Assembly: GCA_947458235.1 (NCBI GenBank) | Contig: CANGYP010000001.1 | Location: 1,248-65,247 of the forward strand | Source of the DNA: Alphaproteobacteria bacterium | GTDB taxonomy: Bacteria > Pseudomonadota > Alphaproteobacteria > JAJTHO01 > CANGYM01 | Length of the DNA stretch: 64,000 nucleotides | Direction: 5' to 3' | Shown here: in pieces, positions 1 to 64,000 of the stretch | Layout: each line of letters opens with the position of its first letter | Position numbering within the stretch: the stretch's first letter is position 1 | The notes under the pieces: model-generated | Told to the model about the DNA's origin: nothing | Seen by the model: the letters and a program-made list of their open reading frames with translations, nothing else | Database searches by the model: none | Made by a program: the position numbers and the translations under genes

Positions 1-1
1 C

Positions 2-757
2 CCCCTGAAAACCGTGGGATTGCGGGATTGTGTGTTTCAGTACCCTAGGCATCAGGCGCAGGTGTTAAAGCACGTATCCCTAACCCTGCAGCAGGATCAC
101 TTGATTGCGTTGGTGGGGGCTTCGGGGTCGGGGAAATCCACCATCATGGCCCTTCTGCCGCGCTTTTATGATCCCACGGCAGGGGCGATTACCTTTAACA
201 ATACGGATATTCGGGACTATACCATCGACAGTGTGCGGTCCAAAATCAGTTATGTGGCCCAAGATACCTATTTGTTTCAGGACACCATTTTGGAAAACGT
301 GCGCTATGCCAACACACAGGCCACAGAGGACGAGGCTTGGGCGGCCCTGAAACTGGCCAGTGCCGATACCTTTGTGCGGGCATTGCCGCAGGGGATTCAC
401 ACGGTTTTGGCCGAGGGGGGCAAAAACCTTTCTGGCGGACAGCGGCAACGCTTGTCCATCGCGCGGGCCTTGCTTAGGGCCGCCCCGCTGATGATTTTGG
501 ATGAGGCCACTTCGGCCCTAGACGCCGAAACAGAGTTTCAAATCATCCACAATCTGCACCAAATGAAAAAGGGTCGTATCATCGTATTTGCCACCCACCG
601 CTTGGCCGCCATCCAAGAGGCCGATCATGTCATTGTTATGGAAAACGGCCACGTCAAGGAACAAGACACCCCCAAAAACCTGCTGGCCCAACCCGATGGA
701 TCCTTTGCCCGTTTGTGCGCCCGTTTGCAACAACAGGCACCAGCTGAGGCGGCTTAG
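2..757 (+). CDS. ABC transporter ATP-binding domain, 3' part of a fused permease-ATPase exporter (MsbA/ABCB-like); 5' end truncated by the window edge
   Basis: Walker A GASGSGKST, ABC signature LSGGQRQRLSIARAL and Walker B ILDEATSALD are present. The ORF runs to the window start, and the first Met at 14 is probably internal. Confidence 0.8.
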   Translation, partial: PLKTVGLRDCVFQYPRHQAQVLKHVSLTLQQDHLIALVGASGSGKSTIMALLPRFYDPTAGAITFNNTDIRDYTIDSVRSKISYVAQDTYLFQDTILENVRYANTQATEDEAWAALKLASADTFVRALPQGIHTVLAEGGKNLSGGQRQRLSIARALLRAAPLMILDEATSALDAETEFQIIHNLHQMKKGRIIVFATHRLAAIQEADHVIVMENGHVKEQDTPKNLLAQPDGSFARLCARLQQQAPAEAA

Positions 758-759
758 GT

Positions 760-1464
760 ATGCTGCTACGCACGGATCATGCCTCGCCCAACCATGATAC
801 GCGTAGTCTGCCTATATCTCTGGTGGTTTTGCATTACACGGGCATGATATCTGGCGGGGCGGCCCTGTCCCGTCTGTGCGATCCCACGGCAAAGGTCAGT
901 GCCCATTATTGTGTGGATGTTGGTGGTGAAATTTATGCCTTGGTGCCCGAATACGCGCGGGCGTGGCATGCGGGGGTGTCGTTGTGGCGGGGTGTAGGGG
1001 ATATCAACAGTACCTCCATCGGGATCGAGCTGGTGAATCGTGGCCACGATTGGGATTATCCTGATTTTCCAGAACCCCAGATTCAGGCCCTGTGCGCCCT
1101 GCTGGCCGATATTGTTGGTCGCTATGCTTTGCCTCCACAGGCCATCATCGGTCACAGCGATGTGGCCCCCACCCGCAAAAAAGACCCTGGGGAAAAATGC
1201 CCTTGGCAACGGCTGGCGGCCCTCGGCTTTGGCCTGTGGCCCAAAATACCCCCTTCCCATGATCACACCCCCTTAAATCTAAGGGAAGAGGCGGATTTTA
1301 TCCATGCTTTAATCCGTTTTGGCTATGATGGTGACAATCCTGAAGCGGCCCTGCGGGCCTTTTACCGTCACTACATGCCAAATCAACTGGATCGTCCTGC
1401 CACGCGGGCGGCACTGGGGGTGATTCAGGATCTTCTTTCCCAAACGACAGGACACCCGTTATGA
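760..1464 (+). CDS. ampD: N-acetylmuramoyl-L-alanine amidase, AmpD / amidase_2 family
   Basis: Typical AmpD residues appear in LHYTGM...AHYCVD..GEIYALVPEYARAWHAG and GIELVN. Length is about 234 aa. Confidence 0.8.
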   Translation: MLLRTDHASPNHDTRSLPISLVVLHYTGMISGGAALSRLCDPTAKVSAHYCVDVGGEIYALVPEYARAWHAGVSLWRGVGDINSTSIGIELVNRGHDWDYPDFPEPQIQALCALLADIVGRYALPPQAIIGHSDVAPTRKKDPGEKCPWQRLAALGFGLWPKIPPSHDHTPLNLREEADFIHALIRFGYDGDNPEAALRAFYRHYMPNQLDRPATRAALGVIQDLLSQTTGHPL

Positions 1465-2315
1465 CCACCATCGCTTTTCAAGGGAGCCACGGGGCCTTCT
1501 CTGATCTGGTGGCCCGCAAGATGTTTCCCCACGCCAAAACCCTGCCCTGTGTATCGTTCGAGGATACCTTTGCCGCCCTGAAAGCCCACGAGGCGGATTT
1601 TGCCGCCATCCCCGTGGAAAACTCCATCGCGGGGCGTGTCAGTGATGTGTATCACCTGTTGCCCCGCGCTGGCATGTTTATTCATGGGGAGCATTTCGAG
1701 GCCATCAACCACTGTCTGCTGGGCCTACCCAACGCCAAAATTAGCGGCATTCGTCATGCCCACAGCCATAGTATGGCCCTGTCCCAGTGCCGTCGCTATT
1801 TGATGGGCAAAGACATCACCCCCCACGTGTTTTCTGACACCGCCGCCGCTGCGCAGTGGGTCGCCCAGCAGGGGGATGAAAGCCATGCGGCTATTGCGTC
1901 CCACTTGGCTGCATCCCTGTATAACCTGCGCATTCTGGACGAAGACATTGCCGATACCCCCGACAACACAACCCGTTTTCTCATCATTGCCAATGAACCT
2001 GCCCCCCCGCCACCCTTGCATGCGCCAGCCATGACATCGTTGTTTTTTGATGTGCGCAGTGTGCCCGCCGCCCTGTACAAGGCCCTAGGGGGCTTTGCCA
2101 CCAATGGCATTAACCTTTTGAAAATTGAAAGTTATTTTTCAGGGTCCGATTTTCAGATTGCCCATTTTTATGTGGATGTGGCGGCCCACCAACACAGCCC
2201 CGCCATGGATCACGCGCTAGAGGAATTATCGTTTTACAGCAAAACCGTGAAAATTCTGGGCTGTTATCCCCAAAGCCCCCATCGTCAGGCGGCGCAGGAT
2301 GACCGGTTTGGATAA
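1461..2315 (+). CDS. pheA: Prephenate dehydratase
   Basis: PDT domain starts TIAFQGSHGAFSDLVARK and conserved TRFLII is followed by a C-terminal ACT-like region. Start overlaps the ampD stop (ATGA). Confidence 0.85.
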   Translation: MTTIAFQGSHGAFSDLVARKMFPHAKTLPCVSFEDTFAALKAHEADFAAIPVENSIAGRVSDVYHLLPRAGMFIHGEHFEAINHCLLGLPNAKISGIRHAHSHSMALSQCRRYLMGKDITPHVFSDTAAAAQWVAQQGDESHAAIASHLAASLYNLRILDEDIADTPDNTTRFLIIANEPAPPPPLHAPAMTSLFFDVRSVPAALYKALGGFATNGINLLKIESYFSGSDFQIAHFYVDVAAHQHSPAMDHALEELSFYSKTVKILGCYPQSPHRQAAQDDRFG

Positions 2316-2892
2316 AGCCGCCCTGCGGCTGGCTTTGGGAGAGGCACGCCAGAACGTGCCCCATCGGGGCGTGAAGGCAAACCAGATTGCCAAAAATTTA
2401 ACTGCCCTGCTGGCGCCATCACCCCCGCCCGTTTTGGGCCTATATTATCCCATTCAGGGGGAGGTTGATGTGTCCCCCTTTTGGGAAACGTGGCAGGGGC
2501 CCATGGCCTTACCCACCGTCATCCAAAAGCATTTGGTGTTTCGTCTGTGGCATTCGGGGGATCCCTTGACATCTGGCCCTTTTGGCATCCCTGAACCCCT
2601 GCCCACGGCGCAGGCCGTCACGCCCCATACCCTGCTGGTGCCCTGCGTCGGGGTGGATACGGCGGGCCATCGTTTGGGATATGGCCAAGGTTATTACGAC
2701 CGTTATCTGGCCGCCCATCCAGAAATTCACAGCATCGGTGTGATCTTTGCGGTGCAACAGGTCTCTGTCCTACCCACTGAACCCCACGATCAGAGGCTGG
2801 GGGCTGTGGTGACGGAGATGGGCCTCACCAACCCCACGCCGATGGCACGTTCTGGGGATGGGGCCAACACACGGGGTGAGGGCTCTCAATAA
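2299..2892 (+). CDS. 5-formyltetrahydrofolate cyclo-ligase family protein
   Basis: Motifs LYYPIQGEVD and LLVPCVGVDTAGHRLGYGQGYYDRYL match 5-FCL/MTHFS. About 197 aa. Confidence 0.7.
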   Translation: MTGLDKAALRLALGEARQNVPHRGVKANQIAKNLTALLAPSPPPVLGLYYPIQGEVDVSPFWETWQGPMALPTVIQKHLVFRLWHSGDPLTSGPFGIPEPLPTAQAVTPHTLLVPCVGVDTAGHRLGYGQGYYDRYLAAHPEIHSIGVIFAVQQVSVLPTEPHDQRLGAVVTEMGLTNPTPMARSGDGANTRGEGSQ

Positions 2893-3009
2893 CCCATTCC
2901 CCCCTTGGTTACATTTCGTAACATATCCCGCGTTGTTTCATCGGAGAGGGTTCCGTATAGTTTTTGAACACAACCTATAATAAACTAGCCTTTAAAGGGT
3001 TTCTGCGTC

Positions 3010-3948
3010 ATGAAAAAACACACAACAAAAAAACAAATGACCCTTGCGTATCCCATTTCCTTTTCTGGTGTGGGGTTGCATACGGGGGATGCCGTAACCT
3101 TGACCCTGAAGCCCGCCCCTGTGAATCATGGGATTGTGTTTCATCGCACGGACCTGAACATCACCATGCCCGCCCATCATGCGTTGGTGGAGCCCTCCCC
3201 CCTATGCACCACGTTGGTGAGTCTTTGCGGCCGCGCCCGTGTGGCCACGGTTGAGCATCTGATGTCTGCCTTGGCTGGATGCCGTGTGGACAATGCTGTC
3301 ATTGAGATTGACGGGGGTGAAATGCCCATCATGGACGGCAGCGCCGCCCCCTTTGTTCAGGCGATTGTTGCAGTGGGGTTGGTCCCTCAGGCGGTCCAGC
3401 GTCGCGCCTATCGCATTTTGCGAGCGGTTCATGTGCATGATGGTGACAAAACCGCCTCTCTGTTGCCCAGCGTTTCACAGGATTTGTCCATCACGTGCCG
3501 TATTGATTTTAACCACGCTGCCATTGGGGCCCAGACCTTCACGCTGGCCTCTTTGGATGACTTTGGGGATTTGATTGCCCGTGCGCGGACCTTTGGTTTT
3601 GAAAAAGATATTGCTACTTTGCGCAAAATGGGCTTGGCCCGTGGCGGCAGTTTGGACAATGCCATTGTTTTCGGCGAAACCCGCGTGTTAAACCCCGAAG
3701 GCATGCGATACGAAAATGAATGTGTGCGTCACAAGGTTCTGGACGCCGTTGGGGATCTGTATCTGGCCGGTTTGCCCTTGGTGGGGGATTTTTATGGCTA
3801 TTGCTCGGGCCACTTTTTAAATTATCGCCTGCTAACAGAGCTGTTTGCCACACCAAACGCCTATGAAGAAATTCTGTGGGGCGCCGATGAGGAGCAAAGC
3901 GCAGCCTTGACCAGTGAAACGGCGGATTTGCATCCCCTGTGGGCCTAA
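3010..3948 (+). CDS. lpxC: UDP-3-O-acyl-N-acetylglucosamine deacetylase
   Basis: QMTLAYPISFSGVGLHTGD, HKVLDAVGDLYLAG and a C-terminal HFLNYRLL-like region are classic LpxC. 312 aa. Confidence 0.9.
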   Translation: MKKHTTKKQMTLAYPISFSGVGLHTGDAVTLTLKPAPVNHGIVFHRTDLNITMPAHHALVEPSPLCTTLVSLCGRARVATVEHLMSALAGCRVDNAVIEIDGGEMPIMDGSAAPFVQAIVAVGLVPQAVQRRAYRILRAVHVHDGDKTASLLPSVSQDLSITCRIDFNHAAIGAQTFTLASLDDFGDLIARARTFGFEKDIATLRKMGLARGGSLDNAIVFGETRVLNPEGMRYENECVRHKVLDAVGDLYLAGLPLVGDFYGYCSGHFLNYRLLTELFATPNAYEEILWGADEEQSAALTSETADLHPLWA

Positions 3949-4556
3949 ACCCCCACCCATAACCTGAAAAGAGCCCATGGATTTTTGGGATTTTTAGGCC
4001 TTGGACCGAGGGCTCTCACGGCCCGCGCCATAACTCCTATATCCCCTTGCCCCCTGTCTGGGCCTCTGTCCCAAAGGTTAGGGGGAGTATCCCCGCGCAT
4101 CACGTGTTTTTGCCATCCCCATAGGGCGTAACTGGGGACGTTTTCCCCATGAATCACGGTACCCATGGCCCCAAAGGTTTGCTGTAAATAGTCTGTCCAG
4201 TCTTGGGGCGTGTTGGGCTTTGTGTCCAAAACCGCCCGAAAAGATGGGATGATCAAGGGCAAAGCCGGATGCTGCAGCAGGTCCTGCGGTGCCTCTTGCA
4301 ACAACGGATGGTCGGCATAATGACCTTTGGCCAAGGTATCGGCCCACCATTGCAGTTTGATGTGGGTGAGCAGGGTTTCGCTGTCTTCTTCCCCCTGTTT
4401 GGCCGTCATGGCAAACCACGTGGAGAGCAAGGCCATGCCCGATTGAAATCTTTGTTGTGTCTTGGGATCCCGCATCAGCAGACTGGCCATAAAGGCCAGA
4501 TAATCCAGATCATACAGGGTTTGTTCCGTTACGGTTGAGGGGACAGGGCGGGACAT
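3945..4556 (-). CDS. Hypothetical protein, function unknown (weak isoprenoid-synthase-like LQWW motif, no Asp-rich motifs)
   Basis: 203-aa ORF downstream of aroK on the same strand, overlapping it by about 28 nt. No recognisable catalytic motifs. Confidence 0.45.
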   Translation of the reverse strand: MSRPVPSTVTEQTLYDLDYLAFMASLLMRDPKTQQRFQSGMALLSTWFAMTAKQGEEDSETLLTHIKLQWWADTLAKGHYADHPLLQEAPQDLLQHPALPLIIPSFRAVLDTKPNTPQDWTDYLQQTFGAMGTVIHGENVPSYALWGWQKHVMRGDTPPNLWDRGPDRGQGDIGVMARAVRALGPRPKNPKNPWALFRLWVGV

Positions 4557-5080
4557 GCCAGGATTTTTTGCACCAATGTGGACACATCATCACCATCCGC
4601 AGGAATGATGACTTGGGCCTTTTCGTACCATGGCTGTCGTTTGGCGTACAGAGTTTCGGTGTCCTGTTGCCACGTGGGGGATTGCAACAGAGGGCGATGG
4701 GTGCGCTCGGCCCTCAGGCGTTCCCATAACAGCGGCAGAGGAACCTTGAGCCAAACCGTTGCGGTGTTCTCCTGAAGCAGGGTGTGGGTTTTGGGCCATG
4801 CAAACGCCCCGCCGCCCGTGGCCACAACACACTTTGGGGGCAGCAGGCGCACGGCGTTATATTCATAATCCCGAAAGCCAACCTCCCCCACGGTGGCAAA
4901 AATCTGGGGGATGGGGGCTTTGGCCATCAGGGCAATCTCTTCATCCAGATCCACAAAGGGGATATTCAGAGCCTGCGCCAAAGCCTTGCCCACCGTAGAT
5001 TTACCACACCCCATAAACCCTACAAGGGCGAGGGGGTGGGAAAGGAGGGAAGATGTATCAAGGAAAGGGGACAACGTCAT
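4529..5080 (-). CDS. aroK: Shikimate kinase
   Basis: P-loop LVGFMGCGKSTVGKALAQAL is followed by DLDEEI. 183 aa. Confidence 0.85.
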   Translation of the reverse strand: MTLSPFLDTSSLLSHPLALVGFMGCGKSTVGKALAQALNIPFVDLDEEIALMAKAPIPQIFATVGEVGFRDYEYNAVRLLPPKCVVATGGGAFAWPKTHTLLQENTATVWLKVPLPLLWERLRAERTHRPLLQSPTWQQDTETLYAKRQPWYEKAQVIIPADGDDVSTLVQKILACPALSPQP

Positions 5081-5081
5081 G

Positions 5082-6191
5082 TTATGCAGTTAATTCTAAA
5101 ACGCGCTGTCCCAAGGCTTGGAAGTTGTGAGCAAAATTGTTTTTACTGTCGATCATTGTATCTTCAGCATGGCCAAAAACCTTGCCAACGGATCGAATGT
5201 CCTCATCTGTCAAGGCAAACACGGGTTTGGATAACTGCTGACTAATGGCAATCAAAGAATTAAAATCAGAAATTTGTGCCAGATCATAAGGCTGCAAATT
5301 TGTCCCTGATAAAGATTTCTCCATGCGTTGCCGATCAACAACGCACCCTATTTTTTGAAGGTCTGGAACAAGAGTGTTATTAATGGAATTTCTGATTTTA
5401 TCAATCCAATTTTTAAACGATGTCGAAGGTTTGTCATTACGGGGACGAAAACGCTGTTGTATGGCACCCAAAAAGATAGGCGCATTCTTGATAGGAAACA
5501 TCTTATTATCAAAGCCATGGGATTCTTTAAATTGTCTGATTTCGCTATGCCACTTCGTGATATTTTTTGCCAGCGAGTTAATGGCCTGCAAACAAAAATA
5601 ATCTGGCGATGTTGGAACAATAAAATGATCACTGGACATCAACATCACTTCATTCAATCCTCCGACGTTAGGGCTTAAATCATACAAAACATAATCGGCA
5701 TTGATCCCATCTGCAATCAGCTGTAGCACCTTTGGTAAGGCCCCCGGAATATTTTTTGTGGCTGGAATCCCCGTGGCAATTTTCAAGGCCACACTGATCT
5801 GAGAATCTAAATCAGAGATATTTAAGTGACCTGGCAATAAAAATAAATTTGCATTCCCAGTTTTCAAAACATTGGATTTATTTGAGGCAATCAGCGATTC
5901 TGGTGTCACCCCATTGATCAAAGATTCAACAATCGGCTGCAAAGTCAAATTATTGCGATCTCGATAAAACGATTCCATCTGGTCTTCGTCAATGGCACTA
6001 AACCCAAGAACAAGCCCTGTTAAATTACACTGTGAATCCAAATCAACAATCAGGACTCTCTTGCCTTGATCAGCCAAAGTCCACCCTAAATTAAAGGTTG
6101 TTGTTGTTTTACTGACCCCACCTTTGTGATTAAACAAACAAATTGATTTGGCCACCGTTAGATTTTCCTTGATTGATTGTGTTTTTATCAT
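5082..6191 (-). CDS. ParA/MinD-family P-loop ATPase with about 100-aa C-terminal extension, orphan; no partner gene seen
   Basis: Deviant Walker A NHKGGVSKTTTTFNLG, LIVDLDSQCN, Walker B-like YVLYDLSP and ParA-like IVPTSPDYFCLQAI. The whole gene is markedly AT-rich (roughly 40% GC) compared with flanking aroK and typA. Confidence 0.8.
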   Translation of the reverse strand: MIKTQSIKENLTVAKSICLFNHKGGVSKTTTTFNLGWTLADQGKRVLIVDLDSQCNLTGLVLGFSAIDEDQMESFYRDRNNLTLQPIVESLINGVTPESLIASNKSNVLKTGNANLFLLPGHLNISDLDSQISVALKIATGIPATKNIPGALPKVLQLIADGINADYVLYDLSPNVGGLNEVMLMSSDHFIVPTSPDYFCLQAINSLAKNITKWHSEIRQFKESHGFDNKMFPIKNAPIFLGAIQQRFRPRNDKPSTSFKNWIDKIRNSINNTLVPDLQKIGCVVDRQRMEKSLSGTNLQPYDLAQISDFNSLIAISQQLSKPVFALTDEDIRSVGKVFGHAEDTMIDSKNNFAHNFQALGQRVLELTA

Positions 6192-6306
6192 TCATCACAA
6201 TAAAAAGGCTTTTGGCGTCTGTATACGCACCAAATAAAATTTTCCCTTTTTTCCCAAACTGTGATATAGCACTGACTCGTCATAATCGTCATCTGGATTT
6301 TCAAGT

Positions 6307-8133
6307 ATGCCACAAAACACCCGCCTGCGCAACATTGCCATTATTGCCCACGTTGACCATGGAAAAACAACTTTGGTGGATGCAATTTTGCGCCAAAGTG
6401 GCACCTTTCGCAGCAATCAAGCCGTGGCGGAGCGGGCCATGGACAAAGGGGATTTGGAAAAAGAGCGCGGTATCACCATTTTGGCCAAATGCACGGCTAT
6501 TGATTGGGACGGGCACCGCATCAACATCATTGACACCCCCGGCCACGCCGATTTTGGCGGCGAGGTTGAGCGCATTTTGCATATGGCTGATGGCGTGATC
6601 CTGTTGGTGGATGCGGCGGAGGGCACCCTGCCCCAGACCAAGTTCGTCTTAACCAAAGCCCTGAAACAGGGAATGCGCCCCATTGTATTGATTAACAAAA
6701 TTGACCGTCCCGATGCCCGTCCGGACGAGGTGTTAAATGAAATTTTTGACCTGTTCGTCGCACTGGATGCCAGTGAAGAGCAGCTGGATTTTCCTGTGCT
6801 GTATGCCTCGGGCCGCGCGGGATGGTGCGCCGAAAGTTTAGATGCGCCCCGTGAAAACCTGCACCCCCTGCTGGATTTGGTGCTGAGGCACGTGCCCGCC
6901 CCCACGGTGGATTTTGATGCGCCGTTTTCCATGTTGGCCACGTTGCTGGATTATGACCCGTATTTGGGCCGTGTTTTAACGGGGCGTGTGGCCAGCGGAA
7001 CAGCCAAAGTGAATGCCCAAGTGCATGCGCTGGATTTAAAGGGCAACGTGACGGATCGTTTCCGCCTGACCAAACTGTTTAGCTATAAAGGTCTGGAACG
7101 CGCCCCCGTTGAATCCGCCGAGGCTGGCGATATCGTCTGCATTGCGGGGATGACCGTGGCCACGGTGGCCGATACGGTGGCCGATACATCGGTGAGCCAG
7201 CCCATCGAAACCACCCCCATTGACCCCCCCACCATGGCCATCACCATCAGTGTGAACGATTCCCCCTTGGCGGGGACGGAGGGGAAAAAGCTGACCTCCA
7301 CCATGATTCGCGAACGCCTGATGGCGGAGAACGAGGGCAACGTGGCCATTCGCGTGTCCGAAACTGCAGGCAAAGATGCCTTTGAGGTCGCCGGACGGGG
7401 GGAATTGCAGCTGGGCGTTTTGATTGAAACCATGCGGCGGGAAGGCTTTGAAATGTCCGTATCCCGTCCCCGCGTTTTGCTGCGCAAAACCGAGGATGGA
7501 CAAACCGAAGAACCCTACGAAGAGGTCATCGCCGACGTTGACGAAGAATTCACGGGTGTGGTGGTGGAAAAAATGTCCCTACGCAAGGCCGAAATGGTGG
7601 ACATGCGCCCCAGCGGGGGCGGAAAAACCCGCATTACCTTTATTGCGCCGTCACGGGGTTTGATTGGGTATCAGGGGCAGTTTTTAACGGATACGCGGGG
7701 CACTGGGGTTTTGAACCGCCTGTTTCACAACTATGGCCCCTACAAAGGGGATATCGCGGGCCGCCGTAACGGCGCCCTGATTTCCACTGATAAAGGGGAA
7801 GCCGTGGCCTATGCTATTTTCAACCTGCAAGATCGGGGGATGATGTTCATTAATCCGGGCGACAAAGTTTATCAAGGCATGATCGTGGGGGAACACAGCC
7901 GCGACAATGATTTGGATATCAATGTGTTAAAGGGCAAACAGCTGACCAACATCCGCGCCGCTGGCAAGGATGACGCTCTGATCCTGACCCCGCCCCGCAA
8001 AATGAGCATGGAGGACATGATCAGTTACATCAACGACGATGAACTGCTGGAGGTTACCCCGCAATCCCTGCGCCTGCGGAAAAAATACCTGACCCCCAAC
8101 GAACGCACTCAGGCGAAAAAGCGGGTAAGTTAG
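6307..8133 (+). CDS. typA: Translational GTPase TypA/BipA
   Basis: N-terminus [32 protein letters not shown] and NKIDR with the EF-G-like domain order. 608 aa. Confidence 0.9.
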
Positions 8134-8143
8134 GGGGGTATCC

Positions 8144-10021
8144 TTACGCCTTCTGGGCCATTTGTTCTTCTGTGGGGGCCCGTTGAGCTTTTGGCAGGCT
8201 GATATAAAACACAGTCCCCTTGCTGCTGGATTCAAACCAAATACGCCCCCCATGCATTTCCACAATTTTTTTGGCTATCGGCAGGCCAATCCCAGCATGC
8301 TCTGTCTGTGCATTCAGGGATTCAAAGAGGGAAAAAATATGGTCTGTATAAATTTTTTCAATGCCCGATCCATTATCCTGCACTTTAATAACCCACTCTT
8401 GTTCGCGCTCTTGACAGGATAATCCCACAATGGGGGGGATGCTGGCATTATGTTCAATCCCATTTTTTATGAGATGATACAAGGCCCTCTTCAGAAATCC
8501 TTCATGGCATGGCATATCAGGAAACAGGCCGAATGTTTTAATGCGGGCACCGCGTTTTTTCACCAAGGGCATCAGGTCTTTCAAAGCGGCCTGAAGAATA
8601 CTCTGCAACGCATGTTCGGGAAAGGGGGGGGATATTTGAATTTGATTATATTCCGTCAGACCTTGCAAACGCTTGAGGCTCAGAGTGGTCCATCGTTTGA
8701 CTTCGGCCAATTTTTTCAGGGCAGACTCTCGCCTCTCTGCATCTTCCAAGGCCACCGTGCTCTGCAAAATGGCCCGCAAAGGATCCGAAAAAATGTGGGT
8801 TAAGCTATGGGAGAGTGTTTGGTATTGTTGTTGCATCCGAAAAAGGACGTCATGATCCTTTTTTTTATCAAAATTCCGCAGATGCTCGGTTAGAAAAATC
8901 GCCTTTTCCCGTGTGTAGTAGACCACCAAGCGCTTCATTTCATCGATCCAATCGGTTTCTTCTAGGTTAACGATGGCATTCAGTCCCGCCTGCTGCCATT
9001 TTTCGGTGTCATCTAACAAGGCACCACCTCTTAACCCGACCAGATAGGTTGCATTAGGATTGCGACTATCGGTTTTTAGATATTCATTCACCACATGATA
9101 CCCACTTTTAGGATAAAATTTGAGGCCGATGAAGGCCATGTTGTACTGTCCCTTCAAAACCATCTGCAGGGCCTCTTCACTGTTGCAGGCGATATCAGGG
9201 GTTATTAAAAAAGCCTTTTCCAAAAGATCAAGAATGCGTTTCATGGCCCCATCATCACCTGTCGCCACCAGAACGCGCCATTTGGATACCAAATCTGGAA
9301 GACGCAAACGTTTGTCAATCAACGATCCTTTTGTTTCGGATGCCTCATAAAAGGCCGTGTTCATGTTGTCTTCTGGGTTCATAAACACGTTTTGTGCATC
9401 ATTGTCTGGATGAAAGCGGCGCAGATGCTCTGGTTCATCCAAGGGGCTCTTGATCGGCTTTAAATTTAACGCTTCAAGACGATCGTCATACAGCTTGCGT
9501 CGTGTTAGACCCGCAGAATTTCCGGGGTTTAAGGCCATGTATTTTTTGACATAATCGGCCAAAGATTTCGTGCTGAAGGGCTTTGTGATATACCCAGAGG
9601 CCCCCTGTCGCATGGCGGTGTTAAAATCGGCACTTATTTGGGAGGATGTAATAATCACAACATAACTTTTGGGATCAAAGTCTTTGATTTTTTTTAATAG
9701 GGCTAGACCAGATACTTTACCTGGAAATGCTAAATCCAAGAAAATAATATCGGGTGCCCCTTGGACAAACAAAGACCATCCCGTCTCTGGGTCATTGGCG
9801 AAGCTCTTTTCACACTCTGGCAAAGCCTGAGAGACAATGGAACGATAGCGCAGATCATCTTCAACAATGAGAATCCGCAGTTTGTCCGTATCTTGAAAGT
9901 TTTTCCCCATGATGTTCCCTATCACACCGTCCAAAAAACAGTGTAACAAGGTTTGATTGACGAGCGGTAAAGACTCATAATGCCCCATACATGGGGGTCT
10001 CACGTCCGCCTTCCTTAACAC
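8144..10021 (-). CDS. Hybrid sensor histidine kinase with two N-terminal receiver-like domains (REC plus REC-like, then HisKA-HATPase); cytoplasmic
   Basis: REC1 is RILIVEDD...IIFLDLAFPG...GYITKPF. The second receiver-like block is VLVATGDD. A divergent H-box LSHSLTHIFSDPLRAI is followed by ATPase N-box HLIKNGIEHN, G1 DNGSGI and G2 GIGLPIAKK. GC is lower than the backbone. Confidence 0.8.
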   Translation of the reverse strand: MLRKADVRPPCMGHYESLPLVNQTLLHCFLDGVIGNIMGKNFQDTDKLRILIVEDDLRYRSIVSQALPECEKSFANDPETGWSLFVQGAPDIIFLDLAFPGKVSGLALLKKIKDFDPKSYVVIITSSQISADFNTAMRQGASGYITKPFSTKSLADYVKKYMALNPGNSAGLTRRKLYDDRLEALNLKPIKSPLDEPEHLRRFHPDNDAQNVFMNPEDNMNTAFYEASETKGSLIDKRLRLPDLVSKWRVLVATGDDGAMKRILDLLEKAFLITPDIACNSEEALQMVLKGQYNMAFIGLKFYPKSGYHVVNEYLKTDSRNPNATYLVGLRGGALLDDTEKWQQAGLNAIVNLEETDWIDEMKRLVVYYTREKAIFLTEHLRNFDKKKDHDVLFRMQQQYQTLSHSLTHIFSDPLRAILQSTVALEDAERRESALKKLAEVKRWTTLSLKRLQGLTEYNQIQISPPFPEHALQSILQAALKDLMPLVKKRGARIKTFGLFPDMPCHEGFLKRALYHLIKNGIEHNASIPPIVGLSCQEREQEWVIKVQDNGSGIEKIYTDHIFSLFESLNAQTEHAGIGLPIAKKIVEMHGGRIWFESSSKGTVFYISLPKAQRAPTEEQMAQKA

Positions 10022-10186
10022 CTTCTTTAGCCCTCTAGTGTAACCCTCTAGGGGGCCACACTCACGAATAGCCTTTGCATCTGATGAAAAGACTCACATA
10101 AGATACCCCGCAAGAACATTGCCCCCAACCCCCCAATGCGCTAAGTTGAGCCATGCTGCGTCCTTATGTGAAACAAAGATACCCTT

Positions 10187-12334
10187 ATGACCCGCGATAT
10201 CGCCTTGGCCCATGGCTTGACCTCAGAAGAATATGACAAAATTGTCTCCCTCATCGGGCGCACCCCCAACATGACGGAAATCAGTATCTTTTCCGTGATG
10301 TGGAGCGAGCATTGCAGCTATAAATCCTCAAAACTCTGGCTGAAAACCCTGCCCACACAGGCGCCGTGGGTGATTTGTGGCCCAGGGGAAAATGCGGGCG
10401 TTATTGATGTGGGCGACAACCAAGCCGCCATTTTTAAAATCGAAAGCCACAATCACCCCTCCTTCATCGAACCCTATCAAGGGGCCGCCACAGGGGTGGG
10501 GGGCATTTTGCGGGATGTCTTCACCATGGGGGCGCGGCCTGTGGCGTTGTTAAACGCTCTACGCTTTGGGGCCATGGATCACCCCAAAACGGAATCTTTG
10601 GTCCAAGGGGTGGTGGCCGGCATTTCCGGTTATGGCAACTGTATGGGCATTCCCAACATCGGGGGGGAATGTGAATTTGATCCGGCGTACAATGGCAACA
10701 TTCTGGTCAATGCCATGACCATTGGGATTGCCGATCAGAACAAAATTTTCTATGCACGGGCCGCCGGCATTGGCAATGCGGTGGTGTATGTGGGGGCCAA
10801 AACGGGCCGCGACGGCATTCATGGGGCCACCATGGCCTCCGCTGAGTTTTCCGAAGGCGACGAAGACCAGCGCCCCACCGTGCAGGTGGGCGATCCCTTC
10901 ACCGAAAAGAAATTGCTCGAGGCCTGCCTAGAGCTGATGCAACAGGACGCCATCGTGGCCATTCAGGACATGGGCGCGGCGGGCCTGACATCATCCTCCA
11001 TCGAAATGGCGTCCAAAGGGGATGTGGGGCTGGATCTGAATCTGGACAACGTCCCCTGCCGCGAAGCGGGCATGAGCGCCTATGAAATGATGCTGTCTGA
11101 AAGCCAAGAGCGCATGTTGATGGTCCTGCGCCCCGAAAAAATTGATCTGGCCCAAAGCATTTTCAAAAAATGGGAACTGGACTGCACCGTCATTGGCACC
11201 ATCACCGAAACCCAGCGTCTGGTCATCACCCACCGCGGCGTGGTGGAGGTTGACCTGCCCCTATCCTGTCTGGCCGACACCGCGCCGGAATACAATCGCC
11301 CTTGGGTGGCATCCCCCGTGCGCCCCGTTTTTTTCTCAGAAAACGAAACGCTGTCCCACGACACCGTGGCCTCTATGACCAACGCGCTGCTGAATCATCC
11401 CAACATCCAAAGCAAAGCCTGGATTTGGGAACAGTACGATTCCACCGTCATGGGCGACACCCTGGCCACCCCAGGCGGGGATGCAGGGGTTGTCCGCATT
11501 CATGGCACACACAAGGCCCTAGCCGCCACCACCGATTGCACCCCGCGCTATTGTTATGCCGATCCCGTTTTGGGCGGCACCTTGGCCGTGGTACAGGCCT
11601 ATCGCAACCTTTCCGCCGTGGGGGCGCAGCCACTGGCCATCACCAACAACCTGAACTTTGGCAATCCCCAAAAACCCGACATCATGGGCCAGTTGGTGGG
11701 ATGCACTCAGGGCATGGGAGATGCCTGCCGCGCCCTCGATTTTCCCGTCATTTCTGGAAACGTATCTCTGTATAACGAAACCGACGGACGCGCCATTTTA
11801 CCCACCCCCGTCATTGGCGGCGTGGGGGTGTTGACGGATTATCGTTTGCGTATTTCCTCCTTTGTTCAGGAGGCTGGCCTTGCCCTCGTTCTGCTGGGAA
11901 CCCAAGGCGCAGGGTGGCTGGGCTGCACACTCTGGCAACAGGTCTGCACCACGGACACCACCGTGTACGCTCCCCCCCCAGTGGACTTGGCGGCGGAAAA
12001 GCATTTATCACAGGTGATTAAAACCTTGGCCCAAAACAACTTGATTCACGCCTGCCACGATGTGGGGGAGGGGGGCTTGCTCATCGCCCTGATTGAAATG
12101 CTGGGCGATCCCGCTTTGGGCATGGATCTCAGCATCCCCATGACTGCGGGCATCCTGTTTGGGGAAGACATGGGCCGCTATATCGTGGCCACCCAAAACG
12201 AAACCGCCCTGCATCAGCACTTGGGCACCACCCCCCACATCGTTCTGGGGGAGGTCACGCAGATCCCCGCATGGAACCTGAACGGCAGCACGCTGTTTCC
12301 TGACGGGCCACAGCGTAAACCCTTAACTTTTTAG
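10187..12334 (+). CDS. purL: Phosphoribosylformylglycinamidine synthase subunit PurL
   Basis: 715 aa with [21 protein letters not shown] and two AIR-synthase-related repeats, typical of small-type PurL. Confidence 0.9.
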
Positions 12335-12891
12335 GATAAAAAATTAAGCAACGGCAACGCCGTAAACCACCAAACGGCGTCCTTCAGGGCGTTCAGCAGA
12401 TACTTGGGGCACATCTCAAGGGTATCGGGGGCCTGATACAGGGACAAACGGGGCAGAAAACGGGGGGTTTTGGCGCAGTACGCTTGGTAATCTGCACCGA
12501 ATTTTTCCTGCAAAAAGGCTTCCTCCCGCTGCATCAGCCGGTGCATCAACAGCAAAAACAGCATCGGCACCGCCACCATCAAAACCATCTGCGCCGTGGC
12601 CAAGGCAATCCCGCACACCCCCACAAAGGAAAAAAAATACAGCGGATTGCGCATCACGGAAAACGGGCCCTGCGTAATCAAGGTCTGGTTTTTAAACCCC
12701 CCCAAAAACGCCGTTGCATACAACCGCCCCAACGCCGCCAAACCAATCAAAACACTGGCCACAGCCCACAAAACCGAATGCATCAGGGTACCCTCGGGCC
12801 ACGTTGTGGGCAAAACAATCATCCCCAGCACCGCCCCCACAGCCAAGGCCCCCGACAACTGAATACGCTTTAAGTTCAATGAGCGCGACAT
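12331..12891 (-). CDS. Membrane methyltransferase of the ICMT/PEMT (isoprenylcysteine carboxyl / phospholipid methyltransferase) family
   Basis: Multi-TM protein with [10 protein letters not shown] and the C-terminal [25 protein letters not shown] motif of this family. Confidence 0.65.
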
Positions 12892-12910
12892 ACTACAGGC
12901 CTTGTTTCAG

Positions 12911-12945
12911 GGTTAGGATAAACACAAAGTTACGGCATCCTAACC
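12911..12945. promoter_or_regulatory. Perfect inverted repeat GGTTAGGAT-N17-ATCCTAACC in the divergent promoter region between the methyltransferase gene and ettA; candidate operator
   Basis: 9-bp perfect arms read directly from the sequence, 20-54 nt upstream of the minus-strand gene start. Confidence 0.3.
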
Positions 12946-13079
12946 GCCTTTGGGGGGAAAGGCAAAACAGAAGTGCAGTGGGCAGCAGCCCCCCCATCCA
13001 TTATCTATCGTCGATTCTCTTCACGTCTTCTATCTTCCCATCTCCCCGTCTTTATGCCACAAAGGGGGGCAACCTGATC

Positions 13080-14783
13080 ATGTTTTTTTTCAAAGGAACC
13101 ACCGTGGCCGAGCAGTATATTTTCACTATGCAGGGCGTGACCAAACGCCTGAAAACTGGAAAAACCTTGTTTGATAACATATGGTTATCCTATTTGCCTG
13201 GGGCCAAAATTGGGGTCATTGGCCATAACGGATCGGGGAAATCCACCTTGCTGAAAATTATGGCGGGGCTGGATACGGATTTTACGGGGGAAACCATCTT
13301 GGCTAAGGGGGCCCGTGTGGGTTATTTGGCACAAGAACCCGACATGGACCCAAACAAAACCGTCCGCGAAGTCGCCACCGAGGGTCTGGGTGACATTTCT
13401 GCCATGCTTCAAGAATTCGAGGCCATCAGCATGAAAATGGCCGAAGAGATGACCGATGACGAAATGAATGCCCTGCTGGAACGCCAAGGCGATCTGCAGG
13501 AAAAAATTGACGCCGTGGACGGTTGGGATCTGGACCGGCACATTGACATTGCCATGGACGCCCTGCGCTGTCCCGATCCCGATCAAAAGGTGGGCGTGTT
13601 GTCAGGCGGGGAAAAACGCCGCGTGGCCCTGTGCCGCCTGTTGTTACAAAAGCCCGATATGCTGCTGCTGGACGAGCCCACCAACCATCTGGATGCCTTG
13701 TCAGTCGCTTGGCTGGAACGTCACCTGCGGGATTATGCTGGCACCGTCATCGTGGTGACCCACGATCGTTATTTTCTGGACAACATCACCGAGTGGATTT
13801 TGGAAATTGATCAGGGCACGTTTCGCCCCTATCATGCCAATTATAAAGAATGGCTGAAACAAAAACAAAAAATACTCCACGATCAACAAAGTCAGGAAAA
13901 CAAACTCTCCAAAGCCCTAGAAGAAGAACTGGCATGGGTCAACGAATCCCCCAAGGGGCGGATGAAAAAAAGCAAGGCGCGACTGACGGCTTTTGAAAAA
14001 GCCCGCGCCAATCAGCGAGACACCAAGGCTTATACTTCCCAGATCATCATCCCTGACGGCGAGCCCTTGGGCGATCAGGTCCTCACCTTTGAGGGCATCA
14101 CCAAAGCCGAGGGCGACCGTTTGCTCATGGAGGATGTATCCGCCGTTATCCCCAAAGGGGCCATTGTGGGTATTATCGGGGCCAACGGAGCGGGAAAAAC
14201 AACATTATTTCGCATGATCACTGGACAAACCACCCCCGATGCTGGCACCATCACGGTGGGGCAAAAGGTCAGCTTAGGCTATGTGGATCAGTCCCGCGAC
14301 ATTCTGAATGACGACGATACGATTTGGCAGGCCATCTCTGGCGGGGCCGAGATTCTGGATCTGGGGGGCCGCGAAGTCAACAGCCGCGCCTATTGTTCAT
14401 GGTTCCATTTCAAAGGGGCGGATCAACAAAAAAAACTGCGGGATCTCTCTGGCGGGGAACGCAACCGTGTCCATCTGGCCCGCATACTCAAGGCCCGCCA
14501 CAACGTCCTGCTGCTGGATGAACCCACCAACGATTTGGACATTGAAACGCTGCGGGCCCTCGAAGAGGCCCTGCTGGATTTTTCTGGCGTGGCCCTGATC
14601 ATCTCCCACGACCGGTGGTTTTTGGACCGCATTGCCACGCACATCTTGGCCTATGAGGGCGATTCTGTCCTTCATTTTCACACCGGCAACTACGCCAGTT
14701 ATGTTGAAGACGCCAAAGCCCGCCTAGGCGAAGACCTGCTGGCCCCCCATCGTTTGAAGTACAAAACCCTGCGGCGAGGCTAG
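13080..14783 (+). CDS. ettA: Energy-dependent translational throttle protein EttA (ABC-F ATPase)
   Basis: Two ABC cassettes (GHNGSGKSTLL and GANGAGKTTLF, LSGGEKRRVAL and LSGGERNRVHL). The N-terminus QYIFTMQGVTKRL aligns with the EttA start. The listed ORF begins at 12714, but the start was set at the Met at 13080. Confidence 0.85.
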   Translation: MFFFKGTTVAEQYIFTMQGVTKRLKTGKTLFDNIWLSYLPGAKIGVIGHNGSGKSTLLKIMAGLDTDFTGETILAKGARVGYLAQEPDMDPNKTVREVATEGLGDISAMLQEFEAISMKMAEEMTDDEMNALLERQGDLQEKIDAVDGWDLDRHIDIAMDALRCPDPDQKVGVLSGGEKRRVALCRLLLQKPDMLLLDEPTNHLDALSVAWLERHLRDYAGTVIVVTHDRYFLDNITEWILEIDQGTFRPYHANYKEWLKQKQKILHDQQSQENKLSKALEEELAWVNESPKGRMKKSKARLTAFEKARANQRDTKAYTSQIIIPDGEPLGDQVLTFEGITKAEGDRLLMEDVSAVIPKGAIVGIIGANGAGKTTLFRMITGQTTPDAGTITVGQKVSLGYVDQSRDILNDDDTIWQAISGGAEILDLGGREVNSRAYCSWFHFKGADQQKKLRDLSGGERNRVHLARILKARHNVLLLDEPTNDLDIETLRALEEALLDFSGVALIISHDRWFLDRIATHILAYEGDSVLHFHTGNYASYVEDAKARLGEDLLAPHRLKYKTLRRG

Positions 14784-15157
14784 GGCGCGTCATCATTTAA
14801 GCGAGAAAGATGGATTTTTCTGGATGCTGAGGCGAGAAACTGGCAAAAAACGGTCGGTATACTGGACGTATATTGTATTGACTGTTTTTTGGCAGGATTC
14901 ACAGCCCAGCATACGGGAAAAGACGCTTTTGAGCAAATGATGACACACCCTAGGGAGAGAGGACATACAGCACGTCTCAAGCAGCAGAACTACAATCGTC
15001 CCTCTCTGCCTAGCGGGCTGGGGAAAGGGACATTTATCCCCCCTTTTTCCTGATCGATAGGGGAGGGTTGATCTATGGCCCATCAAAACACCTTGCAATA
15101 TACCCCCCTCATGATAAGTTTGGAGCCGTTTTGACTGTCACTGCGTGGCCTTTGTTT

Positions 15158-16246
15158 ATGATGCTCTATCCCCTTTTGGTATCCCGCCGAAAGTGCCAAC
15201 CCTTGTGTTGGGTTGTGTTTTGGGTGGTGATGGGGGGTCTGTTGATGGGCACTGGGCCTGCTGATGCGGCGCCAAAAGCCCCTGTGGCCCCAACCTCTGC
15301 GGCCCAATCTGTTGATCCGTCGTCGTTTGTGAATGTCTACACCACCGAGGAGTCCCCCCTGTGGGAGGATTTGTTTAAAACCTTTGGGGAAAAAACTGGC
15401 ATCCGCATCCGCTATAGCGTTCAGGATGGGGCGGATATTGTCAAAAAACTCACCGAAGATGGGGATATTCCCAAAGCGGACGCCGTGATCATCCACGGTT
15501 TGCCCGTTTTGTGGCAGGCGGGGGAAAGCGGTTTGTTACAAAAGGCCCCTTCATTGATTCTGGAATCCTCTATTCCCCCCGCACTGCAAGGGGGGGCATG
15601 GTTTGCGTTTGCGCAGCAGGCCCACGTTATTGTTTACGACAAAACCAAATACACCACGCCCCCCAGTGGGGTAAGCAGTTACGAGGCCCTTGCCTCCCCC
15701 ATCTACCAGAGCATGATCTGTTTGTCAGGGGCGAGTGTGCATCAATCTTGGGTGGCATCCATGGTGCAAGCCCACGGCGAAAAGAAAACCCTTGATTGGA
15801 TCAAAGGCCTTCTGGGGAATGTGGCCCGCCCCCCTGCTGGCGGGGATGGGGATCAGATTAAGGATCTTTTGGCTGGACGCTGTGCGCTGGCTGTGGTGGG
15901 GGATGATACAGTCCGTCGCCTGCCGCCCGAGGATCAGGCCAAACTGGACATCATCTATCCCAACGCCGCAGATCGTGGCACCCACATCACAATCACAGGC
16001 GCGGGCGTTGTGAAAAACGCCGCCCGTCGGGCCGAAGCCATAAAACTGATGGAATTTCTGGTCAGTCGCCCCGTGCAAGATCGTCTGGCCAACGAGGCCA
16101 AACAGTATCGCGCAGTGAATGTGATGCAAATCCCCAATCAAAAAAACCCCAATCCCTTTGGATTTCGGGCAGAAGCTTTGGTGCAAGCCACCCTTGGCCC
16201 CTATAGCGACCAAGCTCTGATCTTGATGGACAAAGCGTCATGGTAA
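15158..16246 (+). CDS. Periplasmic substrate-binding protein of an ABC transporter (Fe3+/thiamine-type family 1 SBP)
   Basis: Signal peptide MMLYPLLVSRRK...GPADAAP, then VNVYTTEESPLWEDLF...ADAVIIHGLPVLWQAG, typical of FbpA/TbpA-like SBPs. Substrate cannot be assigned. The start was chosen at the signal-peptide Met. Confidence 0.6.
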   Translation: MMLYPLLVSRRKCQPLCWVVFWVVMGGLLMGTGPADAAPKAPVAPTSAAQSVDPSSFVNVYTTEESPLWEDLFKTFGEKTGIRIRYSVQDGADIVKKLTEDGDIPKADAVIIHGLPVLWQAGESGLLQKAPSLILESSIPPALQGGAWFAFAQQAHVIVYDKTKYTTPPSGVSSYEALASPIYQSMICLSGASVHQSWVASMVQAHGEKKTLDWIKGLLGNVARPPAGGDGDQIKDLLAGRCALAVVGDDTVRRLPPEDQAKLDIIYPNAADRGTHITITGAGVVKNAARRAEAIKLMEFLVSRPVQDRLANEAKQYRAVNVMQIPNQKNPNPFGFRAEALVQATLGPYSDQALILMDKASW

Positions 16247-17319
16247 GCCCACAAAAACGCGCCATTGTGGCCATGTCAGGAGGGGTGGATAGCTCTGTGG
16301 TGGCGGCATTGCTGCACGAACAAGGGTATGACGTGGTGGGCATCACCCTACAACTGTACGATCACGGACAGGCGGTGCAAAAAACCAAAGCCTGCTGCGC
16401 GGGTCAGGATATTCAAGATGCCAAGGCGGTGGCGGACAGAATCGGCTTTCCCCACTATACCTTGGACTATGAAAACCGCTTTCGCCAACAGGTCATTGAT
16501 GATTTTGCCGACAGCTACGTGCGCGGCGAAACGCCCATCCCCTGTATCCGTTGCAATCAAACCGTCAAGTTTCGGGATTTGTTACAAATGGCGCAAGATT
16601 TAAATGGCGATTTTCTGGCCACCGGCCATTATGTCCAGCGCATCGCATCAGGGGGGGAAATCACCATGCACCGCGGGGCCGATCCCGCCAAGGATCAAAG
16701 TTATTTTCTGTTTGCCACAACGCCAGCCCAGCTGTCGTTTTTGCGGTTTCCTTTGGGGGGCATCCCCAAGGTTGAGACACGGGCCATGGCCAAGCGATAC
16801 GGCCTGCCAGTGGCGGAAAAGCCCGACAGTCAAGACATTTGCTTTGTGCCCGATGGTCGGTATGGAGATTTGGTGAAAAAACTGCGTCCAGAATCCATTC
16901 AACCTGGAAATATCGTCCACGTGGATGGCCGCGTTTTGGGGCAGCACGAGGGGATTATTAACTTCACCGTGGGACAACGACGGGGATTGCATATCGGAGG
17001 GGGGGATATTCTGTATGTCATACGCCTAGATCCCGATACGCGCACCGTTGTGGTGGGCCCCAAAGAGGCCTTGGCCCGTCACAGTGTGGCCTTGACGGGG
17101 GTCAACTGGCTTGGCACCTCCCCCGAAAGATCCCACCAGATTGAGGCCAAATGCCGCTACAGCCAAGACCCCGCTCCCGCCACCGTCACCTTTGGGGATA
17201 ACGCGACGGCCACCGTCACCTTTGATGATCCCCAGTATGGCATTGCCCCAGGTCAGGCGTGCGTTTTTTATTCTGGATCCCGCGTTTTGGGCGGGGGTTG
17301 GATTGGTCACGCGGCATAG
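16240..17319 (+). CDS. mnmA: tRNA-specific 2-thiouridylase
   Basis: PP-loop AIVAMSGGVDSSVVAALL with CCAGQDIQDA, CIRCN and DQSYFL. 359 aa. Confidence 0.9.
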   Translation: MVSPQKRAIVAMSGGVDSSVVAALLHEQGYDVVGITLQLYDHGQAVQKTKACCAGQDIQDAKAVADRIGFPHYTLDYENRFRQQVIDDFADSYVRGETPIPCIRCNQTVKFRDLLQMAQDLNGDFLATGHYVQRIASGGEITMHRGADPAKDQSYFLFATTPAQLSFLRFPLGGIPKVETRAMAKRYGLPVAEKPDSQDICFVPDGRYGDLVKKLRPESIQPGNIVHVDGRVLGQHEGIINFTVGQRRGLHIGGGDILYVIRLDPDTRTVVVGPKEALARHSVALTGVNWLGTSPERSHQIEAKCRYSQDPAPATVTFGDNATATVTFDDPQYGIAPGQACVFYSGSRVLGGGWIGHAA

Positions 17320-17516
17320 GTTGGTTCTGGCGGGGCGATTTGTCATAATGTATTGCCTACACTGCATTTCTGGTGTGTTTTGAAACGGTTTTATAATCAT
17401 CTGTATAAATATCTGTGGCTTTCTCCTTACGTATTTCCCCCTTGTGATTCTCACAGCAGGTGTGTACTATCAGGCCATTCGCATAATGTCTGTTCTGTTG
17501 CTTTAAGAGGTTTTCC

Positions 17517-19160
17517 ATGGCCATTCATATGAGCATCCCCAAGGATGATTTTGATCTGAAGCCCAAAATTACCGTCATTGGTGTGGGCGGGGCTGGGGGT
17601 AATGCTGTTAATAATATGATTCGTGCCAACCTACAGGGCATAGAGTTTGTGGTGGCTAATGCGGATGCGCAGGCCTTGGCCCAGTCCGAATGTCCGAATC
17701 GTGTGCAGCTGGGCATGAACATCACCCGTGGTTTGGGGGCTGGATCCCGTCCAGAAATCGGAAAAGCTGCAGCGGAAGAGGCCCTTGATGAAATGATAGA
17801 ATACTTGCACGGCAGCAATATGGTCTTCATCACCGCAGGTATGGGCGGGGGAACAGGAACGGGGGCTGCCCCCGTTATCGCCCGCGTGGCCCGTGAAAAA
17901 GGTATCCTGACTGTAGGTGTTGTTACCAAGCCCTTTCATTTTGAAGGGGCCCATCGTATGCGCTTGGCCGAGGCTGGATTGGATGCCTTGCAACAAGTGG
18001 TGGACACCCTGATTGTGATTCCCAACCAGAATCTTTTTCGTTTGGCCAACGAAAAAACTACTTTTGCGGATGCCTTTAAAATGGCCGACGATGTTTTGCA
18101 TTCAGGGGTTCGGGGTATTACCGATTTAATGGTGATGCCAGGGTTGGTCAATCTGGACTTTGCTGACATTCGCACCGTGATGATGGAAATGGGCAAAGCC
18201 ATGATGGGCACAGGGGAAGCCGAGGGCGAGAATCGTGCCGTGGTTGCCGCTGAAGCCGCCATCTCTAATCCCTTGCTGGATGATGTGTCCATGAAGGGGG
18301 CCCGTGGTGTGTTGATTAACATTACGGGTTCTAAAGACATGACCCTCTTTGAAATTGACGAAGCCGCCAATCGCATCCGCGAAGAGGTAGATCCCGATGC
18401 CAACATCATTTTTGGATCTACCTTTGATGACAGTGTGCAGGGAAAAATCCGCATTTCCATTGTCGCCACAGGCATTGATGCCGCACCCCGTCCCACCACC
18501 AAGCCCATCGACCATGCTGGGCGTGCCCCCATTCCTGCTGCTGCCCCAGCCTCAACGCCCCATCCTTCTGCTGGCTATGCACATCCCCCAGCCTATTCCC
18601 CGCAACATACCCTTTCCCACAACCCGTCCGCAGGGGGATATGGCGTTGCCCCACAGGGTGTTGTCCCCCATCATCTTGCGGCGCATGCACCGATGCCGAG
18701 GGAATCTGGGGAGGATGTGTCTGGTGTGTTCATGACGCCCCCTCCTGTGCGGGCTGATGTGCGGGCTGAGGTTGTTCCTCCCCGTCTAGAAACCGTTTCC
18801 GCCCCAGAGCCTATTGCCGCAACCCCTGCTGTTGTGGTCAATTCCGCGCCGCGAGGGGATGCGGCTGTGGCCCTGTCCTCCTCATCTTCCCCCCGCCCCA
18901 CCTCGGGTGCCCGAGACTCTGCCCCTCCTTTGTCTCCATCTCTGGAGGCTGCTGATGCTGCTTCTGCTAAGCCGTCTCTTTTTGGCCGTTTGGCCCAAAC
19001 CGTTTCTGGGAAACCTGGGAAGGGGGACAGTGCTCTGCCACACCGTCCTCAATCTGCCGAAACCTCTGCTGAGTCGTCTAAGATGGAAGCCCCCAAATCT
19101 CCGACACCGCCCGCGCTAGACGAAGATTTAGAAATTCCTGCTTTTTTAAGACGTAAGTAA
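17517..19160 (+). CDS. ftsZ: Cell division protein FtsZ with long Pro/Ala-rich C-terminal linker
   Basis: Tubulin signature [13 protein letters not shown] with NADAQAL. A roughly 200-aa low-complexity linker precedes the conserved C-terminal peptide [11 protein letters not shown]. Confidence 0.9.
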
Positions 19161-19354
19161 ATCATGGACATTTCCCATATGCCATACCATCACACTTTGG
19201 ACGCTTTGGGTGTTGGTATTCTTGGCAAAAAAATTCCTTCAGAATCTCTTTACAATCCGTTATGCTAAGGATACATACAATGTTTAGGTGAATACCTGAT
19301 TGAATACTGCCAAAAGTGTTTGCGAATAAAAACGTTAAGAAAAAGGATTTTTTT

Positions 19355-19990
19355 ATGACTGTATTTTACCCCTCTGAGAAGACATGCCTTTTCATTGATG
19401 GCGCCAATCTTTATGCCGCTGCCAAGGCTTTGAATTTTGATATTGATTATCAGAAATTACTTTCTTTTTTCTCGAAACGGGGTCGTTTGGTGCGGGCGTT
19501 TTACTACACCACACTGATTGAGGATCAGGAATACTCCCCCATTAAACCCTTGGTGGATTGGTTGGATTATAATGGTTTTACTATGGTTACAAAACCCGCC
19601 CGTGAATTTACAGATGCTTTTGGTCGGCGCAAGGTTAAGGGCAATATGGATATTGAACTTGCCCTAGACATGATTGAGATGGCCCAACATATGGATCATC
19701 TGGTTTTGTTTTCTGGTGACGGGGACTTTAAACGGTTGATTCAGGTGGTGCAAAACAAAGGTGTGCGTGTGTCTGTGGTCAGCACCATTGAAACCAATCC
19801 TGCCATGGTGGCTGATGAATTGCGGCGGCAGGCTGATCATTTTATTGAACTTTCTAAGCTAGCCCAGCACATCGCCCGTGATGGGAGTGCGGAAGAACGT
19901 CGTGAAAATCAGGCGGCCCGCCGTGCCCAATTTGAAGAATCAAAAAATGCTGCTGAATCCGAAGAGCGCAGTCCCAGTTTAGCTCTATAA
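19355..19990 (+). CDS. NYN/LabA-like (PIN-fold) domain protein
   Basis: CLFIDGANLYAAAKALNFDIDYQKLL...LVLFSGDGDF is the LabA/NYN pattern. The C-terminal tail is charged and low-complexity, and the gene is AT-rich. The ORF could start at 19316. Confidence 0.65.
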   Translation: MTVFYPSEKTCLFIDGANLYAAAKALNFDIDYQKLLSFFSKRGRLVRAFYYTTLIEDQEYSPIKPLVDWLDYNGFTMVTKPAREFTDAFGRRKVKGNMDIELALDMIEMAQHMDHLVLFSGDGDFKRLIQVVQNKGVRVSVVSTIETNPAMVADELRRQADHFIELSKLAQHIARDGSAEERRENQAARRAQFEESKNAAESEERSPSLAL

Positions 19991-19997
19991 GCGTTTT

Positions 19998-20654
19998 TTG
20001 GTGCTCTTTCATCAAGTTCACGTTCCCCCTGTTTGCAGTCTTTGCTCACGTTTGTGCGCTTTTCGTGATCAGAATCGCGCTCAAAACCCTTTGTATCATA
20101 ATGCCCCTGTTCCCGCATTTGGGGATTTGTCAGCTCGTTTATTGATTGTGGGATTAGCCCCTGGTCTTTCGGGGGCCAATGCGACGGGGCGGCCCTTTAC
20201 GGGGGATGATGCGGGGCAAGTGCTTTATGCGGCCTTGTTGGCGCATGGGTTAGCTTTGGGTGATTATCGAGGTCATGCCCATGATGGGCTGCGCCTGATG
20301 GATACCCGTATCACCAACACCGTGCGTTGTGTACCCCCCAACAATCGCCCAACACCCTTGGAAATCCGCACATGCGGTTTCTTCTTGGATCAAGAAATTC
20401 ATGCTATGCCCCATCTGTCCGTGATTTTGACATTGGGTAAGGTCGCCTATGAGACAACCCTTAAGATTTTGGGCGGCAATCCCCGTCAAACCCCCTTTGT
20501 CCATGGCCGTGTGGTTCAACAAGGCCCCTATACCCTTATCGCCAGTTACCATACATCCCGTTATAATATCAACACAAAACGTCTAACCGTGGAGATGTTT
20601 GATGCCATCATGGGCACAGTGTCCACATCTCTGGCGGCGACACCACGCCCCTGA
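19998..20654 (+). CDS. Uracil-DNA glycosylase superfamily protein (family 4/5 type, Fe-S)
   Basis: N-terminal Cys cluster CSLCSRLC, motif LLIVGLAPGLSGANATGRPFTGDDAG and a C-terminal HTSRYN-like motif. Confidence 0.7.
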   Translation: MVLFHQVHVPPVCSLCSRLCAFRDQNRAQNPLYHNAPVPAFGDLSARLLIVGLAPGLSGANATGRPFTGDDAGQVLYAALLAHGLALGDYRGHAHDGLRLMDTRITNTVRCVPPNNRPTPLEIRTCGFFLDQEIHAMPHLSVILTLGKVAYETTLKILGGNPRQTPFVHGRVVQQGPYTLIASYHTSRYNINTKRLTVEMFDAIMGTVSTSLAATPRP

Positions 20655-20688
20655 ACATGCCATGGCATCGTGAATACCACCCCCCCCC

Positions 20689-22737
20689 CTACGCCACATC
20701 CCCCATAGTCCCATGAAATGCTTGTTCCTCGGCGCGGCGCATGTCCTCTTCGTATTCGGCTTTACGGGCCTCGATCATAAAGGGGGGCATGGACGGGGCA
20801 GGGGGGTAGTTTAGGCCCATACCATGATCTGGATTATGCACCAAGTGTTTCAATTCAGGATGTTTGAAATAGGCGGGGGTGCTTGCCATAATGGGCCGGT
20901 TCATATTGGCCTGCATCAGAACGATGTGTTGTTTCAGATTGGGTAGGGACATAAAATCCTCTGGCCGAATCAGGGGTTGGCCCTGCAAAGATTTCTGCAT
21001 GTTGCTGGCAAAGGGATTGGTTTGACGGGACAAACCCACGGTGCGGCTTTTGGATTTGGATTCCATGGTCCGCTGGCCCACCATTTCCGAAAACCGTTTG
21101 GCTGTGGTTTCGTTGTTCAGGGGCAAAATCACTTTAGCGGCAGTGGTGGAAATCACGGTTTCCATTTCGTTTTCCCCGTATTTGGCCTTGATCTGGCCCA
21201 AATCCTGACCGATCATCAGGAAACTGACCTTTTGTCCCCGACCCACGGCAGGACCATCAATCAGGGCCTGCAGCTTGGGCATTTGGGGGAACTCATCCAA
21301 AACAAACAACACAGGAAAGGGGCCCACATCCCTGCCATCACGGGTTTTCCCCTTGGGTTTATGGGCCACCAACCATGCGGACATGGCCTCAATCAGCAAT
21401 CCCGTAATCACCCCTAGGGCGCGGGCATCTTCTTGGTTCACACAAATATAAATGGTTACGGGTTTCATTTCCCCTGTTATGGGGTCACGCATACCGCGCA
21501 CATCCATAAAGGAAAAATCACTTTTGGATGTTCTGGCCCGCACGGCACTGTTTTTGAACACAATCAATCCTCCATCCATGGTGGACATGATGGACCCGCG
21601 CTCTTTATCGGGTGTGGCGGCTAAGCTGGTTAACTCCATAACCGCGCGAGGGGCAAACCCGCCAGCGTGGGCTTCGCTGGCGGCATCTTTTAAAAACTCT
21701 GTTACAGGATCATACTGCATGGCCTGCATGGGATTTTTTTTCATCAGCTCTTCTTTTTTCTTTTGCGCCCCCATGGTGGCTTCAGTCATCCAGTCAATAA
21801 TCATGGGGATGCATGCTTCTTGGCCTTGCCATTGCTTGGGGATGCCCTGATAATTGCCCGTTTCACATTTTTGAACGATATAATGGACAAATCCAGCCAA
21901 AGCGGCGCGGGCCTTGGTGGACCAGTGGGGCTCTTTTTCATTTTCCACAATCATAATATTAACAATACGATCCACATACAAATCGCGGTTGGGCCCGAAT
22001 TCGGGAATGCACATGGGGGATAAGGGATTCCAGCGGGGAAAGAAAATACCCTGCTCTGGCTTATCCTGCGCGGCCCATTCCAAACGAAAGCAAAGGCTGT
22101 GTTTGGAGCGATAACCAGATGTTAAATCAAACAATTCTGGCTTCACATCATTCACAATCATGGACACGTTGTCACAGGTCAGAATGGTGGGCACAACCAC
22201 ACTCACCGTTTTACCCGTCCCTGGGGGGGCCACACACAAAACGGAGAGGGTTTCTGGCAATTTCAACAAACGGCCTTTCCATTCCCCAATAACGATGATC
22301 CAGCCCTTATCCAGCAAGCCCATCTCTTTAATATCATCATCACGGGCATAACGGGATGATCCAAAGGTATCATCAATAAAGCTATAGGGGTTCCGCACCA
22401 ACATATAAAACAACAGCAAGCTGGCGGGCAGAAACGTGATGAACATTTCAACAGGCAGACCAAAAATACGCCAGTCGTTAGGAACACCCCCCACATTGCC
22501 AATCCAGTTTAAATGAAATTCATAAAACAGCATGGGGGATAGCATGGTTTCCCAATACGTTCCCAGCCCCATCAAGTTCGGCTTGCTGACCCCATTTTTC
22601 ATCAAATAAAAAAAACTGGCGGAAACGGCCGTTCCCACATACACAATAGAAACAAACCACACAAAGGACTTAAGGATCCACGCTCTGGCCTTTTGCGTTT
22701 CACCAGCATCTTTTTTACGTTGATAGGATAGGGACAT
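20689..22737 (-). CDS. virD4: Type IV secretion / conjugation coupling protein, VirD4/TraG family
   Basis: N-terminal TM helices, Walker A CVAPPGTGKTVSVVVPTIL and Walker B-like VLFVLDEF. 682 aa. Confidence 0.8.
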   Translation of the reverse strand: MSLSYQRKKDAGETQKARAWILKSFVWFVSIVYVGTAVSASFFYLMKNGVSKPNLMGLGTYWETMLSPMLFYEFHLNWIGNVGGVPNDWRIFGLPVEMFITFLPASLLLFYMLVRNPYSFIDDTFGSSRYARDDDIKEMGLLDKGWIIVIGEWKGRLLKLPETLSVLCVAPPGTGKTVSVVVPTILTCDNVSMIVNDVKPELFDLTSGYRSKHSLCFRLEWAAQDKPEQGIFFPRWNPLSPMCIPEFGPNRDLYVDRIVNIMIVENEKEPHWSTKARAALAGFVHYIVQKCETGNYQGIPKQWQGQEACIPMIIDWMTEATMGAQKKKEELMKKNPMQAMQYDPVTEFLKDAASEAHAGGFAPRAVMELTSLAATPDKERGSIMSTMDGGLIVFKNSAVRARTSKSDFSFMDVRGMRDPITGEMKPVTIYICVNQEDARALGVITGLLIEAMSAWLVAHKPKGKTRDGRDVGPFPVLFVLDEFPQMPKLQALIDGPAVGRGQKVSFLMIGQDLGQIKAKYGENEMETVISTTAAKVILPLNNETTAKRFSEMVGQRTMESKSKSRTVGLSRQTNPFASNMQKSLQGQPLIRPEDFMSLPNLKQHIVLMQANMNRPIMASTPAYFKHPELKHLVHNPDHGMGLNYPPAPSMPPFMIEARKAEYEEDMRRAEEQAFHGTMGDVA

Positions 22738-23506
22738 GGCGGGACACTCTCACAGCAACCTAAAAACCATATCGAATTGTATGGAAAATGTCAAGGAAAA
22801 TCAGGAAACCATCATCGCCTCCGGATATGGCTTTTCGCCTGTATTTGATGATGTTTATTTCCAGCCCTGTGATCCAGTGGCGGAATCCCGCTATGTGTTT
22901 ATGAATCATAACTTTCTGCCCCAGCGGTTGAGGGTTACCCCCACCTTCACCATCGGGGAATTGGGATTTGGCAGTGGCCTGAATGCCATAATCACTCTTG
23001 ATTTATGGCTGCGTGTGGCACCAGCGGGCAGCACACTGAGATACTGCGCGGTTGAACAATACCCCCTCAGCCTTGCCCAACTCAGGGTGATAGGAGAGCC
23101 TTGGCAGGCCCTGTTTCCCATGGCCCATAGCCTGCTTCTGTCCCATCATTATCAGGATGCCTGTTCTCAGGCCATCACCATCCCCTTGCAAGACAACAAA
23201 ACTTTTATATTACAGATATTTGTTCAAGATGCGGCCCAAGCCCTGACCCATTGGCCCGCCACAGTGGATGCGTGGTTTTTGGATGGTTTTGCCCCCGCCA
23301 AAAATCCAACAATGTGGCATCCTTCGGTTTTATCAGGGGTGGGGCAGAACACCTTTTGGGGGGGAACCTTTGCGACTTTTACAGCAGCATCCGATGTGCG
23401 GCGGGGCTTACAGGCCGCAGGGTTTCACGTGTTCCGCACCAAAGGCTATGGCCAAAAACGGCACCTATGCTGGGGCTATCGTTTTTCAAATCCTGGGAAA
23501 TTTTGA
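22736..23506 (+). CDS. MnmC-type tRNA mnm5U methyltransferase domain protein (standalone MnmC2/DUF752-like)
   Basis: ELGFGSGLN SAM-binding motif and WFLDGFAPAKNPTMW match the MnmC methyltransferase half. No FAD oxidoreductase half is present. Confidence 0.55.
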   Translation: MAGHSHSNLKTISNCMENVKENQETIIASGYGFSPVFDDVYFQPCDPVAESRYVFMNHNFLPQRLRVTPTFTIGELGFGSGLNAIITLDLWLRVAPAGSTLRYCAVEQYPLSLAQLRVIGEPWQALFPMAHSLLLSHHYQDACSQAITIPLQDNKTFILQIFVQDAAQALTHWPATVDAWFLDGFAPAKNPTMWHPSVLSGVGQNTFWGGTFATFTAASDVRRGLQAAGFHVFRTKGYGQKRHLCWGYRFSNPGKF

Positions 23507-24126
23507 CGCAATTTAAACAAATCAGGATTCAAGGATTCGGGCTGCTGCAAAGACGTCAAGTGGGTGCGAATCGGACTGCCCACAGGATCCACATAGGCCC
23601 ACCCCATCAGTTTAAGTGTTTTTTTATCAAACAAAAAATACAGGGGCGGCTGGTCGGGGGATTGGGGCAACACCCGCAAAAACGTCCGCGTTTCATCATG
23701 GGCGACTTGAAATGTATAGTCCGTGCGGTTGCGCAGCACTACGGGGTCCTGCAACAAAAACGACAACGGCAGATCATCAATGGAAATATAGGTCCGCTGG
23801 CCCAAATTCAAATCATAAAAAACCGCTGTCCCTGATTTCACAATCAGATATTGTCGCGTTGACATTTTCAGGTGCATTTGGTTGGGACGCTTCCAGTAAA
23901 GCGTGCCGGTTTGATCGGGTTTGCCTTCTTCCAGCTGGATATAGGTGGCCTGAACTTGTTTCAGGGCATTGAGGTTGTGTTCAATGCGCGAGAGGATCTC
24001 TGAATCCTGCGTCCAAGCCAACACTGGATTGTCAATAGCATCCCCCGCATCGGCGGCAAAGGCCGCGTGAAACCTTTGGGAAAGGGTCAAAAGCATAAAA
24101 CAAACAACAACCAGTCTCATGGCCAT
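23476..24126 (-). CDS. lolA: Periplasmic lipoprotein carrier LolA-like protein
   Basis: Signal peptide, then QVQATYIQ...GTLYWKRPNQMHLK, as in LolA LWVKRPN. About 216 aa. Confidence 0.65.
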   Translation of the reverse strand: MAMRLVVVCFMLLTLSQRFHAAFAADAGDAIDNPVLAWTQDSEILSRIEHNLNALKQVQATYIQLEEGKPDQTGTLYWKRPNQMHLKMSTRQYLIVKSGTAVFYDLNLGQRTYISIDDLPLSFLLQDPVVLRNRTDYTFQVAHDETRTFLRVLPQSPDQPPLYFLFDKKTLKLMGWAYVDPVGSPIRTHLTSLQQPESLNPDLFKLRQNFPGFEKR

Positions 24127-24243
24127 CCTAAATGTGTCGTGACACTTTACGTTAAAGCATACTCCCCACTATAATGCGATGGTTTTCATAAGGGAGGAAG
24201 AAACACTAGGTAGGGCTCTCCTTTCATGCTAAATCCTTGATTC

Positions 24244-26556
24244 ATGATGACGCATCGATGGATTTTAGGGTTTGTTGTGTTGCTTTTCTCTGCCTTCTCA
24301 GCCGCGGAGGCCAAGACGTGCTTGGTGCTTTCTGGCGGAGGCGCCTTGGGGATTGCCCATGTGGGTGTTTTGAAAGTTTTAGAGGAACAGCGCGTTCCCA
24401 TCGATTGCATCGCTGGCACCAGCATGGGTGCCATTGTGGGGGGGTTGTATGCCTCGGGTTACTCCGCGCAGGAACTGGAAACCCTAGTAGAAACCTCTCA
24501 ATGGGCTACATTATTCAGCGAGCCTAGTGAGCGGCGTGATTTAACCTTTCAGCGCAAGCGGGATGATCTAAACTTTTTAATGGATTTTAAAATCGGCATC
24601 AACGACGAAGGCAAGGTTGCCCTGCCCAAAGGGGCCATTTTGGGCAATCAGATTGATCTGGCGTTTTTGGAATTCACCCTGCGCAGTCATGGGATTACTG
24701 ATTTTGATCGGTTGCCCATTCCCTTTCGCGCTGTGGCCTCGGATGTGGAAACGGGAAATCCTGTGATTTTGGGGCATGGGTCCTTGGTTCGGGCCATGCG
24801 GGCCAGCATGTCTGTGCCTGGGGTTTTTGCCCCTGTAGAGATTGATGGAAAATTTTTGGTGGATGGGGGCGCATCCAACAACCTGCCCATGGATGTAGCC
24901 AGAGCCATGGGGGCCAACCACCTGATTGTGGTTCATATTCCCACGCTTCTTAAGGAGTATTCCGAACTAACCTCTGCCCTAGACGTGGCTGGACAGATGA
25001 TTTCCATTTTGATCAAGCAAAACGAGGATCGGCAACTCACCACCCTGACCGTTCAGGATGTTTACATTCGTCCTGATATTGACGGGTTTAGCTCCAGCGA
25101 TTTTGCACAGGCTAAAGCGATCATCAAGCCCGGCATCAAGGCTGCGCAGGACCAACACAAGGCTTTGGCGCCTTTGTCAGTGTCCCCTGCAGACTACGCC
25201 GCCCTTCGCGCCCGTCAATACCGCCCCGTACCCCCAAACCCCCTTATTGAGTTTGTGGAACTAAAGAATGATTCAAAACTCAGTGATGAAATCCTGTGGC
25301 AAAACATGTCCATAAAATCTGGCGAACCCCTATCCATGCAAGTTTTGCAGCAGGATTTATCCCGTCTTTATGGGACAGGACATTTTGAAAGCGTCACTTT
25401 TGATATTGTGGATCGCTCTGGGCAAAAAGCGGGCGTTATTGTATCCGCCACAGACAAAGCCCAAAAAGACCATGGAAACGTTGGGGTAACGCCCAAGGCT
25501 CCATCTCCTACCACCGTATCCGAGGCGATACCCTTCTCTGAAAAAGGCCTTTCCATCGCCGCACAGCCCAAAGCATGGTCAATGGATAACCTGCGGTTTG
25601 GCCTGAATTTAGAGGATAATTTTGAAGGCAACACATCCTATAATCTCTCCACTCGTTATTCGCAAACCCTGTTGAATAATTTAGGCGGCGAGCTAAATCT
25701 AGACGGCCAAGTGGGGGAAAACAACAAAGCCAAAGCCGAATGGTACCAACCCTTAAGTGCTGAAAAAGGCCCCTTCGTGGCCGCCAGTGGGGGGTACGAG
25801 GGGCAAAATATCCCCATTTTGCAAAACAAACAGGAGATTGCCAAATACCGCCTAACCCGCTACACCGCCCAAGCGGCTGTGGGCACAACGCTGCTGGATA
25901 ACGACGGCGAGGCCCGTGTAGGCCTTGAGCGGGGCTATGGGTACGCGGACCTGAAAACAGGCGATCGCCCCTCGGGCATCGACAATGACTTTGATATTGG
26001 AGATGCCTTTGTGTCCATTGATTATGACACCTTAGATCAAATCAATTTTCCCAAAAAAGGGAAATTTGGCAACATAACCTTTCGCAAAGCCACGGAAACC
26101 CTAGGCTCCACAAGCCGTTATGAGCAGGGGCAAGGGCGCATGACATGGGTAGAAAGTTTAGATGACAAAAACACCTTTATTTTCACCAGCAGCTTGGATC
26201 TCTCGCTGGAAGATGACGCCCCCATCAATGGCCAATTTTTGGGGGGTGGATTCCTGAATTTTTCGGGTTACCAAAAAGACCAAATCCTAAGCCCTAACAT
26301 CAGCAGCAATCGCCTTCTGTACATCCACCAGCTGTATGGCAACAGCGAAGACCTCTTTCATCTGCCTGTTTATGTGGGGGGATCGTTTGAGGTCGGGGAT
26401 TATCAGGAACAGCACCAAGATTTGATGAGCGATCCCATCGCCTCTGGATCGGGATTTTTTGGCACGGACACTATCTTTGGCCCCGTATACTTGGGCTACG
26501 GCCAGTCCGAAGGGGGAATGCGGTCCGTCTATCTATTCTTGGGACGCTCTTTTTAA
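24244..26556 (+). CDS. Patatin-like phospholipase fused to a C-terminal Omp85/surface-antigen beta-barrel (PlpD-like type Vd autotransporter)
   Basis: Signal peptide, oxyanion CLVLSGGGALG, GTSMGA nucleophile and DGGASNN catalytic Asp. A long Gly/Tyr/Asn-rich beta-strand region ends in the C-terminal FLGRSF, typical of OM beta-barrels. Confidence 0.75.
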   Translation: MMTHRWILGFVVLLFSAFSAAEAKTCLVLSGGGALGIAHVGVLKVLEEQRVPIDCIAGTSMGAIVGGLYASGYSAQELETLVETSQWATLFSEPSERRDLTFQRKRDDLNFLMDFKIGINDEGKVALPKGAILGNQIDLAFLEFTLRSHGITDFDRLPIPFRAVASDVETGNPVILGHGSLVRAMRASMSVPGVFAPVEIDGKFLVDGGASNNLPMDVARAMGANHLIVVHIPTLLKEYSELTSALDVAGQMISILIKQNEDRQLTTLTVQDVYIRPDIDGFSSSDFAQAKAIIKPGIKAAQDQHKALAPLSVSPADYAALRARQYRPVPPNPLIEFVELKNDSKLSDEILWQNMSIKSGEPLSMQVLQQDLSRLYGTGHFESVTFDIVDRSGQKAGVIVSATDKAQKDHGNVGVTPKAPSPTTVSEAIPFSEKGLSIAAQPKAWSMDNLRFGLNLEDNFEGNTSYNLSTRYSQTLLNNLGGELNLDGQVGENNKAKAEWYQPLSAEKGPFVAASGGYEGQNIPILQNKQEIAKYRLTRYTAQAAVGTTLLDNDGEARVGLERGYGYADLKTGDRPSGIDNDFDIGDAFVSIDYDTLDQINFPKKGKFGNITFRKATETLGSTSRYEQGQGRMTWVESLDDKNTFIFTSSLDLSLEDDAPINGQFLGGGFLNFSGYQKDQILSPNISSNRLLYIHQLYGNSEDLFHLPVYVGGSFEVGDYQEQHQDLMSDPIASGSGFFGTDTIFGPVYLGYGQSEGGMRSVYLFLGRSF

Positions 26557-26582
26557 AAGATACCGCGCCCCCTTCCTTTTGG

Positions 26583-28034
26583 TTGGAAAACGGGTTAGAG
26601 TGCCTTATGCATTTTTCACAGTATCACACTGATGGGTTTTATGATGAGCTGTTCCTGAGCGATGGGCAGCCCAGACCCGAAGCCGCCCCTCTGATTGCCC
26701 AGATCAATGCCCTCTCCAGCAAGGATTTACGGCGTCGCCAACGGGCGGCCGAGCTGGCCATGTTCCAGCAGGGGATTACCTTTAGCGTTTACGGCGACCG
26801 TCAGGGACACGAAAAAATCATTCCCTTTGATATTTTGCCCCGCATCATTACGGGGCAAACGTGGGCGGTGTTAGAGCGGGGATTAAAACAGCGCATCTTG
26901 GCCTTGAACACTTTTATTCACGATATTTATCATGACCAGAACATTTTGCGCGATGGGGTCATTCCCCGTGAGTTGGTTCTGTCCAGTGCCTGTTACCTGC
27001 CTGCGTGTCAGGGATTAACACCCCCTAAAAACACATGGGCCCATATTGCGGGCATTGATTTGGTGCGGGATGAACAGGGGATGTTTTACGTTTTGGAGGA
27101 TAACGTGCGCTGCCCATCGGGCATTTCCTATGTTCTGGAAAACCGCACCATGCAAAAGCGCACCTTTCCGCGGGCATTTGAGGCTATGCGCGTGCGCCCC
27201 GTATCCAACTATCCCAACCAGCTTTACCAGATGCTGCGCCGCCTTTCCAGCGAAGCGGACCCCACCGTGGTGGTTCTAACCCCTGGTATGTACAATTCTG
27301 CCTATTTTGAACATGCCTTTTTGGCCCAACAAATGGGGGTCTTTTTGGCTGAAGGGGCAGATTTGACGGTATCGGGGGGCTACGTCTGGTTGAAAACCAC
27401 ACGGGGCCTGAAAAAGGTGGATGTGATTTACCGCCGCATAGATGATATCTTTCTGGATCCTGTGGCGTTTCGTCCAGACTCCTTGTTGGGGGTTGCGGGG
27501 CTGATGGACTGTTATCGGCGGGGCACGGTGGCCCTTGCCAATGCCCCTGGTACGGGGGTTGCGGATGATAAAGCGATTTATGCCTATGTCCCCGCCATGA
27601 TCCGCTATTATTTGGGGGAAGAGGCCATCATTCCCAACGTCCCTACCTATCTGTGTTCGGATGATGCCCAGCGGCAGTATGTTTTGGACAATCTGGAAAC
27701 TCTGGTGGTGAAGGCTGTGAATCTTTCTGGGGGTTATGGCATGTTGATTGGCCCCAAATCCACGGCAGAAGAGCGCAACACCTTTGCCGAGGCCATTCGT
27801 ACCAACCCACGGGATTACATTGCCCAGCCCACGCTGTCCCTGTCCCGCGCCCCCACCCTGACACCTGAGGGGATTGAGGGACGCCACGTAGATTTTCGGC
27901 CCTATGTGCTATCCAGCGACGAGGTTTTTGTTTTGCCTGGGGGCTTGACTCGTGTGGCGTTGGTGAAGGGGTCGCTGGTGGTCAATTCCTCCCAAGGGGG
28001 CGGCAGCAAAGATACATGGATTTTGGAGGACTAA
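26583..28034 (+). CDS. Circularly permuted type-2 ATP-grasp protein (COG2308, DUF404/DUF407)
   Basis: 483 aa. The HFSQYHTDGFYDEL start and conserved blocks YVLEDNVRCPSG and YVPAMIRYYLGEEAIIPNVPTY are characteristic of the family. Confidence 0.8.
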   Translation: MENGLECLMHFSQYHTDGFYDELFLSDGQPRPEAAPLIAQINALSSKDLRRRQRAAELAMFQQGITFSVYGDRQGHEKIIPFDILPRIITGQTWAVLERGLKQRILALNTFIHDIYHDQNILRDGVIPRELVLSSACYLPACQGLTPPKNTWAHIAGIDLVRDEQGMFYVLEDNVRCPSGISYVLENRTMQKRTFPRAFEAMRVRPVSNYPNQLYQMLRRLSSEADPTVVVLTPGMYNSAYFEHAFLAQQMGVFLAEGADLTVSGGYVWLKTTRGLKKVDVIYRRIDDIFLDPVAFRPDSLLGVAGLMDCYRRGTVALANAPGTGVADDKAIYAYVPAMIRYYLGEEAIIPNVPTYLCSDDAQRQYVLDNLETLVVKAVNLSGGYGMLIGPKSTAEERNTFAEAIRTNPRDYIAQPTLSLSRAPTLTPEGIEGRHVDFRPYVLSSDEVFVLPGGLTRVALVKGSLVVNSSQGGGSKDTWILED

Positions 28035-28038
28035 ACCA

Positions 28039-28971
28039 ATGCTCAGCCGTGTGGCCAACGCTGTTTACTGGATGAGTCGTTATTTGGAACGCGCCGATAA
28101 CGTGGCCCGTTTTATTCACGTCAACATTCACCTGATGCTGGATTTGGGATTAGAGCATGACAATGGACGCTGGGCCCCTTTGGTGGCAGCGTCGGGTGAT
28201 GATGAGGATTTTCGCCGTCGTTACGATGATCATAATGAAAAAAACGTCCTGCATTTTTTGACGTTTGACGAGGAAAATCCCAATTCCATTCTGTCTTGCA
28301 TTCACCGCGCTAGAGAAAATGCCCGAACCGTGAGAGAAATTTTGTCTTCGGATTTATGGATGGCCATCAATGATGTGCATCATCTAACCCAAAAACAGGC
28401 CAGACGTCGCAAAATTGGGGATTTGCAGGATTTTTATTTGTCCATCCGCCGCGCGGGCTATGTGTTTACGGGCCTGCTCGAAGATACCATGACCCACGGC
28501 GAGGCATGGCATTTTGCCGATTTAGGCCGCATGCTAGAGCGTGCCGATAAAACGGCGCGTATTTTGGATGTGAAGTACTTTCTGCTGTTGCCCAGTTTAG
28601 AGTATTTTGATTCCCCCTATGATGCGGTGGAATGGAGCGCGGTTTTAAAATCCGTCAGTGCCTTTGAAATGTACCTCAAGCAACACCACACCATCAATTA
28701 CAAAAATGTGGCAGATTTTTTGATTTTTCATCCCTCATTCCCTCGATCCATCCTACGCTGCACGCATCAGGCGGCGCGGTCTTTACACAGCATTGTGGCC
28801 GCCACCGCCAGCGATACCGATATTGAACAGTCCATGTCCACCCTGCGGTCTTTTCTGGCCGATGCCACCATCGAGAGCGTTTTAAACCACGGCATGCATG
28901 AATTTATCGATACCTTTCAAACCCATAGCAACACGTTGGATCGGGACATTAGCCAAACATTTTTTGCATGA
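28039..28971 (+). CDS. Alpha-E domain protein (COG2307, DUF403)
   Basis: Starts MLSRVANAVYWMSRYLERADN, the hallmark alpha-E N-terminus. Lies 5 nt downstream of the ATP-grasp gene. Confidence 0.8.
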   Translation: MLSRVANAVYWMSRYLERADNVARFIHVNIHLMLDLGLEHDNGRWAPLVAASGDDEDFRRRYDDHNEKNVLHFLTFDEENPNSILSCIHRARENARTVREILSSDLWMAINDVHHLTQKQARRRKIGDLQDFYLSIRRAGYVFTGLLEDTMTHGEAWHFADLGRMLERADKTARILDVKYFLLLPSLEYFDSPYDAVEWSAVLKSVSAFEMYLKQHHTINYKNVADFLIFHPSFPRSILRCTHQAARSLHSIVAATASDTDIEQSMSTLRSFLADATIESVLNHGMHEFIDTFQTHSNTLDRDISQTFFA

Positions 28972-29119
28972 GGCGTTGCTTTTACCCCCCTCACAAACAA
29001 CAACCGCTTTCGGTGTTTTTTGATGTGTCATCACACCTTCATGTAAACAAAGAACGTCTCAGGGGATGTTGGGGGTAGAGGGCGTAGATGGGATGTGATG
29101 TTTTCTGTCATTGCCCGCC

Positions 29120-30316
29120 CTAAAACATCTCCGCAGGATCTACCGCACGCAGTTTCTGCATGGCCAAAGCCCCTGACAGGGTACACATCACCAAAATCAT
29201 TGAAAAAATTGAAATCATTTTCAATACGGGCATAGGCATGGGCAAAAAAATGTTGGTTTCCACCACCTGATACAATACCCACGCCAGTAACGTCCCAGGC
29301 ACAAACCCCAGCACAGCCAAAATCAGAGACGATGCCAATACCACCATAAACAAATAACGAAACGTATATCCCATAGCCGTTAATGTCGCGTATTGATTTA
29401 AATGGGTAGCAATGTCCGTAAACAAGATTTGATACACAATGATCATCCCCACCACCAACCCCATCACCGTTCCAAAACCGAAAATAAACCCCACAGGAAC
29501 GTTTTTTTGCCAATAATCAAATTCGTGTTGTTTCATTTCAGGGAAGGTAAAAAGGTAAACATCGGGACTGACGCGCTGACGCAGGCTGGCTTGTACCGCC
29601 ACAGGGTCTGCGCCAGCCTTTAAGCGAATCACCCCCAGATCAATCTGCTCTGGTGCGCGGGCGGAAAAAATACGAAAAAAGTTATTATCACTGACAATCA
29701 CATTCCCATCCGAGGCAAAGGATCCCCCCAAAACAAATGTCCCGCGCAACGTGACGGCGCGATCATTGATTTCTGTTACAACAGGCCCTTTAGGCAACAG
29801 CCCTGCGATAGGTCCAAACTCGGGGCGCGAGGCCTTATCAAACAATCCTGTATCTGGATCAATCAGTTGCGCACTTTGGGCAATCACCTCTGGCATGGTC
29901 ATGAGATGGGTTAAGGGGTCATAGCCATAGATAGTCAACGTACGCTTGGTGTGATCCTGCGGATTTTTAAAAGGGGCTAAGCCCATATATAGAGGAATGA
30001 CTTCTTTGATATCGGGATGGGCCATGGTGCGGTACAATTCGGCCCGTGCGAAGGGAATGGTTCGCCAGAAAGCCTCAGTCTGGCGATGGATCAAAAACAA
30101 ATCTCCATCGATTTTTGATGGGGCCAAAATCACACTGGCATACAATGCATCCCGAAACCCCGTTTGAATATAGACCAAAACACAGGCAAACATAACACCC
30201 AACACCGCCGCCAACAGCTTGGCACGGCTAAAGACCATCTGACGCCACGCCAAGCGCCCCGCAAAATGAAACTGTTGCGCCAAAGATACGGACTTCATGG
30301 GCATCAACGCTGTCAC
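29120..30316 (-). CDS. ABC exporter permease, FtsX/MacB-like (DevC family)
   Basis: N-terminal TM, a large periplasmic domain and a C-terminal FtsX 3-TM bundle. 398 aa. Overlaps the upstream adaptor gene by 4 nt. Confidence 0.7.
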   Translation of the reverse strand: MTALMPMKSVSLAQQFHFAGRLAWRQMVFSRAKLLAAVLGVMFACVLVYIQTGFRDALYASVILAPSKIDGDLFLIHRQTEAFWRTIPFARAELYRTMAHPDIKEVIPLYMGLAPFKNPQDHTKRTLTIYGYDPLTHLMTMPEVIAQSAQLIDPDTGLFDKASRPEFGPIAGLLPKGPVVTEINDRAVTLRGTFVLGGSFASDGNVIVSDNNFFRIFSARAPEQIDLGVIRLKAGADPVAVQASLRQRVSPDVYLFTFPEMKQHEFDYWQKNVPVGFIFGFGTVMGLVVGMIIVYQILFTDIATHLNQYATLTAMGYTFRYLFMVVLASSLILAVLGFVPGTLLAWVLYQVVETNIFLPMPMPVLKMISIFSMILVMCTLSGALAMQKLRAVDPAEMF

Positions 30317-31215
30317 ATTTTGGGGACGAAGCGCACAGAAACACGGCGGTAAATCTGGTTTTTCAACTGCGGCGCTATCGCTGGATCCACCGCAATACGC
30401 ACAGAAACCACGCGATTATCCCGATCTGCTAAGGGGTCCGTATCATTCACATCATTCCCCCGCACCACAAAGCCCACATGATACACAACCCCCTGAACAG
30501 GCATGATCTGCTGGGGCAAAAAAATTTCTGCTTTTTGACCTGTTTTGATGCGGGCAATATCGCTTTCAAACACTTCAGCCCGCACATCCATGGCAGATAA
30601 GTTGGCAAAAGTCATAATCCCCTTGTCCGATGCACGCTCGCCCTGACGGGTCAAAATCTCCAAAATCGTCCCTGCAAATGGGGCGCGTATGGTGGTATCC
30701 TCCAGATTTTGCACCGCCACCGCCAAGCTGGCCTCAGCCTCTAGGATCTCGGCCCTCAGGGCCGCACCTTGAGCCGCAGCGGTTTTCCAGTTTTTTTCTG
30801 TTTCATCTTTTTCAGATACACTAATGGCCTGCTGGTGCTGTAAGACTTTGCGCCGTTCGTATTCTTTTCGGGTAAAGACCTCTGTAACATCATTTTGCTG
30901 TAGTTGGGCTTTCAGGCGGACCAGACGGGCCTTGGCTTCCTCTAATTCGGCTTTTCTGGTGGCGCGATTGCCTAGTTGCGCCAGCGGTTGGCCCTCCGCC
31001 ACAAATTCCCCCTCCTGCACAAACAGCATGGACACGGTTACAGGCTCCATGGTGCCTTTGTGGGTCAAGGTTAACACGCGGGATTTTGGCTCAATAATCC
31101 CCATAGCACCCACGGCGCCAGGGGAGAGTCCATCGGCATGCGCCAACGAAGAAACACACAACATGATCAAAAAAAGGCTACTCATAATAATAAAGTGTTT
31201 AAGCCTCTGAACCAT
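30313..31215 (-). CDS. HlyD/DevB-family membrane fusion (periplasmic adaptor) protein
   Basis: Signal/TM MVQRLKHFIIMSSLFLIMLCVSSLAHA, a coiled-coil and a beta-barrel hairpin domain. Start taken at an internal Met, though the ORF could start at 31272. Confidence 0.7.
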   Translation of the reverse strand: MVQRLKHFIIMSSLFLIMLCVSSLAHADGLSPGAVGAMGIIEPKSRVLTLTHKGTMEPVTVSMLFVQEGEFVAEGQPLAQLGNRATRKAELEEAKARLVRLKAQLQQNDVTEVFTRKEYERRKVLQHQQAISVSEKDETEKNWKTAAAQGAALRAEILEAEASLAVAVQNLEDTTIRAPFAGTILEILTRQGERASDKGIMTFANLSAMDVRAEVFESDIARIKTGQKAEIFLPQQIMPVQGVVYHVGFVVRGNDVNDTDPLADRDNRVVSVRIAVDPAIAPQLKNQIYRRVSVRFVPKM

Positions 31216-31399
31216 CTCACCCCTCAAAGTGTTCTCACGAGTATTTTTGACACATAACCACAGCATCCACATAACCTTCTAAGGGATGGTTAAAGGCCTC
31301 ACCAATACGTCCGATGAATGAACAGGTCATTCAGAAACCAAAAACGGAGCACTCATACCAATTCACATTCAAAAACATACAAATGCCCCCATGTTTTTG

Positions 31400-31550
31400 A
31401 AAAATTCCCTCTCCCGCTTGCGGGGGAGGGTTAGGGAGGCGGTCTTTTGCATTATTTTTCATAACATTATTCTTATTGCAACCCCCTCTACCCAACCCTC
31501 TCCCCGACGGGGAGAGGGGGGTCTTGATTGTGTCTTGGTATCACAAGACA
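31400..31550. repeat. Cluster of REP-like GC-rich palindromes between rplO and the DevB-like gene
   Basis: CCCTCTCCCGCttgCGGGGGAGGG lies at 31407-31430. A perfect palindrome CCCTCTCCCCGaCGGGGAGAGGG lies at 31496-31518. GTCTTGgtatcaCAAGAC lies at 31532-31549 with a GTCTTG direct repeat. The 71-aa ORF 31391-31606 (PSPRRGEGG) is just their translation. Confidence 0.7.
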
Positions 31551-31602
31551 ACAAGCGCTGTTTGCCCAAGAATTTTCTTAAAAACCCGCCCCGAACGTAT
31601 CC

Positions 31603-32073
31603 TTAACGTCCTGACAAAGCCTCAACAACCACAGACCCGCCCGCGGTCTGTATTTTCTTCAAGGCGGATTCGGAAACGCCCTGAACATTCAGGGAAATCT
31701 TGGTTGTGATCTCGCCTTGGCTGAGCACACGAAGACCATGTGTGGCTTTGGAGGCAATCCCTAAACGCACTAAATCTGCCGTAGTCACGATCTGGGATGC
31801 ATCCAAACGGCCTGAATTCACAGCAGCTTGCAGGGTTCCCACATTCACAACAGAGTATTGTTTTTTGAAAATATTGGTAAAGCCTTTTTTGGGCAAACGG
31901 CGGTGTAGAGGCATTTGGCCCCCTTCAAATCCGTTGATCGCCACACCCGTGCGGGCCGTCTGACCTTTCCCACCACGACCACAGGTTTTGCCTTTACCGC
32001 TTCCAATGCCACGACCCACGCGCATCAGACCGCGGCGAGCCCCTTTATTATCCCGAACAGCGTTTAGTTGCAT
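31603..32073 (-). CDS. rplO: 50S ribosomal protein L15
   Basis: [38 protein letters not shown]. Confidence 0.92.
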
Positions 32074-32264
32074 ACAGAACCATCCTCAACACGAATTAAA
32101 TGACGAACTTTGGTGATCATGCCGCGCACAGCCGGCGTATCCTGAACCACGGATGTGGAATGAATTTTTCGCAGACCCAAACCAATCAAACAAGCCTGTT
32201 GATTGGGCAAAATACCAAAAAAGCTCCGAACCTGCGTCAAGCGCAGGGTAGAGGAGGAAGACAC
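32064..32264 (-). CDS. rpmD: 50S ribosomal protein L30 (start uncertain, GTG at 32264 or ATG at 32357)
   Basis: Core [48 protein letters not shown] matches L30. The long ORF has a Lys/Ser-rich N-terminal extension that would overlap rpsE. Confidence 0.6.
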
Positions 32265-32331
32265 GACCTGTTTCTGAGAGGATGACGTCTTCACACCCCC
32301 AGCAGCATCCTTTTTTGCAGCCTGTGGGGCT

Positions 32332-32883
32332 TTACGCTTCGTGGCTGTCGTTTCCATAACTTTGCTCCTGATCTTGATCTTGATGATCTTTGGTATCTCC
32401 GCGGCGACGGACAAGGTCACCAATTTTCAAATCTCGCTTAGCTGCCACCAGCTTAGGGGCCGTGGTTGCCGTCAGTCCAGCCAAAGTGGCCCGAATCATG
32501 TTATAGGGGTTAGAGGATCCCAAGGATTTCGCCACCACATCGTGAACACCCAAGGCCTCGAACACTGCACGGGAAGGCCCCCCCGCAATGATTCCCGTAC
32601 CCGCAGGGGCACTACGCAGGGTAATGCGCCCCGAACCGAAACGGCCAACGACATCATGATGCAGGGTACGACCCTCACGCAGATTGATACGAACCATATT
32701 TTTTTTTGCACTTTCAATGGCTTTCTTCATGGCCTCTGGAACCTCTTTGGCCTTTCCAGACCCATATCCCACGCGGCCCTGACCATCGCCAACAACAACC
32801 AAAGCAGCGAAGGCAAATTTACGGCCCCCTTTAACAACTTTGGCCACACGGTTAATAGCAACCAGCTTTTCAATGTAATCCAT
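32332..32883 (-). CDS. rpsE: 30S ribosomal protein S5 (with unusual acidic C-terminal tail)
   Basis: [30 protein letters not shown]. Confidence 0.9.
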
Positions 32884-32900
32884 ATGGCTTTCCGTTTTTC

Positions 32901-33275
32901 CTAAAATAATAAACCGCCTTCACGGGCACCCTCAGCCAAGGATTTGACGCGCCCGTGGTACTGATAACCACTGCGATCAAAATACACTTTGCTAACATTG
33001 TTTTCCAGAGCCCGCTTAGCCAAAAGAACACCTACCTCCTTGCAAGAGCCCAGATTCACAGAACGCTTGGGGAGGGCACTTTCCATCTTTTTCAAAGCCT
33101 CATCCCGAGAACATGCCGAAGCCACCACATGACCCGATGTCATATCAATCACTTGGGCATACAGGGACGTGTTAGAGCGGTAAACACTCAAACGATGGGA
33201 CACCGTAGCAGAGGCCTTCAACTGCGTCCGAACGCGGGCACGACGCTTTTCAAAAGAGGATATTTTCTTAGCCAT
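32901..33275 (-). CDS. rplR: 50S ribosomal protein L18
   Basis: [10 protein letters not shown]...[17 protein letters not shown]. Confidence 0.9.
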
Positions 33276-33284
33276 GATGGAAAC

Positions 33285-33818
33285 CTATTTCTTTTTGCCT
33301 TCTTTACGCAGAACGATCTCACCTTCATAGCGCACGCCTTTGCCTTTATAGGGCTCTGGGGCACGAATAGAACGAATTTTCGCTGCGACCTGACCCACAA
33401 CTTGTTTGTCATAACTGTGCAACTGAATGGTGGTGGGCTTTTCACATTTGGCTGTCACACCCGCAGGCAGATCAAACACTATCGGGTGACTAAAACCCAA
33501 CTGAAGATCAATAGCATTGCCCTTCAAGGCAGCACGATACCCAACGCCCACCAACTCTAGAGTCTTTGTAAAGCCAACGGTCGTGCCCACAACCATGCCC
33601 TGAATGCGGGCACGAATGGTGCCCCACAGGGCGCGACTCTGCTTACTGGCCGAGGCTGGCTTTACGGTAATCTGATGATCCTCAACGGATACATCCACAC
33701 CTTGGGGGAGGGATAAGGAGAGGGCACCAAGCTTACCTTGCACGGACAAAATCCCCTGATTCAAAGAAACAGAGCAATCTTTAGGAACAATAACAGGATG
33801 CTTTCCGACGCGGGACAT
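33285..33818 (-). CDS. rplF: 50S ribosomal protein L6
   Basis: MSRVGKHPVIVPKDCSVS... The listed ORF extends upstream to 33980, and the start was set at the L6-type Met. Confidence 0.9.
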   Translation of the reverse strand: MSRVGKHPVIVPKDCSVSLNQGILSVQGKLGALSLSLPQGVDVSVEDHQITVKPASASKQSRALWGTIRARIQGMVVGTTVGFTKTLELVGVGYRAALKGNAIDLQLGFSHPIVFDLPAGVTAKCEKPTTIQLHSYDKQVVGQVAAKIRSIRAPEPYKGKGVRYEGEIVLRKEGKKK

Positions 33819-33837
33819 GGCACAAAACTCCAAAACT

Positions 33838-34236
33838 TTAAAACACAGTACAAATCCATTCACCGCCCAAGCCTGCTTTCCTCGCCTCAGCGTCAGAAAA
33901 AATACCCAAAGAGGTGGACACAATCCCAATACCCAAACCATTATGAACCTTTGGCATACCCGAGGCACCACAGTACACACGACGACTGGGCTTTGATTCG
34001 CGGGAGATTTCCTTAATCACAGGCTGGCCTTGATAGTACTTCAGCTCTATGACGATTTCTTGAACACGAGGACGAACATCCCGCACTTCGTAGCCGCGAA
34101 TGTAACCTTCGCGCTTTAAAACATCCAAAATCGACTGTTTTAAACGAGACGCCGGCACAGCCACCTGCGTTTTACGCGCCGCAGCACCATTGCGAAGCGA
34201 GGTTAACATAGCCCCAATAGGATCGGTCATGGTCAT
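33838..34236 (-). CDS. rpsH: 30S ribosomal protein S8
   Basis: MTDPIGAMLTSLRNG. Confidence 0.9.
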   Translation of the reverse strand: MTMTDPIGAMLTSLRNGAAARKTQVAVPASRLKQSILDVLKREGYIRGYEVRDVRPRVQEIVIELKYYQGQPVIKEISRESKPSRRVYCGASGMPKVHNGLGIGIVSTSLGIFSDAEARKAGLGGEWICTVF

Positions 34237-34242
34237 AATGGC

Positions 34243-34548
34243 TTACCAACTTGATTTTACAACACCAGGAAGCTGGCCAGCAGAAGCCAACTCCCGCAAT
34301 TTAATACGAGACAAACCAAACTTACGATATACGCCCCGAGAGCGACCTGTCAAAGCGCAGCGGTTACGAATACGAACTTTCGCGGAATTTCGGGGCATTT
34401 CGGATAATTTACGAACAGCCATCAGACGGTCTTCCATAGGCAAAGAGCGGTCTTTGACTTTTGCCACAAGGGCTGTACGACGGGCCAAAGCATTTTCAGC
34501 CTTGCGACGACGACTCTTGTCACGTTCTTTCATGCACAGTTTAGCCAT
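34243..34548 (-). CDS. rpsN: 30S ribosomal protein S14
   Basis: [15 protein letters not shown]...[28 protein letters not shown]. Confidence 0.9.
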
Positions 34549-34562
34549 GAACAGGTCTCACT

Positions 34563-35114
34563 TTAATTATAAAACGGAAAACCAAATGCCTTTAGCAAGG
34601 CCTTGGTGTGATCCGCGCGGTTACTGCTAGAAACGAGGACTATATCCATTCCGAAAACTTTGTCAATCTTATCGTAATCAATTTCGGGAAAGATAATGTG
34701 CTCTTTAATCCCCATAGCATAGTTACCTTGGGCATCAAAGGATTTTACAGAAATCCCTCGGAAATCTCGGATGCGGGGCATAGCGATAGTCACCAGACGA
34801 TCCAGAAATTCATACATGCGCTCGCGGCGCAGAGTGACTTTGCATCCCATCACCATACCTTGACGTACTTTGAAGGTGGCAATGGATTTTTTAGCGCGTG
34901 TAACCATGGGCTTTTGACCAGCCAAAAGCGCTATGTCGGCCACAACTTTATCCAATTTTTTGCTGTCCTGAACCGCGTCACCAAAACCAACATTGATAAC
35001 GATTTTTTCCAAACGGGGAGCTTGCATCACATTCGATAAGCCAAGCTCTTGCATCAGCGCAGGGCGAATGTCTTTAAGATACTGCTGTTTTAAACGGGGC
35101 TGCGTTTCAACCAT
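34563..35114 (-). CDS. rplE: 50S ribosomal protein L5
   Basis: [19 protein letters not shown]...RDFRG. Confidence 0.9.
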
Positions 35115-35427
35115 CGATCACTTCTCCTGACTTTTTCGCATAACGGACCTTTTTTCCATCAATGATCTTATACCCCACGCGGGTGGGCACATCCAACTTA
35201 GGGTCCAAGAGGGCCACATTGGAAACATCAATGGCCTTTTCAAAACGACGAATACCACCAGCATCCAGCTGGGTAGGCTTCTGGTGCTTGGTGACCACAT
35301 TGACACCATCCACAATCAGCTTATTTTCAGACGGCAGGACTTTTAACACCTTGCCACGCTTGCCCTTATCCTTGCCAGACAGCACAACCACCCTGTCTTC
35401 GCGCTTAATTTTGACTTTTTGTTTCAT
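35107..35427 (-). CDS. rplX: 50S ribosomal protein L24
   Basis: [22 protein letters not shown]. Confidence 0.9.
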
Positions 35428-35795
35428 TATAGGACCTCCGGGGCCAAAGATATAATTTTCATGTAATTTTTCGAACGCAGCTCACGAGTCACAGGGCCAA
35501 AAATACGGGTTCCCACAGGCTCGCCCTGCTTGTTGATGATAACAACAGCATTGTTATCAAAACGAATCAGAGAATCATCGGGGCGACGCACACCAAAACG
35601 GGTCCGCACAACCAAAGCGCGATGCACATCCCCCTTTTTCACTTTCCCCCGAGGAATGGCGTCCTTAACCGACACCACAATCACATCCCCGATCTCAGCG
35701 GTTCTTTTTTTTGATCCGCCCAAAACCTTAACACACATAACAGTTTTGGCACCAGAGTTATCCGCAACGTCTAAACGTGTTTGCATCTGAATCAT
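35427..35795 (-). CDS. rplN: 50S ribosomal protein L14
   Basis: [17 protein letters not shown]. Confidence 0.92.
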
Positions 35796-36052
35796 ACAGA
35801 AACTCCTTGTACAGAGGCACCTGTATCATCTAACAGGACCCATGTTTTTCTCTTAGAAAAGGGACGGGACTCCACGATGGATACAACGTCGCCCTGACGG
35901 GAGCGGTTGGCTTCATCATGAGCCAAGAATTTTTTGGAACGCTTAATGTACTTTTTATACACAGGGTGCTTTACGGAACGCTCAACCAAAACACTGATGG
36001 TTTTGTCTTTAGCATCCTTCACAACAACACCTTGCATCACACGACGGGGCAT
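35792..36052 (-). CDS. rpsQ: 30S ribosomal protein S17
   Basis: [40 protein letters not shown]. Confidence 0.9.
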
Positions 36053-36064
36053 AACAATGATCCT

Positions 36065-36265
36065 TTAGGCAGGGTTATTCAACAGGGTCTTAATTTGGGC
36101 AATGCGACGACGCACAAAACGAAAACGGGTTGTGTTTTCCACGCCCCCGCTTTTCTTTTTAAAGCGCATACCCATCAAATCACGCTGACAATGATGCAGC
36201 ATATCGGTGAGTTCATCTTTGGTTTTGCCCCGCAACAAAGCGGCCTTTCGTTCCGACAATTTCAT
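36065..36265 (-). CDS. rpmC: 50S ribosomal protein L29
   Basis: LRGKTKDELTDMLHHCQRDLMGMRFKK. Confidence 0.85.
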   Translation of the reverse strand: MKLSERKAALLRGKTKDELTDMLHHCQRDLMGMRFKKKSGGVENTTRFRFVRRRIAQIKTLLNNPA

Positions 36266-36270
36266 AATGT

Positions 36271-36687
36271 TTACTCACATGGCAGACGTTTAACAAATTT
36301 TGACTGAATCGGCAACTTGGCATGAGCCAAAGCAAAAGCCTCACGGGCTTGCTCTTCCGATACACCCTCAATTTCAAAAAGAATGCGCCCCGGAGCTACA
36401 CGACAAGCCCAGAATTCTGGTGTTCCTTTTCCACTTCCCATACGCACTTCCGCAGGTTTGCGGGATACAGGCAAATCTGGGAACACACGAATCCAGAGCT
36501 TACCTGCACGACGCAGGTGACGGGTGATGGCACGACGGGCCGCCTCGATTTGGCGAGCCGTAATGCGATCAGCAGCTAAGGCTTTTAAACCAAACTGACC
36601 AAAATTCAAACGATCTCCAGCTTTGGTCTCGCCTTTGATGCGCCCTTTATGCGCTTTACGGTATTTTGTTTTCTTGGGGCTAAACAT
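36271..36687 (-). CDS. rplP: 50S ribosomal protein L16
   Basis: [19 protein letters not shown]. Confidence 0.92.
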
Positions 36688-36708
36688 GCCTAACTCCGTT
36701 GTGGTTAT

Positions 36709-37368
36709 CTATGCTGCGGTGCGCAGATCTTCGCGCTCGCCATCTTTGAGAATTTCACCTTTGTAAATCCAGACCTTAATACCAATAACGCCGTAGGTTG
36801 TCAAAGCCTCTGCTTCTCCATAGTCGATATCGGCACGCAGGGTGTGAAGGGGAACCCGACCTTCACGATACCATTCCATGCGAGCGATTTCCGCGCCCCC
36901 CAAACGGCCACTGCAGTTAATCCGAATGCCCTCAGCACCGAAACGCAGTGCCGACTGAACCACACGGCGCATAGCCCGACGAAAGGCCACTCGCTTTTCC
37001 AACTGAGAGGCCACGTTTTGAGCCACCAACTTGGCTTCGATTTCGGGCTTGCGAATTTCAACGATGTTGATCTGAACATCCCGCCCCAAAAACTTGGCTA
37101 AATCCTTGCGCAATAATTCAATGTCTGTCCCTTTTTTACCAATAATCAATCCAGGACGACCCGAATACAAGTTCACGATGGGCTTGTTGGCTGGACGCTC
37201 GATGACAATTTTACTGATATAAGCCGCTTTCAGGCGCTTCTCCAAATACTTCCGGATTTCAAGATCCTGCAACAGAGTTTCCTGATAAGACTTACCCGCA
37301 AACCAACGGGAATCCCAGTCCTTGTTGACCTTCAAACGGAACCCAATGGGGTTGACTTTCTGACCCAT
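36709..37368 (-). CDS. rpsC: 30S ribosomal protein S3
   Basis: [12 protein letters not shown]...KH domain. Confidence 0.92.
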
Positions 37369-37371
37369 AAC

Positions 37372-37716
37372 CTAAATCTCCTCTTCTGCCAAAATAACAG
37401 TAATACGACTGACAGGCTTTTCAATACGTGCGCCGCGACCACGAGCCCGCGCCCGAAAACGTTTCATGACCAAGCTTTTCCCCACAAACGCTTCTTTGAC
37501 ATACAAACGATCCACGTCCAGACCGTGATTGTTTTCGGCGTTGGCAATGGCAGAGTTCAAGGTTTTCAACACCACATCTGCCACGCGCTTTTGAGAAAAC
37601 GTCAGGATGTGAATGGCATCCTGAACATGCTTACGGCGAATGCTGCCCGCAACCACATTAAGTTTTTGGGGGCTGCTGCGCACAACAGTATTCATGGCTT
37701 GGGCAAAACGGGTCAT
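37372..37716 (-). CDS. rplV: 50S ribosomal protein L22
   Basis: Position in the S10 operon, L22-like sequence and 114-aa length. Confidence 0.88.
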
Positions 37717-37725
37717 ACAAACACC

Positions 37726-38004
37726 TTACTTCTTTTTCGCTTTTTTATCAGCACCGTGACCCAAAAAGGTCCGTGTAGGGGCAAATTCACCCAGCTTGTG
37801 GCCAATCATGTCTTCGTTCACCGTCACAGGCACAAATTTTTTGCCGTTATACACACCAAAAGTTAACCCCACAAAGTTAGGGAGAATGGTGGAGCGGCGT
37901 GACCAAGTTTTAATGATATCGCGGCGACCAGAAGAGGCCACTTTAGCTGCTTTATCAATTAAATAACCGTCAACAAACGGACCTTTCCAGATAGAACGGG
38001 GCAT
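37726..38004 (-). CDS. rpsS: 30S ribosomal protein S19
   Basis: [15 protein letters not shown]...[17 protein letters not shown]. Confidence 0.92.
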
Positions 38005-38016
38005 ATACAGTGTCCT

Positions 38017-38844
38017 TTATTTCTGATAGCGTCGTTTAACAATATATTTGGACGTGGCCTTGTTCCGGCGCGTCCTTTTGCCTTTGGTGGATTTTCCCCA
38101 TGGCGTCACGGGGTGACGACCACCAGATGTTTTCCCTTCACCACCACCGTGCGGGTGATCCACAGGGTTCATGGCCACCCCACGAACATGGGGGCGGCGT
38201 CCTTTCCAGCGATTCCGTCCCGCTTTACCCAAAACTTCGTTCTGGTGATCAGGGTTGGAGACCATCCCAATGGTCGCATAGCAACTGGCGGGGACAAGGC
38301 GCACCTCACCAGAGGCAAGACGCAGCTGGGCATATCCCTGATCCCGCGCGACCAATTGAACAGAGGCTCCTGCACTACGCGCCATCTGGCCGCCTTTGCC
38401 GGGCTTCATTTCCACATTGTGAACCACTGTCCCCAAGGGAATGTTGGCTAAAGGCAGAGCGTTCCCCACACGAATGTCAGCTTTTTCACCTGAAAGAACT
38501 TTATCACCAGCTTTTAATTTCTGGGGGGCCAAGATGTAGGCTTTCTCACCGTCCTCATAAACGATCAAGGCAATATAAGCTGTGCGGTTGGGGTCATACT
38601 CCAGACGCTCCACCGTTGCGACGACATCGTGCTTAGCGCGCTTGAAATCAACCTGACGATACAAACGCTTGTGACGGGGACCGATGTTGCGATTTGTGGC
38701 ACGCCCCAAATTATTACGGCCCCCTGTGGAGTGAAGACCAGACACCAAGCTTTTTTCAGGACGACCCTTCCACAAATCCGAAGATGTGGACAGAATCAAG
38801 CCACGCGTTCCTGGGGTAACGGGTTTATAGGCTTTTAAGGCCAT
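38017..38844 (-). CDS. rplB: 50S ribosomal protein L2
   Basis: [15 protein letters not shown]...GGGEGK. Confidence 0.92.
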
Positions 38845-38847
38845 GAT

Positions 38848-39171
38848 CTAGACTCCATCAAAAAAATTAAGGGTTTCACCGTCTTTCAGGGTGATAATGG
38901 CCTTTTTTGTAGCATTGCGGTGCCCAACCACGCCCTTGAACCGCTTTGTTTTGGCGGGCAGGCGAATGATGTTCACCTTTTCAACGGTCACGGAAAAGAC
39001 CTCTTTCATGGCTAACTTCACATCGTTTTTGGTGGCGGCGGGCAAAACCTCAAACACCACTTTGTTGCCGATTTCACCTTGCATCGTGGACTTTTCCGTC
39101 ACAATGGGGCGACGCAGGATGTCAAAAGAGCTGATTTTTCTTTTTTTCGTGGATAATAAACCTTGTTTCAT
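38848..39171 (-). CDS. rplW: 50S ribosomal protein L23
   Basis: Position between rplD and rplB, and sequence ILRRPIVTEKST. Confidence 0.88.
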   Translation of the reverse strand: MKQGLLSTKKRKISSFDILRRPIVTEKSTMQGEIGNKVVFEVLPAATKNDVKLAMKEVFSVTVEKVNIIRLPAKTKRFKGVVGHRNATKKAIITLKDGETLNFFDGV

Positions 39172-39794
39172 AACGCAAACCTCTGCTCGATAGCCTCTTT
39201 GGCGGCGGCCGTGATCACAACATGACGGGACTGAAGCAGACTGTAAACGTTCAGTCCCTCCAGCGCCAACAAACGAACATCTTTAAGGTTGCGCAAAGCC
39301 CTGACAAATGGAGCATCCATATCTGCCTGATTGACAATAAAAAGGGGCTTAACCAACCCAAGTTTTTTGGCCCAAGCGGCGGCATCCTTGGCTTTTTCAA
39401 ACGCCGGATACGCATCCACAATCACTAAGGATTGATCTATGCACTTTGATGACAGAGCATGTTTTAATCCCAAAACCCGAATTTTTTTGTTCAACGCATA
39501 CCCATGATCCCGAACTACAGGCCCGAAAATTGTGGCCCCACCGCGATACTGTGGGGAACGCAAAGAACCCTGACGGGCATTTCCTGTTCCCTTTTGTTTA
39601 TAGGGTTTTTTTGTGGTTCCCTGAATGTCGGAGATGCCTTTGGTTTTGTGACATCCTGAGCGGCGTTTATCTAACTGCCATTGCACCACCCGCGCCATAA
39701 TATCGGGGCGCAAAGGGGACAGAGCAAAAACATCATCCCGCAAAGCCACATCCGTGGCTTTTAAATCGGGTCCTGTAAGCAAGGCGTACTGCAT
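39168..39794 (-). CDS. rplD: 50S ribosomal protein L4
   Basis: Position between rplC and rplW, L4-like sequence and 208 aa. Confidence 0.88.
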   Translation of the reverse strand: MQYALLTGPDLKATDVALRDDVFALSPLRPDIMARVVQWQLDKRRSGCHKTKGISDIQGTTKKPYKQKGTGNARQGSLRSPQYRGGATIFGPVVRDHGYALNKKIRVLGLKHALSSKCIDQSLVIVDAYPAFEKAKDAAAWAKKLGLVKPLFIVNQADMDAPFVRALRNLKDVRLLALEGLNVYSLLQSRHVVITAAAKEAIEQRFAL

Positions 39795-39804
39795 AAAACG
39801 ACTC

Positions 39805-40581
39805 TTAACTTTCTAACGTATCACCAGATGTGTCACTCGGGGCGGCCTCAGGGGCAGCAGCGTTGGACTCAGACGAAGGGGCCTGAACATCCAAAGCGGG
39901 GGCAGGAGACGCCACAGAGCCAGGGAAAGGAAGATCCCGAAAGGGAGACTTCACCGCGTCCTGAATCAAAACAAAACTGTTTGTGGCCCCAGGAATGCTG
40001 CCTTTAACAAAGACCAAGCCGCGAGCGACATCGGTTTCTAAAATCTCTAAATTCTGTTGGGTGACGCGCACATCCCCCATATGACCAGCCATTTTTTTGC
40101 CCTTAAAGACCTTACCTGGGTCCTGACGTTGCCCTGTGGACCCGTGGGAACGGTGACTAATAGAAACCCCGTGGGACGCCCGCAAACCACCAAAATTGTG
40201 ACGCTTCATGGCACCAGCAAACCCTTTACCCACAGAGGTTCCGACAACATCAACCTTTTGACCCACAACGAAATGATCGGCTTGCAGGAGAGACCCCACA
40301 TCAAGGAAGGCCCCTGCCTCAACACGAAATTCGCGCACGATAGCCTTGGGGGAAAGATTGGCGTTGGCATACTGAACGCGCTGGGCTTTGTTGACACGGG
40401 AAGGGCGACGGCCCCCCGCGCCCAAAACAACCGCCGTATAACCATCACGGTCTTGGGTGCGCTGGCCAATAACCTGACACCCTTCTAAACTTAACACCGT
40501 CACTGCCGAAGACACACCGTCAACAGAAAAGCGACGCGTCATTCCCAGTTTTTTGGCGATTAAACCTGTACGCTTTGTCAT
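39805..40581 (-). CDS. rplC: 50S ribosomal protein L3 (with Ala/Pro/Ser-rich C-terminal extension)
   Basis: [18 protein letters not shown]... Confidence 0.9.
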
Positions 40582-40592
40582 AAAACCTCCCC

Positions 40593-40922
40593 TTAAGCCA
40601 CCGCGCCCATGGGCGTCAGCTTAATTTGCACATCAACACCAGAAGGCAGCTCCAACTTCATCAAAGCATCTACAGTCTGGGGAGTCGGACTTAGGATATC
40701 AATCAAACGCTTGTGGGTACGCATTTCGAACTGTTCCCGTGATTTTTTATTCACGTGGGGGGAGCGCAGCACCGTAAAGCGCTCAATACGGGTCGGCAAG
40801 GGAACAGGGCCGTGAAGCTTTGATCCCGTGCGCTTCACCGTATCGACAATTTGCTCTGCGGATTTATCCAAAATCCGGTGATCAAAGGCCCGAAGGTGCA
40901 CTCGAATGGTTTGTGCGTCCAT
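40593..40922 (-). CDS. rpsJ: 30S ribosomal protein S10
   Basis: [39 protein letters not shown]. Confidence 0.92.
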
Positions 40923-40951
40923 AGTTGATTCTCGTATCCACAGCGTTCACA

Positions 40952-40982
40952 GAAAAAAAGAGGCCGCATTATGCAGCCTCTT
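40952..40982 (-). terminator. Rho-independent terminator between tuf and rpsJ
   Basis: 7-bp GC-rich stem (AAGAGGC / GCCTCTT) with an 11-nt loop, followed on the minus strand by a T7 run. Read directly from the sequence. Confidence 0.6.
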
Positions 40983-41001
40983 TCGGGGTATGTAAAGACC
41001 T

Positions 41002-42177
41002 TTATTTAATAATCTTACTCACAACACCAGCACCAACGGTCCGACCACCCTCACGGATAGCAAAACGCAGACCTTCGTCCATAGCAATGGGGCTGATCAG
41101 TTCGATTTCCATTTCCACGTTGTCCCCAGGAATAACCATTTCCTTGCCTTCGGGCAATTTAATGGCACCTGTTACGTCCGTGGTACGGAAGTAAAACTGA
41201 GGGCGGTAGTTGGAGAAAAATGGGGTGTGACGACCACCTTCTTCTTTGCTAAGGATATAGCACTCACACTTAAAGGTGGTGTGGGGGGTAATGCTACCAG
41301 GCTTGGCCAGAACCTGACCACGCTCAACATCTTCCCGCTTGGTACCGCGAAGCAGAACACCCACGTTATCCCCAGCTTGACCTTGGTCAAGAAGCTTGCG
41401 GAACATTTCAACACCAGTAACGGTTGTTTTCTGGGTTTTGCTGATACCCACAATCTCAACTTCTTCACCCACCTTGACCACACCAGATTCAACACGGCCT
41501 GTCACCACAGTTCCACGACCAGAGATGGAGAACACATCCTCAATAGGCATCAAGAAGGGCTTGTCGATGGGACGAGAGGGGGTTGGAATGGCTTTGTCTA
41601 CAGCCGCCAGCAAATCACGGACTTTGTTTTCGCCGATTTCGGGGTTGCGACCTTCAAGGGCAGCCAAAGCAGAACCAGAAACGATGGGGATATTGTCGCC
41701 ATCAAAGCCATATTTGCTGAGTAATTCGCGGATTTCCATTTCCACCAGCTCAAGCAATTCAGGGTCATCCACCTGATCCACTTTGTTCAAAAAAACCACC
41801 AAGGCAGGAACACCCACCTGACGGGCCAGCAAGATGTGCTCCCGCGTTTGGGGCATGGGTCCATCGGCAGCGTTTACCACCAGAATCGCACCATCCATCT
41901 GTGCCGCACCTGTGATCATGTTTTTCACGTAATCCGCGTGTCCAGGACAATCCACATGGGCGTAGTGACGCTCGGCGGTTTCGTATTCCACGTGGGCGGT
42001 GTTAATCGTGATCCCACGGGCTTTTTCTTCGGGGGCCGCGTCAATCTGGGAGTAATCTCTGAACTCCCCGAAGTACTTTGTGATGGCCGCCGTCAGCGTC
42101 GTTTTTCCATGGTCAACGTGACCGATGGTGCCGATGTTAACGTGGGGTTTCGTCCGTTCAAATTTTGCTTTTGCCAT
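41002..42177 (-). CDS. tuf: Elongation factor Tu
   Basis: [13 protein letters not shown]...[26 protein letters not shown]. Confidence 0.95.
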
Positions 42178-42202
42178 GGTTTTTCCTACCTTTAGTTAGT
42201 CA

Positions 42203-44278
42203 TTAAGAATGTTTTGCTGCGATCTCTTCAGCGATCGCGTGGGGGACGGGCTCGTAATGATGAAAGACCATGGTGAATTGGGCACGGCCTTGGCTCATTG
42301 AGCGAAGGGTATTAACATATCCAAACATGTTTGACAAGGGGACCATCGCATTTATCACGCGGGCATTGCCCCGTTGATCCATGCCAGAAATTTGACCCCG
42401 ACGGGAATTCAGATCGCCGATGATATCCCCCATATAATCTTCGGGGGTTACCACCTCAACATTCATGATAGGCTCAAGGATTTGGCTTCCCGCTTTTCTC
42501 ATGCCCTCACGAAAGGCCGCACGAGCGGCAATTTCAAAAGCAAGCGTTGAGGAGTCCACATCGTGATAAGCCCCCTCTGTCAAAGTCACCTTGAAATCCA
42601 CTACGGGAAAGCCTGCGAGGGCCCCTGTGTCCTTGGCAGACATCAAGCCCTTTTCAACCCCCGGGATATATTCCTTGGGAATGGATCCCCCCACAACTTT
42701 GTTGACGAATTCATAGCCTCCACTGCGCTCCAGTGGCTCGAACGTCATAATGACACGGGCGAACTGTCCAGCACCACCAGATTGCTTCTTGTGGGTGTAG
42801 TCGATCTCAATTTTCTTGGAAATGGTCTCACGATAAGCCACCTGCGGGGCACCCACGTTGGCCTCCACTTTGAACTCGCGCTTCATGCGGTCAACGATGA
42901 TTTCCAAGTGAAGCTCTCCCATCCCCTTAATGACAGTCTGGCCAGATTCATGGTCAACAGAGACACGGAAGGAAGGGTCCTCGGTAGCCAAACGACCCAA
43001 AGCTACGGACATCTTTTCCTGATCGGCTTTGGTTTTGGGCTCAACAGCCACTTCGATCACAGGCTCGGGGAATTCCATGCGTTCAAGAACAATGGGATGT
43101 TTTTGATCGCAAAGGGTATCCCCCGTGGTGGTATCTTTCATGCCCACCAAGGCGATGATATCACCCGTATAGGCCTCTTTGATTTCCTCACGGGAATTGG
43201 CGTGCATCAGCAACATACGGCCGATACGCTCTCTCTTACCCTTTGTTGTGTTTTCAACATAAGAACCTGATTCAACTTTTCCAGAGTATACGCGCACAAA
43301 GGTCAAAGAGCCCACAAAAGGGTCCGTCATGATCTTAAACGCCAAACCAGAAAACGGTTCTGTGTCTGAGGGTTTACGCGAATCCGCATCATCTGAATCG
43401 GGCTTAAGACCTGCCGTGTCGCCAATATCCAAAGGAGAGGGCAAATAATACGTCACTGCATCCAACAGGGGCTGAACACCCTTATTTTTAAAAGCCGACC
43501 CACACAAAACGGGAACAAAGGCGCTCTTGATGGTACCGCGACGAATACAGGCCCGCAGAACATCGATAGATGGCTCTTCGCCAGCCAGATATTTCTCCAT
43601 GGCATCGTCGTCTTGTTCAACAGCCAGCTCAATCATTTTTTCCCGATATTCGGCGGCTTTGTCTTTATAGGCGGCGGAAATAGGACGCTCTTCAAATTTG
43701 GCCCCCAAGCTTTCTTCCAACCAGTGAATTTCAACATTTTTAATCAGGTCAACAACCCCAACAAAATCAGACTCAACCCCAATGGGCAACTGAACAACCA
43801 AGGGGACAGCCCCCAAGCGGTCCACCATCATATCGACACAGCGGAAAAAGTCTGCACCGATACGATCCATTTTATTGACAAAACACATCCGCGGCACGTT
43901 GTACTTATCGGCTTGCCGCCATACGGTTTCGGATTGGGGTTCAACACCCGCCACACTGTCAAAAACAGCCACAGCACCGTCCAGAACCCGCAGAGAACGC
44001 TCAACTTCAATGGTGAAATCCACGTGGCCGGGTGTGTCAATGATGTTAATGCGGTGGCCAGCCCAGTAACAGGTTGTGGCGGCGGAGGTGATGGTGATCC
44101 CACGCTCTTGCTCTTGCTCCATCCAGTCCATGGTAGCGTTGCCCTCGTGGACTTCACCGATGTTGTGCTGACGCCCTGTGTAAAATAAAATGCGTTCTGT
44201 TGTGGTGGTTTTCCCAGCATCAATGTGGGCCATGATGCCGATGTTGCGATACTGATCCAAAGGAGTTTGACGAGACAT
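42203..44278 (-). CDS. fusA: Elongation factor G
   Basis: [21 protein letters not shown]...[22 protein letters not shown]. 691 aa. Confidence 0.95.
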
Positions 44279-44373
44279 ACCAGAACACTAAAATCCATAA
44301 ACGATAAAGTCGTTCCTATGTAACGCTTATACTGGCGATTGCAAGTCTTTTTTTGTCTTTGTTATTGCCAGCA

Positions 44374-46263
44374 TCACGCCTTGGTGGCGACCACTCTCGC
44401 TTTGGGCAAGAATAAAGAGACCGTAGTGCCACGACCTTCCGCGCTTTGAATGTGCAGCTTACCCTGATGCATGTCCATAAGTTTTTGCACCAAGGGTAGG
44501 CCCAACCCCGTGCCTTCGTGCCGGCGGGCATAGGAATTATCAATTTGGGTGAACGGTTTCAGGGCTTTGTCTATGTCCTCTCCCCGCATGCCCACCCCAG
44601 TGTCAGTGCACGCAATCATCACGGGGAAATCATTTTCTGGATCATAGTGACAGGACAAAGTCACAGTACCTTTTTCATGGGTAAATTTTACGGCGTTAGA
44701 GAGAACATTCATCACCACCTGTTTCAAGGCCCGTTCATCGCCATAAATAATGGGCAGGGTGCCTGATATATCCTCAATTAACGAGATTTTTCCAGCCTCG
44801 GGCCGACCCCGAACAATCCTGATGGCAGATTTCAGAACGTTTTCTAGATTCATTTTGGATTCATATAAATGAAATTGACCAGCCTCAATTTTTGAGAGAT
44901 CCAAAATATCATTGATAATGCTTAGCAAATGATCCCCGCTTTCTTTAATGTCCAGCGTGTATTCCAAATACTTGTCATGCCCCATGGGGCCAAAGGTTTG
45001 GCTGTGCATGATGCTGGAAAACCCGATGATGGCATTGAGGGGGGTGCGGAGTTCATGGCTCATGTTCGCCAAAAATTCGGATTTTGATCGGCTGGCGGAT
45101 TCGGCTTGTTCTTTGGCCAAAATTAATTCACGTTCTTCTTGGCGGCGCTTGGTCACATCCCGCATAAAAGCACAATTAAACTCTTTATTTTTGTAAAATA
45201 AATAGTTTTCCGTAAATTCGATGATTGTTCTATGGCCATCGTTGTTGGCCATAATTTCCTCGGTCGTGCAAGCCCCTTGGGTTTTCAGCAAATTCCAATG
45301 ATCTCGCCATTGATCCAGACTATGAAAATCTCTCAGGCCATGAATGGTGCTGCGGAGCAAGTCCTCTTTGGGGCGATCCATCAATTGGCATGCCGCATCG
45401 TTAACATAGAGAATTTTTCCAAACGCATTGGTCCACATCACACCCTCTGATGCGCGATCCAAAACGAATTGTGTGATGCTCAGGGTTTCTTCGTACTGTT
45501 TGCGCTCGGTAATATCCTGCACAATGCCGTTAATAAACAAATCATCGGCGTTTACCTTAGATCCCATACCCGTTTGCAGGTGGACATAACGCAAATGGTG
45601 ATCCTGTGTTAACAGCGCATGGTCAATGGCCGTATTTTTGTTGTGCATCAAACTATCGTCAAAAAAGCTCTCCACAAGGGCTTTGTCAGCTTTGGGAACA
45701 AGGCGCATGTATTCCTCCAAGCTATAGGGACGCCGCTGGTGGGGATCCAAATCCAAAATGCGCTTGGCTTCTTCGGAAAAATAAAGGTTTTTCAGGGCGC
45801 GATCATAATACCAATACCCCAACTGCGCGATGCGCTGGGCCGTCATCCAGCGGGATTCCCCATCACGGAGTTTTTTTAGATTTTGATAGGCTCGAAAAAT
45901 GTACCGTATGCGATGCTGCAACACAATCCAGTTGATGGGTTTGGTGATAAAATCCGTAGCACCTGCATCGTAGCAAGCGTTGGCCATGTCCATATCCTGC
46001 ATCCCTGTGATCATGATAATGGGCACCTCTTCGCCAGTCCCGCCTTCGGCGCGGATGGCTTGACAGCATTCTATGCCGTTCATCACGGGCATCATAATAT
46101 CTAACAGAATGATAGAGGGATGTACGTTACGAAAGGCGGACAGAGCCTCCTCCCCATTGTCCACCGCAATGCATTTAAATCCCAGTTTTTCTAGAGATTT
46201 ACTCATTAACGCCCGTGACACCTCTTCGTCTTCGGCGATTAAAATCAAATGATCTCGATCCAT
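44374..46263 (-). CDS. Hybrid sensor histidine kinase with N-terminal receiver domain and PAS region (REC-PAS-HisKA-HATPase)
   Basis: REC is LILIAEDEE...ILLDIMMPVMNG...ITKP. H-box LANMSHELRTPLNAI, N-box NAVKFT, G1 DTGVGM and G2 GTGLGL are present. GC is patchily low. Confidence 0.8.
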   Translation of the reverse strand: MDRDHLILIAEDEEVSRALMSKSLEKLGFKCIAVDNGEEALSAFRNVHPSIILLDIMMPVMNGIECCQAIRAEGGTGEEVPIIMITGMQDMDMANACYDAGATDFITKPINWIVLQHRIRYIFRAYQNLKKLRDGESRWMTAQRIAQLGYWYYDRALKNLYFSEEAKRILDLDPHQRRPYSLEEYMRLVPKADKALVESFFDDSLMHNKNTAIDHALLTQDHHLRYVHLQTGMGSKVNADDLFINGIVQDITERKQYEETLSITQFVLDRASEGVMWTNAFGKILYVNDAACQLMDRPKEDLLRSTIHGLRDFHSLDQWRDHWNLLKTQGACTTEEIMANNDGHRTIIEFTENYLFYKNKEFNCAFMRDVTKRRQEERELILAKEQAESASRSKSEFLANMSHELRTPLNAIIGFSSIMHSQTFGPMGHDKYLEYTLDIKESGDHLLSIINDILDLSKIEAGQFHLYESKMNLENVLKSAIRIVRGRPEAGKISLIEDISGTLPIIYGDERALKQVVMNVLSNAVKFTHEKGTVTLSCHYDPENDFPVMIACTDTGVGMRGEDIDKALKPFTQIDNSYARRHEGTGLGLPLVQKLMDMHQGKLHIQSAEGRGTTVSLFLPKARVVATKA

Positions 46264-46426
46264 GGCTGTTCCCCGTCACGACCAAAGATAATCTCAAGTG
46301 GTAAAAAAGACCATAATGCAATATGCAGAAGCGTTGGGAACTCATGCTTTCTCGCTACTCTCCCTCACGCATTGTGAGCAAGAGGTACATTTTTTCACAC
46401 CGATGGCTTTGTTATGCTAAAGAATC

Positions 46427-48730
46427 ATGAGCAACAGGGAAAGGACGGATACCATGACCGATACAATGATGCCTGAGAGGATCACGACCCCCTCAGTGTG
46501 CACGGGATTAAACCCCGAGCAAGCCGCCGCCGTTCAAGCCGTGGATGGACCCGTTTTGGTTCTGGCGGGGGCGGGGACGGGGAAAACCCGCGTTTTAACC
46601 ACACGCTTGGCGCATTTGATTCAGGATTATGGGGTGTTTGCCTCCCGCATTTTGGCCGTGACCTTTACCAACAAGGCCGCCACCGAAATGCGCCACCGCA
46701 TTCATGCCATGGTGGGGGATGCCGTGGGGGGGTTGTGGCTGGGGACTTTTCATGCTCTGTGCGCCCGCATTTTGCGCCAGCACATTGACAAATTGGGGTA
46801 CACGGAAAACTTCACCATTTTGGATACCGATGATCAACTGCGGATTATCAAAGGCCTTCTGAAAGATTACGGACTGGATGAAAAAGCCTGCCCCCCCCGC
46901 ATCGTCAGCAGCGTGATTCAACGCTGGAAAGATCGGGGCTGGCTGCCCGCCGATGTCCCCGTTAGTGAGCATAAAAAAGAGCTGCGCGGCCGCGCTCTGC
47001 GCTTTTATCAGGATTATCAGGCCCGTTTGAAAAGCCTGAATGCCTTGGATTTTGGGGATATGATCCTGCTGTGTCTGGTGTTGTTTCGGGACTTTCCTGA
47101 GGTCCTGCGCCATTACCAACAACAATTCCGCTATATTCTGGTGGATGAGTATCAAGACACCAACGTATCCCAATATCTGTGGCTGCGCTTGCTGGCCCAA
47201 GGGCACGGGAATCTGTGCTGTGTGGGGGATGATGATCAATCCATTTATGGGTGGCGCGGGGCCGAGGTGGACAATATCCTGCGCTTTGACCAAGATTTCC
47301 CTGGGGCCACTGTCATTAAACTGGAGCAAAATTATCGCTCTACCCAAACCATTTTAACCGCCGCATCCCATTTGATTCAAAACAATCAGGGGCGTTTGGG
47401 CAAAACCCTGTGGACGGATGATCAAACGGGGGAAAAAATCGCCGTGCATCACGTCTGGGATTCGGCGGAGGAAGCCCGCCTGCTGGCCAAAACCATCGAA
47501 AAACGCGCTGCAGGGGGCCAGACCTTGGGGCAAATGGCCATGTTGGTGCGGGCCAGTTTTCAAACACGGGAATTGGAAGAAGCCCTGATGAACGCCGCCA
47601 TTCCCTATCAAGTCATTGGGGGCCTGCGATTTTATGATCGGCAGGAAATACGGGATGCCCTCGCCTATTTACGCTTAACCACCCAAATTGACGATGATCT
47701 GGCGCTGGATCGGATTATTAACCTGCCCAAACGGGGCATTGGCTCCACCACCGTGCAAACACTGGCGGCGGAGGCCGAACGTGCGGGCGTATCCATTTAC
47801 CGCCTGCTGCTGGAAAAAAACCAAACAGGGGAATTGCTGGGGCGCGGCGGAAAACCCCTGCAACAGTTTGTTGTGATGATCGAGGGCTGGCGGAATCAAC
47901 TGGCCAGACGCTCCCCCGCCGAAATGATGGCCATGATTCTGGATGAATCCGGCTATACCGCCATGTGGAAAGAGACCAAAACCCCTGACGCCGAAGCCCG
48001 TCTGGACAACCTGAAAGAGTTAATCGCGGCCCTGCATACCTTTGACACCCTCAACAGTTTTCTGGAACATGTCATGCTGGTGGCGGACACCGCCGAAACA
48101 GGGGATGGGGATAAAGTGTCCATCATGACCCTGCACGCCGCCAAGGGTTTAGAATTCGACATGGTGTTTCTGCCCGGGTGGGAGGACGGCATTTTCCCCA
48201 ACCAACGCGCCATTGATGAATCGGGGGACAAGGGGGTGGAGGAAGAGCGTCGTCTGGCCTATGTCGGCCTGACCCGGGCCCGCAAGCAGGCCATGATCAC
48301 CTATGCCAACAGCCGCCGAAAATTCAACACGTGGCAGTACAACCCCCCGTCACGCTTTTTGCAGGAACTGCCCACCGCCCACATTCGCCATCAAAACCAC
48401 AACAAAGCTGCTGGTTCCCCCGCCGCCTTTGGCCAATACGGCGGCGGCCACCATGCCAAAACGCTGGATGTTTGGGACGAATCCCAAGAGGTTATGCCCA
48501 TTCTGCCCACCTACACCGCCTCCCGCGCCCAAGGCATGCGACAGTCCTTTGTGGCCCAAAAACGGCCATCCTTCCCTCAAAATGCGTTTTTTGTGGGCCA
48601 AACTGTATCCCACACCACCTACGGCGAGGGCACCGTCGCCGCTCTGTTGGGACAGGATAAGGTGGAGGTGACATTTGCCGAAGACGGTCTGACCCGCACG
48701 GTTATGGGGAAATGGCTGGAGGGGGGATAA
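46427..48730 (+). CDS. uvrD: ATP-dependent DNA helicase UvrD/Rep family
   Basis: LNPEQAAAVQAVDGPVLVLAGAGTGKTRVLTTR with helicase motifs DEYQDTN and the Q-motif. 767 aa. Confidence 0.88.
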   Translation: MSNRERTDTMTDTMMPERITTPSVCTGLNPEQAAAVQAVDGPVLVLAGAGTGKTRVLTTRLAHLIQDYGVFASRILAVTFTNKAATEMRHRIHAMVGDAVGGLWLGTFHALCARILRQHIDKLGYTENFTILDTDDQLRIIKGLLKDYGLDEKACPPRIVSSVIQRWKDRGWLPADVPVSEHKKELRGRALRFYQDYQARLKSLNALDFGDMILLCLVLFRDFPEVLRHYQQQFRYILVDEYQDTNVSQYLWLRLLAQGHGNLCCVGDDDQSIYGWRGAEVDNILRFDQDFPGATVIKLEQNYRSTQTILTAASHLIQNNQGRLGKTLWTDDQTGEKIAVHHVWDSAEEARLLAKTIEKRAAGGQTLGQMAMLVRASFQTRELEEALMNAAIPYQVIGGLRFYDRQEIRDALAYLRLTTQIDDDLALDRIINLPKRGIGSTTVQTLAAEAERAGVSIYRLLLEKNQTGELLGRGGKPLQQFVVMIEGWRNQLARRSPAEMMAMILDESGYTAMWKETKTPDAEARLDNLKELIAALHTFDTLNSFLEHVMLVADTAETGDGDKVSIMTLHAAKGLEFDMVFLPGWEDGIFPNQRAIDESGDKGVEEERRLAYVGLTRARKQAMITYANSRRKFNTWQYNPPSRFLQELPTAHIRHQNHNKAAGSPAAFGQYGGGHHAKTLDVWDESQEVMPILPTYTASRAQGMRQSFVAQKRPSFPQNAFFVGQTVSHTTYGEGTVAALLGQDKVEVTFAEDGLTRTVMGKWLEGG

Positions 48731-48904
48731 AGGATGATCCATGCCCGAAGCATAAGGGTCGCAGGGCCGCATCGACAATCTGCCCCTTGTACGCCACCAA
48801 CACACGCCTCCGTGATTGGGACATGGGCACAACACACATATCCCTCTTCTCTCACCTAGGGATTTATGAGATAATACACCCTGATGATTTTTCAGGAATA
48901 AGCC

Positions 48905-50440
48905 ATGAATGATACCCTTGTGATTTTTGATACAACGCTCAGGGATGGGGAACAATCGCCTGGGGCGTCTATGACCTTGGGGGAAAAGATGCGTATTGCG
49001 CTATCCTTAGAGGCCATGGGGGTGGATATTATCGAAGCTGGCTTTCCCGCTGCCAGTGCTGGCGATTTCGAGGCCGTGTCCACCATCGCCCAAAGCCTGA
49101 AAACCAGCCGCGTTGCCGGTCTGGCACGGGCCAGACCGTCGGACATTGAATCCGCAGGAGCGGCCCTGCGCGGGGCCACCTGTCCCACACGAATTCATAC
49201 CTTTTTGGCCACCAGCCCCCTGCATATGAAACACAAATTAAACATGACCCCCGATCAGGTGTTATCGGCCATCACGGCCAGTGTGACGCTGGCGCGGTCC
49301 TTGGTGGAGGATGTGGAATGGTCCGCCGAGGATGCCGTCCGCAGCGAGCGTGATTTTTTGTTCCGCGCTGTGGAAACTGCCATTAAAGCTGGCGCCCGCA
49401 CCATCAACATCCCCGATACTGTGGGGTATGCCATGCCGATGGAGTATGGGGATCTCATCGCGGCCATCAAAAACACGGTGCCCAACATCGATCTGGCGGT
49501 GATCTCCACCCATTGTCACAACGATTTGGGGCTGGCGGTGGCCAACAGTCTGGCTGGTGTTCAAAACGGGGCGCGGCAGGTGGAATGCACCATCAACGGT
49601 CTGGGCGAGCGAGCGGGCAATGCGGCAATGGAAGAAATTGTCATGGCCATCAAAACCCGCCCTGACATTCTGCCCTATCGCACCAACATTGACACCACTC
49701 ATATTATGGGGGTTTCCCGCTTGGTGTCTGGTGTTACGGGGTTTCTGGTGCAACCCAACAAGGCCATTGTGGGGGCCAACGCCTTTGCCCATGAATCGGG
49801 CATTCATCAGGATGGGATGCTGAAACATGCCCAAACCTATGAAATTATGACGCCAGAATCTGTGGGATTGTCGCGGTCATCTCTGGTCATGGGGAAACAT
49901 TCGGGACGGGCGGCCTTGCGGGATAAGCTTACCGCGCTGGGCTACCGGTTGTCGGATGAGGAACTGACGGAGGCTTTCACCCGCTTTAAAGCCATTGCCG
50001 ATAAGAAAAAACAGATTTTCGACGAAGACCTGATGGCTCTGGTGGATACCCAGATGGGGCAGGCGGATGAGGCCATTCGTTTACAGAGTCTGCACGTTAC
50101 CTGCGGCACCACGGATCGTCCTGATGTGCGTTTGGCCCTGTCCATCAACGGCCACATTCGGGAAACCCAGAGCACAGGCACGGGCCCCGTGGATGCTACC
50201 TTTCGGGCCATTGGGCAACTGGTACCGCATCAAGCGATCCTGCAACTGTATCAGGTTCACGCCGTCACTCAAGGTACCGATGCACAGGCTGAAGTCACCG
50301 TACGCCTAGAACACAACGGCACCACCGCCCATGGATCTGGGGCCAACATCGACACGCTGGCGGCCAGTGCCGAGGCCTATTTGCAGGCCCTGAACAAACT
50401 GCAGGCCAAAATCCAGCGGATTGGCTGCTTGGCGGGATAG
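48905..50440 (+). CDS. leuA: 2-isopropylmalate synthase
   Basis: IFDTTLRDGEQSPGASM, HCHNDLGLAVANSLAGV and a C-terminal LeuA dimerisation/regulatory domain. 511 aa. Confidence 0.88.
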   Translation: MNDTLVIFDTTLRDGEQSPGASMTLGEKMRIALSLEAMGVDIIEAGFPAASAGDFEAVSTIAQSLKTSRVAGLARARPSDIESAGAALRGATCPTRIHTFLATSPLHMKHKLNMTPDQVLSAITASVTLARSLVEDVEWSAEDAVRSERDFLFRAVETAIKAGARTINIPDTVGYAMPMEYGDLIAAIKNTVPNIDLAVISTHCHNDLGLAVANSLAGVQNGARQVECTINGLGERAGNAAMEEIVMAIKTRPDILPYRTNIDTTHIMGVSRLVSGVTGFLVQPNKAIVGANAFAHESGIHQDGMLKHAQTYEIMTPESVGLSRSSLVMGKHSGRAALRDKLTALGYRLSDEELTEAFTRFKAIADKKKQIFDEDLMALVDTQMGQADEAIRLQSLHVTCGTTDRPDVRLALSINGHIRETQSTGTGPVDATFRAIGQLVPHQAILQLYQVHAVTQGTDAQAEVTVRLEHNGTTAHGSGANIDTLAASAEAYLQALNKLQAKIQRIGCLAG

Positions 50441-50496
50441 GGGGAGATGATGGACTTATCTTTCCTCATTGACGCTCTGACACAGAGGCTCCCAAA

Positions 50497-50814
50497 ATGA
50501 CCCCTCCCGCTGTGGCCTTGTCCCCCGATCAAAAAGCCATTGTGCAGGCCATTTTAACCGAACATTTACCCCCCGAAAGCCAAGTGTGGGTGTTCGGCAG
50601 TCGCAGCACGGGCAAGAATCGTCCCTATTCCGATTTGGATTTGGCCGTGAAGGCTCCGCAGCGGTTGCCTTTGCCCCTGTGCGCTACGCTGGCGAGCGCG
50701 TTTGAAGAGAGCCTTCTGCCCTTTACCGTTGATATTGTGGATATGAACACCGTCAAAGAGCCCATGAAAAGTCATATTGATCAAAATGGTATTCCTTGGA
50801 TAGGGGCAAGTTGA
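50497..50814 (+). CDS. Minimal nucleotidyltransferase (MNT) domain protein, solitary (no HEPN partner adjacent)
   Basis: VWVFGSRSTGKNRPYSDLDLAV is the GS...D.D Pol-beta-type NTase motif. 105 aa. Confidence 0.65.
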   Translation: MTPPAVALSPDQKAIVQAILTEHLPPESQVWVFGSRSTGKNRPYSDLDLAVKAPQRLPLPLCATLASAFEESLLPFTVDIVDMNTVKEPMKSHIDQNGIPWIGAS

Positions 50815-50878
50815 AGCCCAATGGACTCATGGACTTGGGGGCTAGGCGTGGAAAGGGACGTTTTGATCGAACATCACC

Positions 50879-52849
50879 TTATCCCCTGCGCCATCCCCAC
50901 AGCAACAAAGCCCCCATCAGGGCAGCGAGGACGGGGGGCGTCCATGGCCATACTTCGCCTTGGCCCATGGTGATGGCCGAGGGACGATCAAAGATCAAGG
51001 TTTGGGATGATAAACGCTCTGACAATCCCTGATCAAAGGTGATGTTGAGGGGGGCGCTGGGATCATCACGATATCGACCGCTGTTGTGTTTGGCCAACAG
51101 GGCGCCCGAGGGGGGAACGGGGGTCCACTCCGCCGGCGGTCCCATGTCAAAGGGGATAGGAATCAACGTTTGTTGAACCCGAACGGCCCACAGACCCGCA
51201 CGGTTTAGGGGGGTGCGATACACCCCATCCCCCTCTGGGGTCCAAGGTTGCCATAATCCCTCTGGACGATAAAGGGATACGGTACCCTTCAGCGTTCCTC
51301 TGGGGGTGCAGGTCAATGTGGCCTTATCTTGTTGGCAGGTCATGGGGGGGGCCTCTAAATCGGGCTCCCGCAATAACCAGTGCATCAAACGGCGCATCAT
51401 GGGGTTAAAGGGGGGTGGTTCTTCCCCTTGAGGGCGGCGCCATGTCCATACATCATCCGTGGCCACCCATGCCATGCGTCCATGTTGCGGGGTGTCGGGC
51501 CAGATACTCAACACAGGGATTTTTTCGGGGGTTTCCAGCAGGGCCTCTGCCTCTGCTGGTAATATCGCTGGCAGGTATCCGCGCAGTTGTGGAAAGGTCT
51601 TGCCCAAAAACGGCTGGGTGATGGGGTGATCCTGCCCCAAACGGGGGGTGATGGGGGCATCCTGATAGCCTTGGGGGGATAGGGTTAAACGTAACATATC
51701 CTGCAAAGCTACCAGCAAACTGTCGTTTTTTGCGCCTTCGGGCCCCGTCATGATCAGAAACGCGCCGCCTTTTTGAATAAAAGCCCGCAGCCCCTGCAGG
51801 TGAATGGGCTGTAACAATCCCAAATTGGCGTAACGATCCATGACAATGACATCAAAATCATGGATGCGGTTTAAAAACAGCTCATCCACAGGAAAGGGTA
51901 TCAGGGCCATTTCATCTGGCGGCGTGAAATCCACGCTGTCCATGCGGCGCAAAATAGAAAAATGGACCAGATCCATGTTGGGGTCTTGTTTAAACAAACT
52001 CCGAAAGGCCCGTGTGGAGGGATGCGAGGATCCCGAAACCATCATCACCCGCCACCGATCCCGAAACACCGTCAGGGTGAAAATGGCGGCATTGTTTTGC
52101 AGTGTCGCTTCCTTATCCAGCGGCGGCGTAGCCAAAAGATAGGGGGTGCGCCCAGGGCGATCGGTATTGAGGGGGATTTGGGTTTTTTCCCCATTGCGTA
52201 CCCGATACGTAACCTGCTGATCACCGTGGTACAGATTCAGGGGAATCTCGGACCCCTCGGGCTGTGTGGTGTCCCGCACCGTAACGGACAGGGCAAAGGG
52301 CTTGCCCACCAATTGATAGGATGAGGATTTCTCCAAAACCACCGAACGATCTGGCGCATTGCGAAAGGCGCTGAGGACGTGGATGGGTACCGTTGCCCGA
52401 AAGGTCGATAAATCCGCTTTGGCATCATGCCACAGGGTGTCACTGATAATCACCACACCGGCCAAACGATCTTGCGGCACGCTTTGCAGGGCGGCTTTTA
52501 GGGGGGGCAGGACCCTCGTGCCTTGATCCGTCTGGCTCAAGGGAAAGGATTGCAACGTGGCTTTCTCCCCCACGGCATTTTTCAGGGTTTTCAGCCACAG
52601 GGCTTGGGCCTGTGTATCCGCGCTGGCCGTTTGATCCTGCAACACCACAATGGTTTTGGGGGACGCTTTGGGGGCAGGTTTTAACAGGGTCACCTGAGAA
52701 AGCATGGCCACCAACACAGCCACCGCCCCCAAGCGGGCCCAGCTTTTTCGGCCCCACAGCACCACCAGTGCGCTGAGCATCACCACCACCACACTCAGGG
52801 CCACCGAGCCCTCCTCCCATGACAGGGTATATCCCCCCAGATCAAGCAT
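50879..52849 (-). CDS. Large membrane-anchored protein with N-terminal double-TM domain and C-terminal TM (TIGR02226/DUF4159-like), function unknown
   Basis: Two hydrophobic helices at the N-terminus (VALSVVVVMLSALVVLW and LGAVAVLVAMLSQVTLL), a roughly 550-aa soluble region and a C-terminal helix ALMGALLLWGW. Overlaps the response-regulator gene stop by a few nt. Confidence 0.55.
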   Translation of the reverse strand: MLDLGGYTLSWEEGSVALSVVVVMLSALVVLWGRKSWARLGAVAVLVAMLSQVTLLKPAPKASPKTIVVLQDQTASADTQAQALWLKTLKNAVGEKATLQSFPLSQTDQGTRVLPPLKAALQSVPQDRLAGVVIISDTLWHDAKADLSTFRATVPIHVLSAFRNAPDRSVVLEKSSSYQLVGKPFALSVTVRDTTQPEGSEIPLNLYHGDQQVTYRVRNGEKTQIPLNTDRPGRTPYLLATPPLDKEATLQNNAAIFTLTVFRDRWRVMMVSGSSHPSTRAFRSLFKQDPNMDLVHFSILRRMDSVDFTPPDEMALIPFPVDELFLNRIHDFDVIVMDRYANLGLLQPIHLQGLRAFIQKGGAFLIMTGPEGAKNDSLLVALQDMLRLTLSPQGYQDAPITPRLGQDHPITQPFLGKTFPQLRGYLPAILPAEAEALLETPEKIPVLSIWPDTPQHGRMAWVATDDVWTWRRPQGEEPPPFNPMMRRLMHWLLREPDLEAPPMTCQQDKATLTCTPRGTLKGTVSLYRPEGLWQPWTPEGDGVYRTPLNRAGLWAVRVQQTLIPIPFDMGPPAEWTPVPPSGALLAKHNSGRYRDDPSAPLNITFDQGLSERLSSQTLIFDRPSAITMGQGEVWPWTPPVLAALMGALLLWGWRRG

Positions 52850-53549
52850 GATCGGCCACCAGACGATATCCCTGATGACGCACAGTTTGCAGGTATTGTG
52901 GCGTTTTGGGATGAGGTTCAATTTTTTGGCGCAAACGATTCAGATGAACATCTATGGTACGGGATAGGCTGGTTTCCTCTAACCCCAAGGCCGTTTGCAG
53001 GGCCAGACGGGACACGGGTTGCCCGCCCGCCCGCACCAAAACATCCATCAAGGTTTTTTCTGCGGGCGTTAAGGCAATGGGCCCCCCATCCATCCCCAGC
53101 AGGGTTTGCATGGTGCTTTGATAGGTTAACCGTCCCAAACGCAGAGCAGGGGAGGGGGCTTCCTCCAGACTATTGCCCGCCCGCTTTAAAATATTTTGAA
53201 TGCGCAACAACAGCTCCTCAGGCACAAAGGGCTTGGTCAAATAATCATCGGCCCCCAACGACAATCCCGCAATGCGATCGGCAGATTCCCCCTTGGCCGT
53301 TAACATCAACACTGGCAGCATATTGTCTTGTCCCCGAAGCTGCGCCAGAAAATCCCGCCCCGTTTGATAGGGCATCATGTCATCCAAAATGATCAAGTGA
53401 CAACGATATTCAGGGGCCTTCAGGATCGCATCGGCCTCCGTCGGGTGGGCGGCGGTGCTGACGGTATAGCCATGCTGGCGCAAAAACCGCTGCAACAACA
53501 GGCGGATGCGCTGATCATCATCCACAATCAACAGGTGAAAAGACGACAT
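52842..53549 (-). CDS. OmpR-family two-component response regulator (REC plus winged helix)
   Basis: HLLIVDDDQRIRLLLQRFL...LIILDDMMP...LMLTAKGE...DDYLTKPF, then a C-terminal wHTH YLQTVRHQGYRL. Confidence 0.85.
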   Translation of the reverse strand: MSSFHLLIVDDDQRIRLLLQRFLRQHGYTVSTAAHPTEADAILKAPEYRCHLIILDDMMPYQTGRDFLAQLRGQDNMLPVLMLTAKGESADRIAGLSLGADDYLTKPFVPEELLLRIQNILKRAGNSLEEAPSPALRLGRLTYQSTMQTLLGMDGGPIALTPAEKTLMDVLVRAGGQPVSRLALQTALGLEETSLSRTIDVHLNRLRQKIEPHPKTPQYLQTVRHQGYRLVADHA

Positions 53550-53609
53550 TGTGCGAAAGATTAAACGTTTCTTAAAAGTTCAGGTCTATTCTGAAACAAT
53601 ACCCCCGCG

Positions 53610-54095
53610 TTGGGGATACAGATTTCAAAAAACAGCATAGAAAAAAACCGCGAAAGGTGCCAGATGAAAGATCGGTTAAAACTTGCAATCCTTGAAGCGG
53701 AAACCTTAGGTGATGCGCCGTTCGTTCAAACTCTGCGTTTGATTGCCACAGTGCTTGAGGATCAGGGCTTTGCCACGGAAGATATCGAAAAAAACAGCTA
53801 CAGCGTGATTCGCCAAATCATGGCTTATCACCAAGAGCGTCTGGCCATTTTTCAGGCCAGTGGATCCCACAAAAAAGCCCAAGCTGAAAAATCTCTGATT
53901 CAAAAATTGGAAAGCCTGCTACCCAAAACGTACTCTGAAGACAGTTTGCACGCTATGATTCACGAAAAAATCACCGCATGCGGTGCCAGATCGATTCGGG
54001 ATTTAAAAACCGTCATGGCTCTGCTCCGTCAGGATAGCCGTGGCGAGATCAATTACGAACATGCCAAAGGTATCGCCATTAGTGTGTTGCGATAG
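53610..54095 (+). CDS. GatB/YqeY domain protein
   Basis: C-terminal KITACGARSIRDLKTVMALLRQDSRGEINYEHAKGIAISVL resembles the YqeY tail. 161 aa. Confidence 0.6.
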   Translation: MGIQISKNSIEKNRERCQMKDRLKLAILEAETLGDAPFVQTLRLIATVLEDQGFATEDIEKNSYSVIRQIMAYHQERLAIFQASGSHKKAQAEKSLIQKLESLLPKTYSEDSLHAMIHEKITACGARSIRDLKTVMALLRQDSRGEINYEHAKGIAISVLR

Positions 54096-54160
54096 CATGG
54101 TGTTTTGGATGGAGGATCCCCGAAAGATACCCTCAAACACCTTGTGTGTGTGTCACGCCC

Positions 54161-54691
54161 TCACAAAAACGATAACCCTTGATGCAAACCCGTAATCCAT
54201 ACATCCGCCGCTGTGTGCTCTGGCCTTTCGGGGCACAGTAACAGTTTTGTGCCGATGCCTGCGGCGTGGGCGGCCTGCATGTCAGTTTCTCGGTCCCCAA
54301 TCATCACAGAGGCCTCTGGTGAAAGGGCGTATTTTTCTATACCTTTTAGGATCATGCCTGGATGGGGCTTTCGGTCAAAGGATTCTTTTTTGTACACGCC
54401 CAATCCATGCTCTGGATGATCGGGACAAAAATAGGTTTCGTGCAACACAATCCCCCTGTCCTGAAACTGCTGCTGCATCCAGTGGGTTAAATGATGAAAT
54501 TGATCTTCGGTATAATACCCCCGTCCGATACCCGCTTGGTTGGTGACAACAATTAAAAAATACCCCAAGGTCTGGGCGGTCTGGCACAGATCAAAAATAC
54601 CATCAACAAACACAATCTGATCAGGGCGATGGGCGTAATTGATCTCTTGGTTAATCACCCCGTCACGATCCAAAAACAACGCCCGATTCAT
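54161..54691 (-). CDS. gmhB: D-glycero-D-manno-heptose 1,7-bisphosphate phosphatase / HAD-IIIA histidinol-phosphatase-like
   Basis: ALFLDRDGVIN with later conserved HAD motifs and a Cys-rich zinc loop. 176 aa. Confidence 0.7.
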   Translation of the reverse strand: MNRALFLDRDGVINQEINYAHRPDQIVFVDGIFDLCQTAQTLGYFLIVVTNQAGIGRGYYTEDQFHHLTHWMQQQFQDRGIVLHETYFCPDHPEHGLGVYKKESFDRKPHPGMILKGIEKYALSPEASVMIGDRETDMQAAHAAGIGTKLLLCPERPEHTAADVWITGLHQGLSFL

Positions 54692-54704
54692 GTCCCGCCG
54701 TATC

Positions 54705-55910
54705 CTAAGTGGCCAAGGCCATGGTATAGGATCCTATGGTCTTACAATTGACGCAAACGGGTTGCCACGTGGGGCTTTGATCCTGACAGTGGTCACATGT
54801 CCAAGCATGGCGCAGGGTCTCCCCCTCGGGGGGCTGCAAACGCATAACCTCCGCTTCATGATAAGCCAGTTTTTCCACAAACCCCAAACTCTCAAAAACA
54901 GAGGCCATCAGGCGATGATAGAGGGGTGAATTCTCCTTGATCTCCATGGATTTAATGGTTTTTGTACGCTCTTTTTCGGGCAGGGATCGGATGATTTGCA
55001 TCAGCAGAGTTTGCACAAACAAAAATCCCGCCCCTTGGGGCAGGATTTTTTTCATCAAAGACAAAGCCTCCCGCCCATCGGTGTCGCACAAAGATCCTGC
55101 GTACAGGGCCCGCATGGCCGCATCATTGCGGTCGCGTTGATAGGCTTTTTTGAAGGCCTCTTGGGCCTGTTGCAGAGCCTCTTGATCCTGTTTTTGACTA
55201 TCATTATAGACCTGCCAAGCCCGTTTACCCTCTGCTGCGGCGATGGCTTTTTCCATGCGCAGGGTTTCCTTGGCATCAAAAATCCGGCGATGGGTGCATA
55301 GCAACTGATTAGCCCCCTCTATATCCCCCATCACCAAAGCCCGCGCCATCAGGGCCCGCACAGCCCATGGTTCCTGACGCTGCTCAACACTCAGGGTGCT
55401 TAGCCACTGAAAGGGATCCTTCACCTGATTGTCGGGCAAGTGCGTTAACTCCCGAATCCCCAAAGCACTCAGCTTCGGATCAAACATCAAAGCTTGATAG
55501 GCTTGACGTGCCCCTTCCATATCGCCCTTCATTTCACATACGCGCCCCTGCAAATAGGGGAAGAGGGGATTGTCCCGCAAAGATTTTTTCAAAACGGCCA
55601 AATGCCGGTCTGCGCCCTTTTTGTCCTGCAATACCACCGCCTGCCAACACAAACCCAAGGTATCGAGAGATTCCTGAGAACGCTGCAATTGTCGTCGCAA
55701 ACTGCGATGTTGGGACCACGCCATCAAAGACGCAATGCTGCTGAGTAAGCCATGGGCTAAAAAAAATACAACCAACACAAACGTCAACGCCACAGACAGG
55801 GACATACTGATTTCGTATCCAGCAATCAGGATCGTCACCGTATCAGCAGAAAGAAACTGAATGCCCGCCACCAAAACAACCAACAAAACAAGGGTCATGG
55901 CCGTTTTCAT
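54705..55910 (-). CDS. HemY_N-domain TPR protein (heme-biosynthesis-associated, hemY-like)
   Basis: N-terminal TM pair, an LLSSIASLMAWSQHR-type HemY_N region and TPR-like repeats. A C-terminal CDHC...CVNC Cys motif is present. Confidence 0.65.
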   Translation of the reverse strand: MKTAMTLVLLVVLVAGIQFLSADTVTILIAGYEISMSLSVALTFVLVVFFLAHGLLSSIASLMAWSQHRSLRRQLQRSQESLDTLGLCWQAVVLQDKKGADRHLAVLKKSLRDNPLFPYLQGRVCEMKGDMEGARQAYQALMFDPKLSALGIRELTHLPDNQVKDPFQWLSTLSVEQRQEPWAVRALMARALVMGDIEGANQLLCTHRRIFDAKETLRMEKAIAAAEGKRAWQVYNDSQKQDQEALQQAQEAFKKAYQRDRNDAAMRALYAGSLCDTDGREALSLMKKILPQGAGFLFVQTLLMQIIRSLPEKERTKTIKSMEIKENSPLYHRLMASVFESLGFVEKLAYHEAEVMRLQPPEGETLRHAWTCDHCQDQSPTWQPVCVNCKTIGSYTMALAT

Positions 55911-56917
55911 GGGGCGATCCCCTCCGAGTTTTTAACAGGATTTTCGGGGGATAGGGGCGCCATGGGCGATGCTCCTGCCTGCGTCATGTCCTGAATCATT
56001 TGACGTGTCATATCCATACGGGCGGAACGCAGCCACACATAACACCTCAGCCATGTTTCAAAATCTTGTTTCCACGTTTTCCAGCGGGCCTCCTCTGCAA
56101 ACAATAAGCGGGCATCCAAGGTTGCCACAAACCCCGCCGCTTCATCCAAACGTCCCTTGCGTACGGCGGGCAAAATGGCATTTTGCCACGTGTCATAGGC
56201 GTCATTATAAAGACCCACCACCTCAGGACCACCCCCAGCATCCTCGGGACTCAATGAGCCAGGGGCCCGAACCGTCACAAAATGACCGAGCACGGATGAC
56301 CAAAACGACGACGGGGCAGGGGCAGGGGACTCCGCCGCCCCCACAATGGGCTCGGGCAAAACCACCAATGCCTCGGCCTGCTGCACAAAATGGGCAAAGG
56401 AGGATCGCAAAATCAGAAGATCGTCTGTCTTTTTTTCAGGAAACAGATTGTGCATCAATACCAATAACGCATCCACATCCCGCGAGGTCAAGGGTTGAGA
56501 TGCGAAAAACAACAGCAAATCATCCACCAAATCTTTGGCCAACATCAAATCGGCCCCCGATGATGACTTGGGGAATGACTGATCCTGAAGCGATGGCGTC
56601 TTTTGAGAAAAATCCAAAGCTCCCAACAAAGATAAAGGGACAGGGGAGGCGGGCTCCAACCCTTGGGGCACACGATGGGAAAGCTCGGTGAGCAAACCTT
56701 CGATGCGGTCCAATTGCATCTGAACAGGGGCGAAATTCACAGACGGCGCAGAAGCAGGGGGCAAAGGCTCCTTCACAAGAAAAAGATCCCCATAATGTCC
56801 CGCCGCCAACCCCGCCGCAAAAATCAACAGCCCCCCCATCATCAGTACCAAAAACCGTCCCCAAAAGGGATATTTAGATTGTTTTTGGGACATTCTAACG
56901 GCATCAGGAAGGGTCAT
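55907..56917 (-). CDS. Membrane-anchored protein in the hemD-hemY neighbourhood; candidate alphaproteobacterial Mic60/mitofilin homolog (COG4223-like)
   Basis: Single N-terminal TM FWGRFLVLMMGGLLIFAAGLAAG, a low-complexity middle and a conserved-looking C-terminal domain. It lies in the characteristic hemD-X-hemY position. The ORF could start at 56995. Confidence 0.5.
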   Translation of the reverse strand: MTLPDAVRMSQKQSKYPFWGRFLVLMMGGLLIFAAGLAAGHYGDLFLVKEPLPPASAPSVNFAPVQMQLDRIEGLLTELSHRVPQGLEPASPVPLSLLGALDFSQKTPSLQDQSFPKSSSGADLMLAKDLVDDLLLFFASQPLTSRDVDALLVLMHNLFPEKKTDDLLILRSSFAHFVQQAEALVVLPEPIVGAAESPAPAPSSFWSSVLGHFVTVRAPGSLSPEDAGGGPEVVGLYNDAYDTWQNAILPAVRKGRLDEAAGFVATLDARLLFAEEARWKTWKQDFETWLRCYVWLRSARMDMTRQMIQDMTQAGASPMAPLSPENPVKNSEGIAP

Positions 56918-56948
56918 AGCGTGGGCACCAAATTCAGGAATTCCTTCA

Positions 56949-57716
56949 CTAACTCCCAGATGGAGAGCGTTTGTAATAAGATTCAATGCACGCAATCAGA
57001 GACGTGGTTGTAGGCTCTGACGGCATAGTGATAGAGGATTGTGGCATAATTTTGGACCCCTGCGCAATATCCTTGCTCAGGCAAAACAAATGCCCCTTAC
57101 GATACAGAGGGGCCAACCCGTGATAAAAAATCAAATCATCCCAATGCCCCATGCCCCGTGATGAAAGAGCAACATAACCCATTAAAGACTTAGAGGAATA
57201 AGACAATTCCTGCATCACGGCCCGAATGGACGAAGGAATTTCTGGGATCAACGATGTTTTATAAACGATTTGTTCGCTATACGCCAACCCTAACTGAGCG
57301 ATATCCCTCCCTAAGTTTGGGTTTTTAACCACATCCCCCCTGTAATAATGGATGGCCTTGATGTCTTTTCGATTGTTGTCTGCCAGATGATGCAAAAAAG
57401 CCTCAATGGTCAAAAAACGCTCCATAGCTCCCTGAAAGCCTGCCGCACAAAGCGCGTTTTGGGTTTCCTCGCCGATGACAAAACAATGGGCCTTTTCTAT
57501 AAAACGCACCAGAGACGACACAGCACGAACCCCCGCACGGCTGGAAAACAACAAAGCACTGTAGGGAGAGGGAGGATTCGCGGGAAAAAGCAGTTGATAC
57601 TGAACTACAGGAACGTAATAGGGACGAAACCATTTTTTTTCCAAAAGACGATCCAGTGTTCCGTAATCACGGTGCTCCCTGAGAATAATAAGCTTTTGAT
57701 AGTCTTCCGTCACCAT
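56949..57716 (-). CDS. hemD: Uroporphyrinogen-III synthase
   Basis: HemD-like two-lobe pattern (ALLFSSRAGVRAV) and position upstream of the hemY-like cluster. 255 aa. Confidence 0.55.
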   Translation of the reverse strand: MVTEDYQKLIILREHRDYGTLDRLLEKKWFRPYYVPVVQYQLLFPANPPSPYSALLFSSRAGVRAVSSLVRFIEKAHCFVIGEETQNALCAAGFQGAMERFLTIEAFLHHLADNNRKDIKAIHYYRGDVVKNPNLGRDIAQLGLAYSEQIVYKTSLIPEIPSSIRAVMQELSYSSKSLMGYVALSSRGMGHWDDLIFYHGLAPLYRKGHLFCLSKDIAQGSKIMPQSSITMPSEPTTTSLIACIESYYKRSPSGS

Positions 57717-57799
57717 GGAAATTTCTGGCCTTGATTTCTGTTTTAAAGACGGCTAAACCATGTCCCATCTCTCAATCATAAACGAATGGATGATGAATC

Positions 57800-58039
57800 A
57801 TGGATATTTTTGGACGCGTCAAGAAAATTGTTGTTGATCACTTGGGGGTCGACGAAAGCAAGGTGGTCGCTGGTGCCAGTTTCATGGATGACCTTGGTGC
57901 CGACAGCCTCGATACCGTTGAGTTGGTCATGGCCTTCGAAGAAGAATTCGGCGTTGAAATTCCTGATGATGCGGCAGAAAAAATCCAAACCGTTCAGGAT
58001 GCCATTTCTTTTATTGAGCAAAATGCCGCTGCTGCTTAG
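57800..58039 (+). CDS. acpP: Acyl carrier protein
   Basis: [22 protein letters not shown] with the phosphopantetheine Ser. Confidence 0.95.
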
Positions 58040-58106
58040 AGATTTCTCTTGGCAGTGGGATGTGATGCAAAACACTCACCCTATGTGGGTTACCTAGGGC
58101 ATTTTT

Positions 58107-59375
58107 ATGGCACCCTCTTTTCATTTGCGCCGCGTTGTTGTGACGGGAATGGGCCTTGTCTCTCCTTTTGGTGCTGGCATTGAGAAAACGTGGGGACCTT
58201 TGATCGAGGGACACTCGGCTTTGCGCCCTATTGCTGGATTCCCAACGGAAGATCTTCCCTGCCGCATTGCTGGACAGTTGATGCATCATCCTGATTTGTT
58301 TGATCCTGTGGCCTATATCACAGAAAAAGATCGCCGCCGTATGGACGACTTTATTCTGTATGCCCTCATTGCTGCGGATGAAGCCATTGCGGATGCGGGC
58401 TGGGTGCCAAAAACTGATCACGATGCCAACCAAACGGGCGTGATGATTGGCTCTGGCATTGGTGGCCTGCCAGAGATTGAACGCTCCTCCCTGTTGCTTG
58501 CAGAGCGCGGGCCCCGTAGGGTCAGTCCCTTTTTTATCCCCTCTAGCCTGATCAATCTGGCCAGTGGGCAAATTTCTATCAAACATGGTTTCCGTGGTCC
58601 CAACCATGCGGTGGTGACGGCCTGTGCTTCAGGCAGTCATGCCATCGGGGACGCCGCGCGATTGATTCAAATGGGGGATGCGGATGTCATGGTCGCAGGG
58701 GGTGCTGAGGCCGCCATTTGTCGGATTGGTATGGCTGGATTTGCGGCTGCCAAAGCCCTGTCTACGGGTTATAATGATACCCCTGAAAAAGCGTCTCGCC
58801 CTTGGGATCGGGGACGCGATGGTTTTGTGATGGGTGAAGGTGCAGGGATTTTGGTTTTAGAAGAGCTGGACCACGCCCGTGCCCGCGGCGCGAAAATCTA
58901 TGCTGAATTAACGGGCTATGGACTTTCTGGCGATGCCCACCACATCACGGCTCCTGCCGAGGATGGGGACGGTGCTTATCGTTGTATGCGTATGGCCTTG
59001 AAACGGGCGGCTCTGCCTGTGGATGCCATCGATTATATCAATGCACATGGCACATCCACCCCTGCGGGGGATGTGATTGAGGTACGTGCGGTCAAAAAGC
59101 TTTTTGGGGATCATGCCTACAAGCTGGCCATGTCCTCCACAAAATCCGCCATCGGTCACTTGTTGGGGGCGGCGGGGGCGGCAGAGGCCGTCTTTTCCAT
59201 TTTGGCGTTAAACCATAATGTTATGCCTCCGACCCTAAACCTTGACGATCCCGATGAAGAATGTGATCTTAACTTTGTGCCTCATCATGCACAGGAAAAG
59301 GTTTTATATCACGTTCTTTCCAACTCCTTTGGCTTTGGGGGCACCAATGCTTCCCTTGTGTTTTCAAAACTATAA
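58107..59375 (+). CDS. fabF: 3-oxoacyl-[acyl-carrier-protein] synthase II
   Basis: RVVVTGMGLVSP, active-site ACASGSHAIG and HGTSTPAGD. 422 aa. Confidence 0.9.
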   Translation: MAPSFHLRRVVVTGMGLVSPFGAGIEKTWGPLIEGHSALRPIAGFPTEDLPCRIAGQLMHHPDLFDPVAYITEKDRRRMDDFILYALIAADEAIADAGWVPKTDHDANQTGVMIGSGIGGLPEIERSSLLLAERGPRRVSPFFIPSSLINLASGQISIKHGFRGPNHAVVTACASGSHAIGDAARLIQMGDADVMVAGGAEAAICRIGMAGFAAAKALSTGYNDTPEKASRPWDRGRDGFVMGEGAGILVLEELDHARARGAKIYAELTGYGLSGDAHHITAPAEDGDGAYRCMRMALKRAALPVDAIDYINAHGTSTPAGDVIEVRAVKKLFGDHAYKLAMSSTKSAIGHLLGAAGAAEAVFSILALNHNVMPPTLNLDDPDEECDLNFVPHHAQEKVLYHVLSNSFGFGGTNASLVFSKL

Positions 59376-59396
59376 ATCATCCTTGGGGGCCTTCCC

Positions 59397-59870
59397 ATGA
59401 TTCATCCCATTGTTCAACGCCTTGAATCTCTGGGCATTGTTCTGCCTGAACCTGCTGCCGTTGCGGGGAATTATGTGCCTGTTGTTGTGGCGGGGCCCCT
59501 CGTGTCTGTATCGGGGCAACTCCCCCTGCGTGAGGATGGGCAGTTGATGCAAGGATGCTTAGGCCACACCGTCTCTGAACAAGAGGGTTACGAAGCCGCC
59601 CGCCTGTGCGGCCTGCATGTTTTGGGTCAGGTCAGAAGTGCCCTGCACGGTCACTGGTCCCGTCTTTTGCGGTGTGTTCAGCTGTCTGTGTTTCTGAATG
59701 CAACGCCAGATTTTATCCATCATCCTGCTGTGGCCAACGGTGCCTCGGATCTGATGGTTCAGGTCTTAGGGCCAGAGGTTGGTCGTCATGCCCGAGCGGC
59801 CATCGGCTGCTCCTCTTTACCCAAAGGGGCCTGTGTTGAGGTCGGCGCCACGTTTTGGATCGAGACCTAA
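59397..59870 (+). CDS. RidA/YjgF-family (Rid) protein
   Basis: 157 aa of RidA-like size with a GNYVPVVVAG...VSGQLP pattern. Confidence 0.55.
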   Translation: MIHPIVQRLESLGIVLPEPAAVAGNYVPVVVAGPLVSVSGQLPLREDGQLMQGCLGHTVSEQEGYEAARLCGLHVLGQVRSALHGHWSRLLRCVQLSVFLNATPDFIHHPAVANGASDLMVQVLGPEVGRHARAAIGCSSLPKGACVEVGATFWIET

Positions 59871-59873
59871 AGT

Positions 59874-60245
59874 ATGGCCACCCCCGATCAAAAGCGTCTT
59901 TTGGAATTATGCCATGATATGATGGGGGGCTTGGTTCAAGACCACTTGCCAGATTTAACCATCCGCCAATTCAACCTGCTTTTGGCCGTTTACTTGAAAC
60001 CTGGACCCCATACGGTTCGCAGTTTATCAACCCATCTCAAGATCGCCAAACCTGCCATCACCCGCGCCATTGATAAGCTGCAGGATCTGGGTTTTGTCAA
60101 ACGCAAAGCGGACCCCGAAGATGGGCGAAGTGTCCTGATCCAACGCACCATTAACGGTTCCGTGTATTTGGCCGATATGGGGGAAAAATTTTCCCTAGCC
60201 GCCGAACACGTCTTTGGGGGACAAGAGGGGGCGGGTCTTTTTTAA
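59874..60245 (+). CDS. MarR-family transcriptional regulator
   Basis: wHTH LTIRQFNLLLAVYLKPGPHTVRSLSTHLKIAKPAITRAIDKLQDLGFVKR. Confidence 0.7.
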   Translation: MATPDQKRLLELCHDMMGGLVQDHLPDLTIRQFNLLLAVYLKPGPHTVRSLSTHLKIAKPAITRAIDKLQDLGFVKRKADPEDGRSVLIQRTINGSVYLADMGEKFSLAAEHVFGGQEGAGLF

Positions 60246-61385
60246 ATGGACGCATCTATGATTCTCGTTTTCAATGCAGGCTCTTCCAGTATTAAAGCCA
60301 GTCTTTACCAGAAAAACAATCTGGAGGCCCCTAAAATCAGCCTTCAGGTTGATACGATCACAACGCAACCTGTCTTCAAAGCACGCGGTGACAATGTCCC
60401 TCCTCCCCCTTCTTTAGGGGTGGGCCATGATTCGGTTTTATCGGGTCTTCTGCCATGGTTTTTTGAGGCTTGGCCCATCCAAGCCATCGGCCATCGTGTG
60501 GTTCACGGGGGCATTCATTTTGCGGATCCTGTACGCATCACCCCCCCTATTTTGGATGACTTAGAGACTTTGATCCCTCTGGCCCCCTTGCACCAACCCC
60601 ATAACCTTTTTCCCCTACGGTGGATTCAACAACGCTTCCCTCAAAAACCGCAAGTTGCCTGTTTTGATACGGCTTTTCATCGGACCCAAACGCCTTTAGC
60701 CACATGGTTTGCGCTGCCGCGTCATTATCATGATGAAGGTATACAGCGTTACGGATTTCATGGGTTATCCTATCAGTATATTGCAGAACAGTTGCCTAGC
60801 CTCACAAAAGCCCCTCGGGTCATTGTGGCCCATTTGGGGAACGGGGCCAGTTTGTGCGGCCTCAAAGAGGGTAAAAGTTACGATACCACCATGGGCTTCA
60901 GTGCTTTGGATGGCCTGATGATGGGCACGCGTTCTGGCAGTCTGGATGCGGGCGTCATCTTGCATTTGCTGCATCACACAAGTCCAGAGCGCATTCAAGA
61001 GATTCTGTATAAAGAATCTGGCCTCTTGGGGGTATCAGGCATCAGTCACGATATGCGGACGCTTTTAGAGAGCCCCCATCCCCACGCCGCAGAGGCTGTC
61101 AATTTGTATGTGTATCGTATCATTCGGGAAATAGGGGCCTTAACGGCAACGTTAGGGGGATGTGATGCCCTCGTCTTCACCGCAGGTATAGGGGAAAATG
61201 CCCCCATCATTCGCCAAAGGGTTTGTGAAGGGCTATCTTTTTCTGGCCTCAAGCTTGATCAAGAGGCCAATCTGCAAAACAAGATTTGCCTTCACCATCC
61301 AGAAAGCCCAGTAGAGGTCTATTGCATACCCACCCACGAAGAACGCGTCATTGTCGAGGCCACCATCGTGCATGGCCTTTCTTGA
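60246..61385 (+). CDS. ackA: Acetate/propionate kinase family protein
   Basis: ILVFNAGSSSIKASLY N-terminus, VVHGG and conserved ASKHP-like blocks. 379 aa. Confidence 0.8.
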   Translation: MDASMILVFNAGSSSIKASLYQKNNLEAPKISLQVDTITTQPVFKARGDNVPPPPSLGVGHDSVLSGLLPWFFEAWPIQAIGHRVVHGGIHFADPVRITPPILDDLETLIPLAPLHQPHNLFPLRWIQQRFPQKPQVACFDTAFHRTQTPLATWFALPRHYHDEGIQRYGFHGLSYQYIAEQLPSLTKAPRVIVAHLGNGASLCGLKEGKSYDTTMGFSALDGLMMGTRSGSLDAGVILHLLHHTSPERIQEILYKESGLLGVSGISHDMRTLLESPHPHAAEAVNLYVYRIIREIGALTATLGGCDALVFTAGIGENAPIIRQRVCEGLSFSGLKLDQEANLQNKICLHHPESPVEVYCIPTHEERVIVEATIVHGLS

Positions 61386-61397
61386 CGACCAAAGTAT

Positions 61398-62036
61398 ATG
61401 CGAACATGTCCCCTGTTGCACATTGACATTCCCCTTTTGGTGCGGGGTGGTCGGCCTTTGTTGCGGGATGTTTCTCTAACGGTATCCAGCGGGCAAGGCG
61501 TGCACATCACGGGTCCCAATGGTGTGGGGAAATCCTCTTTGCTGCGGGCTATGGTGGGCCTTTTGCCGTTTCAGGGGCCCCGTCCCATGCGCACACCGTC
61601 GGTTTTTTTTCTGCCCACAGACAACGATATGCCCGATGAACAAACGGCCAAGACCTATATATCCCTGTGGCAGCGTTTTGAAAGATGTGTTCTCAAAGAG
61701 AGCCTTACCCCCCCAGCAACCCCAAAGGAGTGTTTTGTATCCAAAGCGGTTTTAGCCAAACCCATGCATCATCTCTCTTCTGGCATGCATCAGCGCGTCA
61801 GGCTTTCTCTCTTGGCCCAAACACAGTGCCTGTTATGGATTTTGGATGAACCTTGGCAATCGTTGGACCAAGAGGCTGCCCGTGTTTTAGATGCGTGTAT
61901 CATCCGTCGTTTGGCGCAGGGCGGGGCTGTGATCTGGACCAGTCATGATCAGCGCCCGTTGCCTTTTGTGACGCAAACGCTTGATCTTTCGGCATTTGTC
62001 GCGGTGGCAGAAACGGAGGACCGATGGCCCTTCTAA
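61398..62036 (+). CDS. ccmA: Cytochrome c biogenesis heme exporter ATP-binding protein CcmA (divergent)
   Basis: Walker A GPNGVGKSSLL, degenerate signature LSSGMHQRVRLS and Walker B ILDEPWQSLD, followed by ccmB-ccmC. Confidence 0.7.
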   Translation: MRTCPLLHIDIPLLVRGGRPLLRDVSLTVSSGQGVHITGPNGVGKSSLLRAMVGLLPFQGPRPMRTPSVFFLPTDNDMPDEQTAKTYISLWQRFERCVLKESLTPPATPKECFVSKAVLAKPMHHLSSGMHQRVRLSLLAQTQCLLWILDEPWQSLDQEAARVLDACIIRRLAQGGAVIWTSHDQRPLPFVTQTLDLSAFVAVAETEDRWPF

Positions 62037-62653
62037 CGTGGATGATCAAAGCCGCTTGGCAACGCCACAAAAGCCAAGGCTACGATGTGTTGCTGCAAAC
62101 TCTGGTTATGGTGGCCCTGATGGTGATGGGGCATTTCGGGGGGATGTTGGGGTATGATCCTGTGTCTTTTGTGTGGATCAGTCTTTTTGTCACCCATTTG
62201 ATGGGTATGGGTTTTAGGGTGGGGCAAGCAGACACCTTACCCACCATGCTGTTGATCCATAACATCCCCCTGATTGCGTGGGTGTGGGTTCAGATTGTAG
62301 TGCTGGGAATCCCCCGAGGCATCATCATGACGGCACTGGCCATGGTGGTTTTGGCTGTTTATGGACCTGTTTCGTGGATGTTGGCAGGGGTGGTGTTTTT
62401 GGGATTGGTGCCCTTGATGCTTTATCGCCTGTTGGTGGACACCTTGATGGGCGCGGGGGGCCTGAGTTTTGTTTGGCTTTGTCCCCTGTTGACGCCCGTT
62501 TTGATTTTTGGTCTGGATACCCTGCAACAGGCGGCGGGGGGAACGCTGTCCTTGACGGGCGGCGCCGTTTATGGCCTGATGTCCCTGTTGTTTTGTGTTG
62601 CGGTGTTGCCGTGGATCGTGGCATGGATGATCAAGGAACGGTTAACCTCATGA
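62024..62653 (+). CDS. ccmB: Heme exporter protein CcmB
   Basis: 6-TM, 209-aa protein between ccmA and ccmC. Confidence 0.7.
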   Translation: MALLTWMIKAAWQRHKSQGYDVLLQTLVMVALMVMGHFGGMLGYDPVSFVWISLFVTHLMGMGFRVGQADTLPTMLLIHNIPLIAWVWVQIVVLGIPRGIIMTALAMVVLAVYGPVSWMLAGVVFLGLVPLMLYRLLVDTLMGAGGLSFVWLCPLLTPVLIFGLDTLQQAAGGTLSLTGGAVYGLMSLLFCVAVLPWIVAWMIKERLTS

Positions 62654-63378
62654 CCCCTGTCACATTAACTTTTCATGCTTTGGCAAAACCCGCAACGTTT
62701 ATGCGTGTGGCGGGCAGCAGTTGTCGATTGTTGGCCATGTTCAGTGCGATTTTGTTTGCCGTTGGCGTGCCTTGGTCCCTGTGGTTTTCACCGCCAGATC
62801 GTTTGCACGGGGAGTTTGTCAGGCTGATGTATATTCACGTACCTGCGGCGTGGTCGGCCATGATGGCCTATGCCCTGTGCGGTCTGACGGGGGCGGGATA
62901 TTGGATATGGCGTCATCCTGTGGCCAGTTTAATCTCAGAGGGCTTTGCGGAAATGGCCGCGCTGCTGTCTGCCCTGTGCCTCATCACGGGGATGTTGTGG
63001 GGCAAACCTGCTTGGGGAACATGGTGGGTGTGGGATATGCGGTTAACCAGTATGCTGCTATTATTTTTGTTATCCGTTAGTGTCGTATTAACCTATACGC
63101 TGATGACCCCTGTGTCTTTGGCCAGAAACGTGGGGGCCATTGTGGCCAGCGTGGGGCTGATGAATTTACCGCTGATTTCTTTTTCGGTGACGTGGTGGAC
63201 CACATTGCATCAACCGGCCAGCATTCGGTGGTTTGCCAAAGATAGCGTTGATATCACCATGAAACTGCCGCTGTTGATTATGGCCTTGGCGTTTACAACC
63301 CTAACGTTGTGGTGCGCTTTGCGCTGCGCCATGCGGCGATTGAAAGCCCTGAAAGAGGCACGAGGGGCCCCATCATGA
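62650..63378 (+). CDS. ccmC: Heme exporter protein CcmC
   Basis: WGTWWVWDMRLTS is the tryptophan-rich WWD motif with flanking His residues. The listed ORF's upstream GTG extension (62278) overlaps ccmB, so the start was set at ATG 62650 overlapping the ccmB stop. Confidence 0.85.
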   Translation: MTPVTLTFHALAKPATFMRVAGSSCRLLAMFSAILFAVGVPWSLWFSPPDRLHGEFVRLMYIHVPAAWSAMMAYALCGLTGAGYWIWRHPVASLISEGFAEMAALLSALCLITGMLWGKPAWGTWWVWDMRLTSMLLLFLLSVSVVLTYTLMTPVSLARNVGAIVASVGLMNLPLISFSVTWWTTLHQPASIRWFAKDSVDITMKLPLLIMALAFTTLTLWCALRCAMRRLKALKEARGAPS

Positions 63379-63452
63379 TCCCCCTGTATGTTTGGATTGG
63401 TTATGGGGTGGCTGCCGTGATGTTGCTATGGCAAGTGTGGCGTTTGCGATGA
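63375..63452 (+). CDS. ccmD: Possible heme exporter protein CcmD (very short, 25 aa)
   Basis: ATGATC start overlaps the ccmC stop. It encodes the single TM helix MIPLYVWIGYGVAAVMLLWQVWRLR, like the CcmD TM segment. Below the ORF-track size cutoff. Confidence 0.4.
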   Translation: MIPLYVWIGYGVAAVMLLWQVWRLR

Positions 63453-63898
63453 TCACGCTGTATACCCTGCACAAAGAAGCCGATACGGAACATCTGGCCC
63501 AAACCCTTGCGGCCCAACAGTCCACTTTGCCCCCTGTGATGACGCTGGAGGGGCCTTTGGGTGTGGGCAAAACCACGTTTATGCGCTTTTATTTAAAGGC
63601 TTTGGGCTGGCAAGGCCCTGTTATCAGTCCGACCTATGGCCTGATTCAGGTTTATGATTTGCCGCAGGGGCCGTTGTGGCACGTAGATTGCTATCGCTTG
63701 GGCGATCCAGACGACATTTACGCCCTAGGTCTGGTGGATGCCATGATGCAGCATCCCTGTTGCATCGAATGGCCCCAGCGCATTGCATCCTTTTTGCCCC
63801 CCGTGCGACAGGCCTTAACGTTTGATTTTGATACAAAGCAAACGCGCTACGTCAGGCATGACTGTTTTGGCCCGCCAAGATCCAGGGCAAAATCATGA
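63428..63898 (+). CDS. tsaE: tRNA threonylcarbamoyladenosine biosynthesis protein TsaE
   Basis: LEGPLGVGKTTFMRFYLKALG...HVDCYRL are the TsaE/YjeE Walker A and switch motifs. Confidence 0.8.
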   Translation: MASVAFAMITLYTLHKEADTEHLAQTLAAQQSTLPPVMTLEGPLGVGKTTFMRFYLKALGWQGPVISPTYGLIQVYDLPQGPLWHVDCYRLGDPDDIYALGLVDAMMQHPCCIEWPQRIASFLPPVRQALTFDFDTKQTRYVRHDCFGPPRSRAKS

Positions 63899-64000
63899 GT
63901 TAATTTTCTCACTACCGTACACTTTCATAAACCCCATTGAGGATCAGTGGGTTATTGATGGCATGGGGGGTATTTTTGAAGGCGTCTGCGAGGGTTCGCA

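Follow-up and report, generated by a model that had tools for sequence, protein, structure and literature searches.

A solitary coupling protein gene may be debris of a mobile element, may have been put to another use, or may serve a secretion channel encoded elsewhere. One such gene, virD4, lies within a stretch of 64,000 nucleotides (hereafter the window) from a lineage of uncultured freshwater alphaproteobacteria whose nearest labeled relatives are Holosporales or Rhodospirillales. We asked which of these situations applies. We favor, with a probability of about 80%, the reading that the intact gene encodes the functional coupling protein (T4CP) of a VirB/D4-type (P-type) type IV secretion system (T4SS) that is carried on the chromosome, inherited vertically, and dispersed over at least three loci.

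Integrity and immediate context of the virD4 gene

virD4 occupies an uninterrupted open reading frame (ORF) on the minus strand (20689..22737) that starts with ATG, contains no ambiguous bases, and encodes 682 amino acids; the internal features given below lie on the same strand. The protein is a member of the Pfam family PF02534 (T4SS-DNA_transf; 218.7 bits, E = 1.8e-64, cutoff 20.1) and also matches PF12696 (TraG-D_C; 93.2 bits, cutoff 22) and, over residues 417-609, PF10412 (TrwB_AAD_bind; 74.3 bits, cutoff 20.5). Two transmembrane (TM) helices are predicted near the N terminus. The first covers codons ~20-45 (22603..22680), where 19-residue Kyte-Doolittle windows reach at least 1.6 from residue 20 and the AF2 model has a helix at residues 12-48; the second covers codons ~92-114 (22396..22464), with a hydropathy peak at about residue 90 and an AF2 helix at residues 96-114. 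The Walker A motif APPGTGKT (codons 170-177, 22207..22230) is invariant in 35 homologues (A170, P171, P172, G173, T174, G175, K176, and T177), as are F478, L480, D481, E482, F483, P484, Q485, M486, and P487 at the Walker B motif VLFVLDEF (codons 476-483, 21289..21312). An all-alpha domain inserted in the nucleotide-binding domain (codons ~249-402, 21532..21993) is modeled with helices only at a pLDDT of ~81-94, and the protein ends in a helix and a net-acidic tail (codons ~638-682, 20692..20826).

A phmmer search of the PDB with VirD4 alone returned no match at E ≤ 1e-3, so a fold search was needed. With the AF2 model (pLDDT 86.3, pTM 0.80), Foldseek retrieved Cag-beta (8dol, E = 6.6e-23), TrwB (1e9r, 1e9s, and 1gki), and DotL (6sz9). 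The alignments to TrwB and Cag-beta span 500-590 columns, and the model has the TrwB-type fold, namely, a RecA-like nucleotide-binding domain with an inserted all-alpha domain. A preliminary description of this DNA had called the product a full-length 682-aa VirD4/TraG coupling protein with a TM anchor and Walker A and B motifs, and the ORF, Pfam matches, hydropathy, and motifs agree with it. The damage that it had considered, a frameshift or truncation of the catalytic core or degraded all-alpha and C-terminal domains, was not found: the reading frame is unbroken, every catalytic motif is preserved, residues 249-402 are all helical in the AF2 model, and the C-terminal helix and tail are present, with a TraG-D_C match of 93 bits. 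A pseudogene is ruled out by the intact frame and motifs together with a dN/dS of 0.06.

The same description placed virD4 between a UDG gene and a tRNA modification gene, correctly so. The convergent neighbor encodes a family-4 UDG (19998-20654, plus strand), and the divergent neighbor is a stand-alone mnmC2 methyltransferase gene (22736/22781-23506, plus strand; NCBIfam NF033855, 204.5 bits, cutoff 136), which is not a T4SS gene and is mentioned for context. Linkage of mnmC2 and virD4 is constant in the high-GC subclade (L001, L012, L020, L022, L024, L036, L037, L039, L041, and L042) and common to at least seven species-level lineages. The 34-bp gap between the UDG gene and virD4 (20655..20688) is a synteny breakpoint among species, the 3' flank of virD4 being variable. 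Within it lie a palindrome of 12 bp (ATGCCATGGCAT) and the greater part of a run of ten C residues (20680-20689), whose last base doubles as position 3 of the virD4 stop codon; a terminator scan of this gap revealed no convincing intrinsic terminator.

At the other end of the gene, a consensus scan identified a putative sigma-70-like promoter on the minus strand (TTGACA-17 nt-TATGGT, 22766..22794) with 10 of 12 matches, such matches being no more numerous in the virD4 region than in shuffles. It sits 28 nt upstream of the ATG and overlaps the start codon of mnmC2. The candidate is kept as TTGACT/A-17-TATGGT in L001 and L039, and the flagellin-linked context of L006 has an equivalent one, TTGACA-17-TAATAT, ahead of virD4. 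The consensus match and its conservation in two differing upstream contexts suggest that virD4 has its own promoter.

No VirB4, VirB11, relaxase, or pilus gene had been noticed within 20 kb of virD4, and for VirB and relaxase genes this absence extends to the whole 64-kb window. When the window was searched by tblastn with VirB2, VirB3, VirB4, VirB7, VirB8, VirB9, VirB10, VirB11, and MobA relaxases from related systems, virD4 alone was matched. Pfam scans took in ~58 of the 77 window ORFs of at least 150 aa, the remainder overlapping scanned genes on other strands or in other frames, and returned solely housekeeping families; no integrase, transposase, or relaxase was present among the scanned ORFs. 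The window contained no tRNA gene, and no repeats flanked virD4 above chance-level matches, in line with the earlier remark that neither an integrase nor an att repeat was visible. Many biosynthetic and two-component/signaling genes are encoded in the window.

Gene order of virD4 and the virB genes in relatives

The labeled relatives are Holosporales (Holosporaceae), Rhodospirillales, Telmatospirillum, and Dongiaceae. The sole record in the VirD4 subfamily not labeled as a metagenome-assembled genome (MAG) is Telmatospirillum siberiense strain 26-4b1, which we take to be a free-living isolate. Relatives encode flagellin. Among genome representatives, the best match to VirD4 is 91-95% identical.

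In nearly all relatives at 51-63% VirD4 identity, including Holosporales MAGs and T. siberiense, virD4 directly follows virB11, mostly in the order virB10-virB11-virD4 or in a full virB7-8-9-X-10-11-virD4 island, where X is a lipoprotein gene of 373-461 aa; the exceptions (L052, L055, and L078) have ~2.5 kb inserted before virD4. In the nearest outgroup (L047, 79%), virD4 is upstream of the island, giving the order virD4-virB7-8-9-X-10-11. In the window's clade (at least 86%), virB11 closes the island and virD4 has another location; the islands of this type (L013-L019, L034, L035, L040, L043, and L111) continue into trpBA or other housekeeping genes.

Both loci co-occur in sister genomes. virD4 and the virB island were found on separate contigs in six sister MAG assemblies (JBILMD01, CANGYM01, JBJTVN01, JBIIHL01, JBILTX01, and JBILRW01); MAG bins may be chimeric, but these six are consistent with one another and were drawn from several MAG series with separate names. 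From the distances to the contig ends, virD4 and the island are at least ~25 kb apart in JBILMD01. In an 87% lineage, both loci were present in the same two samples (ERZ19569183 and ERR11472538) with matching GC contents of 0.40-0.42. A VirD4 scan of JGI metagenomes gave four loci, which overlap in sample with none of the islands lacking virD4, and the cluster member P0241 gave 10 more contexts, which have no sample identifier in common with L013-L016; both cover longest-contig blocks only and, given that scope, are not negative evidence. Solitary virD4 genes are present, too, in MAGs of gut alphaproteobacteria.

The islands without virD4 contain intact virB8, virB9, virB10, and virB11 genes, with products 71-88% identical between subclades (VirB10, 71%). 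VirB11 (88%) and VirD4 (87%) diverged congruently, and X is only 39% identical. Pfam scans of X, an 80-aa ORF, the VirB7-like lipoprotein, and the proteins encoded downstream of virB4 gave no matches.

A contig with a GC content of 0.523 starts inside a virB4 gene, whose product shares 75% identity with the island-linked VirB4 of L046. This contig and a window-type virD4 contig are from the same JGI sample (3300045551) and match in GC content. The virB4 locus is thus probably elsewhere in the sister genomes, as a third T4SS locus. Its virB4 is followed by genes for secreted Cys-rich proteins with no Pfam match, and by neither TrbL/VirB6 nor a tandem virB6 array; homologues of VirB6/TrbL, VirB2, VirB3, and VirB5 were not found at the clade's loci. 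The full-length cluster members P0501 and P0502 were considered as the VirB4 of the clade and rejected, as they belong to another element (virB2-3-4...virB8-9-TcpQ-secretin-PilO-T2SSE, GC content of 0.58-0.61).

Together, the islands that lack virD4, the presence of virD4 on other contigs, and a virB4 gene in the same sample lead us to assign VirD4, as coupling protein, to a T4SS that is spread across some three loci. By extrapolation from the six sister species and from co-occurrence in samples, the window's own genome would also carry the virB island and virB4.

Remnant, orphan, or rvh component

The preliminary description had offered, as an alternative, a remnant of an integrated conjugative element; in a broader form, virD4 would be the leftover TraG/VirD4 of such an element or of a plasmid, its partner tra or virB genes deleted and the gene itself now decaying or neutral. 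That virD4 is solitary in 64 kb, that its GC content is slightly under the window mean, and that the plasmid-borne homologues closest to it are part of MobA/MobL conjugation modules would all fit, but we reject this origin as extremely improbable. The dN/dS of virD4 against its L001 orthologue is 0.059 (dS 0.50), lower than that of the flanking housekeeping genes mnmC2 (0.21), lolA (0.11), and patatin (0.12), and the VirD4 proteins are 95% identical where the products of these three genes are 74-86% identical. Judged from these substitution rates, virD4 is under strong purifying selection, and the intact frame and catalytic motifs likewise argue against decay. The composition is native: with a GC content of 0.497 and a GC3 of 0.574, virD4 equals its adjacent genes (0.49-0.52 and 0.54-0.56), so the mild GC drop mentioned earlier does not mark a GC island. 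This native GC3 and the absence of mobility genes also ruled out a horizontally acquired island. Against a remnant, furthermore, stand the lack of an integrase, tRNA, att-like repeat, or transposase in the window, the mnmC2 linkage kept across species, a VirD4 divergence that tracks the chromosomal virB island, and a best plasmid identity of just 38%. VirD4 scored below the cutoffs of the conjugative TraG/VirD4 families (including NF010450, TIGR02767, NF010453, and F-type TraD), its best scores being 132.8 against 674, 124.8 against 586, and 51.5 against 686, and the hallmarks of conjugation (linked relaxase or mating-pair genes, an integrase, an att or tRNA target, and foreign composition) are absent from the window and from the loci of the clade. 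In another reading, the detached VirD4 would no longer serve virB7-11 and would either act alone, for example, as a membrane translocase of DNA or protein, or serve visiting mobile T4SSs such as the virB2-3-4...TcpQ-secretin elements of L115 and L116. The physical and transcriptional uncoupling of virD4 from the virB genes, with a putative promoter of its own, is compatible with such a role, as are the solitary genes in gut MAGs, the other T4SS-like elements in similar metagenomes, and the greater conservation of VirD4 between subclades than of VirB10 and X. We nevertheless consider it unlikely, since islands without virD4 keep virB8, virB9, virB10, and virB11 intact (81-88% identity between subclades, VirB10 apart), which would be hard to explain in the absence of a coupling protein, and since VirD4 and VirB11 diverged congruently. 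The L115 and L116 elements differ in GC content (0.58-0.61) and show no link to the clade, and to our knowledge no T4CP functions without a T4SS channel.

The preliminary description itself leaned toward scattered T4SS genes of the rvh type in an obligate intracellular bacterium. Its scattered chromosomal T4SS stands, given the sister islands and the purifying selection on virD4; membership in the Rickettsiales rvh system and an obligate intracellular lifestyle are not supported, and we regard them as very unlikely. The resemblance is real. Both are chromosomal, vertically inherited VirB/D4-type alphaproteobacterial systems arranged as islets among housekeeping genes (PMC2653234, PMC11077975), rvh itself being described as scattered islets (PMC2653234); in the window's clade, housekeeping genes lie on either side of the virB7-11 island, the virB4 locus, and virD4 alike. 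In the two systems, a virB(7)-8-9-10-11 islet stands apart from a virB4 islet, no relaxase is linked, and the T4CP is highly conserved; some relatives of the window are, moreover, labeled Holosporales or Holosporaceae. However, rvh virD4 is arrayed with virB8-virB11 as the last gene of the islet (PMC2653234), whereas virD4 in the window's clade is detached from them. The rvh system has duplicated virB4, virB8, and virB9 genes, multiple tandem virB6 genes after virB4, and no virB5 (PMC2653234); the islands searched in the window's clade have a single virB8, a single virB9, and the extra lipoprotein gene X between virB9 and virB10, and virB4 is followed by the genes for Cys-rich proteins, although distant duplicates may lie elsewhere in these genomes. 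VirD4 missed every curated VirD4/TraG equivalog cutoff, scoring 143.8 against 728 (NF010472) and 133.6 against 681 (NF010424), and none of ten representative homologues exceeded any NCBIfam equivalog cutoff. Finally, rvh is regarded as a signature of the Rickettsiales (PMC11077975), to which the host lineage does not belong, and the VirD4 subfamily includes T. siberiense strain 26-4b1. The wealth of biosynthetic and two-component genes in the window, flagellin in relatives, and Telmatospirillum in the subfamily likewise give no indication of an obligate intracellular life.

Proposed mode of action and substrates

In the dispersed system that we favor, virD4 would ancestrally have closed a virB7-virB8-virB9-X-virB10-virB11-virD4 operon, and genome rearrangements in the window's clade would have split it off, leaving it beside mnmC2 and transcribed from a sigma-70-type promoter of its own. 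Anchored in the inner membrane by its two N-terminal helices, VirD4 would form an ATP-driven hexamer. Its all-alpha domain and acidic C-terminal tail would recruit substrates, and by docking to the distant VirB machinery the protein would pass these on to a channel encoded elsewhere.

The related loci form a series for the stepwise break-up of a T4SS operon outside the Rickettsiales, from the full island through virD4 at the island front to a detached virD4 with a putative promoter of its own. They offer comparative material on the origin of the rvh archipelago and on the role of T4SSs in bacteria that are not obligate intracellular. A bolder proposal, which we make tentatively, is that they represent an uncharacterized chromosomal VirB/D4 lineage outside the Rickettsiales with an independently transcribed virD4, its archipelago layout having evolved independently or being shared with the Rickettsiales; its range would cover freshwater Holosporales-like plankton, Telmatospirillum, and MAGs of gut or rumen Alphaproteobacteria. 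If so, separate transcription of virD4 could allow substrate recruitment to be regulated apart from channel assembly, and, should the lineage prove sister to rvh, the origin of the rickettsial secretion archipelago would be pushed outside the Rickettsiales. The detachment itself is mildly unusual and incremental, as the protein family, the fold, and scattered T4SS genes are already known. In practical terms, annotation should present the gene as the T4CP of a dispersed T4SS rather than as mobile-element junk, and T4SS detectors that rely on operon structure will overlook such split systems in MAGs or score them wrongly.

None of the loci of the chromosomal family has a linked relaxase, which makes protein effectors likelier substrates than conjugative DNA. 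Eukaryotic hosts or neighboring bacteria are possible targets; if the system does belong to flagellated, biosynthesis-rich bacteria, it could deliver effectors into protists or kill neighboring bacteria. The best structural match is the VirD4-like T4CP Cag-beta (Cag5) of Helicobacter pylori (~585 columns, target-normalized TM score of 0.69, sequence identity of 16-17%), which belongs to the effector-translocating Cag T4SS, has its gene within the cag island, and is under the control of CagZ. TrwB of R388, the archetypal conjugative T4CP, shares the RecA-like and all-alpha fold (target-normalized TM score of 0.73-0.79, identity of 14-16%), the N-terminal membrane anchor, and the Walker A and B motifs, but it is plasmid borne and works with the relaxase TrwC, the kind of partner that every locus of the window's chromosomal family lacks. 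The closest annotated homologues, with 36-38% identity over 84-92% of the protein, are in MobA/MobL-linked VirB/D4 megaplasmid modules of Microvirga sp. VF16 (pMVF16-3), Sphingosinicella sp. BN140058 (p1), and Erythrobacter aureus. These modules have the order virB7-like, virB8, virB9, virB10, virB11, virD4 and a homologous VirB7-like lipoprotein, but on their plasmids they form one continuous stretch with virB2, virB3, virB4, and a relaxase gene, whereas the window's system is chromosomal and fragmented, with a detached virD4 and no linked relaxase. Since these nearest plasmid-borne relatives sit in MobA/MobL modules, VirD4 may have a role in DNA transfer.

By analogy with other T4CPs, the C-terminal tail of VirD4 may take part in substrate or adaptor binding. 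It has eight D/E against four K/R over its last 42 residues, and its extreme C terminus differs among species (..HGTMGDVA, ..LNASGDED, and ..HQDLGDVA).

The solitary virD4 gene and its product

The virD4 gene (20689-22737, minus strand) is an uninterrupted open reading frame (ORF) of 682 aa. Its product matches the Pfam families T4SS-DNA_transf (218.7 bits, E = 1.8e-64), TraG-D_C, and TrwB_AAD_bind and carries two hydrophobic N-terminal segments (residues ~20-45 and 92-114), a Walker A motif (A170PPGTGKT177), and a Walker B motif (V476LFVLDEF483), the columns of both motifs being invariant across a 35-homologue alignment. The AlphaFold2 model computed from this alignment was confident (mean pLDDT 86.3, pTM 0.80); besides the membrane helices and a C-terminal helix, it has a RecA-like core with an all-alpha domain inserted at residues ~249-402. 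The top Foldseek matches of the model in the PDB were type IV coupling proteins (T4CPs) only, namely, H. pylori Cag-beta (8dol, E = 6.6e-23), TrwB of R388 (target-normalised TM 0.73-0.79), and Legionella DotL. A phmmer search against PDB chains returned no match at E ≤ 1e-3, and VirD4 missed every cutoff of the curated NCBIfam T4CP models by a wide margin (VirD4 NF010472, 144 bits versus 728; VirD4 NF010424, 134 versus 681; IncP TraG, 133 versus 674; CD1115, 152 versus 250). We conclude that virD4 encodes an ordinary but intact T4CP and that its genomic arrangement is uncommon.

A family-4 uracil-DNA glycosylase (UDG) gene (19998-20654, plus strand) and a gene for a stand-alone MnmC2 tRNA methyltransferase (22781-23506, plus strand; longest ORF from 22736) flank virD4. 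Pfam scans took in ~58 of the 77 window ORFs of at least 150 aa, the others overlapping scanned genes on other strands or in other frames, and returned exclusively housekeeping families, including ftsZ, mnmA, purL, lpxC, aroK, pheA, uvrD, leuA, fabF, and ackA, together with a ribosomal-protein/EF-Tu/EF-G block and two-component systems. We searched the window by tblastn with VirB7, VirB8, VirB9, VirB10, and VirB11 from relatives and with VirB2, VirB3, VirB4, and MobA/MobL relaxases from the nearest plasmid systems, and we obtained no match except virD4. No tRNA gene was found in the window, nor were repeats flanking virD4 beyond 14- to 30-mers at chance level.

These results confirm the observations of a preliminary description, which had reported a full-length coupling protein with a membrane anchor and both Walker motifs, placed between a UDG gene and a tRNA-modification gene. 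The absence of virB4, virB11, and relaxase genes, noted there for 20 kb on either side, extends to the whole 64-kb window; the all-alpha and C-terminal domains are present in the predicted structure, and the catalytic core is neither frameshifted nor truncated. The same description had considered that virD4 might be the remnant of an integrated conjugative element (ICE), while seeing no integrase, att repeat, or GC island beyond a mild GC drop. That view of the surroundings stood as far as repeats and composition are concerned, with only housekeeping families in the Pfam scans: virD4 has the same GC (0.497) and GC3 (0.574) values as its neighbours, so the GC drop is not an island. Compared with the orthologue at the related locus L001 (protein identity 95%, dS 0.50), virD4 has a dN/dS of 0.059, lower than those of mnmC2 (0.21), the lolA-like gene (0.11), and the patatin-Omp85 gene (0.12), making VirD4 the best conserved of its neighbourhood. 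This strong purifying constraint rules out both a pseudogene and a decaying ICE remnant.

Other features of the window were observed in passing. In one block with mnmC2 are two further genes (together 23476-26556), one for a 770-aa protein in which a patatin-like phospholipase is joined to POTRA and Omp85 domains (24244-26556) and one for a divergent LolA-like protein (23476-24126). A 680-aa ORF adjoining an OmpR-type response regulator (50879-52921, minus strand) has no Pfam match at E ≤ 0.01, and a 362-aa ORF in the hemD/hemY region (55907-56995, minus strand) has none at E ≤ 1e-4. In FtsZ (17517-19160), a ~220-aa proline/alanine/serine-rich linker precedes the conserved C-terminal peptide.

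Gene orders in related loci

Among 72,556 plasmids, the best plasmid-borne homologue of VirD4 was 38% identical. The plasmid homologues (Microvirga pMVF16-3, Sphingosinicella p1) stand last in contiguous conjugation modules with the order MobA/MobL, virB2, virB3, virB4, virB7-like, virB8, virB9, virB10, virB11, virD4. A large set of full-length chromosomal relatives (41-95% identity) came from alphaproteobacterial MAGs, including MAGs labelled Holosporales, Holosporaceae, Rhodospirillaceae, or Dongiaceae and many gut and rumen "Alphaproteobacteria bacterium" MAGs with a VirD4 of ~773 aa; a further group was Telmatospirillum, in which strain T. siberiense 26-4b1 is the sole non-MAG-labelled record of the VirD4 subfamily. 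The closest VirD4 proteins in species-representative genomes were 91-95% identical, and none of these genomes represents the window's own species; the window's contig was matched only in ENA metagenome ERZ27263785.

In relatives at 51-63% identity, virD4 lies directly 3' of virB11, and these clusters have housekeeping genes on their flanks in all cases. The full island, VirB7-like lipoprotein-virB8-virB9-X-virB10-virB11-virD4, where X is a lipoprotein gene, is present in L009, L045, L046, L049, and L051; virB10-virB11-virD4 occurs without the rest of the island in L003/L059 (Telmatospirillum) and L004/L050, and ~2.5 kb is inserted between virB11 and virD4 in L052, L055, and L078. At L047 (3025-12025; VirD4 79% identical), the nearest outgroup of the window's clade, virD4 is directly upstream of virB7-8-9-X-10-11, an order that is a possible intermediate. 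Within the window's clade (VirD4 at least 86% identical), virD4 is solitary at all of the more than 25 loci. Islands with virB11 as their last gene and trpB/trpA or other housekeeping genes after it are found separately, at L013-L019, L034, L035, L040, L043, and L111. The gene orders of the relatives read as an evolutionary series.

The virD4 genes of gut and rumen MAGs (L066-L112, e.g., L089 and L090, "Acetobacter sp. CAG:977"; 42-46% identity) are solitary within ±10 kb, except that L089 has virB8/virB9 7 kb away on the opposite strand and L100 has a virB11 homologue ~1.2 kb upstream. Within the chromosomal VirD4 family, virD4 has probably become detached on more than one occasion. Every island of this family contains X (L016, 6907-8028; L017, 7101-8255; L009, 5799-7184), which encodes a lipoprotein of 373-461 aa without Pfam match and evolves fast (39% identity between subclades versus 81-88% for VirB8, VirB9, and VirB11); an additional 80-aa ORF follows it in the high-GC, window-type subclade. 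VirB10 (L016, 8257-9969; also L003, L004, and L017) has an added N-terminal Ig-like domain ahead of its TrbI domain, with weak Pfam matches to HYDIN/VesB-like Ig, ASH, and Cep192_D4.

Separate virD4 and island loci and a probable virB4 locus

In a single scan of a species-representative genome collection, the query was a 660-aa concatenation of three window VirD4 segments plus one VirB11 and two VirB9 segments from L016. Six MAG assemblies carried VirD4 and the island on separate contigs: JBILMD01 (L037 and L034, respectively), CANGYM01 (L036 and L035), JBJTVN01 (L038 and L044), JBIIHL01 (L039 and L043), JBILTX01 (L042 and L040), and JBILRW01 (L041 and L111). MAG bins may be chimeric, but the six bins that agree come from several MAG series with separate names. 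In JBILMD01, virD4 and the island lie 14.5 kb and 11.3 kb from the nearest contig end and are therefore at least ~25 kb apart. In the 87% sublineage, virD4 contigs (L007, L008) and island contigs (L018, L019) share samples ERZ19569183 and ERR11472538 and an unusual GC of 0.40-0.42, and the partners of window-type virD4 loci (GC 0.51-0.53) are island loci with a GC of 0.54-0.55. Identity is 88% for VirB11 between the island types and 87% for VirD4 between the virD4 types, as vertical co-inheritance predicts. Together, the sister MAGs and shared samples indicate that genomes of the clade with a solitary virD4 also carry the virD4-less island.

The C-terminal part of a virB4 lies ~3 kb upstream of the island in L046, and a search with this fragment retrieved a protein cluster (P0429, 75% identity, 32 members). 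One member, P0500, opens a 17-kb contig (L117, GC 0.523) from JGI sample 3300045551, also the source of a window-type virD4 contig (L026), which suggests that the window's clade has a separate virB4 locus. Next to virB4 on L117 come genes for three signal-peptide proteins, none with a Pfam match, and after these lptD, lptFG, ndk, and thrC. We identified no VirB6/TrbL, VirB2, VirB3, or VirB5 in the clade. Two to three Cys-rich signal-peptide proteins without Pfam matches follow virB4 in L117 (952-5360) and L046 (1218-3875), at the position that VirB6/TrbL genes occupy in canonical and rvh (Rickettsiales vir homolog) systems; they may represent new parts of the channel or the cell surface, or effectors.

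A candidate sigma-70-like promoter (TTGACA-17 nt-TATGGT, 22794-22766, minus strand) lies 28 nt upstream of the virD4 ATG and overlaps the start codon of the divergent mnmC2. It is kept as TTGACT-17-TATGGT in L001 and L039. In L006, which has a flagellin gene upstream of virD4 instead, the equivalent element is TTGACA-17-TAATAT. Given a consensus match conserved in both upstream contexts, the detached virD4 appears to be served by a promoter of its own. The patatin-POTRA-Omp85, lolA-like, mnmC2, virD4 block is constant on the 5' side of virD4 in the high-GC subclade, and the 3' neighbour varies between species: UDG-NYN-ftsZ in the window and L012, IMPDH-S21-UvrD in L001, L020, L024, L036, and L037, and other genes in L039, L041, and L042. 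The final few virD4 codons vary in step with this neighbour, so the 3' end of virD4 is a recurrent rearrangement breakpoint. The 34-bp convergent gap between the UDG and virD4 stops (20655-20688) contains a perfect 12-bp palindrome, ATGCCATGGCAT (20658-20669), and most of a C10 run (20680-20689) whose last base coincides with the third position of the virD4 stop codon; synteny between species breaks exactly in this gap.

Proposed role and comparison with rvh

We consider it likely, with a probability of about 0.8, that virD4 is the functional T4CP of a chromosomal, vertically inherited VirB/D4-type type IV secretion system (T4SS) rearranged into about three loci, with virD4 under its own promoter. 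A genome rearrangement would have split virD4 from the virB7-11 operon, leaving the detached gene to be expressed from this promoter. By analogy with TrwB, Cag-beta, and the rvh coupling protein RvhD4, VirD4 would assemble into a hexameric ATPase anchored in the membrane, recruit substrates, and deliver them to the VirB channel. The nearest plasmid relatives of VirD4 are conjugative. No relaxase was linked to the chromosomal loci of the VirD4 family in more than 100 loci examined, so protein effectors would be the more likely substrates.

The rvh system, regarded as a Rickettsiales signature, is organized in virB3-B4-B6 and virB8-9-10-11-D4 islets, with virB4, virB6, virB8, and virB9 duplicated and virB5 absent (PMC2653234, PMC11077975). 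The preliminary description had linked scattered T4SS genes to rvh-type systems of obligate intracellular alphaproteobacteria. This reading is supported in part: the present system resembles rvh in being a chromosomal archipelago, but, in the loci compared, not in the other features that define rvh. virD4 stands apart from virB8-11, the island contains one virB8 and one virB9 together with the extra X gene, and virB4 has no tandem virB6 genes behind it (L117). Moreover, VirD4 falls below the curated VirD4 equivalog cutoffs, and its relatives are not Rickettsiales. The system of the window's clade would work like an rvh-type archipelago, but we do not class it as rvh. The data do not support an obligate intracellular lifestyle either, given the many biosynthetic and signalling genes in the window, the flagellin in relatives, and the presence of the same subfamily in Telmatospirillum siberiense.

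A different element was seen at L115 and L116 (GC 0.58-0.61), where virB2-virB3-virB4...virB8-virB9, with an HTH regulator in front, is joined with a type IVb-pilus-like module (TcpQ, secretin, PilO, and T2SSE ATPase); its VirB4 C terminus is 56-58% identical to that of L046.

Follow-up and report, generated by a model that had tools for sequence, protein, structure and literature searches.

The prototype of the PL-Omp85 proteins, PlpD of Pseudomonas aeruginosa (PA3339; PDB 5FQU and 5FYA), consists of a signal peptide, a patatin domain, a helical linker, one POTRA domain and a 16-strand Omp85 barrel, in that order. Hanson et al. 2024 found PlpD to be a homodimer whose patatin domain is exclusively periplasmic, with a lid (residues 89-126) that shifts from strand 1 of one barrel to that of the other, and they cross-linked I117 and S118 of this lid with F410-L415; a ΔplpD strain accumulates many phospholipids, and the protein is proposed by these authors to serve in the homeostasis of outer-membrane lipids (PMC11116518). 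OMPLA/PldA, a dimeric outer-membrane phospholipase that acts on outer-leaflet lipids and also serves lipid homeostasis, is a functional analogue (PMC11116518). A third protein, the phospholipase A1 FplA of Fusobacterium nucleatum, has the same domain architecture and catalytic dyad as the protein described below and is a much more distant homolog of it than PlpD (a published paper gives 23% identity between FplA and PlpD); it has been reported to be surface-exposed and, in some strains, cleaved, a topology that is now disputed.

We analysed a PlpD homolog encoded in a window of 64,000 nucleotides, i.e., the whole stretch of DNA under study, from an uncultured freshwater alphaproteobacterium (contig CANGYP010000001.1, positions 1,248 to 65,247 of the forward strand); unlike P. 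aeruginosa, the source of PlpD, this organism is no pathogen. The gene is complete and occupies positions 24244..26556 (+), 770 codons and a stop, coordinates which match those of the 770-aa ORF singled out in the original prediction exactly. Compared with its relatives, amino-acid identity is 0.78 and identity at codon positions 1+2 is 0.87, versus 0.58 at codon position 3 and 0.54 at the third position of conserved four-fold codons. With amino-acid identity at 0.78 and third-position identity at 0.58, the homolog is therefore a real gene under purifying selection and no chance ORF. Its product is an intact, ordinary PL-Omp85 member of a large known family: Patatin, POTRA and Omp85 matches all score above their Pfam cutoffs, so that the PlpD-like architecture claimed for it, a patatin joined to an Omp85 barrel, stands. 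An AlphaFold2 monomer model was generated from the alignment (mean pLDDT 84, pTM 0.77) and is the source of the structural assignments given below.

The ORF opens with MMTHR, and because the N-termini of its relatives read MTHRF, the true start may be the second ATG, at 24247. Upstream, within the 117-bp intergenic region that separates the gene from a divergent LolA-family gene, a candidate sigma-70-like promoter (TTTACG-18-TATAAT, positions 24146..24175, +) matches the consensus at 10 of 12 positions; it is weak evidence, since it is a consensus match only and the scanned region contains 9 sigma-70-like sites where 6.1 are expected. Residues 1-23 (24244..24312, +), MMTHRWILGFVVLLFSAFSAAEA followed by K, form a putative Sec signal peptide, in which MMTHR, WILGFVVLLFSAFS and AAEA before the K can be read by eye as the n, h and c regions with an AxA site. 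This call is a visual judgement of those regions and of the AxA site; the model places a helix at residues 4-17, inside the putative signal peptide, and hydrophobic N-termini are found across the PL-Omp85 family in the alignment. [quoted passage not shown]

The patatin-like phospholipase domain and its linker helices span residues 24-320 (24313..25203, +), with a Pfam Patatin match (PF01734) at residues 27-219 (E 2e-33, above the curated cutoff). The domain is 47% identical to that of PlpD and superposes on it at 1.3 Å, and its homology to PlpD is closer than that to other patatins. The three catalytic motifs named in the original prediction are all present in invariant columns: the block I oxyanion-hole motif G31-G-G-A-L-G36 (24334..24351, +), the block II nucleophile elbow G58-T-S60-M-G62 with the catalytic Ser60 (24415..24429, +), and block IV, D207-G-G209, with the catalytic Asp207 (24862..24870, +). 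Block III, A187-S-M-S-V-P192 (pattern A-S-x-x-x-P), likewise forms an invariant alignment column. The careful alignment proposed as a check on the catalytic residues (36 sequences, 39-83% identity) retains both Ser60 and Asp207, which are invariant together with their flanking glycines, and GTSMG is found in 200 of the 229 full-length homologs. With its catalytic residues intact, the protein would be expected by analogy with the prototype to have Ser60/Asp207-dependent phospholipase A1 activity.

Where PlpD has the Arg of GGGxRG, the oxyanion motif of this protein has Leu35 in place of the usual Arg or Lys. That substitution is the sole support for reading the gene as catalytically dead or decaying, its product being a pseudo-enzyme or a purely structural outer-membrane protein, which we regard as extremely improbable: the frame is intact, Ser60, Asp207 and blocks II-IV are invariant, the amino-acid identity far exceeds that at four-fold third positions (0.78 vs 0.54), and the patatin domain is the best-conserved part of the protein (87% identical within the close clade, 52% when distant members are compared). 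Nor can the change from Arg to Leu be taken as a sign of inactivation, being a clade trait common to Azospirillum: GGGALG is fixed throughout the alphaproteobacterial subclade, Azospirillum included, and Leu occupies position 35 in 31 of the 229 full-length family members sampled (14%), again including Azospirillum. Judged from these alignments, Leu35 is a stable subfamily trait and not decay.

Because Leu35 replaces the Arg or Lys of the oxyanion motif, the protein may prefer other substrates than PlpD does. In the cPLA2 and patatin literature, the block I Arg has a phosphate-binding role, and freshwater Alphaproteobacteria, from which the Leu35 proteins closest to ours come, use phosphorus-free membrane lipids. 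A stronger version of this idea is that the loss of a positive charge that would bind the phosphate head group has altered the specificity of the enzyme, whose substrates would be neutral or phosphorus-free acyl lipids (ornithine, betaine or glyco-lipids, or lysolipids) instead of phospholipids. The fixation of GGGALG in the clade does fit a lineage trait better than decay, but the remaining active site and the lid are conserved, and the occurrence of Met, His and Thr at position 35 among the sampled members suggests a tolerant position, so that we consider such a change of specificity improbable. Nevertheless, the recurrent Arg to Leu oxyanion variant is a possible handle on substrate specificity in the family.

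Between the patatin and barrel parts lies a single POTRA domain of beta-alpha-alpha-beta-beta order (residues 335-403; 25246..25452, +). The search for such a domain, suggested along with the original prediction, returned one Pfam POTRA match only (PF07244, residues 335-398, 24.9 bits vs a cutoff of 21.3), and the model likewise contains one unit, with strands at 337-343, 383-391 and 394-403 and helices at 348-353 and 365-377. It is followed by a clade-specific insertion of 44 aa (residues 404-447; 25453..25584, +), which is missing from most family members and has no counterpart in PlpD, and which would provide a longer tether in this protein of 770 aa in total. Residues 407-432 of the insertion have pLDDT below 50 and are predicted to be disordered, and an additional low-confidence strand is placed at 434-440. 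The insertion is kept in the close clade, yet it is just 35% identical there. Low-complexity insertions occur elsewhere in the POTRA in other clades, and the region therefore tolerates insertions.

The long beta-rich C-terminal region that had been noted as ending in an aromatic residue is a 16-stranded Omp85 beta-barrel (residues 448-770; 25585..26553, +) ending in Phe770. In the model, which supplied the barrel prediction called for earlier, 16 strands lie between residues 448 and 768; Pfam Omp85 matches residues 482-684 (E 6e-11, above the curated cutoff). Strand 1 carries L450-R-F-G-L454. Loop L6, between strands 11 and 12 (residues 655-680; 26206..26283, +), contains G668-G-F-x-N-x-S674-G-Y, the equivalent of the Omp85 VRGY/F motif, with G668, G669, S674 and G675 invariant in the alignment. 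The last nine residues (762-770, ...YLFLGRSF; 26527..26553, +) form a C-terminal beta-signal in which Y763, G767 and F770 are invariant, and 195 of 229 homologs likewise have Phe as their last residue. With TamA and BamA, which have three and five POTRA domains, respectively, the protein is only about 13-15% identical, and it differs from them in its one POTRA and its enzymatic N-terminal domain; it scores 36.7 bits against the BamA equivalog, for which the cutoff is 297, which places it outside the TamA/BamA insertases, and no tamB-like partner gene adjoins it. OMPLA, the barrel of which has 12 strands, is of an unrelated fold with neither patatin nor POTRA and bears no sequence similarity to this protein.

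Beyond the order of domains, the protein shares with PlpD the Ser-Asp dyad, the lid triplet at 117-119, the strand-1 LRxGL and the C-terminal Phe. Aligned to 5fqu, the lid segment comprises residues 89-134 (24508..24645, +) and holds a beta-signal-like I117-G118-I119, at which exact position the model forms a strand of three residues. Even the lid numbering coincides, PlpD F102, V113, I117, S118 and F119 corresponding to F102, M113, I117, G118 and I119 here, and in strand 1 PlpD F410-L411-R412-L413-G-L415 corresponds to N449-L450-R451-F452-G453-L454. The triplet reads ISF in PlpD and IGI here; across the family its pattern is hydrophobic-G/S-hydrophobic, which IGI fits. Thus, the lid and strand-1 elements cross-linked in PlpD are conserved in this sequence as I117-G118-I119 and L450-RFG-L454, and their conservation in a distant environmental alphaproteobacterial member offers mild independent support for a family-wide lid-barrel interaction. 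None of the three differences (Leu35, the 44-aa insertion and the IGI triplet) removes the protein from the family.

Given the conserved lid triplet and strand-1 motif, we adopt as the best explanation overall, with a probability of roughly 0.6, that the protein is a PL-Omp85 with a periplasmic, lid-gated patatin domain and a role in lipid homeostasis. [quoted passage not shown] The POTRA and the patatin domain would remain periplasmic, probably in a homodimer, and the amphipathic lid (89-134, with I117-G-I119) would dock on strand 1 (L450-R-F-G-L454) and so control entry to the active site. Physiologically, the protein would then serve outer-membrane lipid homeostasis and no toxin export, with the enzyme trimming lipids of the cell's own outer membrane from the periplasmic face. 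While the sequence and the model show the domain architecture, the intact motifs, the fold matches, family membership and purifying selection directly, a periplasmic patatin domain, a dimer, PLA1 activity and a homeostatic role are all expected here by analogy with PlpD; topology and homeostatic role go back to one study of one prototype, from which the placement of the patatin domain and the pairing would be transferred.

The domain architecture also invites another reading, namely that of a classical type Vd autotransporter, in which the patatin domain would be carried to the cell surface by the barrel and POTRA and, once displayed there or cleaved off, would act as a phospholipase A on host or competitor membranes. 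Type Vd was defined on this very architecture, the original PlpD work reportedly described a released fragment, and the disordered 26-residue stretch 407-432 of the present protein might in principle offer a site for cleavage or tethering. Against a periplasmic topology, Casasanta et al. 2017 found FplA to be surface-exposed and proteinase-K-sensitive in both E. coli and F. nucleatum, and the protein was active on whole E. coli cells (PMC5724010). In contrast, Hanson et al. 2024 detected secretion of the PL domain neither in P. aeruginosa nor in E. coli, traced protease access to the permeability of the outer membrane, and trapped PL-POTRA and lid-barrel disulfides periplasmically in PlpD; moreover, proven type V systems carry beta-helical passengers, which a folded 31-kDa alpha/beta hydrolase does not resemble, and purified PlpD and FplA showed no toxicity in Galleria larvae (PMC11116518). 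The N-terminal part of our protein is such a compact alpha/beta hydrolase, whereas a type V passenger would be an extended beta-helix or coiled coil that folds outside the cell. Members of the family abound in free-living environmental bacteria, and the window itself is of the kind found in a biosynthetically competent, free-living genome (PurL, LeuA, PheA, AroK, LpxC). We therefore consider surface translocation unlikely, though it deserves to be taken seriously. Of the original prediction, then, the architecture stands, while its interpretation as a secreted type Vd host-interaction or competition factor is contradicted by the data of Hanson et al. 2024 (PMC11116518); that reading is outdated, rests on the model of 2010-2017 and is unsupported by genomic context. 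We would like to note that annotating such genes as "secreted type Vd autotransporter" or "virulence factor" perpetuates a model contradicted by the best data on the prototype.

A further element of the host-interaction argument had been the presence of a VirD4 gene (20689-22737, -). No other T4SS genes were found near it, and VirD4 is a highly conserved, orphan core gene in a housekeeping region. T4SS delivery of the PlpD homolog via VirD4 was rejected, VirD4 being an orphan and the protein having a Sec signal and a barrel; because a Sec signal and an Omp85 barrel are unlike T4SS substrates and the gene stands alone, VirD4 carries no weight for function. The injected effectors ExoU, VipD and VpdC (T3SS or T4SS) do share the patatin fold and the G-x-S-x-G / D-G dyad with this protein; however, they are not known to have a Sec signal or barrel, carry effector-specific C-terminal domains and need host cofactors. 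ExoU and VipD match residues 19-105 only, and marginally (E 4e-5 to 1e-4), and the score against the VpdC model is 47.7 bits where the cutoff is 1000, which leaves the protein outside the injected effectors.

The gene content of the window as a whole includes LpxC (3010-3948), PheA, AroK, BipA, PurL, MnmA, FtsZ and UDG, as well as a ribosomal protein cluster with EF-Tu and EF-G, UvrD, LeuA, FabF and acetate kinase; it is an ordinary housekeeping region in the chromosome of a biosynthetically competent, LPS-making diderm, not of a reduced intracellular parasite. Searches with Rfam gathering thresholds and ARAGORN detected no regulatory RNA or tRNA in the whole window. Downstream of the PlpD homolog, genes for a circularly permuted ATP-grasp protein and an Alpha-E protein follow after a 26-bp gap in which no terminator was found. 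Co-transcription with this pair was rejected, as the pair is missing downstream of plpD in all syntenic relatives, and the adjacency is coincidental.

Upstream and on the opposite strand, as had been stated of lolA, a LolA-family gene (23476-24126, -) lies 117 bp away; it matches Pfam LolA at 39.9 bits (cutoff 23.6), while its score for the NCBIfam lolA equivalog is below the cutoff. Four close relatives (L002, L004, L005 and L006) retain the VirD4-MnmC2-LolA-PlpD block; it is absent from L003, which has a 77%-identical homolog, and from the distant P0009, P0056, P0011 and P0010. With the linkage absent from L003 and from the distant homologs, and the lolA adjacency confined to this clade, a conserved, operon-like association of lolA and plpD was rejected. 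Five contexts only were inspected among the distant homologs; LpxC adjoins the homolog P0011, and a CFA synthase and NlpE adjoin P0009. An envelope theme among the homolog neighbours (LolA, LpxC, CFA synthase/NlpE) is suggestive, albeit anecdotal. One might go further and propose that the Leu35 subfamily with its longer disordered tether is a functional variant that has lost phosphate-head-group recognition and remodels phosphorus-free lipids in freshwater Alphaproteobacteria, perhaps with the divergent LolA-family gene, but we hold this combination to be very improbable.

The family itself is very large. Sequence searching assigned scores to about 8,000 homologs, and nearly all of the top 120 are full-length, at roughly 720-820 aa. 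A search of 1.84 billion cluster representatives with just the POTRA and barrel half (residues 322-770) as the query retrieved 357 of them at E <= 1e-30, a number that rose to 1,225 when the threshold was relaxed to E <= 1e-10. Among the best 150 of these matches, almost all are 720-790 aa long, besides shorter, apparently truncated entries, and the aligned part is C-terminal in every case; from this position and length, they have the same architecture. PL-Omp85 proteins are common in free-living bacteria, e.g., Azospirillum, Syntrophales and Desulfobulbaceae, and the nearest genomes, with homologs at 77-84% identity, are MAGs of uncultured freshwater Alphaproteobacteria from Lake Mendota and a reservoir. 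The gene described here thus adds one intact PL-Omp85 to a family of thousands and is of little importance alone. A 99%-identical protein can already be found in NCBI and JGI, where it is called "NTE family protein".

The gene for the VirD4-type coupling protein (window positions 20689-22737, minus strand) has no other type IV secretion system gene in the roughly 10 kb flanking it in each direction, and its start codon overlaps that of the divergent, plus-strand MnmC2 gene by 2 nt. Its product shares 94-95% amino acid identity with its counterparts in the close relatives L002, L004 and L006, while its neighbors in the block are much less conserved at the amino acid level, i.e., 70-73% for MnmC2, 86% for the LolA-family protein and 78-79% for PlpD, the patatin/POTRA/Omp85-barrel protein. 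Recent transfer of the VirD4 gene, considered as a cause of this conservation, was ruled out by the third-codon identity, which is only 0.72-0.75; the high amino acid identity is therefore attributed to unusually strong purifying selection.

The MnmC2 gene (22736-23506, plus strand) encodes a stand-alone methyltransferase domain and lacks the FAD oxidoreductase half; the NCBIfam model tRNA_MNMC2, whose cutoff is 136 bits, matches it at 204 bits. Together with the presence of MnmA 5 kb upstream (16240-17319, plus strand), this indicates a split MnmC arrangement in the window.

No obvious ribosome-binding site was seen in the sequence adjoining the plpD ATGATG on its 5' side. A strong Shine-Dalgarno-like sequence, AAGGGAGGAA, lies at 24190-24199 on the plus strand, but at about 46 nt 5' of the plpD ATG it is too distant to serve plpD. 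Directly 3' of plpD lies a gene for a circularly permuted ATP-grasp protein (26583-28034), followed by an Alpha-E domain gene (28039-28971), both on the plus strand. Since neither gene is found at the matching position in the four syntenic relatives (L002, L004, L005 and L006), the pair (26583-28971) looks like a strain-variable insertion. Among more distant alphaproteobacterial homologs of PlpD, P0009 and P0011 (locus L040) carry a 22-aa insertion directly ahead of the DGG block, which holds the catalytic Asp. Both adjoin lipid/envelope genes, namely CFA synthase/DUF1365/NlpE for P0009 and LpxC for P0011.

Across the whole 64-kb window, no tRNA or tmRNA genes and no Rfam families at the gathering threshold were detected, even though the window holds a ribosomal-protein/EF-Tu cluster. 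Two long minus-strand ORFs had no Pfam match at E ≤ 1e-3: one of 680 aa (50879-52921), which shares sequence with one end of the gene at 52842-53549 for an OmpR-type response regulator, and one of 362 aa (55907-56995), which is flanked by HemY/LapA-like and HemD-like genes. Two further minus-strand genes (8144-10021 and 44374-46263) each encode a protein of about 625 aa with a receiver-first domain order, the N-terminal receiver being followed by the histidine-kinase ATPase.

Follow-up and report, generated by a model that had tools for sequence, protein, structure and literature searches.

The S10-spc-alpha cluster is the textbook case of a gene order that has survived billions of years. In a survey of 204 genomes, secY was found outside the spc operon in one species (Brandis 2021, PMC8046335). 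A second described system that bears on the locus reported here is the very widespread BoxC/PIT/TM family of intrastrand-triplex motifs; copies in E. coli have the sequence CCCTCTCCC..GGGAGAGGGTTAGGGTGAGGG and frequently form inverted pairs. When E. coli strains are compared, TM loci prove more variable than control intergenic regions, and degeneration of the motifs, including loss of the third block, has been reported (Holder et al. 2015, PMC4666352).

Here, a 64-kb stretch of DNA (hereafter the window) from an uncultured freshwater alphaproteobacterium was analyzed, together with the corresponding loci of its relatives, which are cited by locus number. The minus strand of the window carries 23 genes running from fusA to rplO (44278 to 31603), all full-length and in canonical order, as established with Pfam, the table of open reading frames and the gene calls on an identical ENA contig (L001). 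The block and its 3' side comprise the following features:

31603-44278, minus strand: the block, in the order fusA-tuf-rpsJ-rplC-rplD-rplW-rplB-rpsS-rplV-rpsC-rplP-rpmC-rpsQ-rplN-rplX-rplE-rpsN-rpsH-rplF-rplR-rpsE-rpmD-rplO
42203-44278, minus strand: fusA (Pfam, table of open reading frames)
41002-42177, minus strand: tuf (same sources)
40593-40922, minus strand: rpsJ, first of the 21 S10/spc genes (same sources)
31603-32073, minus strand: rplO (L15), 156 aa, last gene of the truncated S10-spc unit, with its stop codon at 31603-31605
31216-31602, no strand: non-coding spacer of 387 nt from the rplO stop to the probable devB start (gene calls on two other assemblies)
30313-31215, minus strand: devB-family membrane-fusion (HlyD-type) adaptor gene, the first unrelated downstream gene (PF13437 HlyD_3; TIGR02971 heterocyst_DevB, 156.4 bits against a cut-off of 129)
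29120-30316, minus strand: devC, ABC-exporter permease gene of the FtsX/MacB type (PF02687 FtsX; TIGR01185, 389.3 bits against 290.35)

An earlier note on this DNA had claimed unbroken synteny from rpsJ to rplO, and indeed all 21 S10/spc genes were found on the minus strand in canonical order; for the spc part, Pfam and gene calls gave rplN-rplX-rplE-rpsN-rpsH-rplF-rplR-rpsE-rpmD-rplO. The last gene was identified by matches to PF00828 Ribosomal_L27A and TIGR01071 rplO_bact (148.9 bits, cut-off 78). Within the block, rpmD (L30, 32064-32357) was called at 97 aa, with a Lys/Ser-rich N-terminal extension of ~38 aa preceding the L30 domain and an overlap of 26 nt with the end of rpsE; its length in relatives ranges from 83 to 101 aa, owing to this variable extension.

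Downstream of rplO, secY and the genes that follow it were said to be missing, and this was borne out by tblastn searches with SecY and Adk of Azospirillum soli and with SecY, Adk, S13, S11, RpoA and L17 of Thalassospira. None of the six proteins gave a match in the 64-kb window (E<=1e-3), while control loci were matched by these queries at 50-86% identity. Nor was secY, adk, rpsM, rpsK, rpoA or rplQ detected by tblastn in 333 kb of clade loci, and none of the six proteins was encoded within +/-10 kb of any relative's block or in 80 repeat-bearing metagenome loci. The intergenic space had been described as a repeat-filled spacer of 330 bp. The longest devB reading frame starts at 31272, the coordinate taken in that description; gene calls on two other assemblies place the devB start at 31215, behind the ribosome-binding site GAGGGGTGAG. 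As this is the probable start, the spacer extends over 387 nt, so that the description stands as regards the repeats and needs correction as regards the length.

The DevB/DevC-like nature of the exporter encoded after the spacer was corroborated by scores above the cut-offs of both TIGR02971 and TIGR01185. No devA ATPase gene was found beside devBC, an arrangement shared by L001 and L002, and devC is followed by a convergent pair encoding Alpha-E and circularly-permuted ATP-grasp proteins (26583-28971). The exporter genes have no functional link to the ribosomal genes and are simply a new neighbour. A horizontal gain of devBC, judged by composition, was considered and rejected, GC being unshifted. 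Further along, the window encodes a 770-aa patatin-like phospholipase fused to POTRA and Omp85 domains (24244-26556), an architecture like that of PlpD and type Vd secretion, and a lone VirD4/TraG-type coupling protein of type IV secretion (20689-22737) with no other genes of such a system nearby, which is kept in L001 and L002.

Gene order was then compared with that of other Alphaproteobacteria. A scan for L15, taking one genome per species, yielded 80 loci, of which 78 were outside the clade and one of those had no room downstream. In all 77 remaining species secY follows rplO, at a distance of 36-427 nt (median 236). By contrast, all known relatives within the clade (L15 66-95% identical, GC 41-52%) lack secY after rplO, so that the comparison recommended in the earlier note separates the clade cleanly from the species outside it. 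The only close species representatives, L011 (L15 95% identical) and L012 (79%), are Lake Mendota MAGs, and in both secY is not after rplO. A search of 5.8 billion proteins added four further L15 clusters of the clade (99, 93, 92 and 68%), besides the cluster of L012 (79%). Since every known lineage of the clade lacks secY after rplO, the loss of this adjacency is old: gene order points to a separation of rplO and secY that is clade-wide and older than the divergence of the known members, not an event of this genome's own. A 257-aa 'L15' (P0005) was examined as an intermediate relative and discarded, being an unrelated L15 that carries an internal duplication.

What follows rplO differs from one lineage to another. 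Apart from devB in the window species, the neighbours on the 3' side were:

L094 (L15 93% identical): genes for an M48 peptidase, PBP1A and an amidase, on the opposite strand; the same in L011
L012 (79%): a 261-aa ORF, on the opposite strand
L091 (66-68%; GC 41% against 50-52%; 359-kb contig): RNase J gene, a LeuA-like gene and glyS, on the same strand
L220 (92%): gene for an SBF-family transporter, 114 nt after rplO

Five lineages thus have five different genes after rplO (devB, M48 peptidase, 261-aa ORF, RNase J and SBF transporter), and the neighbours of the relatives are all absent from the 64-kb window. Alignment of the window species with its sisters breaks off within ~13 nt of the rplO stop. 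As the five lineages have five different neighbours, the present rplO/devB junction is a later, secondary replacement. In L220 (20127-21176) and L094 (660-2910) the L15 proteins are 98% identical, yet one is followed by the SBF transporter gene and the other by the M48 peptidase gene, implying very fast turnover at the junction. EF-Tu of the window (41002-42177) is 100% identical to that of L220 (10001-11176), with only 87.6% nucleotide identity between the ribosomal blocks; across the clade, block nucleotide identity is 74-99%. An inversion was also considered, as a leuA gene lies after rplO in L091 and upstream of fusA in the window. It was rejected, since an identity of only 30% marks the two LeuA-like proteins as paralogues.

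The 5' end of the block is likewise cut:

44279-46263, minus strand: 5' boundary of the block, with a hybrid histidine kinase gene (44374-46263) that ends 95 nt before fusA (Pfam, NCBIfam)

The rpsL-rpsG pair was absent upstream of fusA in the window and throughout the clade (L095, L097-L099, L220). Its place is taken by an aminotransferase gene and two small ORFs in L095, and by recR and an FAD oxidoreductase gene in L097-L099 and L220. In all clade members the gap before fusA measures 6-95 nt, so that transcription of fusA must start inside the unrelated genes upstream or pass through them. Farther out, a block encoding YjgF-FabF-ACP-HemD-x-HemY-HAD is kept between the window and the L097 type, whereas the seven genes between this outer block and fusA differ. 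Because the flanks vary while the outer block from YjgF to HAD is conserved, the fusA-rplO block is an island with variable flanks. Two ORFs of this region had no Pfam match: one of 362 aa (55907-56995) between the hemD-like and hemY-like genes, with a 338-aa counterpart at the same position in L097-L099 and L220, and one of 680 aa (50879-52921).

The repeats of the spacer had been called REP-like palindromes. Their structure was compared with the ITxF criteria (PMC4666352), which define a TM as a pyrimidine block, a complementary purine block and a G-rich mirror block of 6-15 nt, separated by loops of 1-6 nt, with at most one mismatch. The elements recognized in the spacer were (loops of the two units in brackets):

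31483-31518, minus strand: unit B, 36 nt, CCCTCTCCCC(GTC)GGGGAGAGGG(TTG)GGTAGAGGGG
31407-31442, plus strand: unit A, 36 nt, CCCTCTCCC(GCTTGC)GGGGGAGGG(TTA)GGGAGGCGG, inverted relative to unit B
31368-31401, no strand: perfect 11-nt AT-rich inverted repeat, TTCAAAAACAT / ATGTTTTTGAA, with a 12-nt loop, ~150 nt upstream of devB
31314-31332, no strand: palindrome TGAATGAACAGGTCATTCA (strain alignment)

Unit A consists of 9-nt blocks with loops of 6 and 3 nt and 1+1 mismatches, and unit B of 10-nt blocks with loops of 3 and 3 nt, no Watson-Crick mismatch and one third-strand mismatch, so that both have the three-block structure with at most one mismatch per stem. Both also match the conserved G/C-rich TM sequence CCCTCTCCC...GGGAGAGGGTTAGGG (Table 1 of PMC4666352). 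Judged by structure and sequence, the repeats are an inverted pair of motifs of the described BoxC/PIT/TM family, in place of the REP-like palindromes first supposed. The two units are the only TM copies in the 64-kb window, and both are at the junction. In L002, L004, L006, L007 and L009, a 12-nt indel deletes exactly the linker and the third block of unit B, so that a simple hairpin remains. An exact 27-mer of unit A (TAACCCTCCCCCGCAAGCGGGAGAGGG) was found in at least 120 metagenome stretches. Flanks were unrelated among the 80 loci examined, which had GC contents of 37-71% and came from soil, rhizosphere and water. The exact conservation of the 27-mer across hosts is striking, and on several ERZ1066118/ERZ1066120 contigs it occurs as inverted doublets ~79 nt apart.

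The spacer may also mark the end of the ribosomal transcript. Its minus-strand RNA is predicted to fold at -149.5 kcal/mol (z = -5.2), with -29.1 kcal/mol (z = -3.0) for the hairpin of unit B, and on the minus strand the hairpin of unit A, whose stem has a mismatch, is followed by AAUUUUUC. A consensus terminator scan called no minus-strand terminator in the spacer. Textbook intrinsic terminators, with a 12-bp GC stem and then a U-run, stand directly after the rplO stop in L011 and L094, and a weaker one follows rplO in L091. Work cited in PMC4666352, as that article summarizes it, found neither terminator nor promoter activity for PIT elements in E. coli. The S10-spc unit of the clade most likely ends functionally at rplO, and in the window species termination of the transcript at the TM hairpins is plausible from their predicted folds. 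The 11-nt AT-rich inverted repeat (fold z = -3.4), which is kept in L002 and L006, is possibly an operator or a hairpin. The palindrome TGAATGAACAGGTCATTCA is interrupted in the same two loci by a 109-nt insertion between 31324 and 31325, at its exact centre.

The unusual length of the spacer is the sole point in favour of a secY gene that was overlooked there or has decayed into a pseudogene. However, 387 nt fall short of the ~1.3 kb needed for secY, no tblastn match to SecY and no SecY remnant were found near the spacer even at E<=10, the small spacer ORFs of 27-77 aa are translation artefacts of the repeats, and scans of the spacer for tRNA, tmRNA and Rfam families (gathering and E-value thresholds) gave nothing meaningful, so that this reading is left with practically no probability. 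A chimeric contig join at the repeats, with secY really next to rplO, might be suspected from the frequency of the repeat 27-mer in metagenomes and from seven shorter contigs with the same L15 that end 48-215 nt past rplO, inside or near the repeats. Yet the exact L15 protein is present on 16 public metagenome contigs, four of which, from separate assemblies, span the junction. The order rplO-spacer-devB recurs in the window, L001, L002, L006 (GCA_947456375.1) and L221, five independent assemblies whose junctions differ by no more than the 12-nt indel, the 109-nt indel and a handful of substitutions; as far as they reach, the spacers of the seven short contigs match the long ones; and secY is likewise missing after rplO in four lineages free of the repeats, including one represented by a 359-kb contig. 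Assemblers break at the repeats but do not mis-join, and an assembly artefact is extremely improbable. With the flanking genes intact, no GC shift across the rplO/devB junction, no remnant of SecY and the same junction in five assemblies, the earlier note was right to see a genuine rearrangement breakpoint rather than degraded sequence. It could also be supposed that the fusA-rplO block is a second copy, duplicated or transferred, and that an intact supercluster with secY lies elsewhere in the genome; Psychromonas ingrahamii does carry duplicate copies of spc-alpha (PMC8046335), and of the present genome the analysis covers the window. Against this, all 23 genes are full-length with a GC content matching that of the flanks, and the divergence of the block follows that of the lineages, as its range of nucleotide identity across the clade (74-99%) attests. 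Moreover, the search of 5.8 billion proteins gave no close L15 or EF-G clusters beyond those of the fusA-rplO block, the two sets run parallel, lineage by lineage, and an exact EF-Tu look-up returned fusA-tuf-rpsJ contexts only, with no second tuf near secE-nusG-rpoBC. A second copy is accordingly judged very improbable.

A different question is whether the TM pair itself caused the latest replacement downstream of rplO, by replication stalling or recombination at non-B DNA. The position of the only two TMs in 64 kb exactly at the junction would fit such a role, as would the strain-level indels in and beside them, the greater rearrangement of TM loci than of controls among E. coli strains (PMC4666352) and the absence of TMs from sister lineages with other neighbours. 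Nonetheless, the association is correlative and concerns one locus judged post hoc, no TM was involved in the origin of the other four junction variants, no mechanism is established even in E. coli, and the TMs could have inserted into a spacer that was already permissive. Causation by the TMs is thus possible though somewhat unlikely, and since no TM was found at the relatives' junctions, these motifs cannot explain the old rplO/secY break. A wider proposal, in which fusA-rplO would be a fixed island with recurrent rearrangement hot spots at both ends and its newest junction marked, and possibly made, by the TM pair, is considered unlikely.

The explanation that we hold to be very probable as a whole combines a cut supercluster, an old rplO/secY break, repeated replacement of the neighbour, a TM-bearing junction and a secY tail placed elsewhere. 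In an uncultured freshwater clade of Alphaproteobacteria, the str-S10-spc-alpha supercluster would have been cut into pieces, of which the window holds one, a 12.7-kb unit complete in itself from fusA to rplO. The separation of rplO from secY would have preceded the divergence of the known clade members, and the DNA just past the rplO stop would since have been replaced repeatedly, with the devBC exporter pair arriving in the window species. At the present junction, the inverted TM pair would form strong hairpins, one of them followed by a U-run, which probably end the ribosomal transcript; the pair may also favour local rearrangement. The genes secY, adk, rpsM, rpsK, rpoA and rplQ are essential, and for this reason they are presumed to lie elsewhere in the genome. 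Three elements of this scheme are inferred: that the transcript terminates at the TM hairpins, that the TMs had a causal part and that secY was relocated.

A break in a conserved ribosomal supercluster is a known and ordinary kind of rearrangement and does not reveal a new molecular system; the observations are chiefly of interest for the evolution of genome order. Clean clade-wide exceptions are rare, with none among the 77 sampled Alphaproteobacteria and, for secY, one in 204 genomes (Brandis 2021, PMC8046335). The clade illustrates that secY, rpoA and the late ribosomal-protein genes need not lie together with the S10/spc genes, and the rplO/secY break offers a simple synapomorphy, a marker by which this uncultured freshwater lineage can be recognized. 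The turnover of neighbours constitutes a small natural data set on the rearrangements tolerated beside an essential operon, and may bear on whether triplex motifs promote rearrangements. If the junction was made by the TMs, TM/BoxC elements would be tied to a change of gene order on the scale of an operon in the most conserved gene cluster known; if, in addition, the block is an island with hot-spot ends, it would provide a natural case outside Enterobacteria.

Compared with the canonical str-S10-spc-alpha supercluster, the window shares gene content and order in fusA/tuf and from rpsJ through rplO, and differs in being cut after rplO, without secY-adk-rpsM-rpsK-rpoA-rplQ, and before fusA, without rpsL-rpsG. 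It resembles the exception of Brandis 2021 (PMC8046335) in that secY does not adjoin rplO while the rest of spc is intact. In that case, however, secY alone had left, whereas here the entire secY-to-rplQ tail is gone, the cluster is cut at its str end as well, and a whole clade shares this condition. With the DevBCA exporter of heterocyst-glycolipid type, the window has in common a DevB adaptor and a DevC permease that score above curated cut-offs, though the pair has no adjacent DevA ATPase gene.

REP/REPIN elements are mobilized by RAYT transposases. The units of the window are like them as short GC-rich extragenic palindromes in inverted doublets but carry the third G-rich block typical of TMs, number two copies in the 64-kb window, and have no RAYT/Y1-transposase gene among its ~66 Pfam-scanned ORFs. 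REP/REPIN elements are, moreover, species-specific, whereas the 27-mer of unit A is identical across metagenomes of 37-71% GC. The nearest match is BoxC/PIT/TM (TMECO; PMC4666352). Here the host is an uncultured alphaproteobacterium with two copies in 64 kb, and the triplex is predicted from sequence; the units have the same three blocks, CCCTCTCCC-loop-GGGAGAGGG-TTA/TTG-GGGxGAGGG, and show the inverted pairing found in E. coli and local variability among strains.

Follow-up and report, generated by a model that had tools for sequence, protein, structure and literature searches.

The gene order rpsL-rpsG-fusA is among the most conserved in bacteria, and in the canonical str operon it is followed by tuf. 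In E. coli, feedback by S7 on the str mRNA also lowers the synthesis of EF-G via translational coupling. For Rickettsia, Syvanen and co-workers reportedly described in 1996 a 'chimeric' elongation-factor arrangement in which rpsL-rpsG-fusA is separated from tuf-rpsJ. EF-G genes may also be found away from rpsL-rpsG: in the portion of Margus et al. (2011) drawn on here, only two genomes with a single EF-G are recorded as having the EF-G gene outside the str operon (PMC3150367).

The window, which is the whole 64-kb stretch of DNA analysed here, contains an unbroken array fusA-tuf-rpsJ...rplO on one strand (minus) and in the standard order. The gene fusA (42203-44278) encodes a canonical EF-G of 691 amino acids that contained all five EF-G domains (Pfam) and scored 1129.7 bits against the TIGR00484 equivalog (cut-off 659.4); its scores against the EF-G2 models of NCBIfam were below their cut-offs. 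As in the str operon, fusA is followed by tuf (41002-42177; EF-Tu, 391 amino acids, Pfam), with 25 nt between the two genes. The gene rpsJ (S10; 40593-40922, ORF and Pfam) begins the S10 and spc ribosomal-protein genes, which extend to rplO (31603-40922) as identified from the ORFs, the Pfam labels in two contigs of the same species (L001 and L013) and, for rplO, the match to TIGR01071. At the usual place of secY after rplO, we found devB- and devC-like genes of an ABC exporter (29120-31272, minus strand; NCBIfam TIGR02971 and TIGR01185).

On the 5' side, the sequence from 44279 to 44373 forms a spacer of exactly 95 bp between the ATG of fusA and the stop codon of a gene on the same strand (44374-46263, minus). 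This gene encodes a cytoplasmic kinase of 629 amino acids with REC, PAS, HisKA and HATPase_c domains (ORF list and Pfam), as the initial annotation of this DNA had described. Further upstream are a divergent gene for a UvrD/PcrA-like helicase, then leuA, a nucleotidyltransferase gene, a gene for a 680-amino-acid protein and a gene for an OmpR-type regulator. Thus, rpsL and rpsG do not lie immediately 5' of fusA on the same strand in the window. Indeed, tblastn with S12, S7 and SecY of E. coli returned no credible match in the 64-kb window (best E = 0.07). The annotation had stated that fusA lacks rpsL-rpsG upstream, that these genes must be located elsewhere and that the superoperon is cut at both ends. 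All three statements were supported: neither the window nor any of more than 30 related loci contained S12 or S7 genes, a divergent helicase gene lies past the kinase gene, and rplO is followed by the exporter genes with no secY in the window. No Rfam family reached its gathering threshold in the 64-kb window, none was found in the 95-bp spacer at E up to 1, and none of the r-protein leader RNAs of Rfam was detected for the S10 and spc genes of the window. The 64-kb window also contains no tRNA genes.

The EF-G of the window is 77-79% identical to the EF-G of Rhodospirillales-like Alphaproteobacteria, and it shares 91-100% identity with a compact set of proteins that come from lake metagenomes and from MAGs labelled 'Alphaproteobacteria bacterium'. 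The contigs of this clade, which encode close variants of EF-G, EF-Tu and S10, all have the order fusA-tuf-rpsJ...rplO with no rpsL-rpsG upstream. When S12 and S7 of a relative were used as tblastn queries, no match was found in any clade locus, and in look-ups of the S12 and S7 clusters from ten relatives, none of the known clade contigs carried a member. The break between rpsG and fusA is common to the whole clade of uncultured freshwater Alphaproteobacteria and is not confined to this contig. Three kinds of upstream neighbour of fusA occur in the clade. The kinase gene is the neighbour in the window's species (the window, L001, L002 and L013). In an abundant sister group (21 loci) the neighbour is the gene of a DAO-type oxidoreductase in the order ybaB-recR-DAO, and a metagenome scan with the promoter-like pattern described below also returned two contigs of this type. 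In a lineage whose EF-G is 91% identical (L003), antisense tRNA genes, Leu-taa and Gly-tcc, lie upstream of fusA. These two genes, tRNA-Leu(taa) and tRNA-Gly(tcc), occupy positions 9672-9844 of L003 and are encoded on the other strand; some 80 nt separate them from the promoter-like block downstream, and a 70-amino-acid ORF called at the same site is probably spurious.

The kinase type and the DAO type co-occur in one lake sample (ERZ28613002). By blastn they share 88% nucleotide identity in the ribosomal block and only 76% in a flanking shared block; thus the two types represent distinct organisms. The sister-type neighbours of fusA (rimM...DAO, secY...rpsK) were not found elsewhere in the window. 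On one sister contig (L114, 1-4424), secY-adk-rpsM-rpsK-rpoA is found in inverted orientation on the upstream side of ybaB-recR-DAO-fusA, at a distance of 2.2 kb. What follows rplO also varies in the clade: it is the gene of an M48 peptidase, an SBF transporter or an acetyltransferase, or bamE or devB.

To see how unusual the break is, we compared 80 EF-G loci of other species among the matches listed in a scan of species-representative genomes, mostly from Alphaproteobacteria and with several other phyla included; the source lineage of the window was not among the matches listed. In all 79 of the listed loci with enough upstream sequence, rpsG stands directly before fusA and rpsL before rpsG, and the rpsG-fusA junction is short in every one of them (about 10-100 nt). 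The relative with 79% identity (L011) retains rpoB-rpoC-(ccdBA)-rpsL-rpsG-(208-aa ORF)-fusA-tuf-rpsJ, and so the clade's own stem branch is where rpsG and fusA became separated. Junctions of this region are already loosened in the relative. In the region 7674-9992 of L011, a ccdB/ccdA toxin-antitoxin pair lies between rpoC and rpsL, and an ORF of 208 amino acids with no Pfam match lies between rpsG and fusA. The arrangement in the window departs strongly from a chance expectation; it is a genuine and rare exception, of a kind that has already been recorded.

Comparison with the sister lineages by blastn delimited a conserved cassette of 12.8 kb (31593-44355, minus strand) that contains a promoter-like block, fusA, tuf, and the S10 and spc genes to rplO. 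A DAO-type contig (L012) is 87.7% identical to the window over 44355-31593, and the homology of the 91% lineage (L003) begins at 44359. The 3' border at 31593 lies 10 nt past the rplO stop codon. On the 5' side, homology to the DAO type picks up again only at 54176, in a block of HAD-HemY-HEM4-acpP-fabF. The segment between the cassette and this shared HemY-HAD block (44356-54175, from the blastn gaps and the gene tables) is specific to the window's species. It carries the genes of the kinase, the uvrD/pcrA-like helicase, leuA, the nucleotidyltransferase, the 680-amino-acid protein, the OmpR-type regulator and YqeY; in the sister lineages its place is taken by rimM-bolA-bamE-ispA-ybaB-recR-DAO. 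In one sister genome only (L112, 1205-2266), a defence-like gene with a SIR2_2 domain lies between HAD and rimM.

The species-specific segment does not have the features of a mobile element or a genomic island. Repeats at the borders of 44356-54175 were only short and at chance level, no mobile-element genes were found between 44 and 54 kb (Pfam and gene tables), and the GC content of the segment is within the range of the window. Elsewhere in the window, a lone gene for a type IV secretion coupling protein (TraG/VirD4-like; 20689-22737, minus strand) lies amid housekeeping genes, and no other conjugation genes were seen nearby. The nucleotidyltransferase of the segment (50497-50814, plus strand) is a Polbeta-type protein of 105 amino acids, MNT-like, with no obvious HEPN partner adjoining. 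The gene order of the clade is fluid in general. In the window lpxC (3010-3948) and ftsZ (17517-19160) are 13 kb apart and do not belong to a dcw cluster; shikimate kinase and the adjoining 203-amino-acid gene (3945-5080) are about 40 kb from fusA in the window and about 6 kb from it in L003.

At the 5' edge of the cassette we found a promoter-like block of 36 nt (44319-44354, minus strand) with the exact pattern AAAAAAAGACTTGCAAT-N12-CGTTACA, delimited by comparison within the clade. The shared stretch opens with 36 nt that read AAAAAAA(G/C)ACTTGCAAT-N12-CGTTACA. Parts of this block are an A-tract that is UP-element-like (44346-44354), a -35-like TTGCAA (44339-44344) and, after a spacer of 16 nt, a -10-like TACATA (44317-44322), all on the minus strand. 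The exact pattern was present in the window and in 27 clade loci, with three different upstream contexts, and in none of the other loci compared. In all carriers the block lies 39-78 nt before the ATG of fusA, and the window has a single copy. Four variants of the block occur, and they differ from one another exclusively within the 12-nt spacer. When the window is compared with the 91% lineage, 23 of the 24 non-spacer positions agree but only 4 of the 12 spacer positions do; the spacer is equally long in both, and the two have diverged in the leader that follows the block. Thus, across diverged relatives the hexamers and the spacer length are kept and the sequence of the spacer and the leader drifts, as at a sigma-70 promoter. 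Because the hexamers are kept, the spacer length is fixed and the spacer sequence is free, the block has the pattern of a promoter, and this comparison suggests that it is the promoter of fusA.

The initial annotation had proposed that fusA-tuf needs its own promoter in the short spacer, and the retention of the 36-nt block in all clade members, whatever lies upstream, supports this proposal on comparative grounds. The search for a sigma-70 promoter in 44279-44373 that it had suggested came out negative: a strict scan for -35 and -10 hexamers of the E. coli consensus with a spacing of 16-18 nt called no site on the minus strand. The strict scan misses the block because TACATA is without the final T. 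The sequence TTGCAA-N16-TACATA matches the E. coli sigma-70 consensus at 4 of 6 and 3 of 6 positions. When we scanned the regions upstream of all window genes with the loose pattern TTGNNN-N15-18-TANNNW, no recurring consensus of the lineage emerged, and neither the fusA-tuf nor the tuf-rpsJ interval contained a similar site. The block resembles alphaproteobacterial RpoD promoters, though imperfectly. The RpoD consensus of Caulobacter has the boxes TTGaCgS and GCtANAWC (PMC8144410), and GTTACATA of the block matches GCtANAWC at 6 of 8 positions. The RpoD promoter query of S. meliloti is CTTGAC-N17-CTATAT (PMC2573895), and CTTGCA-N16-TTACAT of the block matches it at 8 of 12 positions. Both of these promoter types and the block have a CTTG-type -35 element.

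In the DAO type, the DAO ORF (L006, 8977-9962; L012, 6912-7861) has its TAG stop codon within the spacer of the block, so that gene and promoter-like block overlap by about 28 nt. This is as expected of a rearrangement that brought foreign DNA up to a promoter already in place. We also considered whether the block is an old rpsL promoter that was left behind. Compared with the regions upstream of rpsL in 34 Alphaproteobacteria, the block matched at best 10-14 of 23 positions, and random windows reach 16; this origin was rejected, as the matches upstream of rpsL are within the background.

The kinase encoded upstream of fusA has the Pfam domains Response_reg (residues 7-119), PAS (267-369), HisKA (393-462) and HATPase_c (508-622). 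The residues D55, K108, H403 of the H-box and N523, and the G-boxes DTGVGM and GTGLGL, are invariant in orthologues with 48-89% identity. The kinase, which is conserved in the clade, therefore retains intact phospho-acceptor residues (Asp and His) as well as intact N and G boxes, as in a kinase of the REC/PAS/HisKA/HATPase_c type. None of the named kinase equivalogs of NCBIfam (HrmK, PdhS, DivJ, BarA and others) was matched at its cut-off, the best scores being 258 for HrmK (cut-off 725), 241 for PdhS (2000) and 217 for DivJ (1000). A second kinase-like protein with a receiver domain is encoded at 8144-10021 (minus strand; 625 amino acids), with Response_reg and HATPase_c matches and no recognisable HisKA. 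At 50879-53549 (minus strand), the 680-amino-acid ORF, which has no Pfam or NCBIfam match, abuts the OmpR-type response regulator (52842-53549) and might be an unrecognised sensor partner of this regulator.

The annotation had placed the kinase gene at the leader position of the str operon. We add that nothing in particular ties the kinase to fusA, as its orthologues occupy four neighbourhoods in four lineages. The orthologues in related lineages are 89, 79, 54 and 48% identical. One (L102) is located between a SIMPL gene and mnmA, another (L103) between gapR and HAD-dapD, and a third (L101) between a glycosyltransferase gene and clpX, on a 359-kb contig that also carries fusA some 45 kb away; an orthologue is also found on the L011 contig. 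Only in the window's species does the kinase gene adjoin fusA. Since the orthologues sit in differing neighbourhoods, the adjacency is an accident of rearrangement in one species and reflects no functional pairing.

Could the kinase gene and fusA nevertheless form one functional transcription unit, with a kinase promoter that drives or regulates fusA-tuf? The two genes share a strand and are separated by only 95 bp, and no convincing terminator was found after the kinase gene: one weak hairpin lies within the coding end and is no more than shuffled sequences give, with a fold z-score of -0.99. Because a convincing terminator is lacking, some read-through from the kinase gene into fusA is possible. 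However, the adjacency is limited to one species and the orthologues adjoin mnmA, gapR/HAD, clpX and others in related lineages; where the kinase gene is located elsewhere, fusA follows the DAO gene or the antisense tRNA genes, and the conserved block stays attached to fusA and does not accompany the kinase gene. We consider a shared functional unit unlikely. If the kinase gene had inserted into a str operon that was intact apart from it, rpsL-rpsG would be found directly past the kinase gene; the shared strand is the only observation in favour of such an insertion. This possibility was raised by the initial annotation as a check on the break, and it was refuted: the next gene is the divergent UvrD/PcrA-like helicase gene, followed by leuA and others, and there is no S12 or S7 gene in the 19.7 kb of the window upstream of fusA. 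The chance that the kinase interrupts an intact operon is practically nil.

EF-G paralogues are described as common in bacteria in the consulted part of PMC3150367, and our analysis covers the window and the clade loci, so that fusA-tuf of the window might be a second copy, with a canonical rpsL-rpsG-fusA(-tuf) operon elsewhere in the genome. The evidence speaks against it, as the gene product is an EF-G equivalog well over the cut-off and well above the EF-G2 models, and fusA heads tuf and the only S10/spc cluster seen. In addition, an identical EF-Tu protein occurs on 7 contigs, all in the fusA-tuf-rpsJ context, and the EF-Tu match counts per lineage gave no hint of a second copy. We therefore regard a second copy as quite improbable, slightly more so than a joint kinase-fusA unit. 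The contig comes from a MAG, and a mis-assembled junction would be a trivial explanation of the gene order. Yet identical or 98%-identical junctions are present in the assemblies ENA ERZ28613002, ENA ERZ27263728 and Logan ERR3761228, and more than 25 contigs from sister lineages show the break as well. As the kinase-fusA junction recurs in three independent assemblies from other samples (L001, L002 and L013), a chimeric contig is ruled out, and we put the likelihood of a mis-assembled junction close to zero.

Taken together, the results favour, with a probability of roughly three in four, a clade-wide split of the str operon from which a promoter-fusA...rplO cassette survived and in which the kinase is a bystander. 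We propose that chromosomal rearrangements in the clade cut the ancestral rpoBC-str-S10-spc-alpha cluster, and that the 12.8-kb cassette, which begins with fusA, continues with tuf and rpsJ and ends with rplO, survived as a unit while the DNA flanking it would have been reshuffled repeatedly. Its 5' edge would be a dedicated sigma-70-like promoter composed of the A-rich tract, TTGCAA, the 16-nt spacer and TACATA, with a predicted transcription start near 44310. The transcript probably spans the cassette, because no comparable promoter-like site occurs between fusA, tuf and rpsJ. In the window's species a rearrangement would then have put an ordinary, conserved orphan REC-PAS kinase gene 95 bp upstream of fusA, where it may at most add some read-through transcription. 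The genes rpsL-rpsG would be expressed from another locus, and in that case the synthesis of EF-G and EF-Tu would no longer be physically coupled to that of S12 and S7. The detachment of fusA would likewise remove any coupling between S7 and EF-G. In the part of PMC3616713 drawn on here, the majority of r-protein regulatory RNAs of the E. coli type are reported as restricted to Gammaproteobacteria, and the loss of S7 coupling may for this reason cost the lineage little.

It is also conceivable, as a tentative extension, that the clade has dismantled the transcription/translation gene supercluster, elsewhere universally conserved, into independently mobile pieces, with a self-sufficient promoter-fusA...rplO cassette whose borders are recurrent breakpoints. 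If so, the clade would be a natural experiment on why the contiguity of the operon and the S7-linked co-expression of EF-G are otherwise kept. The fixed cuts between rpsG and fusA and between rplO and secY in the clade show that natural populations can do without the linkage. For an uncultured lineage, a candidate promoter of a major translation operon is also obtained, with clear limits. These observations are of use for annotation and for studies of operon evolution, and they indicate no new mechanism or system: the clade is a new example of a rare, documented exception, produced by a fairly ordinary rearrangement.

Compared with the canonical str operon, the window likewise has fusA-tuf-rpsJ...rplO and an orthodox EF-G of type I, but it has no rpsL-rpsG upstream and no secY...rpoA downstream, and in the clade the place of the short rpsG-fusA junction is taken by a promoter-like block dedicated to fusA. 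In Rickettsia, the str/S10 region of an alphaproteobacterium is likewise said to be broken by intrachromosomal rearrangement; there the cut is between fusA and tuf, whereas in the clade described here rpsG and fusA are the genes that are parted, and fusA and tuf remain together. The break-up of the supercluster in Proteobacteria, as outlined in the part of Brandis et al. (2019) consulted (PMC6735719), likewise involves rearrangements or insertions that separate contiguous operons. The cases given there are cuts between operons, while those found here are within str (rpsG|fusA) and within spc (rplO|secY). There is also a likeness to the rare genomes of Margus et al. (2011), in which, in the portion of that work used here (PMC3150367), the only EF-G is outside the str operon and an EF-G I is likewise detached from rpsL-rpsG. 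Unlike the cases in that portion, the detachment described here is fixed clade-wide, tuf and the S10 and spc genes remain attached to fusA, and a promoter-like block can be delimited.

Follow-up and report, generated by a model that had tools for sequence, protein, structure and literature searches.

Mic60 is the one MICOS subunit that has been traced back to Alphaproteobacteria, and its distribution, from surveys that rely on the mitofilin profile, underlies the argument that bacterial intracytoplasmic membranes are the ancestors of cristae. HemX, described as having no mitofilin domain, is the gamma- and betaproteobacterial occupant of the slot in hemD-X-hemY, within the operon hemC-hemD-hemX-hemY. 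In the canonical alphaproteobacterial loci used here for comparison (L015, L017, L019 and L020), gpsA-tsaD diverge from hemC-hemD-Mic60-Orf52, where Mic60 carries COG4223/PF09731 and Orf52 carries HemY_N; hemC directly upstream of hemD is usual in Mic60 loci, although not universal. In Rhodobacter, membrane remodelling, homo-oligomerisation and interaction with BamA are known for Mic60, and BamA was recovered in pull-downs with either Mic60 or Orf52 (bioRxiv 10.1101/2022.06.14.496148). The same work reports HemX to be restricted to Gammaproteobacteria, although we also found it in betaproteobacterial genomes.

The locus considered here lies in a window of 64,000 nucleotides, the whole stretch of DNA that was analysed, and comprises the following features.

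54161..54691, minus strand: gmhB, HAD-IIIA heptose bisphosphate phosphatase (TIGR00213)
54705..55910, minus strand: orf52-like ("hemY-like") gene, 401 aa, with HemY_N, two TM segments, a TPR-like region and a C-terminal Cys motif (Pfam, hydropathy, hhalign)
54741..54803, minus strand: Cys motif W-T-C-D-H-C-x10-C-V-N-C-K, residues 370-390 of the orf52-like protein (conserved across the family)
55907..56917, minus strand: middle gene, probable divergent HemX/Mic60-superfamily membrane protein, 336 aa (profile-profile comparison, synteny)
56949..57716, minus strand: hemD, uroporphyrinogen-III synthase, 255 aa, the first gene of the cluster (Pfam HEM4, hhalign)
57717..58039, plus strand: 83-bp divergent spacer and acpP (ORF with ACP motif, relatives)
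57800..58039, plus strand: acpP, 79 aa, with the motif DSLDTVELV (ORF with ACP motif; Pfam PP-binding at the same place in relatives)
58107..59375, plus strand: fabF (FabF domains)

The three-gene cluster proposed by the initial annotation is real: hemD, the middle gene and the hemY-like gene are co-oriented minus-strand ORFs, with 31 bp between the end of hemD and the ATG of the middle gene, and a 4 bp overlap (ATGA) between the middle-gene stop and the hemY-like start. The co-oriented gmhB follows 13 bp downstream (TIGR00213, 173 bits against a cut-off of 149.6); L001-L003 and L014 have it at this place too, whereas the most distant relative, L012, does not. All the related contigs examined show acpP-fabF diverging from hemD-X-hemY_N, most of them followed by gmhB, and the arrangement is therefore conserved rather than due to chance. 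The region beyond 57716 had been taken as intergenic, with hemC to be sought there; it is in fact the short divergent spacer followed by acpP and fabF, which occupy the side where hemC would stand. A search for three HemC sequence motifs in all frames of the window found none in a gene-like context.

Both flanking genes are, by their profile matches, alphaproteobacterial in type. The HemD protein matches Pfam HEM4 (PF02602) at 35.6 bits, above the gathering score of 27.5, and its family aligns to alphaproteobacterial HemD with an hhalign probability of 97.6% (E=3e-12), whereas comparison with E. coli HemD gave no hhalign signal. The hemY-like family likewise aligns to canonical alphaproteobacterial Orf52 over 250 columns (probability 96.4%, E=1.2e-9), compared with a probability of only 5.8% for E. 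coli HemY. These two matches bear out the placement of the middle gene between hemD and a hemY-like gene, which is the canonical Mic60 slot. The description of the downstream protein as a HemY_N/TPR protein with a C-terminal Cys-rich motif also holds: HemY_N scores 28.0 bits and narrowly misses the gathering score of 31, weak TPR matches accompany it, hydropathy indicates two N-terminal TM segments, and a CxxC...CxxC motif reading W-T-C-D-H-C...W-Q-P-V-C-V-N-C-K lies near the C-terminus and is kept in relatives. The motif (W.C..C......WQPVC.NCK/FDTL) occurs in the canonical Orf52 of L015 and L017 as well, but not in Rhizobiaceae Orf52 or E. coli HemY. Since hemD and orf52 are of alpha type rather than gamma type, a transferred hemDXY block is unlikely; the related MAGs are labelled Alphaproteobacteria.

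The open frame of the middle gene (55907..56995) encodes 362 aa from a TTG, and its first ATG, at 56917, gives a 336-aa product; public gene calls carry this shorter model, which agrees in length with all relatives. Its parts, all on the minus strand, are as follows.

56792..56863, minus strand: single TM anchor, residues about 19-42, ending FAAGLAAGHYG (hydropathy, AlphaFold)
56561..56731, minus strand: short conserved helix QLDRIEGLLTELSHR, residues 63-80, and Pro/Ser-rich linker, residues 81-119 (invariant columns, AlphaFold)
56318..56560, minus strand: conserved helical region, residues 120-200, DLVDDLLFFFASQPLTSRDVDAL...LILRSS..HFV.QAE (dense invariant columns)
56252..56317, minus strand: motif SSFWSSVLGHFVTVRAPGS, residues 201-222 (hhalign against HemX and Mic60)
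55970..56251, minus strand: C-terminal helices, residues 223-316, including ILPAVRKGRLDEAAGFVATLD and RWKTWKQDFETWLRCY (AlphaFold, hhalign)

The architecture first proposed, a single N-terminal TM anchor, a disordered middle and a C-terminal domain, is upheld by hydropathy and by the AlphaFold model. Hydropathy exceeds 1.6 at residues about 19-42 only, where AlphaFold places a helix (17-42), and the three K/R before this segment and the net acidic stretch after it suggest an N-in, C-out orientation. The rhizobial Mic60 TM AGAGVLQYAGYLP aligns with the end of the TM segment in the orthologs from L011 and L004. Invariant columns follow from Q68 to R82, and the AlphaFold helix at 63-80 gives way to a linker (residues 81-120) that is 50% P+S+Q+G with pLDDT <50. 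This helix of 18 residues and the low-confidence linker stand at the site of the long coiled coil of Mic60, and neither the AlphaFold model nor the composition indicates a long coiled coil in the middle protein. The C-terminal region, residues 120-316 and thus roughly 200 residues long, is conserved and helical: four helices are modelled within residues 120-200, and residues 223-316 (pLDDT 80-91 in the domain model) contain helices at 231-253, 257-266 and 276-315. The protein evolves much faster than its neighbours, at 63% identity compared with 89% for Orf52 from the same MAGs.

Searches with curated models did not place this protein in a family. At permissive thresholds it matched no Pfam or NCBIfam model, including Mitofilin PF09731 and HemX PF04375. 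The mitofilin test that had been proposed for the C-terminal domain was negative both for the full protein (E<=1) and for the C-terminal domains of eight family members (E<=10), and HemX PF04375 similarly matched neither the full protein nor the eight isolated domains. A HMMER profile of the family, run against 1.84e9 representative proteins, recovered no Mic60 or HemX and only the family itself, which is small, derives from freshwater alphaproteobacterial MAGs and forms only two clusters at 50% identity. Fold searches returned generic helical bundles only and did not single out Mic60. A purpose-built HMM of real alphaproteobacterial Mic60 gave the window protein only 0.5 bits; when the 813 ORFs of the family's contigs were ranked with the Mic60 HMM in HMMER, the top three were nevertheless middle-gene orthologs (best E=0.017), and an HMM of seven HemX sequences placed the L012 ortholog first among the same ORFs, at only E=0.1.

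Profile-profile comparison gave weak signals. Against an alignment of PF09731-bearing alphaproteobacterial Mic60, the middle family scored 28.5-30.5 in hhalign (P=1.3e-3 to 4.8e-3), compared with at most 17.0 in 300 column shuffles, 9.4 for the reversed target and 9.4-13.5 for nine neighbour-gene families. The canonical Mic60 set was gathered with an invented bait and is therefore biased towards Rhodobacterales-like sequences; its members are real database proteins, most with PF09731. In the alignment, HFVTVRxPG falls opposite v.vRpvg.eGd, and LPAlRkGrLdeAa...L opposite RAE.aL.aGDLa.Al.el..L. Taken separately, residues 201-222 scored 14.8 at the homologous position (P=0.043), and the C-terminal helices scored 21.2 against the mitofilin C-terminus (P=1.2e-3), a match confined to 22 columns on the single "GDL" helix and modestly above the best shuffle (18.0). 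The TPR-containing HemY-like family, used as a control, also touches this "GDL" helix region, at only 13.4.

The comparison with HemX, for which the alignment holds seven sequences only, gave 35.2 (P=6.7e-4), with shuffles at or below 22.3 and neighbour-family controls at 9.0-14.7; whole-family HHalign probabilities, for HemX and Mic60 alike, are low (7-33%). The strongest anchor is the motif SFW..L.HFVTVR, which aligns with HemX SWQNFMDNFITIRR at 33.5 (P=2.7e-6, probability 88%; shuffled queries <=15.2, reversed query 8.9) and so matches the conserved W-x2-F-[LM]-D-x-F-I-T-I-R-R of the HemX periplasmic region. The distant L012 member reads SRWKSFLDNFITIKK where E. coli HemX reads KSWQNFMDNFITIRR, the two agreeing at eight of 15 residues and their genes lying at equivalent genomic positions. 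It is there, too, that the HemX motif aligns to Mic60 (19.7, P=0.004), and these alignments indicate that SSFWSSVLGHFVTVRAPGS corresponds to HemX SWQNFMDNFITIRR and probably also to the helix and V-R motif that open the mitofilin domain (the lipid-binding-site-1 region). The candidate LBS1 helix aligned there is hydrophobic but not clearly amphipathic in the window protein (muH 0.34, versus 0.54-0.69 in the L012 ortholog, HemX and Mic60). Elsewhere, residues 120-200 alone gave no significant profile match to HemX or Mic60, and the C-terminal helices scored 14.3 against the HemX C-terminus (P=0.075).

Insofar as these data discriminate, the middle gene is probably a member of the HemX/Mic60 superfamily that evolves rapidly and is specific to this lineage, and the positional ortholog of alphaproteobacterial Mic60. 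Three weak similarities to HemX and/or Mic60 are co-linear: a Gly-rich TM end, a hydrophobic helix with V-T-V-R, and a G-x-L-x-x-A helix. The Mic60 assignment of the initial annotation thus survives in part, favoured by synteny, architecture and a weak profile-profile signal, and opposed by the failed PF09731 test and the non-specific fold searches. The outcome it had set against Mic60, a HemX-type protein instead, is partly realised, because the HemX score about equals the Mic60 score and the best element is HemX-type; against this, the Mic60 signal is about as strong and includes the mitofilin-like helix. Full replacement of the Mic60 assignment by HemX, whether through retention of an ancestral HemX-like state in the lineage or through reversion of the gene towards it, appears unlikely, even though the HemX motif is the best-supported single similarity, the spacing from its W to its R is identical in the two, the whole-family score is slightly higher than that to Mic60 (about 30), FETWLRCY resembles HemX VSTWVRAYY, and the HemX ranking is topped by a middle-gene ortholog. 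Opposing it are the lack of a PF04375 match, the region after the motif, which resembles mitofilin rather than HemX, the helical region upstream of the motif, which has no HemX signal, the alpha-type neighbours, the small HemX alignment and, notwithstanding the betaproteobacterial occurrences, the reported restriction of HemX to Gammaproteobacteria.

Non-orthologous displacement of Mic60 by an unrelated lineage-specific membrane protein, whose weak matches would reflect generic helical and TM features, would account for the silence of the curated families, the two clusters among so many representatives, HH probabilities below 35%, the non-specific fold searches and the slight contact of the HemY-like control with the "GDL" helix region. 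Such displacement is nonetheless very improbable, given that the three weak matches (TM end, V-R motif, GDL helix) are independent, correctly ordered and homologous in position, that in the whole-family comparisons the nine real-family controls and every shuffle stay far below the family's own scores, that the Mic60 HMM and the HemX HMM each rank middle-gene orthologs first among the ORFs, and that the 15-residue motif shares its identities with a HemX at the same genomic position.

As a divergent positional ortholog of Mic60, the middle protein would be an inner-membrane-anchored scaffold as Mic60 is, with its N-terminus cytoplasmic and its bulk periplasmic according to the positive-inside rule, and it is presumably co-translated with Orf52. 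The motif helix may bind the membrane, the terminal helical bundle could mediate oligomerisation or envelope contacts, and the link to hemD might reflect coordination with cytochrome and heme supply. The slot between hemD and orf52 is filled and conserved, yet its occupant escapes Pfam, NCBIfam and exhaustive HMMER searches, so that maps of Mic60 presence and absence may undercount it. The mixture of HemX-like and mitofilin-like features also bears on the relationship between the two proteins. It is conceivable, although doubtful, that the lineage keeps or has re-evolved a HemX-Mic60 intermediate, with a HemX-type membrane-binding motif and a mitofilin-like terminal helix beside an alpha-type Orf52; such an intermediate would favour the view, already proposed, that the mitofilin domain originated inside a HemX-like C-terminus and was not an addition to it, and would imply that some alphaproteobacteria scored as Mic60-absent by profile surveys carry cryptic homologs. 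In practical terms the consequence is modest: the protein is a candidate for structural comparison and complementation tests and not a new kind of system.

Among described systems, the "cryptic" mitofilin proteins of Euglenozoa offer a precedent, as Mic60-type proteins whose divergence reportedly hides the mitofilin domain from standard profile searches (Mol Biol Evol 2025, PMC12631773); these are eukaryotic MICOS subunits reported there as mitofilin-containing, whereas the mitofilin assignment of the middle protein is only a candidate one. HemX (PF04375; E. coli b3803; Gamma- and Betaproteobacteria) occupies the same slot, and it shares with the middle protein a single TM ending AAG.G.YG, a near-identical and equally spaced W-x2-F-[LM]-x-[NH]-F-[IV]-T-[IV]-[RK], and, close to the C-terminus, the element T-W-[VL]-R-x-Y. 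In HemX there is a long coiled coil and the domain preceding the motif is longer, whereas the middle protein has no significant match beyond the motif and belongs to an alphaproteobacterial host. HemD-HemX fusions (Ralstonia, L024) parallel the HemD-Mic60 fusions of Alphaproteobacteria. Alphaproteobacterial Mic60 (Cereibacter sphaeroides; Sinorhizobium meliloti, L019) differs in its PF09731 match and long coiled coil, in the hemC or tsaD upstream of its canonical loci, where acpP-fabF stand here, and in lacking the 14-residue insertion PEVVGLYNDAYDTW that separates the V-R motif from the GDL-like helix of the middle protein. It is nonetheless alike in its co-oriented, tightly packed hemD-orf52 slot, in a partner gene clearly homologous to Orf52 and sharing its Cys motif, in a single N-terminal TM anchor with a predicted periplasmic bulk, and in the series of a hydrophobic helix, a V-R motif, a G-D/R-L-x-x-A helix and a final helix that contains Trp, the spacing of these shared elements being comparable, at 48 versus 49 residues once the insertion is set aside.

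Three co-oriented minus-strand ORFs, matching the cluster of the initial annotation, are flanked by a divergent acpP. The middle ORF is the one proposed there to encode a homolog of Mic60.

54705..55910, minus strand: HemY-like (Orf52-like) gene, 401 aa; HemY_N at 28.0 bits (gathering score 31, just missed) plus weak TPR matches
55907..56995, minus strand: middle gene, 362 aa if started at TTG; the first ATG, at 56917, gives 336 aa
56949..57716, minus strand: hemD, 255 aa; Pfam HEM4/HemD at 35.6 bits, above the gathering score
57717..57799: divergent hemD/acpP spacer, 83 bp
57800..58039, plus strand: acpP, 79 aa; fabF is next

The 336-aa model of the middle gene is preferred, since its length is equal in all relatives and the same gene model is on record in public collections. 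Its stop overlaps the start of the HemY-like gene by 4 bp (ATGA). The stretch beyond 57716 had been described as intergenic, which requires correction: the 83-bp spacer gives way to acpP on the plus strand and then fabF. Nor does hemC adjoin hemD upstream; three HemC motifs were sought across the window, and none occurred in a gene-like context. Promoter and terminator scans gave results at chance level, and scans of positions 1..64000, the full 64 kb, turned up no tRNA, tmRNA, or Rfam family at the gathering threshold. The predicted anatomy of the middle protein (a single N-terminal TM anchor, a disordered middle, and a C-terminal domain) holds, with one TM segment at residues ~19–42 by hydropathy, and a Pro/Ser-rich linker of low model confidence at residues 81–120; residues 120–316 make up the C-terminal region, which is conserved and helical.

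The flanking genes provide an opportunity to identify the slot. In four canonical loci (two on metagenomic contigs, one from Sinorhizobium meliloti, and one from a Rhizobium) the order is gpsA-tsaD <> hemC-hemD-Mic60(COG4223/PF09731)-Orf52(HemY_N), and the literature gives the same order (bioRxiv 10.1101/2022.06.14.496148). The divergent position upstream of the hem genes is held by tsaD-gpsA in the canonical loci L015, L017, L019, and L020, whereas acpP-fabF holds it in the window. The window HemD family matches alphaproteobacterial HemD by hhalign (probability 97.6%, E=3e-12) but gives no signal against E. coli HemD; likewise, the HemY-like family matches alphaproteobacterial Orf52 over 250 columns (96.4%, E=1.2e-9), compared to 5.8% for E. 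coli HemY. The Cys-rich motif initially noted at the C-terminal end of the HemY-like protein (W-T-C-D-H-C...W-Q-P-V-C-V-N-C-K) is indeed present, and its general form 'W.C..C......WQPVC.NCK' is common to the canonical Orf52 of L015 and L017 but absent from Rhizobiaceae Orf52 and E. coli HemY. The alpha-type flanking families and the shared motif therefore identify the position between hemD and the hemY-like gene, correctly placed from the outset, as the Mic60 slot. As both flanks are alpha-type, recent transfer of a gamma- or betaproteobacterial hemDXY block was rejected as unlikely.

The HemY-like protein has two TM segments, both N-terminal by hydropathy, and an Arg cluster ('HRSLRRQLQR', within residues ~60–80) directly after the second. 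By the positive-inside rule, its TPR bulk would be cytoplasmic, in contrast to the periplasmic placing suggested for Orf52 in the literature. The CxxC-x10-CxxC at residues 370–390 resembles the rubredoxin-type end of LapB/YciM, one cluster member is named YciM in a JGI record, and there is a weak Pfam LapA_dom match. LapB/YciM was nevertheless set aside, as the gene is better explained by its HemY_N domain, its homology to Orf52, and the motif it has in common with canonical Orf52.

A word-indexed search returned 16 relatives of the middle protein, each at least 53% identical. When 1.84 billion representatives were searched exhaustively with a profile, just two clusters (at 50% identity) emerged, each of its own family: the main group and P0017, an AT-rich form, 36% identical, encoded in the most distant relative (contig L012). 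The sole match outside the family, the long repetitive protein P0020, was judged spurious. The matching genomes are freshwater MAGs labelled 'Alphaproteobacteria bacterium', and the order acpP-fabF <> hemD-X-hemY_N (X being the middle gene) is kept in every related contig. Most also carry gmhB 3′ of the HemY-like gene, but in L012 it is replaced, so that the conserved unit is hemD-X-orf52 and not hemD-X-orf52-gmhB; a ParE-toxin/TraY-like pair lies there instead, downstream of orf52 (L012, 9382..9859). Divergence along window positions 52000..60300, compared with relatives' contigs L001–L012, is very uneven: identities are 97–100% for ACP (the 79-aa acpP product being 100% identical in most related MAGs), ~93% for FabF, ~89% for the Orf52-like protein, ~85% for GmhB, ~66% for HemD, and ~63% for the middle protein. 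The fast-evolving members are HemD and the middle protein, the latter being judged so by comparison with the HemY-like protein and FabF in the same MAGs.

Standard searches were silent on the middle protein. The full sequence has no match in Pfam or NCBIfam at E≤1, and for eight family members the C-terminal domain taken alone gives no relevant match in Pfam at E≤10, so that the proposed PF09731 check came out negative. The full-length AlphaFold model is poor (pLDDT 46.8); that of residues 118–318 is usable (pLDDT 68.5, pTM 0.63; last helices 80–91). Foldseek against PDB did not single out Mic60: it returned nothing below E=1, with a MIC60 helical-bundle entry only at rank 35 (E=6). Among PDB sequences, profile searching yielded nothing beyond a chance match to TetR on 'YNDAYD.W'.

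Family profiles were compared directly. The bait for alphaproteobacterial Mic60 comprised six invented alpha-type mitofilin C-termini; such a bait scores 52 bits as Mitofilin in Pfam, and it retrieved 120 real database proteins, most with a precomputed PF09731 match and, in some cases, under the name 'COG4223' or 'mitofilin family'. Mic60 alignment A4 and later steps used real retrieved proteins only, leaving the bait out; two rhizobial Mic60 of full length joined the set at a later stage. The HemX set (n=7) comprised E. coli HemX and sequences from Klebsiella, Kosakonia, Proteus, Aeromonas, Neisseria, and Ralstonia, these six drawn from chromosomes that PLSDB lists as plasmids. Several PLSDB 'plasmids' of 2 to 5.4 Mb are evidently whole chromosomes (E. 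coli, Klebsiella, Proteus, Aeromonas, Neisseria, Sinorhizobium, Shinella), and served as a source of both HemX and Mic60 sequences. Against Mic60, the middle family scored 28.5–30.5 in hhalign (P=1.3e-3 to 4.8e-3, probability 7–18%), or 29.6 with the rhizobial sequences included, compared to 9.4–13.5 for nine neighbour-gene families, a maximum of 17.0 for column shuffles (n=300), and 9.4 for the reversed target. Against HemX, the score was 35.2 (P=6.7e-4, probability 27%), with corresponding nulls of 9.0–14.7, 22.3, and 22.4. The Mic60 alignment pairs 'SFW..LGHFVTVRxPG' of the middle family with 'l..fl..v.vRpvg.eGd' and, past a 14-residue insertion, 'LPAlRkGrLdeAa...L' with 'RAE.aL.aGDLa.Al.el..L'.

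Specifically, the motif at residues 201–222 scored 33.5 against HemX (P=2.7e-6, probability 88%; shuffles at most 15.2) and 14.8 against Mic60 (P=0.043) at the homologous position, where the HemX motif also matches Mic60 (19.7, P=0.004). The match to HemX falls on SWQNFMDNFITIRR; the L012 ortholog has SRWKSFLDNFITIKK. Residues 223–316 scored 14.3 against HemX (P=0.075; 'FETWLRCY' with 'VSTWVRAYY') and 21.2 against Mic60 (P=1.2e-3; 22 aligned columns at the 'GDL' helix, against a maximum of 18.0 for shuffles). The helical region at residues 120–200 matched neither by hhalign, and a by-eye likeness there ('LTSRDVDAL' to 'LWSDQDVTTA' of HemX and 'L..LR..F' of Mic60) was consequently set aside. 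When all 813 ORFs on the contigs of the family were ranked with HMMER, the top three matches of the Mic60 HMM were middle-gene orthologs (best E=0.017), resting mainly on the Gly-rich TM-helix end (AGIGVARYGGIFP versus GAGVLQYAGYLP), and the top match of the HemX HMM was the L012 ortholog. Three weak matches, at the TM end, the helix with its V-R motif, and the GDL-like helix, are thus correctly ordered.

The most economical reading, and probably the right one, is that the middle gene was inherited vertically and, though evolving fast, is the positional ortholog of Mic60 in Alphaproteobacteria, within a wider HemX/Mic60 superfamily. The slot and the weak co-linear profile matches favour the homology initially proposed; the defining Pfam test fails, no long coiled coil is present, and the mitofilin-specific evidence is one short helix (P about 1e-3), so that a mitofilin domain is at most putative. 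A HemX-type protein devoid of a mitofilin domain, the alternative named in the initial annotation, would suit the motif, which is nearer HemX, but not the following helix, which is nearer mitofilin, and we consider it improbable. A genuine HemX-to-Mic60 intermediate is a similarly long shot. Less probable still is replacement of Mic60 by an unrelated protein with generic profile matches; the failed Pfam test is compatible with this, but the whole-family scores exceed every null. Parallel HemD-HemX and HemD-Mic60-type fusions lend support to an equivalence of HemX and Mic60. The former is a 662-aa protein of Ralstonia pseudosolanacearum (L024, 118..2103); the latter is seen in the alphaproteobacterial contig L017 (4332..5609) as a 425-aa HemD whose C-terminal extension includes a TM segment, an assembly frameshift having split the fusion.

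That Alphaproteobacteria have Mic60, and that it lies in a hemD-Mic60-Orf52 order, is already well known. What is new is a conserved slot occupant that every standard profile misses and that has both HemX-like and mitofilin-like elements, which bears mainly on the completeness of profile-based Mic60 distribution maps and on the HemX/Mic60 relationship. Mechanistically, the middle protein would cross the inner membrane once, with its N-terminus inside, and would presumably be made together with Orf52 given the 4-bp overlap; the motif helix of its periplasmic part would bind membrane, and its terminal helices would oligomerise or contact the envelope. By analogy, its role may resemble the one played in Rhodobacter by Mic60 and Orf52, each of which pulls down BamA and affects intracytoplasmic membrane size (bioRxiv 10.1101/2022.06.14.496148).
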